From Armatimonadota bacterium (lineage in GTDB: Bacteria; Sysuimicrobiota; Sysuimicrobiia; Sysuimicrobiales; Humicultoraceae), in NCBI GenBank assembly GCA_037446215.1, contig JBBIJB010000053.1, positions 1 to 16,727 on the forward strand: a stretch of DNA of 16,727 nucleotides, in the 5' to 3' direction. Shown here in pieces: positions 1-16,727 of the stretch. Position numbers and translations under genes: made by a program. Each line of letters begins with the position of its first letter. Within the stretch, counting starts at the first letter, position 1. A model generated the notes under the pieces. It was given only the letters and a program-made list of their open reading frames with translations, was not told where the DNA came from and ran no database searches.

Positions 1-1
1 C

Positions 2-199
2 AGCCCGCCAGCGGCCCTCTGCCATATTGTCCGGTCGGTCGTCAGGAGAGCCGAACGCAGGGTCGCGACGGTCGCGAGCCGAACACCCGTCGACCCGGTG
101 ATCCTCGCCTACCTGAACCGGCTCTCCGACTGCCTGTTCGTCCTGGCGAGGATCATCAACCGGCGAAGAGGCGTGGAGGAAACCCTCTGGCGGCCCTGA
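2..199 (+). CDS. pduO: ATP:cob(I)alamin adenosyltransferase, PduO/MMAB type (3' part only; begins before the window)
   Basis: Not in the ORF track. Frame 2 translates to SPPAALCHIVRSVVRRAERRVATVASRTPVDPVILAYLNRLSDCLFVLARIINRRRGVEETLWRP, stop TGA at 197-199. RRAER and YLNRLSDxLFVLAR are the PduO-family signatures. Confidence 0.93.
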   Translation, partial: SPPAALCHIVRSVVRRAERRVATVASRTPVDPVILAYLNRLSDCLFVLARIINRRRGVEETLWRP

Positions 200-225
200 C
201 GAGATCGGTCCACGAGGAGGAGAAG

Positions 226-2148
226 ATGAACCGTTCTACCCATCGGGGATCCGGAGAAGGTCCCGGCGCGATCTTCACCGCCCTCACGGTTACCCTGGGG
301 CTGCAGGCGATGCGGGCGTTCTTTCCCCTGGTCGTCTACGTTTACGGCACCCGGCCGGGCGTCTCCTCGGTGGGGATGGGGATCGTCGCGATCGGGGTCT
401 TCCTGGCTGCCTGGCTGGCAGCGGCGCCGGCGCGGGTGCTCGGGGTACGCCGGGCACTCGCCTTCTCGGCGGCGCTACTGGCTCTCGCCCGCCTGCTGGC
501 CCAGTTCGTCGGCCCCAGCGAGGCGCTCTGGATCTCGGCCGCAGGCACCGTCGCCTTCCTGTGGGCGTTCCCCGCGCTGATAGGGATGGCCAGGAGCGGC
601 GGCAGCGGGGGCGCCGTGCGCCTGGCCATCGGGCTGCTGCTTGGCGTCGCGATAGACACGGCGATCTCCGGGGCCTTCTTGACGCTCGACCCGATCTGGC
701 AGCGGACGTTCTGGGCCTCTGCCGCGTCGCTGCTGCTGGTGCTGGGCTATGCGCGCCTCTTCCGAGGGATCGGCAGGAGCGCGCCCGGGCCGGAGGGCAC
801 CGACGCCCCGCTGGGGTCCACGCTGGCGCTGGCCGGTATCGGGCCGATCCTGCTCCTCCACATGTTGCTCCTTCAGAACGTCGCGCGCCTGACCGCGGTC
901 ACCGGCTGGCCTATGCCGGCGGCGCTGCTCCTGATCTTGGCGGCCGACGCGGCGGCCGTCGCCACGGCCGCGCGCGTTAGGAGCGCCGGGGCAGGCATCG
1001 TCGCGGCGCTGGTCCTGATCCCCTCCGCCTACCTGGCCCACGGCCCCGGGCTCGAGCCGCCTGGACCACTCCAGGCCGCGGTGGCACTGGCCGCGGCGTC
1101 AGTCGCGGCGGCTATGCTCCTCACCGCGATCCTCGCCGAGCAGGGCCGCGGGCCGTTCGGCAGGGGCCTGATCAGGACGGCGGTGGGGTGGGGGCTGGGT
1201 ACGACCATCTTCGTGATACCCGCTTTCCTCTATTACGTCGCATACGACATCGCGCTGCCGTTCGAGAGCGCGTGGCTTCCCCCGGTCCTGGCCGGGCTGG
1301 CCGCGATCGCCGCGCTGGGGCCTCTTCGCGCGCTCCGGCAGGCGGCCCCCCTACATAGGGGGCGGGGGAGGGCGGTCCTCGCCCTCCTTCTCGTGCCGCT
1401 CGTCGCCTGGCCCTTCCTCCGTGCTCCCGATACACAGCCGGGCACCGGCTGGCCGATCCGCGTGATGTCCTACAACCTCCACCAGGGCTTCGGGATCTCG
1501 GGCTCTCAGGACCTGGAGGCGCTCGCCCGGACAATCGAGGAGGCGGGGGCCGATCTCGTGGCCCTCCAGGAGGTCTCCCGCGGCTGGGTCATCAATGGGT
1601 CGACCGACATGCTGGTCTGGCTTGGGCGTCGGCTTCGCATGCCCTATGTTTGGGGCCCGGCGGCCGATGCCGTGTGGGGGAACGCGATCCTCTCGCGCAG
1701 GCCGATAGCGGCCTGGGGGAACCAGGAGCTGCCACGCGGCGGGGCGCCGATGCGCAGGGCCGTCATGTGGGCCGAGGTGGAGCTCGGCGGCGGGGAGAGG
1801 CTGCTGGCGATCGCGACCCACTTCCATCACGTCGAGGGGCACGGCCACATCCGCGAGCCGCAGGCCGCGGAGGTCGTCCGGCTCTGGGGCGGTCGGGAGA
1901 AGGCCGTCCTGCTCGGGGACCTCAACGCCCACCCGGACGCGCGTGAGATGGCGGTGCTGCGCGAGGCCGGGCTCCGCGACGCCTTCGCCCTCGCGGGCCA
2001 GGGCGACGGATTCACCTACAGGTCGGACCGTCCCTACGAGAGGATCGACTACATCTGGCTCTCGCGGGACCTGGGCGCGCGCGAGTTCAAGGTGATGCCG
2101 GGCCAGGCCTCGGACCACCTGGGCATAGCCGTAACGCTACTGCGCTGA
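226..2148 (+). CDS. Polytopic membrane protein with C-terminal endonuclease/exonuclease/phosphatase (EEP) domain; Cwh43/PGAP2IP-like
   Basis: RBS GAGGAGG at 214-220 before ATG 226. About 400 aa of hydrophobic helices, then EEP motifs SYNLH, ADLVALQEV, GNAILSR, THFH, LLGDLNAHP, RIDYIW and SDH. Confidence 0.9.
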   Translation: MNRSTHRGSGEGPGAIFTALTVTLGLQAMRAFFPLVVYVYGTRPGVSSVGMGIVAIGVFLAAWLAAAPARVLGVRRALAFSAALLALARLLAQFVGPSEALWISAAGTVAFLWAFPALIGMARSGGSGGAVRLAIGLLLGVAIDTAISGAFLTLDPIWQRTFWASAASLLLVLGYARLFRGIGRSAPGPEGTDAPLGSTLALAGIGPILLLHMLLLQNVARLTAVTGWPMPAALLLILAADAAAVATAARVRSAGAGIVAALVLIPSAYLAHGPGLEPPGPLQAAVALAAASVAAAMLLTAILAEQGRGPFGRGLIRTAVGWGLGTTIFVIPAFLYYVAYDIALPFESAWLPPVLAGLAAIAALGPLRALRQAAPLHRGRGRAVLALLLVPLVAWPFLRAPDTQPGTGWPIRVMSYNLHQGFGISGSQDLEALARTIEEAGADLVALQEVSRGWVINGSTDMLVWLGRRLRMPYVWGPAADAVWGNAILSRRPIAAWGNQELPRGGAPMRRAVMWAEVELGGGERLLAIATHFHHVEGHGHIREPQAAEVVRLWGGREKAVLLGDLNAHPDAREMAVLREAGLRDAFALAGQGDGFTYRSDRPYERIDYIWLSRDLGAREFKVMPGQASDHLGIAVTLLR

Positions 2149-2172
2149 GCGGTCGCCGGCATCGGCCGTGAC

Positions 2173-2757
2173 TCATCTACCGTCCCCCTTCCCTACGCGC
2201 TGGACCTCCAGGTGCCGGAAGCAGCCCACGACGTGGTCGTTCACCATGCCGGCGGCCTGCATGAAGGCGTAGCAGATGGTGGAGCCCACGAACTTGAACC
2301 CCCGCTCCCGCAGCTCCTTGCTCATCGCGTCCGACTCGGCCGACCTCGCGGGTATCTCAGACTCCGCCTTGTACCGATGGACTATCGGCCGCCCTCCGAC
2401 GAACTTCCAGATGTACCGATCGAAGGAGCCGGACTCCTCCTGGGCCTCGAGAAACCGCCGCGCGTTCGAGACCGCGGCCTCGACCTTGAGCCTGTTGCGG
2501 ATGATCCCGGGATCGGCCAGGAGCCGCGCCACGTCGTGCGCTCCGTACCGTGCCACCTTAGCAGGGTCGAAGCCGTCGAGGGCGGCGCGGAAGCCCTCCC
2601 GCTTCCTGAGCACGATCGCCCAACTGAGCCCTGCCTGGAAGGCGTCGAGGACCAGGAGCTCGAACAGCTTCCGGTCATCGTGGAGCGGCACACCCCACTC
2701 GGTATCGTGGTAGTCGATCATGAGCGGGTTGGACTGAGGCCAGGCGCACCTTCTCAA
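2173..2757 (-). CDS. tag: DNA-3-methyladenine glycosylase I
   Basis: C-terminal 194 aa of the 2173..4041 ORF: RCAW, YHDTEWG, FQAGLSW, GIIRNRLKV, GFKFVGSTICYAFMQAAGMVNDH. The Zn ligands are present (Cys in RCAW, His in YHD, HxxxC). TTG start at 2757 follows GGAGG and overlaps the gmhA stop (TTGA). Confidence 0.95.
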   Translation of the reverse strand: MRRCAWPQSNPLMIDYHDTEWGVPLHDDRKLFELLVLDAFQAGLSWAIVLRKREGFRAALDGFDPAKVARYGAHDVARLLADPGIIRNRLKVEAAVSNARRFLEAQEESGSFDRYIWKFVGGRPIVHRYKAESEIPARSAESDAMSKELRERGFKFVGSTICYAFMQAAGMVNDHVVGCFRHLEVQRVGKGDGR

Positions 2758-3326
2758 ATCCCTTCCTCCACGAGCGCGCACAGGACGTGGCCGATCGTCA
2801 TGTGCGCCTCCTGCACGCGGGCCGTCGTCCCCGAAGGGACGCGGATCGCCACGTCCGCGAGGCGGGCGAGCTCCCCGCCGTTCGCTCCGGTCAGGGCGAC
2901 GACGCGCGCGCCCGCGCGGCGGGCGGCCGCGGCCCCTTCTATGACGTTTCGTGAGCGGCCGCTGGTCGATATGGCAACGACGGCGTCGCCCTTCCCGGCC
3001 GCGGCCTCGACCTGTCTCGCGAAGACGGCATCGAAACCGTAGTCGTTCCCTATCGCGGTGATGGCCGAGGCATCGGCGCACAGCGCGACCGCCGGGATGG
3101 CGGGCCTCTCCCTGGCGAACCTGCCGACGAGCTCCGCGGCAAGATGCTGCGCGTCGGCTGCGGAGCCGCCGTTGCCGAAGAGCACTATCCGGCCGCCTTC
3201 CCTGACCGTCCCGAGCAGGAGCTCTGCCGCCTGGGCCACCGCTTCGGTAAGCGACTCCGCGCAGCGCCGGTGCACCTCCGCGCCCTCCTCGATCTCGGCG
3301 CGCACCCGCTCCACCAGGACGCCCAA
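2754..3326 (-). CDS. gmhA: D-sedoheptulose-7-phosphate isomerase (phosphoheptose isomerase, SIS domain)
   Basis: Motifs GNGGSAADAQHLAAEL, IGNDYG, FARQV, ISTSG, LTG and VQEAHxxxGH. Start uncertain: TTG 3326 has GGAG 8 nt upstream and gives 190 aa; in-frame ATGs also lie at 3353 and 3365. Confidence 0.9.
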   Translation of the reverse strand: MGVLVERVRAEIEEGAEVHRRCAESLTEAVAQAAELLLGTVREGGRIVLFGNGGSAADAQHLAAELVGRFARERPAIPAVALCADASAITAIGNDYGFDAVFARQVEAAAGKGDAVVAISTSGRSRNVIEGAAAARRAGARVVALTGANGGELARLADVAIRVPSGTTARVQEAHMTIGHVLCALVEEGI

Positions 3327-3375
3327 CCGCCCCTCTCCACCAGCCGCTAGCATCGAGGTTTCCATGGGCTGTGCA

Positions 3376-3403
3376 ATTCTCCGCGGAACCCGGCGATCCC
3401 CGC
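3376..3403 (-). promoter_or_regulatory. Possible SigH-like promoter for gmhA-tag
   Basis: Minus strand reads GCGGGGA-N17-GAAT, similar to the AGGA-N17/18-GAAT consensus of Firmicute SigH promoters. Confidence 0.3.
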
Positions 3404-3416
3404 CGGCCCCCGAATC

Positions 3417-3425
3417 TGCTAACAT
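3417..3425 (+). promoter_or_regulatory. Putative extended -10 promoter for the ABC operon
   Basis: TGcTAACAT matches TGnTAnnnT and lies about 40 nt upstream of the ATG at 3466. No clear -35. Confidence 0.45.
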
Positions 3426-3465
3426 TGGCGGACAGAGACCCACGATCAGAACAGGAGGTCTTTCT

Positions 3466-4467
3466 ATGCGTAGTTGGATCGCGCTGGCCGTGGCAATCGC
3501 CCTTCTGGCACCTGCCGCCGGGATGGCACAGGCCCCTTCGCTGACCGTCTACTCCAGCGTGGACGAGGAGAACGCGCGCAAGATACTGGGGGCGTTCTCC
3601 AAGGCGACGGGGATAGAAGCCCGCATCACCTTCCTCTCGACGGGCCCCGCGCTTGCACGGCTCGAGGCGGAGAGGAACAACCCCCAGGCCGACGTGTGGT
3701 TCGGGGCGCCGAGTGAGAACCACGTGGACGCCAAGCTCCGCGGCCTGACCCAGCCCTACGCCTCGCCCGCGGCGGCTAAGCTGGACGCGCGGTTCCGCGA
3801 CCCCGAGAGCTCCTGGGTCAGCTTCTACATGAACCCGCTGGGCTTCGGCCTCAACACCAAGGTCCTCGAGGGGCGCGGCATCAAGCGGCCGGTCTCGTGG
3901 CAGGATCTTCTCAGTCCCCAGTTCCGCGGCCTGATCCAGATGCCCAGCCCGCAGACCTCGGGGACCGCCTACAACATGGTGGTGACGCTCGTACAGCTCA
4001 TGGGAGAGGAGAAGGCCTACGCCTTCATGAAGCAGCTGCACCCCAACGTCCAGACCTACACCACCAGCGGCACCGCGCCGTCGCGCGCGGTCGCCTTCGG
4101 CGAGGTCGCGGTGGGGATCCAGTTCACGCCCGCCCTCTACCAGCTCTACTTCCGCGGCTACCCGATCCTGACCGTCTTCCCGAAGGAAGGGGTCGGGTTC
4201 GAGGCGCCGGCGATCTCGATCGTGCGGGGCACGCGCCGCGAGACCGAGGCCCGTCGGCTCGTGGACTGGATAGTCTCGCCCGAGGGACAGAACACGCTGG
4301 CCGAGCAGGAGACGTTCTTCTTCCCCGTGACCGGCGCGGCCAAGCGCCAGGTCGGGCTGCCCGCGCTGCGCCTGGTCCCGCTCATCAAGTACGATGTTGA
4401 CTTCGCCGGCAAGAACAGGAAGCGTCTTGTGGATCGCTGGATCGCCGAGGTGCTGGGCGGCCGTTAG
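3466..4467 (+). CDS. ABC transporter substrate-binding protein, AfuA/FbpA family (probably binds an organophosphate)
   Basis: RBS AGGAGG at 3453-3458 before ATG 3466. Sec signal peptide MRSWIALAVAIALLAPAAGMA with no lipobox Cys. Motifs AERNNPQADVWFG, PQTSGTAY, LHPNVQTYTTSG, EGVGFE and RKRLVDRW. Confidence 0.9.
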   Translation: MRSWIALAVAIALLAPAAGMAQAPSLTVYSSVDEENARKILGAFSKATGIEARITFLSTGPALARLEAERNNPQADVWFGAPSENHVDAKLRGLTQPYASPAAAKLDARFRDPESSWVSFYMNPLGFGLNTKVLEGRGIKRPVSWQDLLSPQFRGLIQMPSPQTSGTAYNMVVTLVQLMGEEKAYAFMKQLHPNVQTYTTSGTAPSRAVAFGEVAVGIQFTPALYQLYFRGYPILTVFPKEGVGFEAPAISIVRGTRRETEARRLVDWIVSPEGQNTLAEQETFFFPVTGAAKRQVGLPALRLVPLIKYDVDFAGKNRKRLVDRWIAEVLGGR

Positions 4468-4474
4468 GCCGCCC
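4455..4474 (+). other. GC-rich hairpin over the stop codon of the binding-protein gene
   Basis: GGGCGGCC-GTTA-GGCCGCCC is a perfect 8-bp stem with no U-tract after it. Confidence 0.5.
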
Positions 4475-4509
4475 TACCCTCCTCGAGAGCGCGGGGCATC
4501 CCGACGGTG

Positions 4510-6210
4510 ATGGCTGAGTCGCACAGGCCTGCGCCGACCGGTGGCGGGCGCGGCAGGGAGCTGCGCAGGTTGTTGGCGGACCCCGTGGTCCTGCTGGCCG
4601 CCGCGCTGATCCAGGCCGCGCTGCTCATCTTCATCGTCTGGCCGCTGGTGCGGGTTGCGATAGTCAGCCTGACGCCCGGGGGCGCGTTCTCACTCGACGC
4701 CTACGCGGAGCAGCTGCGCTCCTGGTACGTCCAGCGCGCGGTCCTGAACAGCCTGATGGTGGGGGTGCTGACCGCGGGCGCGAGCGTAGCGATCGGCTTC
4801 GCCTACGCCTACGCGCTCGTCCGCACCGCGATACCACTGAAGCGGCTCTTCCACATGCTAGCGATACTGCCGATCGTCTCGCCGCCGTTCGTCTCCTCGA
4901 TCGCGATAATCCTGCTCTTCGGACGCGGCGGGGTGATAACCCACGGGCTATTGGGCCTGCGCGACTTCAACATCTACGGCTTCAAGGGGCTCCTGCTCGC
5001 GCAGGTGATGACGTTTGCGCCGGTCGCCTACCTGGTCCTGCGGGGTGTTCTCGAGGGGATAGATCCCACCCTCGAGGACGCGGCCCTCAACCTCGGCGCA
5101 AGGCGTTGGACCGTCTTTCGGAGGGTGACGCTGCCGCTCGCGGTGCCAGGGGTGACCAGCGCTTTCCTGGTGGTCTTCATAGAGTCCCTGGCCGACTTCG
5201 GCAACCCTCTGCTGCTCGCCGGGAGCGCCTTCCCGGTCCTGTCGGTGCAGGCCTATCTCCAGATAACGGGGATGTTCAACCTGCAGGCCGGTGCCGCGCT
5301 CGCGATGCTCCTGCTGGCGCCGTCGGTGGGCGCCTTCGCCATCTACAGGCTGATCGTCGGCAGGCGCCGCTACGTCACCGTCACCGGTAAGCCCGGGCGC
5401 TCCTCTCTGAAGGCGACCAGCCCGGCCGCCACTTGGCTGCTGTTCGGGGCGACGGCCGGAGTGGCGGCCGTGGTGGTGATGTTCTACGCGGTCATCGTCG
5501 TGGGCGCGCTGGCGCGAACCTGGGGCGTTGACAACACGCCGTCGCTGGATGCGATCCGCTACGTCCTGGACGTGGGCCGCGAGACGATCAAGGACACGCT
5601 GTTGATAGCCGTGACCGCGACCCCGATATCGGGCCTGCTGGGCATGACGATCGCGTTCCTCGTCGTCCGCAAGAGGTTCCCGGGCAGGCAGGCGCTCGAG
5701 CTCACCTCGCTGCTCAACTTCGCCCTCCCGGGAACGGTCGTCGGCATCGGGTACATCCTCGCCTTCAACCAGCGGCCGCTGCTGCTGACCGGGACCATGG
5801 CCGTACTGGTGGCGTGCTTCGTCTTCCGCTACGTGCCGGTAGGGATACAGGCGGGCATAGCGGTACTGCGGCAGATAGACCCCTCGATAGAGGAGGCCGC
5901 CCAGAACCTGGGCGCGCCCAGCGCCGTGACCTTTCGGCGCGTCACGCTGCCGCTGCTGAGGCCGGCGTTCTTCTCGGCGCTGGTCTTCGCCTTCGTGCGC
6001 GCGATGACCGCGATCAGCGCCGCGGTCTTCCTCGTCTCCGCGAACTGGAGCCTGATGACCGTCCAGATACTCAGCGAGGTCGGCTCAGGTCGGTACAACG
6101 CGGCAGCCGCCTACAGCCTGGTGCTTCTCGCGATAGTGATCGCGGCGATCGGCGTCATCGGTCTGATGCTGCGCCGCGGGTACAGCCCTGTTCAGGGGAG
6201 GTTCCTGTAG
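4510..6210 (+). CDS. ABC transporter permease, AfuB/FbpB family (two fused membrane domains)
   Basis: About 12 hydrophobic helices, two EAA loops (LEDAALNLGA and IEEAAQNLGA), plus SPPF and ADFGNP motifs. GTG 4507 is an alternative start. Confidence 0.92.
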   Translation: MAESHRPAPTGGGRGRELRRLLADPVVLLAAALIQAALLIFIVWPLVRVAIVSLTPGGAFSLDAYAEQLRSWYVQRAVLNSLMVGVLTAGASVAIGFAYAYALVRTAIPLKRLFHMLAILPIVSPPFVSSIAIILLFGRGGVITHGLLGLRDFNIYGFKGLLLAQVMTFAPVAYLVLRGVLEGIDPTLEDAALNLGARRWTVFRRVTLPLAVPGVTSAFLVVFIESLADFGNPLLLAGSAFPVLSVQAYLQITGMFNLQAGAALAMLLLAPSVGAFAIYRLIVGRRRYVTVTGKPGRSSLKATSPAATWLLFGATAGVAAVVVMFYAVIVVGALARTWGVDNTPSLDAIRYVLDVGRETIKDTLLIAVTATPISGLLGMTIAFLVVRKRFPGRQALELTSLLNFALPGTVVGIGYILAFNQRPLLLTGTMAVLVACFVFRYVPVGIQAGIAVLRQIDPSIEEAAQNLGAPSAVTFRRVTLPLLRPAFFSALVFAFVRAMTAISAAVFLVSANWSLMTVQILSEVGSGRYNAAAAYSLVLLAIVIAAIGVIGLMLRRGYSPVQGRFL

Positions 6211-7307
6211 TGGTGCCCATCCCGGCCGACGAGGCCGCCCTCGTAGTGGACCGCGTCACCAAGATCTTCGCCGACCCGAGCGGGGCCCCGGTGACCGCCG
6301 TGGACGATGCGTCGCTCTCCGTCCGTGGAGGCGAGTTCGTCTCGCTGCTCGGCCCGAGCGGCTGCGGCAAGACGACCCTCCTCCGGATAATCGCGGGGTT
6401 CGAGACGCCCACCTCGGGCGATGTTTGGCTGGGGGGTCAGAGGGTCACCCACCTCTCCCCGGACGCGCGCGACACCGCGATGGTCTTCCAGTCGTACGCC
6501 CTGTTCCCTCATCTGGACGTCTTCGAGAACGTCGCGTTCGGGTTGCGGGTCCGACGGATCGGCGAGGACGAGACGCGCTCGCGGGTCGGCGAGGCACTCA
6601 CGCTTGTGGGGCTCGAGGGGCTCGCGAAGCGCTCCCCGGACCAGTTGAGCGGCGGGCAGCAGCAGCGCGTAGCCGTGGCCCGCGCGGTGGTCACGAGGCC
6701 CAGGATCCTGCTGCTGGATGAGCCCCTCTCGAACCTGGACGCCAAGCTGCGCGAGCAGATGCGGATCGAGCTGCGCCGCATCCAGCGCGAGGTTGGGATC
6801 ACCGCCGTCTACGTGACCCACGACCAGGTGGAGGCGATGACGCTGGCGGACCGCATCGTCGTGCTCGATCGGGGTCGGATCAGGCAGGTGGCGCCCCCCG
6901 CCGAGCTCTACGCCCGGCCGGCCACCCCGTTCGTCGCCGGATTCGTCGGCAGGGTGAACCTGCTGGAGGGGCTGGTGGTGGAGTCGGCCGGCGGCCGGTG
7001 CCGCGTGGCGCTCGCCGGGGTCGAGGCATCGGTGCCGTCGTCGGCGGAGCGGCGGCGGGGCGCGCGGGTCGCAGTGGTCGTTCGGCCCGAGACGGTACAC
7101 CTGGGCCGGGGCGACGGCCTGGTCGGGACAGTCAGGCGCGCGGTCTACCTCGGATCGCAGGTCGAGTACGAGGTGGAGGTGATGGGCCTGCGCCTGGAGG
7201 CGATCGGGCGCAGCCCACTCGAGGAAGGGATCTTCGCCGAGGGAGACCAAGTGGGGGTCACGGTAGGGTTCCAGGTGGCCCACCTGCTCGACCTCGAAGC
7301 GGAGTAG
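6210..7307 (+). CDS. ABC transporter ATP-binding protein, AfuC/FbpC/PotA type with C-terminal TOBE-like domain
   Basis: Walker A GPSGCGKTT, Q-loop VFQSYALFPH, signature LSGGQQQR, Walker B LLLDEP and VTHD. GTG 6210 overlaps the permease stop, with RBS GGGGAGG at 6195-6201. Confidence 0.93.
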   Translation: MVPIPADEAALVVDRVTKIFADPSGAPVTAVDDASLSVRGGEFVSLLGPSGCGKTTLLRIIAGFETPTSGDVWLGGQRVTHLSPDARDTAMVFQSYALFPHLDVFENVAFGLRVRRIGEDETRSRVGEALTLVGLEGLAKRSPDQLSGGQQQRVAVARAVVTRPRILLLDEPLSNLDAKLREQMRIELRRIQREVGITAVYVTHDQVEAMTLADRIVVLDRGRIRQVAPPAELYARPATPFVAGFVGRVNLLEGLVVESAGGRCRVALAGVEASVPSSAERRRGARVAVVVRPETVHLGRGDGLVGTVRRAVYLGSQVEYEVEVMGLRLEAIGRSPLEEGIFAEGDQVGVTVGFQVAHLLDLEAE

Positions 7308-7357
7308 GCCGCCCGCCGGAGGCCCGGAGGCGGACGCGGGAAGATGAGGGGGACACG

Positions 7358-9388
7358 ATGGAGCGACGCGCAGCCAGGATCGAGGATCTGATCGAGGTCC
7401 GATTCCCGCACAACGCGGCCCTCTCTCCCGATGGGAGCACCGTCGTCTTTGCGCTGGGAAGGCTGGAGCTGGAGTCGAACGAGATCAGGAGCCGGCTCTG
7501 GAAGGTGCCCTCGTCCGGGGGGACGCCGACCCCGTTCACGACAGGCGATGGCCGCGACGCCTCGCCGACCTGGTCGCCCGACGGCCGCTGGATCGCCTTC
7601 CTTTCGAACAGGGGGGGCAAGCAGAAGGGGCAGAAGCGCGCCGCGATGCAGCTCTGGCTTATCCCCTCCCAGGGAGGCGAGGCCCGCCAGCTCACCTTCT
7701 TCAAGGCCGGCGTCAGCCAGCCCTCATGGTCGCCGGACGGGCGGTCTATCGCATTCGTCTCGCGCGGCAGCCTGGATCGCATGGAAGCGGACGAGGCCGA
7801 GGAGCCGGCGGTCGTCCGCGAGGTCGCGCGTCCGAAGTACCGCTTCGACGCCATGGGCTACCTGGACGGCTACGCTCACATCTGGACCCTCTCTGTCGCC
7901 GGTCTTCTCGTCGGCGACGAGACCTCGGCCTCGCCCCCTCTGCCGGTCAGGATGACCGAGGGCGACTTCGACCACGACTCGCCTGCCTGGCTCCCCGGAG
8001 GAGCCGAGATCGTCTTCCTGGCGAACAGGACGGAGCGGGCCGACTTCTCATTCGTCCGAGACCTCTGGGCCGTAGGAGCGGACTCCCGCGCCCTGCGTCA
8101 GATCACCAGGAACAGCGGCCCCTGCGTCTCGCCCGCCCCCTCCCCGGACGGCAGGTGGATCGCCTACGTTGCCCACGACATGCGCTCGATGAGCGCGACC
8201 AACTTCGGCATCTGGATCGTGCCGGCCGAAGGCGGCGAGTCGGTCAACCTGACCGCTTCGTTCGACAGATCGATCGGCAACGCGGTGGGGAGCGACGTGC
8301 GGCTCGTGCCCATGTTCCCAGCCCCGGCGTGGGCGCCGGACGGGGGATCGCTCCTGTTCTTCTCCACCGACTCGGGCCGAACCCACCTCTACCGAGTGGA
8401 GGCGAAGGATCGGAGCGTCACCCAGTTAACCGACGGCCCGGAGGTCATCGCCGATCTCACCGCGGCAGGGGGCGTCGCGGTCTACCAGCGGATAACACCT
8501 ACCGCGCTGGACGAGCTGTGGGTCCTGCCGCCCTCCGGTGAGCCCACCAGGCTGGCGGGTTTCAACGACGATCTGCTCGCCGCGCTCGAGATCGGGGAGC
8601 CCGAACGCTTCGGCTACGAGGGGGCGGACGGGTGGCCGATGGAGGGCTGGGTGCTGAAGCCGCCCGGCTTCGACCCGTCCAGGAGATACCCTGCGATCCT
8701 GCGGATCCACGGCGGCCCCCACGCGGCGTTCGGCGACGCCTTCAACCACTACGTGGCCGTGCTCTCGGCCGCCGGCTACGTGGTAGTCTGGACCAACCCC
8801 CGCGGCAGCGGCAGCTACGGCGAGGCGTTCACCCGGGCGGTGATCGGCGACTGGGGCGGGAAGGACAGCCAGGACATCTTGATGGGGCTGGACTCGGTCG
8901 TCTCGGAGGGATACATAGACCCCGAGAGGGTGGCGGTCACCGGCGGCTCCTACGGCGGCTTCATGACCTTCTGGCTGATCGGTCACACCGCCCGCTTCCG
9001 ATGCGCCGTCAGCGAGGTTCCCGTCAGCAACCTGCTGAGCTTCTTTGGGACGAGCGACATCGGCGCGACCTGGGGCGAGATGGAGTGGGAGGCCAACCCC
9101 TGGGACGATCCCGATCGGCTGCTCCGCCACTCGCCGCTGATGTACGCCAGGAACGTGACCACGCCGGTCCTCATCACCGCGAACGAGGCCGACCACCGCT
9201 GCCCGCCCGAGCAGGCGGAGCAGTTCTACATGGCGCTGCGCAAGCTCGGCAAGGAGGCCCTATTCCTACGCTTCCAGGATGAGAGCCACACGATGAGCTC
9301 GAGCGGCAGGCCCAAGCCGCGGATCGAGAGGCTGCGCCGCCTGGTCGCCTGGTTCGAGCGGCACCTGGAACCTTCGCGCCACTCCTAG
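7358..9388 (+). CDS. S9 family serine peptidase (acylaminoacyl/dipeptidyl aminopeptidase type; beta-propeller plus alpha/beta hydrolase)
   Basis: RBS GAGGGGG before ATG 7358. Repeated (W)SPDG propeller motifs, IHGGPH, NPRGSGSYG, nucleophile GGSYGG, Asp in ADHRCP and His in ESH. No signal peptide. Confidence 0.93.
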   Translation: MERRAARIEDLIEVRFPHNAALSPDGSTVVFALGRLELESNEIRSRLWKVPSSGGTPTPFTTGDGRDASPTWSPDGRWIAFLSNRGGKQKGQKRAAMQLWLIPSQGGEARQLTFFKAGVSQPSWSPDGRSIAFVSRGSLDRMEADEAEEPAVVREVARPKYRFDAMGYLDGYAHIWTLSVAGLLVGDETSASPPLPVRMTEGDFDHDSPAWLPGGAEIVFLANRTERADFSFVRDLWAVGADSRALRQITRNSGPCVSPAPSPDGRWIAYVAHDMRSMSATNFGIWIVPAEGGESVNLTASFDRSIGNAVGSDVRLVPMFPAPAWAPDGGSLLFFSTDSGRTHLYRVEAKDRSVTQLTDGPEVIADLTAAGGVAVYQRITPTALDELWVLPPSGEPTRLAGFNDDLLAALEIGEPERFGYEGADGWPMEGWVLKPPGFDPSRRYPAILRIHGGPHAAFGDAFNHYVAVLSAAGYVVVWTNPRGSGSYGEAFTRAVIGDWGGKDSQDILMGLDSVVSEGYIDPERVAVTGGSYGGFMTFWLIGHTARFRCAVSEVPVSNLLSFFGTSDIGATWGEMEWEANPWDDPDRLLRHSPLMYARNVTTPVLITANEADHRCPPEQAEQFYMALRKLGKEALFLRFQDESHTMSSSGRPKPRIERLRRLVAWFERHLEPSRHS

Positions 9389-9442
9389 CCCGCCTAGCGC
9401 TTCCCTGGGCCTATGGGCCGCGGTGAGATCCGACTGCCCCAG

Positions 9443-9469
9443 GCAGGGATTCCCTCGGTCGTGGCGAAG
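9443..9469 (+). promoter_or_regulatory. Possible SigH-like promoter for the GntR gene
   Basis: GCAGGGATT...GCGAAG (AGGG-N17-GAAG), ending 9 nt before ATG 9479. Confidence 0.35.
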
Positions 9470-9478
9470 CCGGTGGTA

Positions 9479-10294
9479 ATGACTGGTAACTACCAGAACG
9501 GCCGACCAGACGGCAAGACATCGTCCCGCGGATCCCGGTTGTTGCACCGCGATCACGCCGTCCCTCTCCACCGCCAGCTCGGGATGCTGCTGGCGTCACA
9601 GATCCGCACCGGACAGGTCCGTCCCGGCGAGCGCTTTCCGTCGGAGCGTGACCTGTGCCTCACCTACGGTGTGAGCAGGACCACCGTCCGACAGACCGTC
9701 GCCGATCTCGTGGCGTCCGGCCTGCTGGTGCGTGTGCCGGCACACGGCACCTTTGTGGCCACGCCCCGGATAGACCAGGACCTCTCCCGCGTGGTTCGCT
9801 TCTCGGATGCCGTCTCGGCCGCCGGGTACCACCCCTCGGCCCGGCTGCTCGGAGTGAGGACGGCGCAGGCATCATCGTCCGTCTCGGCGGCCCTCGGGCT
9901 CACCCAGGACGAGGCGGTCACGGTCGTGGAGCTGCTGAGCATGGCCGACGGCACGCCGATCGCCTCCTACACCATTCACCTTCCTCAGGAGACAGGCGAG
10001 CCCACGGCCCGCGCGCTGGTTGCCGCCGAGGCCGAGGGCCGTGTCACCTTCGGGCTAGTCCTTGAGCATGTCCGTCGCACCGCTGGGCTCGAGCCTGCCC
10101 AGGTCGTGCAGACCTACGAGGCCGCGCTGGCCTCGGAGGAGACTGCCCGCCGCCTGCAAATAGGCGCCGGCGCGCCGGTCGTGGCGAGTACCAGGACGGT
10201 GCTCACCGCCTCCGGGCAGCCGGTCACCCACGACCACGCCTACTACAGAGGGGACGCCTACCGGTTCACAATCCGCCGCGCCTACTCGCTCTAG
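9479..10294 (+). CDS. GntR family transcriptional regulator, HutC subfamily (wHTH plus UTRA)
   Basis: N-terminal PLHRQL...PGERFPSERDL...GVSRTTVRQ...GTFV and a C-terminal UTRA-like domain ending YRGDAYRF. Start uncertain (ATG 9413 or 9479); neither has a clear RBS. Confidence 0.88.
   Translation: MTGNYQNGRPDGKTSSRGSRLLHRDHAVPLHRQLGMLLASQIRTGQVRPGERFPSERDLCLTYGVSRTTVRQTVADLVASGLLVRVPAHGTFVATPRIDQDLSRVVRFSDAVSAAGYHPSARLLGVRTAQASSSVSAALGLTQDEAVTVVELLSMADGTPIASYTIHLPQETGEPTARALVAAEAEGRVTFGLVLEHVRRTAGLEPAQVVQTYEAALASEETARRLQIGAGAPVVASTRTVLTASGQPVTHDHAYYRGDAYRFTIRRAYSL
9483..9496. promoter_or_regulatory. Putative HutC-type GntR operator (autoregulatory)
   Basis: CTGGTA-AC-TACCAG is an inverted repeat with a TGGT-N4-ACCA core, like DasR/NagR/PhnF operators, at the 5' end of the GntR gene. 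Confidence 0.55.
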
Positions 10295-10369
10295 GGGCGC
10301 GAGGGAGAGCCGAGGGCACGCAGGCACAGACAGGTGCTGCCCTCGAAGGAGTGTCCAACCTACAGGTCC

Positions 10370-10398
10370 TTGACGCATCCCGTAGCGTATGATTTACT
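10370..10398 (+). promoter_or_regulatory. Putative sigma70-type promoter of the ArsR-HTH-MFS operon
   Basis: TTGACG at 10370-10375, a 17-nt spacer, then TTTACT at 10393-10398 preceded by TGn. TATGAT at 10388-10393 is an alternative -10. This is the most AT-rich patch in the window. Confidence 0.55.
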
Positions 10399-10424
10399 CC
10401 TATGTAGACGGCCGTCTACATAGG
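10399..10424. promoter_or_regulatory. Perfect 26-bp palindrome, probable operator of the downstream ArsR-type regulator
   Basis: CCTATGTAGACGG|CCGTCTACATAGG has no spacer or mismatch and lies directly after the -10 element. Confidence 0.75.
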
Positions 10425-10456
10425 CGCTATCGCGGAAGACGTGCCGTCTCCCGCCG

Positions 10457-11515
10457 ATGAAGATAATCGACCTGACAGCACCGCGCCGCGAGTTCACCGT
10501 ACGCATAGACCCCTCCCCCGCGTACGACTTCCTGGCATGCCTGTTCCTCCTGGGCAGGTACGAGCCGGGGCTGGGCTTCGACGTTCCCGGCGCCTGGGTC
10601 GCCGAGGCCCGCGCGGCCCTCGGCGAGGAGCTCCTGGCCGACTTTACTCTCTTCTTCCCGCGATTCGGGCCGACCATGGCCCTGGTGGGAGTGCTCGGCA
10701 ACACGCCCGCTCTGCCCGTGCGCGCCTTCCTGAAGCGGGTGGCCGCCACGAGGGCAGGGGCCCTTGTGGAGCTGATGCTCTCGGAGGCGCTGGCCGACCG
10801 CCGCTCGCTTCCGCTGCTGCGCGCGGCGATCGGGGGGGCCGAGCGGGAGCAGGATGCGTTCCTCGCCTCCACGAGACCCGAGATAGCACCGGGATCGCTG
10901 CGCGCGATAGTCGCCCTTCCCCCGCGGGAGGCAAAGGTGCGGCTGCTGCGGCTCCTGCGGGAGGGCTACTCGCGCGTCTACGCTCGCGAGGAGGCCGCGA
11001 TCCTGCCCTTGCTCGAGCGGGACGCGGAGAGCCTGGCCAGGCGCGCGACCTCGCTGGGCGGCGCGCAGCTGGTGGAGTACGCGACCGGAGGCCACGTCAT
11101 CGGCGCGGAGGCCACGGTATCAGGGGTGGTCCTGGCGCCCACCTACTTCTTCAGGCCCTACAACCTGGTCACCGCCTACGATGGGGTCAGGGTCTTCATC
11201 TACCCGATCGAGGCGTCGCAGCAGGAGGAGTCTCCGCCGCCCGAGATGATCCGCTTCTACAAGGCGCTCGGCGACGAGACGCGGCTGCGTATCCTGCGGA
11301 TGCTCTCGGCCCGCGAGATGTACCTGCAGGAGCTCGCCAACGCGCTCGGCGTCTCGCACGTAACCGTCCTCCACCACATGGCGATGCTCCGGGCAGCGCG
11401 GCTCGTCAGGGTGGTGGAGCGTGAGAACCTGAAGTACTACCGCCTTCGGGCAGAGCGCGCCGACGAGGCAGCCAGGCTCTGGCTTGGGTTCGTCCTCTCA
11501 GGCGGCGGCTCGTAG
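10457..11515 (+). CDS. Long ArsR/SmtB-family transcriptional regulator (large N-terminal domain, C-terminal wHTH)
   Basis: C-terminal FYKALGDETRLRILRML...LQELANALGVSHVTVLHHMAMLRAARLV...KYYRL is an ArsR wHTH. It is preceded by about 270 aa of unknown function. Confidence 0.87.
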   Translation: MKIIDLTAPRREFTVRIDPSPAYDFLACLFLLGRYEPGLGFDVPGAWVAEARAALGEELLADFTLFFPRFGPTMALVGVLGNTPALPVRAFLKRVAATRAGALVELMLSEALADRRSLPLLRAAIGGAEREQDAFLASTRPEIAPGSLRAIVALPPREAKVRLLRLLREGYSRVYAREEAAILPLLERDAESLARRATSLGGAQLVEYATGGHVIGAEATVSGVVLAPTYFFRPYNLVTAYDGVRVFIYPIEASQQEESPPPEMIRFYKALGDETRLRILRMLSAREMYLQELANALGVSHVTVLHHMAMLRAARLVRVVERENLKYYRLRAERADEAARLWLGFVLSGGGS

Positions 11516-11548
11516 TCCCGGGCGATCGATCCGGAGGTCTGGCCCGCA

Positions 11549-11770
11549 ATGGAACGCAGGGGATCGGTGCTGGAACACGAGATTCTCACGGTCGAACAGG
11601 CCGCCGACTACCTACAGGTTCACAAGATGACCCTCTACCGCTACATCAGGGAGGGGCTGCTCCCCGCTGTGAAGCTGGGAAAGATGTACCGCATCTTCCG
11701 GCGCGACGTCGAGGCCTTCCTCGACTCCCTCAAGCACGACCCATCCCGCACGGGCACGGCGGGGAAGTGA
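11549..11770 (+). CDS. Small excisionase-like (MerR-type HTH) DNA-binding protein
   Basis: ILTVEQAADYLQVHKMTLYRYIREGLLPAVKLGKMYRIFRRDVEAFL is a typical Xis-like HTH. GGAGG at 11533-11537; GTG 11567 is an alternative start. Confidence 0.88.
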   Translation: MERRGSVLEHEILTVEQAADYLQVHKMTLYRYIREGLLPAVKLGKMYRIFRRDVEAFLDSLKHDPSRTGTAGK

Positions 11771-12996
11771 TCGGAGCTCTCGGGACCTTCGTAGCGCTCC
11801 GCCATCCTCACTACAGGCGGTTCTGGTGGGGAGGGCTGGTCTCCCTCACCGGGACCTGGATGAAGGTCACCGCGCTGGCGTGGCTCGTCTACGACCTGAC
11901 CGGCTCCCCGCTGATGCTGGGCACGGTCACCTTCGCCCAGACGCTTCCCACGATGGTCCTATCGCTTGTGGGAGGCGCGCTCGCCGACCGGTCGGAGAAG
12001 CGCCATGCCCTCGTGGCCACCCAGGCTACCTTCCTGGCGGTGGCCGCGACGCTCGCCTTCCTTACGCTCACCGACCGGATAGAGGTGTGGCACATCCTGG
12101 CGCTCAGCGCGGTAACCGGGATCTCCTCCGCGTTGGACATGCCGGCCAGGCAGTCGCTGATTCCCTATCTGGTGGCGCGGGAGAACCTGCTCAACGCCGT
12201 CGCGCTGAACTCCGCGGTGTTCAACGGCTCGAGGATCTTCGGCCCCGCACTCGCCGGCCTCATGATCGACCAGCTCGGCGGGCGCTCGGGCGCCGGCTGG
12301 TGCTTCGCGGTAAACGCGGTGGCCTACCTGGCGGTGATAGGAGCGCTCCTTGCGATTCCCGTCAACTCGAGGCCGGACGGCGCTGAGCGGCAGAACATCG
12401 TGAGCGCGGTGCGCGACGGCGTCGCCTTCGTCTACGGCAGCCCGCCGCTGCGCACGCTGATAGCCCTCCTAGCCGTCGCCGGGACATTCGGGTTCTCCTA
12501 CACGGTCCTGATGCCGGTGTTCGCCAAGGACGTGCTGAGCGTGCCGGCGGGCGGCTTCGGAATGCTGCTCACCTTCAACGGGATCGGTGCTACGGCGGGC
12601 GCCCTTATGGTGGCTACCTTCCGTCCGGCCAGGCCCGGTCTGCTGATCCTCGCGACGCTGCTGGCGTTCCTGGCGACACTGGCTGTGTTCGCGCTGACCA
12701 CCACCTACGCCCTCTCGCTCGCGGCCATGGTGGGCGTCGGGGGAGCGATGGTCGCCTACATGGCGTCGACCAACACGACCATCCAGTCTATGGTTCCCGA
12801 TGCGCTGCGCGGCCGGGTGATGAGCATCTACATCCTGGCTTTCTTTGGAACGGCGCCCTTTGGAGGGCTGATCATGGGCTCGCTCGCGTCGGCGCTGGGC
12901 GCCAGGGCCGCGGTCCTCATCGGGGTCGCCGTTTGCGGGGTCGCCGTGCTGCTGCTGCGCTCCGTTGTCCTGGTCGGTTCCAACCGAAGCGGGTGA
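11767..12996 (+). CDS. Major facilitator superfamily transporter (putative exporter)
   Basis: About 12 TM helices. Motifs ALRHPHYRRFW, GGALADR, DMPARQS, NAVALNS..FN..RI.GPALAG and LRGRVMS. GTGA overlap with the HTH gene stop. Confidence 0.92.
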   Translation: MIGALGTFVALRHPHYRRFWWGGLVSLTGTWMKVTALAWLVYDLTGSPLMLGTVTFAQTLPTMVLSLVGGALADRSEKRHALVATQATFLAVAATLAFLTLTDRIEVWHILALSAVTGISSALDMPARQSLIPYLVARENLLNAVALNSAVFNGSRIFGPALAGLMIDQLGGRSGAGWCFAVNAVAYLAVIGALLAIPVNSRPDGAERQNIVSAVRDGVAFVYGSPPLRTLIALLAVAGTFGFSYTVLMPVFAKDVLSVPAGGFGMLLTFNGIGATAGALMVATFRPARPGLLILATLLAFLATLAVFALTTTYALSLAAMVGVGGAMVAYMASTNTTIQSMVPDALRGRVMSIYILAFFGTAPFGGLIMGSLASALGARAAVLIGVAVCGVAVLLLRSVVLVGSNRSG

Positions 12997-13267
12997 GGTC
13001 TATCCTTCCAGCGTCGTCGACCCGAATCCCCTCCGCCTCCAGGCGCCTTCGCTGCTCGGCCTCGATCCTGCGGCCCGCGATCCTGCCGTGCGCCGGCACG
13101 ACCCTCCACCACGGCGCCGCGTCGGCGTCGGGCAGGGATGCCAGGGCCCAGCCCACCGTTCGAGCACCGGCCCGCAGCCCGGTTTCCCTCGCCACCTCGC
13201 CGTAGGTGGCAACCCTGCCCCTCGGTATGCGCCGCACGACTGCGTAGACGCGATCGAACAGACCCAT
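12917..13267 (-). CDS. atl: Alkyltransferase-like protein (ATL, MGMT family, catalytic Cys replaced by Trp)
   Basis: VRRIPRGRVATYGEVA, ARTVGWAL, PWWRVV in place of PCHRV, and QRRRLEAEG. GTG 13270 is an alternative start. Confidence 0.88.
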   Translation of the reverse strand: MGLFDRVYAVVRRIPRGRVATYGEVARETGLRAGARTVGWALASLPDADAAPWWRVVPAHGRIAGRRIEAEQRRRLEAEGIRVDDAGRIDLTRFGWNRPGQRSAAAARRPRKRRPR

Positions 13268-13279
13268 CACGGAGCCGCT

Positions 13280-14701
13280 CTACCCGGATCCGCCGGCGCC
13301 GGGCCGGCCGGGCTCGGTCATCCGCTCAGGGTCCAGGATCTCCTCGAGCCTCTCGGCTGGGAGCAGCCCCTGCTCGAGGGCGATCTCCCGGATGGTCCTG
13401 CCTGTGCGGGCGGCCTCCCCGGCCACCTTCGCCGCGGCGTCGTACCCGATCGCCGGCGCCAGGGCGGTCGCCAGCATCAGCCCCCGCTCCACGGACTCCG
13501 GCCCCCTCCCGGTTGCCTCCAGACCCTGGATGCAGCGGCGGGCGAAGCCCTGCGAGGCCGCCGCCAGCAGCGCGAGCGAGCCGAGCAGGTTGTGCGCCAT
13601 TACCGGCATCATCGTGTTGAGCTCGAAGCTGCCCCACTCGTTGCCCAACGCCACCACCAGGTCGTTGCCCACGACCTGCGAGCATGCCTGGATCACGGAC
13701 TCGGCGATCACAGGGTTGACCTTGCCCGGCATGATCGAGGAGCCCGGCTGCACCGCCGGCAGGGCCAGCTCGGCTAGGCCCGCGCGGGGGCCGGATCCCA
13801 TCCAGCGGATGTCGTTGGCGATCTTGGTCAGGGCGGTGGCGTAACCCCGCAGGACCCCCGAGGTGAAGGTGACCGCATCGAGGCACGCCTGGGCTTGGAA
13901 GTGGGCCGCGGTCTCCCGCACCTCGATCCCGAGGAGATCGGACAGCCTCCCGCAGACGCGTGAGGCGAACTCGGGGTGGGCGTTCACGCCCGAGCCGACC
14001 GCGGTCCCGCCCAACGCCACCTCCCGTAGCTCGGACTCGGCGTATCCGAGGCGCCTCCTGGCGGAGGCGACCTGGTCGGCGTACCCCTGGAGCTCCTGGC
14101 CAAGCCGGATCGGGGTGGCATCCATCAGGTGCGTCCTGCCTGTCTTGACCACGCCCCACCAGGCCCGGGCCTTGTCGCGAAGCGCGGACTCGAGCTCGTC
14201 CAGCGCCGGCACGAGCTCCTCGCGCAGGGCGATCAGCGCCGCGAGGTGGATGGCCGTCGGGATCACGTCGTTGCTTGACTGGCAGAGGTTGACATGGTCG
14301 TTGGGATGCACGCTCTTCGTACCGCGCCCCATCCCCAGCAGCTCCGCTGCCCTGTTCGCGATGACCTCGTTGGCGTTCATGTTCGTGGAGGTTCCGGATC
14401 CGGTCTGGTAGATGTCGACCGGGAACTCGCCGTCGAGCCGGCCGTCGGCCACCTCTCGCGCGGCGAGGGCGATCGCGCGCGCGGTCTCGGGCTCGAGCAG
14501 CCCCAGCTCCGCGTTGACCTCGGCCGCGGCCGCCTTCATCGCCCCAATCGCCCTGATGAACACCCGCGGGAACCGCAGGCCGCTGATGCGGAAGTTGTCG
14601 ATCGCGCGGGCGGTCTCCGCCCCGTAGTAGGCTTTGGAAGGGACCTCCATCGCGCCGAGGGAGTCGCGCTCCAGCCGGATCCTGCCCTCATCCTGGTTCA
14701 C
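13280..14701 (-). CDS. fumC: Class II fumarate hydratase
   Basis: GTG 14701 follows GGAGGT. Motifs ERDSLG, QTGSGTSTNMNANEV, HPNDHVN, KTGRTHLMDATP, SGPRAGL and GSSIMPGKVNP. QTGSGT and RTHL favour fumarase over aspartase. Confidence 0.9.
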   Translation of the reverse strand: MNQDEGRIRLERDSLGAMEVPSKAYYGAETARAIDNFRISGLRFPRVFIRAIGAMKAAAAEVNAELGLLEPETARAIALAAREVADGRLDGEFPVDIYQTGSGTSTNMNANEVIANRAAELLGMGRGTKSVHPNDHVNLCQSSNDVIPTAIHLAALIALREELVPALDELESALRDKARAWWGVVKTGRTHLMDATPIRLGQELQGYADQVASARRRLGYAESELREVALGGTAVGSGVNAHPEFASRVCGRLSDLLGIEVRETAAHFQAQACLDAVTFTSGVLRGYATALTKIANDIRWMGSGPRAGLAELALPAVQPGSSIMPGKVNPVIAESVIQACSQVVGNDLVVALGNEWGSFELNTMMPVMAHNLLGSLALLAAASQGFARRCIQGLEATGRGPESVERGLMLATALAPAIGYDAAAKVAGEAARTGRTIREIALEQGLLPAERLEEILDPERMTEPGRPGAGGSG

Positions 14702-14741
14702 CGTCCACCTCCGCGCCGGTGGTCTCCCGCGCACGGGAGAG

Positions 14742-14769
14742 GTTAGGTGCGCGCCCCGCGTGCTCCTCT
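14742..14769 (-). promoter_or_regulatory. Possible promoter for fumC-atl (SigH-like spacing)
   Basis: Minus strand reads AGAGGA-N18-TAAC(CT). TAACCT could instead be a sigma70 -10. Confidence 0.3.
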
Positions 14770-14802
14770 CGGCGATCGGCCCGGCGGGCCCGCGCAGGCC
14801 AG

Positions 14803-14830
14803 GGAGGTTCCGGCGGCCGCCGCGGAGAAG
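14803..14830 (+). promoter_or_regulatory. Possible SigH-like promoter for rubrerythrin-sucCD
   Basis: GGAGGT-N18-GAAG. It shares the 10-mer CCGCGGAGAA with the element upstream of gmhA. Confidence 0.3.
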
Positions 14831-14882
14831 GCCGAGAGCGGGCAGGATCACCCAGAGGATGCGTCCGCGGAGGGAGGTCTCT

Positions 14883-15380
<498 letters not shown>

Positions 15381-15405
15381 GCCGTCCCAGGCGATTGGAG
15401 CCGCC

Positions 15406-16530
15406 ATGAAGCTGCACGAGTACCAGGCCAAGGAGATCTTCGCGAAGTACGGCATCCCGATACAGAGGGGCGTGGTGGTGGACGCCCCCGACCAGATCGA
15501 TGGGTTGGGGCTTGCCTACCCGCTCGTGCTGAAGGCGCAGGTGCTAACCGGCGGCCGCGGGAAGGCCGGCGGAATCAAACTCGCGCGCACGCCCGGCGAG
15601 GCCCGCGAGAGGGCGACCGCGATCCTGGGGATGGAGATCAAGGGCGAGCGTGTGGGGCGATTGCTGGCCGCCGAGGCCGTGGAGATCGGCGCGGAGTACT
15701 ACCTGGCCTTGACCGTAGACCGCGCAGCACGCCGGCTGGCATGCATAGGGTCGGCGGCGGGAGGGGTCGACATCGAGGAGGTGGCCCGGACCTCCCCGGA
15801 CAAGATCGATAAGCTGCACGTGGATCCATGGGCGGGATTCCACCCGTACCAAGCGCGGCAGATGGGCAGGCGGCTGGGCCTGGCGGGCAAGAGCCTGCTC
15901 CAGTTCGCCTCCATAGCCACATCCCTAGCCCGGATCTGCGTGGAGATGGACGCCGAGCTGGCCGAGATCAATCCGCTCGCGGTCGTGGTCGGCGGGCCGA
16001 GTCCGGAGGCCGTCGGCTCCCTGATGGCGGTCGATGCCAAGCTGGTGATAGACGACAACGCTGTTGACCGCCACAAGGGGCTTCCCCGCAACGGGGAGCT
16101 GACCGAGTTGGAGGCCGAGGCGAAGTCCCACGACCTCTCCTACGTGGAGCTCGACGGAGACGTCGCCATAATAGGCAACGGCGCCGGCCTGGTGATGTCC
16201 ACGCTCGACATGGTCGCCCACTTCGGCGGGCGTCCGGCGAACTTCCTGGACGTCGGCGGCGGGGCCACCACCGAGAACATGCGCCAGGCTATGGGGATAG
16301 TGCTCCGAAAGCCCGGGGTGCGGGTCCTGTTCGTGAACATCTTCGGGGGCATAACCCGGTGTGGCGACATCGCTAGGGGCATAGCGGCTGAGCCGCCTCC
16401 TCTTCCCATGGTCATCCGGCTGACCGGCACGAACGAAGAGGAAGGCCGGGTGATACTGCACGGGGCCGGGATCCAAGCGATGGCGGATCCCGAGGAGGCC
16501 GCGCGAGAGGCCGTGAGGCTGGCGGGCTAG
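15406..16530 (+). CDS. sucC: Succinyl-CoA synthetase beta subunit
   Basis: GGAG before ATG 15406. Motifs [62 protein letters not shown] and NIFGGITRC. Confidence 0.95.
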
Positions 16531-16547
16531 GAGGGGCAGGCGGGATC

Positions 16548-16727
16548 ATGGCGATACTGGTGAACGAGCAGACCCGCGTGCTGGTGCAGGGGATCACAGG
16601 GTTCCAGGGCGAGTTCCACGCCCGCCGCATGCTCGAGTTCGGTACGAAGGTGGTGGCGGGGGTCACCCCGGGCAAGGGCGGGGCGGAGGTAGCGGGCGTC
16701 CCGGTGTTCGACACGGTGGCGGAGGCG
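16548..16727 (+). CDS. sucD: Succinyl-CoA synthetase alpha subunit (5' part; runs off the window)
   Basis: Not in the ORF track. ATG 16548 gives [60 protein letters not shown]. Confidence 0.95.

Follow-up and report, generated by a model that had tools for sequence, protein, structure and literature searches.

A bacterial membrane protein with an MFS-fold domain and a predicted outward-facing phosphodiesterase domain, most probably a relative of the PGAP2IP/Cwh43 core

Does a bacterium encode a full-length relative of Cwh43/PGAP2IP, the eukaryotic remodelase of GPI lipids, and if so, on what might such a protein act? The question is raised by a gene in a window of 16,727 nt (positions 1–16,727, forward strand, of contig JBBIJB010000053.1, assembly GCA_037446215.1, Armatimonadota bacterium), which the first-pass annotation had described as a bacterial full-length homologue of this enzyme. 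The coding sequence at 226..2148 (+) specifies 640 amino acids and a stop codon, and comprises a 12-TM domain of MFS fold, a thirteenth TM helix and an EEP phosphodiesterase domain.

The open reading frame proved to be a genuine, conserved gene. A homologue search with the 640-aa protein returned 228 homologues, and the TM part alone retrieved 1019 cluster representatives at 50% identity, which signifies a large family and a conservation far beyond chance. The reading frame is open as far back as the contig end. A Shine–Dalgarno-like GAGGAGGAG at 214..222 (+), read directly from the sequence, lies 3 nt upstream of the ATG at 226. Because relatives of 624–640 aa align from about residue 14 onwards, and one of them, 640 aa long and 83% identical, covers the protein at 100%, this ATG is likely the start codon.

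The C-terminal portion (aa 411–640; 1456..2145, +) is a domain of the endonuclease/exonuclease/phosphatase (EEP) fold. The generic EEP model PF03372 matches aa 414–631 over its full length (model positions 1–225; E 3.5e-21, 76.4 bits), and the catalytic set of N, E, H, D-x-N, D and D-H is present alongside this match. Every EEP motif named in the first-pass annotation is intact, and the key residues are invariant in 61 relatives. They are, all on the + strand, N417 in SYN (415–417; codon 1474..1476), H419, E449 in LQE (447–449; codon 1570..1572), H532 and H534 in THFHH (THFH 531–534; H532–H534 at 1819..1827), D565 and N567 in GDLN (564–567; D565–N567 at 1918..1926), D608 and Y609 in RIDYIW (DYI 608–610; D608–Y609 at 2047..2052), and S629, D630 and H631 in SDH (629–631; 2110..2118). 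By the precedent of other EEP enzymes, N417 is a putative metal ligand, E449 the putative metal-binding Glu and H631 the putative general base. Judged by its sequence, the domain is apparently an active phosphodiesterase. The stretch LQEVSRGWVINGSTDMLVWLGRRLRMPYVWGP...WGNAILSRRPI, earlier set beside yeast Cwh43, was likewise found in the translation, as were the membrane strings GLLLG (137–141), TLDPIW (153–158, with DPIW at bases 688–699) and GIGPILLLHMLL...GWP (204–229).

The AF2 model of the whole protein (pLDDT 92.4, pTM 0.92) resolves the estimated "roughly a dozen" TM helices into 13, followed by the EEP domain. The N-terminal six-helix half (TM1–6, aa 13–185; 262..780, +) carries the conserved motifs FGLQxLR (G25, Q27, R30), RLxEQ (R89, Q93), DTA (D144) and TLDPIW (T153, D155, W158). 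The C-terminal half (TM7–12, aa 196–372; 811..1341, +) carries GP (206–207), QN (217–218), GWP (227–229) and YYxxYD (336–341). TM13 (aa 380–398; 1363..1419, +), modelled as helices 380–386 and 389–398, is preceded by the basic stretch HRGRGR. Together, the first 12 helices adopt the complete two-times-six MFS fold, with an overall shape indistinguishable from that of real transporters. In the TM2–TM3 loop, R70...G73 is nearly invariant among the 61 relatives and presumably recalls MFS motif A. At the sequence level, aa 1–413 gave no match to MFS Pfam families at E ≤ 10, MFS_1 matched one of the 61 relatives (E 0.0084), and hhalign of a TM-only family alignment (A2, aa 15–402) against the window's own MFS_3 transporter returned 0.3%. 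The domain thus shares the fold of MFS proteins without being classed as an MFS family member.

On which side of the membrane does the EEP domain lie? The topology prediction places 14 K/R residues in "in" loops and 3 in "out" loops, which argues for an N terminus inside and an EEP domain outside the cytoplasm, with TM13 predicted to take the chain across the membrane; this answers a check proposed in the first-pass annotation. The conserved polar TM residues D144, T153-D155-W158, Q217-N218 and Y336-Y337-Y340-D341 are situated in the outer halves of the helices or in outer loops, adjoining the EEP domain, and Q27, R30, D144, W158, N218 and Y336 are nearly invariant across 61–147 diverged sequences. 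The pTM of 0.92 suggests a fixed interface between the TM and EEP parts of the model.

In Pfam, the PGAP2IP core is built of 6TM_1st (PF23022), 6TM_2nd (PF23021) and Exo_endo_phos_PGAP2IP (PF23226); it makes up mammalian PGAP2IP (gene CWH43) and, in fungal Cwh43, the C-terminal two-thirds. On the 640-aa protein, PF23226 scores 26.9 bits, just under its cut-off of 27 (E 3.5e-6, model positions 9–170 of 239), far below the 76.4 bits of the generic PF03372; the precomputed Pfam annotation lists it for this protein. Among relatives, it matches all 61 of one set (best E 1.8e-15) and 65 of the 83 in another (best E 1.4e-16). The colinear plan of six plus six TM helices and a C-terminal EEP domain within ~640–700 aa is also found in the AF2 model. 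In a preprint, mammalian CWH43 (699 aa) is divided into D1 (1–190), D2 (191–406) and D3 (407–699), and the modules of the bacterial protein follow in the same order with matching boundaries (TM1–6, 13–185; TM7–13, 196–398; EEP, 411–640). Unlike Cwh43, the bacterial protein lacks a Frag1/PGAP2-like N-terminal module, and searches of its own 91%-complete genome, run without a positive control, gave no match to Frag1 (PF10277) or PIG-M (PF05007). The EEP domain of Cwh43 resides in the ER lumen, and the bacterial one is predicted to be non-cytoplasmic. Bacteria are not known to perform GPI anchoring, so that in a bacterial host the substrate must differ from the eukaryotic one; another lipid or glycolipid can reasonably be supposed. 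Even for the eukaryotic EEP domain, PMC10704324 describes the biochemical activity as vague.

Profile searches with the membrane models gave no comparable support. Neither PF23022 nor PF23021 matched aa 1–413 of the 640-aa protein at E ≤ 10, none was found in its own genome, and nothing significant appeared in 144 whole relatives (61 + 83). PF23022 matched one of the 61 at E 1.4 and one of the 83 at E 0.023; the latter is at noise level, an unrelated ORF having reached E 0.0055. PF23021 matched none of 70 second TM halves of relatives, and the reach of an HMM-to-sequence search may be too short for PF23022. On five genomes with family loci, PF23022 picked up, as judged by eye, only a fragment and this unrelated ORF, which is sensor-like. 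The proposed full-length homology to Cwh43/PGAP2IP thus stands for the polytopic architecture, the intact EEP domain and a PF23226 match that is borderline in this protein and universal in the 61 relatives, whereas a direct match of its TM part to the Cwh43 TM domains was not obtained.

An indirect link runs through a rarer bacterial subfamily, here called the L083 type. In TM-only hhalign, the family of the 640-aa protein aligned to this subfamily at 89.9% (E 1.7e-6), with 382 columns in colinear order, against 16–17 for two reversed controls, at most 36.4 for 20 block shuffles and 0.3% for a true MFS transporter. In the second TM half of L083-type proteins, PF23021 matches four of five at the same place, with 19.3–25.1 bits, under the cut-off of 27; PF23022 matches none of the five first halves. 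A PF23021 profile search of 401 Chloroflexota genomes gave three matches at E ≤ 1e-3, none above the cut-off, among them the L083 protein (26.3 bits). The other two ORFs were unrelated by eye, and no further relative of the L083-type TM region was found in these genomes. By sequence, then, the TM part would be linked to PF23021 only indirectly, by this chain. The chain is uneven: compared by halves, the family of the 640-aa protein and the L083 type align in their N halves (93.6%) and score 1.6% for the C halves alone, while the PF23021 matches of the L083 type fall in the C half. Spurious TM matches of similar strength occur, such as that of Proton_antipo_M to L054 (24.4 bits) and that of PF23022 to the sensor-like ORF (E 0.0055).

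Other routes to the membrane part added little. In the Atlas, the closest cluster that bears a name scores 0.81–0.83, below 0.9, with PF23021 in 18% of its members, and serves as a lead only. A look for longer homologues with alignment A1 (1218–3475 aa) and with the TM-only A2 (733–2090 aa, E ≤ 10) yielded none, which is weak evidence, and the best 150 of the 1019 representatives in the TM-only search were all close family. A profile search of PDB sequences found EEP domains only and no chain named Cwh43 or PGAP2IP, and seven proteins of a divergent subgroup in the same phylum matched only EEP models in a Pfam scan. PMC10704324 apart, we found no paper on bacterial full-length Cwh43/PGAP2IP homologues or on an MFS fold in CWH43. 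Most probably, the protein is related to the PGAP2IP/Cwh43 core over its full length and represents a prokaryotic branch that stands further from the eukaryotic proteins than the rarer L083-type subfamily does.

The genomic surroundings were examined for hints of a substrate. No conserved gene neighbourhood emerged across 79 family loci. A DAG-kinase-like gene (DAGK_cat + YegS_C) directly adjoins the family gene in five of them, and an OpuAC-type betaine/choline binding protein with an ABC permease lies within two genes in seven, all titled Dehalococcoidia. Within the window, the neighbours (a Tag glycosylase, an ABC importer and an S9 peptidase) are uninformative on substrate. An inositol-lipid substrate was considered and dropped, since inositol-1-phosphate synthase (PF01658) was not detected in the 91%-complete genome, with six control genomes positive.

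The account that we find moderately probable as a whole is that of an integral-membrane, outward-facing, metal-dependent phosphodiesterase, directed at lipids and related to the PGAP2IP/Cwh43 core. What the analysis shows of this is how both parts fold, that the catalytic set is intact, that the protein is conserved and which topology is predicted. With twelve helices in the MFS fold, helix 13 would return the chain across the membrane and set the EEP domain on the outer face. The outward-open cavity or lateral gate of the MFS-like domain may hold the lipid moiety of a substrate anchored in the membrane, candidates being a phospholipid, a glycolipid or a lipid-linked glycan, and the EEP domain would cleave or transfer at the phosphodiester that joins lipid and head group. 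Such chemistry would be of the phospholipase-C or sphingomyelinase-C type, and would correspond, as hydrolysis, to the lipid exchange attributed to Cwh43. Bacterial sphingomyelinase C/beta-hemolysin and the human neutral sphingomyelinases are EEP lipid phosphodiesterases with 19–24% identity to the 640-aa protein, but they are soluble or peripherally bound and have no MFS-fold domain. With MFS transporters, among them the lipid carriers Spns1, SPNS2 and MFSD2A, it has no detectable sequence kinship; helix 13 and the fused enzyme domain are extra to them.

An MFS fold would suit a true transporter equally, which counts against the lipid-directed reading. The protein might then be a nutrient-scavenging fusion, in which the EEP domain would split phosphodiesters outside the cell, such as esters of choline phosphate or ethanolamine phosphate, glycerophosphodiesters or sugar phosphate esters, and the MFS domain would import one product. 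The complete 12-helix fold with its transporter-like shape, the putatively motif A-like R70...G73 pair and the seven loci with OpuAC-type and ABC permease genes are consistent with such coupling. So is the release of phosphocholine or phosphoethanolamine from sugars by characterised EEP relatives, as described in PMC10704324. However, MFS sequence similarity is lacking in the comparisons above, the conserved polar residues gather on the outer side and not along a central translocation path, the OpuAC synteny is limited to one lineage, and the apparent kinship with PGAP2IP/Cwh43 points elsewhere. PGAP2IP/Cwh43 is not known as a transporter, and we consider coupled import unlikely. Still more doubtful, in our estimation, is a membrane-anchored extracellular nuclease or nucleotide phosphodiesterase, which we regard as very improbable: the match behind it reached 15.7 bits (E 0.0052), where the cut-off is 300, sphingomyelinase-type chains outrank TDP2 and nucleases by sequence in the PDB profile search, the PGAP2IP-type PF23226 matches all 61 relatives, and the conserved polytopic TM domain would be left without explanation.

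A third alternative takes its cue from the GlcNAc-PDase family (Fossa et al., 2023; PMC10704324), secreted EEP enzymes of Clostridia that remove phosphocholine or phosphoethanolamine from GlcNAc-6. In PMC10704324, Chloroflexota and Asgard EEP proteins, differing in size and domain organisation, are put together with Cwh43p and PGAP2IP, and one EEP cluster unites Cwh43p, PGAP2IP, an "Asgard/Chloroflexus group" and these GlcNAc-6-PC/PE phosphodiesterases; the 640-aa protein is a candidate member of that group. The GlcNAc-PDases share metal-dependent phosphodiester hydrolysis and conserved EEP metal ligands, but at 219–357 aa they are soluble, with a signal peptide and no TM helix (PMC10704324), compared with 640 aa and 13 TM helices here. 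Those members of the cluster that have been characterised act on glycans as soluble phosphodiesterases and are not lipid enzymes, which also counts against the lipid-directed reading. By analogy, the outward-facing EEP domain could trim phosphocholine, phosphoethanolamine or similar groups from envelope glycopolymers or glycoproteins, the TM part being an anchor or partner scaffold. A plain anchor, however, needs no 13 helices with polar residues nearly invariant over 61–147 sequences, and the pTM of 0.92 suggests a fixed TM–EEP interface. We think this tethered glycan enzyme improbable.

Returning to the lipid-directed phosphodiesterase, a bolder version can be put forward as speculation that we hold to be improbable: the family could represent the bacterial form of the later GPI-anchor remodelling machine, in which the MFS-fold domain would present an outer-leaflet lipid anchor to an EEP transesterase that swaps or removes the lipid of a glycoconjugate. 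If true, Chloroflexota, Armatimonadota-like bacteria and Actinomycetota would remodel their lipid anchors on the non-cytoplasmic side, in a way so far undescribed for bacteria, and the membrane part of Cwh43/PGAP2IP would be an MFS-derived lipid-binding module.

The 640-aa protein is one of a large family of prokaryotic proteins, as yet uncharacterised, that resemble the PGAP2IP/Cwh43 core. The novelty is limited in that the EEP group was already in print in 2023 (PMC10704324), and the window contributes one further family member and no new context. In a preprint, variants of human CWH43 are linked to hydrocephalus. As the family counts 1019 representatives and no characterised member, a single assay would serve to annotate a large number of genes. 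Being compact and modelled with high confidence, the bacterial relative lends itself to expression, assay and structure determination, and could reveal by what means a membrane domain of transporter fold passes a lipid-linked substrate to a phosphodiesterase on the outer side.

The plus-strand ORF at 226..2148 encodes a protein of 640 aa. Its start is likely the ATG at 226, because relatives of 624–640 aa begin to align at about residue 14 of this protein and a 640-aa relative, 83% identical, aligns with a coverage of 100%. A GAGGAGGAG run lies upstream of the ATG, at 214–222, and the reading frame is open back to base 1, the end of the contig (C53, complete at 16,727 bases, from a genome of 2.16 Mb in 149 contigs, 91% complete). 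The first-pass annotation had proposed a bacterial full-length homologue of Cwh43/PGAP2IP from a series of quoted motifs, all of which were located in the translation where it had placed them. By Pfam, the EEP domain is complete (PF03372, E 3.5e-21, aa 414–631, model 1–225 of 225), and the PGAP2IP-type EEP model PF23226 scored 26.9 bits, 0.1 bit below its cut-off. The sole NCBIfam match, ExeM/NucH, was discarded as meaningless at 15.7 bits, its cut-off being 300. Across an alignment of 61 of its homologues (A1), N417, H419, E449, H532, H534, D565, N567, D608, Y609, S629, D630 and H631 are invariant in the EEP domain, as are G25, Q27, R30, G107, G140, W158, N218 and Y336 in the membrane part.

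An AlphaFold2 model built with A1 as input (pLDDT 92.4, pTM 0.92) consists of 13 long helices followed by an alpha/beta domain at 411–640. Residues 1–370 are modelled as a major-facilitator (MFS) fold; Foldseek returned 74 matches to this region at E<=1e-3, and among the matches listed all are MFS transporters, NorC being the best (9.8e-6) and several being in outward-open states. Structures already solved for EEP proteins superpose on the EEP domain of the model. In a search by sequence profile, chains of beta-hemolysin (the S. aureus beta-toxin, a sphingomyelinase C) ranked first among those whose activity is named (E 8.7e-8), followed by TDP2 (E 6.7e-5) and nocturnin (E 1.7e-4). Of the lysines and arginines in the loops, 14 lie on the N-terminal side of the membrane and 3 on the opposite side, and a basic HRGRGR stretch precedes TM13. 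From this charge asymmetry, the N terminus and the HRGRGR stretch are predicted to lie inside and the EEP domain outside. Combining conservation, the model helices and this topology would place the conserved polar membrane residues (D144, T153/D155/W158, Q217/N218 and Y336/Y337/Y340/D341) in outer helix halves or outer loops, beside the EEP domain.

Kinship with PGAP2IP/Cwh43 was assessed separately for the two parts of the protein. PF23226 matched all 61 A1 relatives (best 1.8e-15) and, in a more distant set of 83 representatives, 65 (best 1.4e-16); the generic model PF03372 matched only 66 of these 83. According to Fossa et al. (2023; PMC10704324), Cwh43p and PGAP2IP cluster with secreted Clostridia GlcNAc-6-PC/PE phosphodiesterases. 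The modules of the 640-aa protein (13–185, 196–398 and 411–640) follow the plan of mammalian CWH43 (699 aa; D1 1–190, D2 191–406, D3 407–699), as laid out in a 2026 preprint (10.64898/2026.05.01.722067).

On the membrane side, aa 1–413 matched no Pfam family at E<=10, and neither PF23022 nor PF23021, the models for the first and second six helices of PGAP2IP, matched anywhere in the organism's own genome (91% complete). The 25 families listed, out of 29 found for the 61 relatives, do not include PF23021; it was also absent from the 20 families matched by the 83 distant representatives and matched 0 of 70 second TM halves of the family. PF23022 matched one of the 61 relatives (E 1.4) and one of the 83 (E 0.023). 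We dismissed these two matches as noise in strength, since a sensor-like ORF that is unrelated reached E 0.0055 with the same model and Proton_antipo_M reached 24.4 bits on a family member. That member is L054, whose second TM half thus exceeds the Proton_antipo_M cut-off of 21.5; the second TM half of L059 scored 19.5 bits with this model. These are probably spurious TM-to-TM matches and a useful gauge of noise.

A second, rarer subfamily with 12–13 TM helices and an EEP domain, carrying motifs such as VYDYIPVVG and GLQESD, comprises L083 and four metagenome relatives (L087–L090, 37–48% identical). L083 (662 aa; genome G366, contig C10) gave the best PF23021 match in a profile run on 401 Chloroflexota genomes (26.3 bits versus a cut-off of 27, model 113–176), and its type was found in only one of them. 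PF23226 scored 71.7 on L083, equal to its generic EEP score, and 77–85 bits on the relatives. PF23021 was the top family for four of the five second TM halves (25.1, 19.7, 21.8 and 19.3 bits; E 1.8e-5 to 1.1e-3), all below cut-off, with three placed on model 113–176 and one over 10–170; PF23022 matched none of the five first halves. As judged by profile scores, this type is closer to the PGAP2IP models than the main family is, given 72–85 bits with PF23226 and the sub-threshold PF23021 matches in four of five. TM-only alignments of the main family (A2) and the L083 type (A5) were joined by hhalign at 89.9% (E 1.7e-6, 382 colinear columns), with a score of 55.3 versus 16–17 for reversed alignments and at most 36.4 for 20 block shuffles; the window's true MFS transporter gave 0.3%. 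The N halves alone gave 93.6% (E 2e-7) and the C halves alone 1.6%. This indirect chain therefore links the N half of the family to that of L083, and the C half of L083 to PF23021, and would hold only if each protein counts as one evolutionary unit. An Atlas look-up with the TM part found a bacterial cluster in which 18% of the members carry PF23021 and 22% carry PF23226 (score 0.81–0.83), which agrees in direction and is only a lead. Overall, we consider full-length kinship of the family with PGAP2IP/Cwh43 probable.

Of 8000 candidates scored in a word-indexed search, 228 are homologues at E<=1e-3; the 120 listed, for the most part 620–700 aa long, cover 95–100% of the query. Those named among the matches listed are called 'endonuclease/exonuclease/phosphatase family protein' and come from Armatimonadota, Chloroflexota or Anaerolineae MAGs. 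In a scan that took a single genome for each prokaryote species, 474 of 537 pattern matches were relatives. By title, the best 80 of these belong to Armatimonadota (including a Candidatus Nitrosymbiomonas relative at 67% identity), Sysuimicrobiota (Candidatus Fervidifonticultor), Chloroflexota (Anaerolineae, Dehalococcoidia, Ktedonobacter, SAR202) and Actinomycetota. A search of 1.84 billion representatives with A2 (70 sequences) produced 1019 protein matches at E<=1e-3; of these, 772 reached <=1e-10 and 353 reached <=1e-30. The gene is patchy and single-copy in its own phylum and genus: it occurs at E<=1e-10 in 22 of the 94 genomes searched for the phylum, the window's included (20 of 92 without the unpublished G421 and G429), and in four of the seven other genomes of the genus. 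A third, divergent subgroup in this phylum (L092, L094–L099; A2 profile E 1e-14 to 1e-30) has the motifs GVHALR...VWNI and LQEVGRGW; two of its mechanical ORFs, of about 800 aa, begin with Arg-rich extensions, which may result from wrongly called starts. In two complete or long-read Dehalococcoidia assemblies (L056 and L079) the gene matched in two different frames, so that either the copy is frameshifted or the assembly is in error.

No conserved neighbourhood was found across 79 loci. Close relatives share an upstream S9 peptidase gene; downstream they share a gene for Tag, for a D-Ser-dehydratase-like protein or for a trehalose-phosphate synthase/phosphatase. This synteny is by descent. At five loci (L029, L033, L037, L054, L059) the family gene has as its immediate neighbour, on the same strand, a gene for a DAG-kinase-like lipid kinase (DAGK_cat and YegS_C). 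At seven, all titled Dehalococcoidia (L035, L046, L049, L050, L056, L063, L067), an ABC permease and a binding protein of the OpuAC type (betaine/choline) are encoded no more than two genes away, and an undecaprenyl-diphosphate synthase lies nearby at two; these neighbours are hints at most. Inositol-1-phosphate synthase was not found in the organism's own genome, and Frag1 and PIG-M gave no match there in searches run without a positive control. In the window, the mechanical 622-aa ORF at 2173–4041 (minus strand) matches PF03352 (3-methyladenine DNA glycosylase I, E 2.2e-80) over aa 434–610 only, a stretch of 177 residues at its end; the real tag gene probably spans about 2173–2750, the remainder being a spurious high-GC frame overlapping a plus-strand binding-protein gene. 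By Pfam, an ABC importer operon follows at 3058–7307 (plus strand; SBP_bac_6/11/8 binding protein, two-domain BPD_transp_1 permease, ATPase with TOBE_2), its mechanical ORFs overlapping because first possible start codons were used. At 6998–9388 (plus strand) lies an S9 peptidase of the prolyl-oligopeptidase family that has PD40 beta-propeller repeats; in close relatives, 11 loci have a homologue of it in the vicinity of the family gene. The genes at 9413–16530 are ordinary housekeeping genes: a GntR/UTRA regulator, an ArsR-type HTH protein whose long N-terminal part has no Pfam match, an MFS_3 transporter, a class II fumarase (minus strand) and the succinyl-CoA synthetase beta subunit.

The family is uncharacterised yet already sighted, as Pfam labels its EEP domain and the 2023 paper (PMC10704324) noted the group; the literature searched yielded no paper describing a bacterial full-length homologue or assigning an MFS fold to this membrane domain. 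The analysis establishes the fold, the intact active site, the conservation and the predicted topology of the protein. Rival readings, each less probable than the one we propose, are a hydrolase-importer fusion, a tethered glycan phosphodiesterase and a nuclease. The proposed function is on lipids: the outward-open MFS-like cavity would hold the lipid part of a membrane-anchored substrate, while the EEP domain would cut or transfer at the lipid-headgroup phosphodiester. Cwh43 is credited with an exchange in which ceramide takes the place of diacylglycerol or phosphatidic acid (PMC4962981). The chemistry proposed here would be sphingomyelinase-C-like, a hydrolytic analogue of that exchange. The DAG-kinase adjacency, which may be due to chance, would fit an enzyme that releases diacylglycerol.
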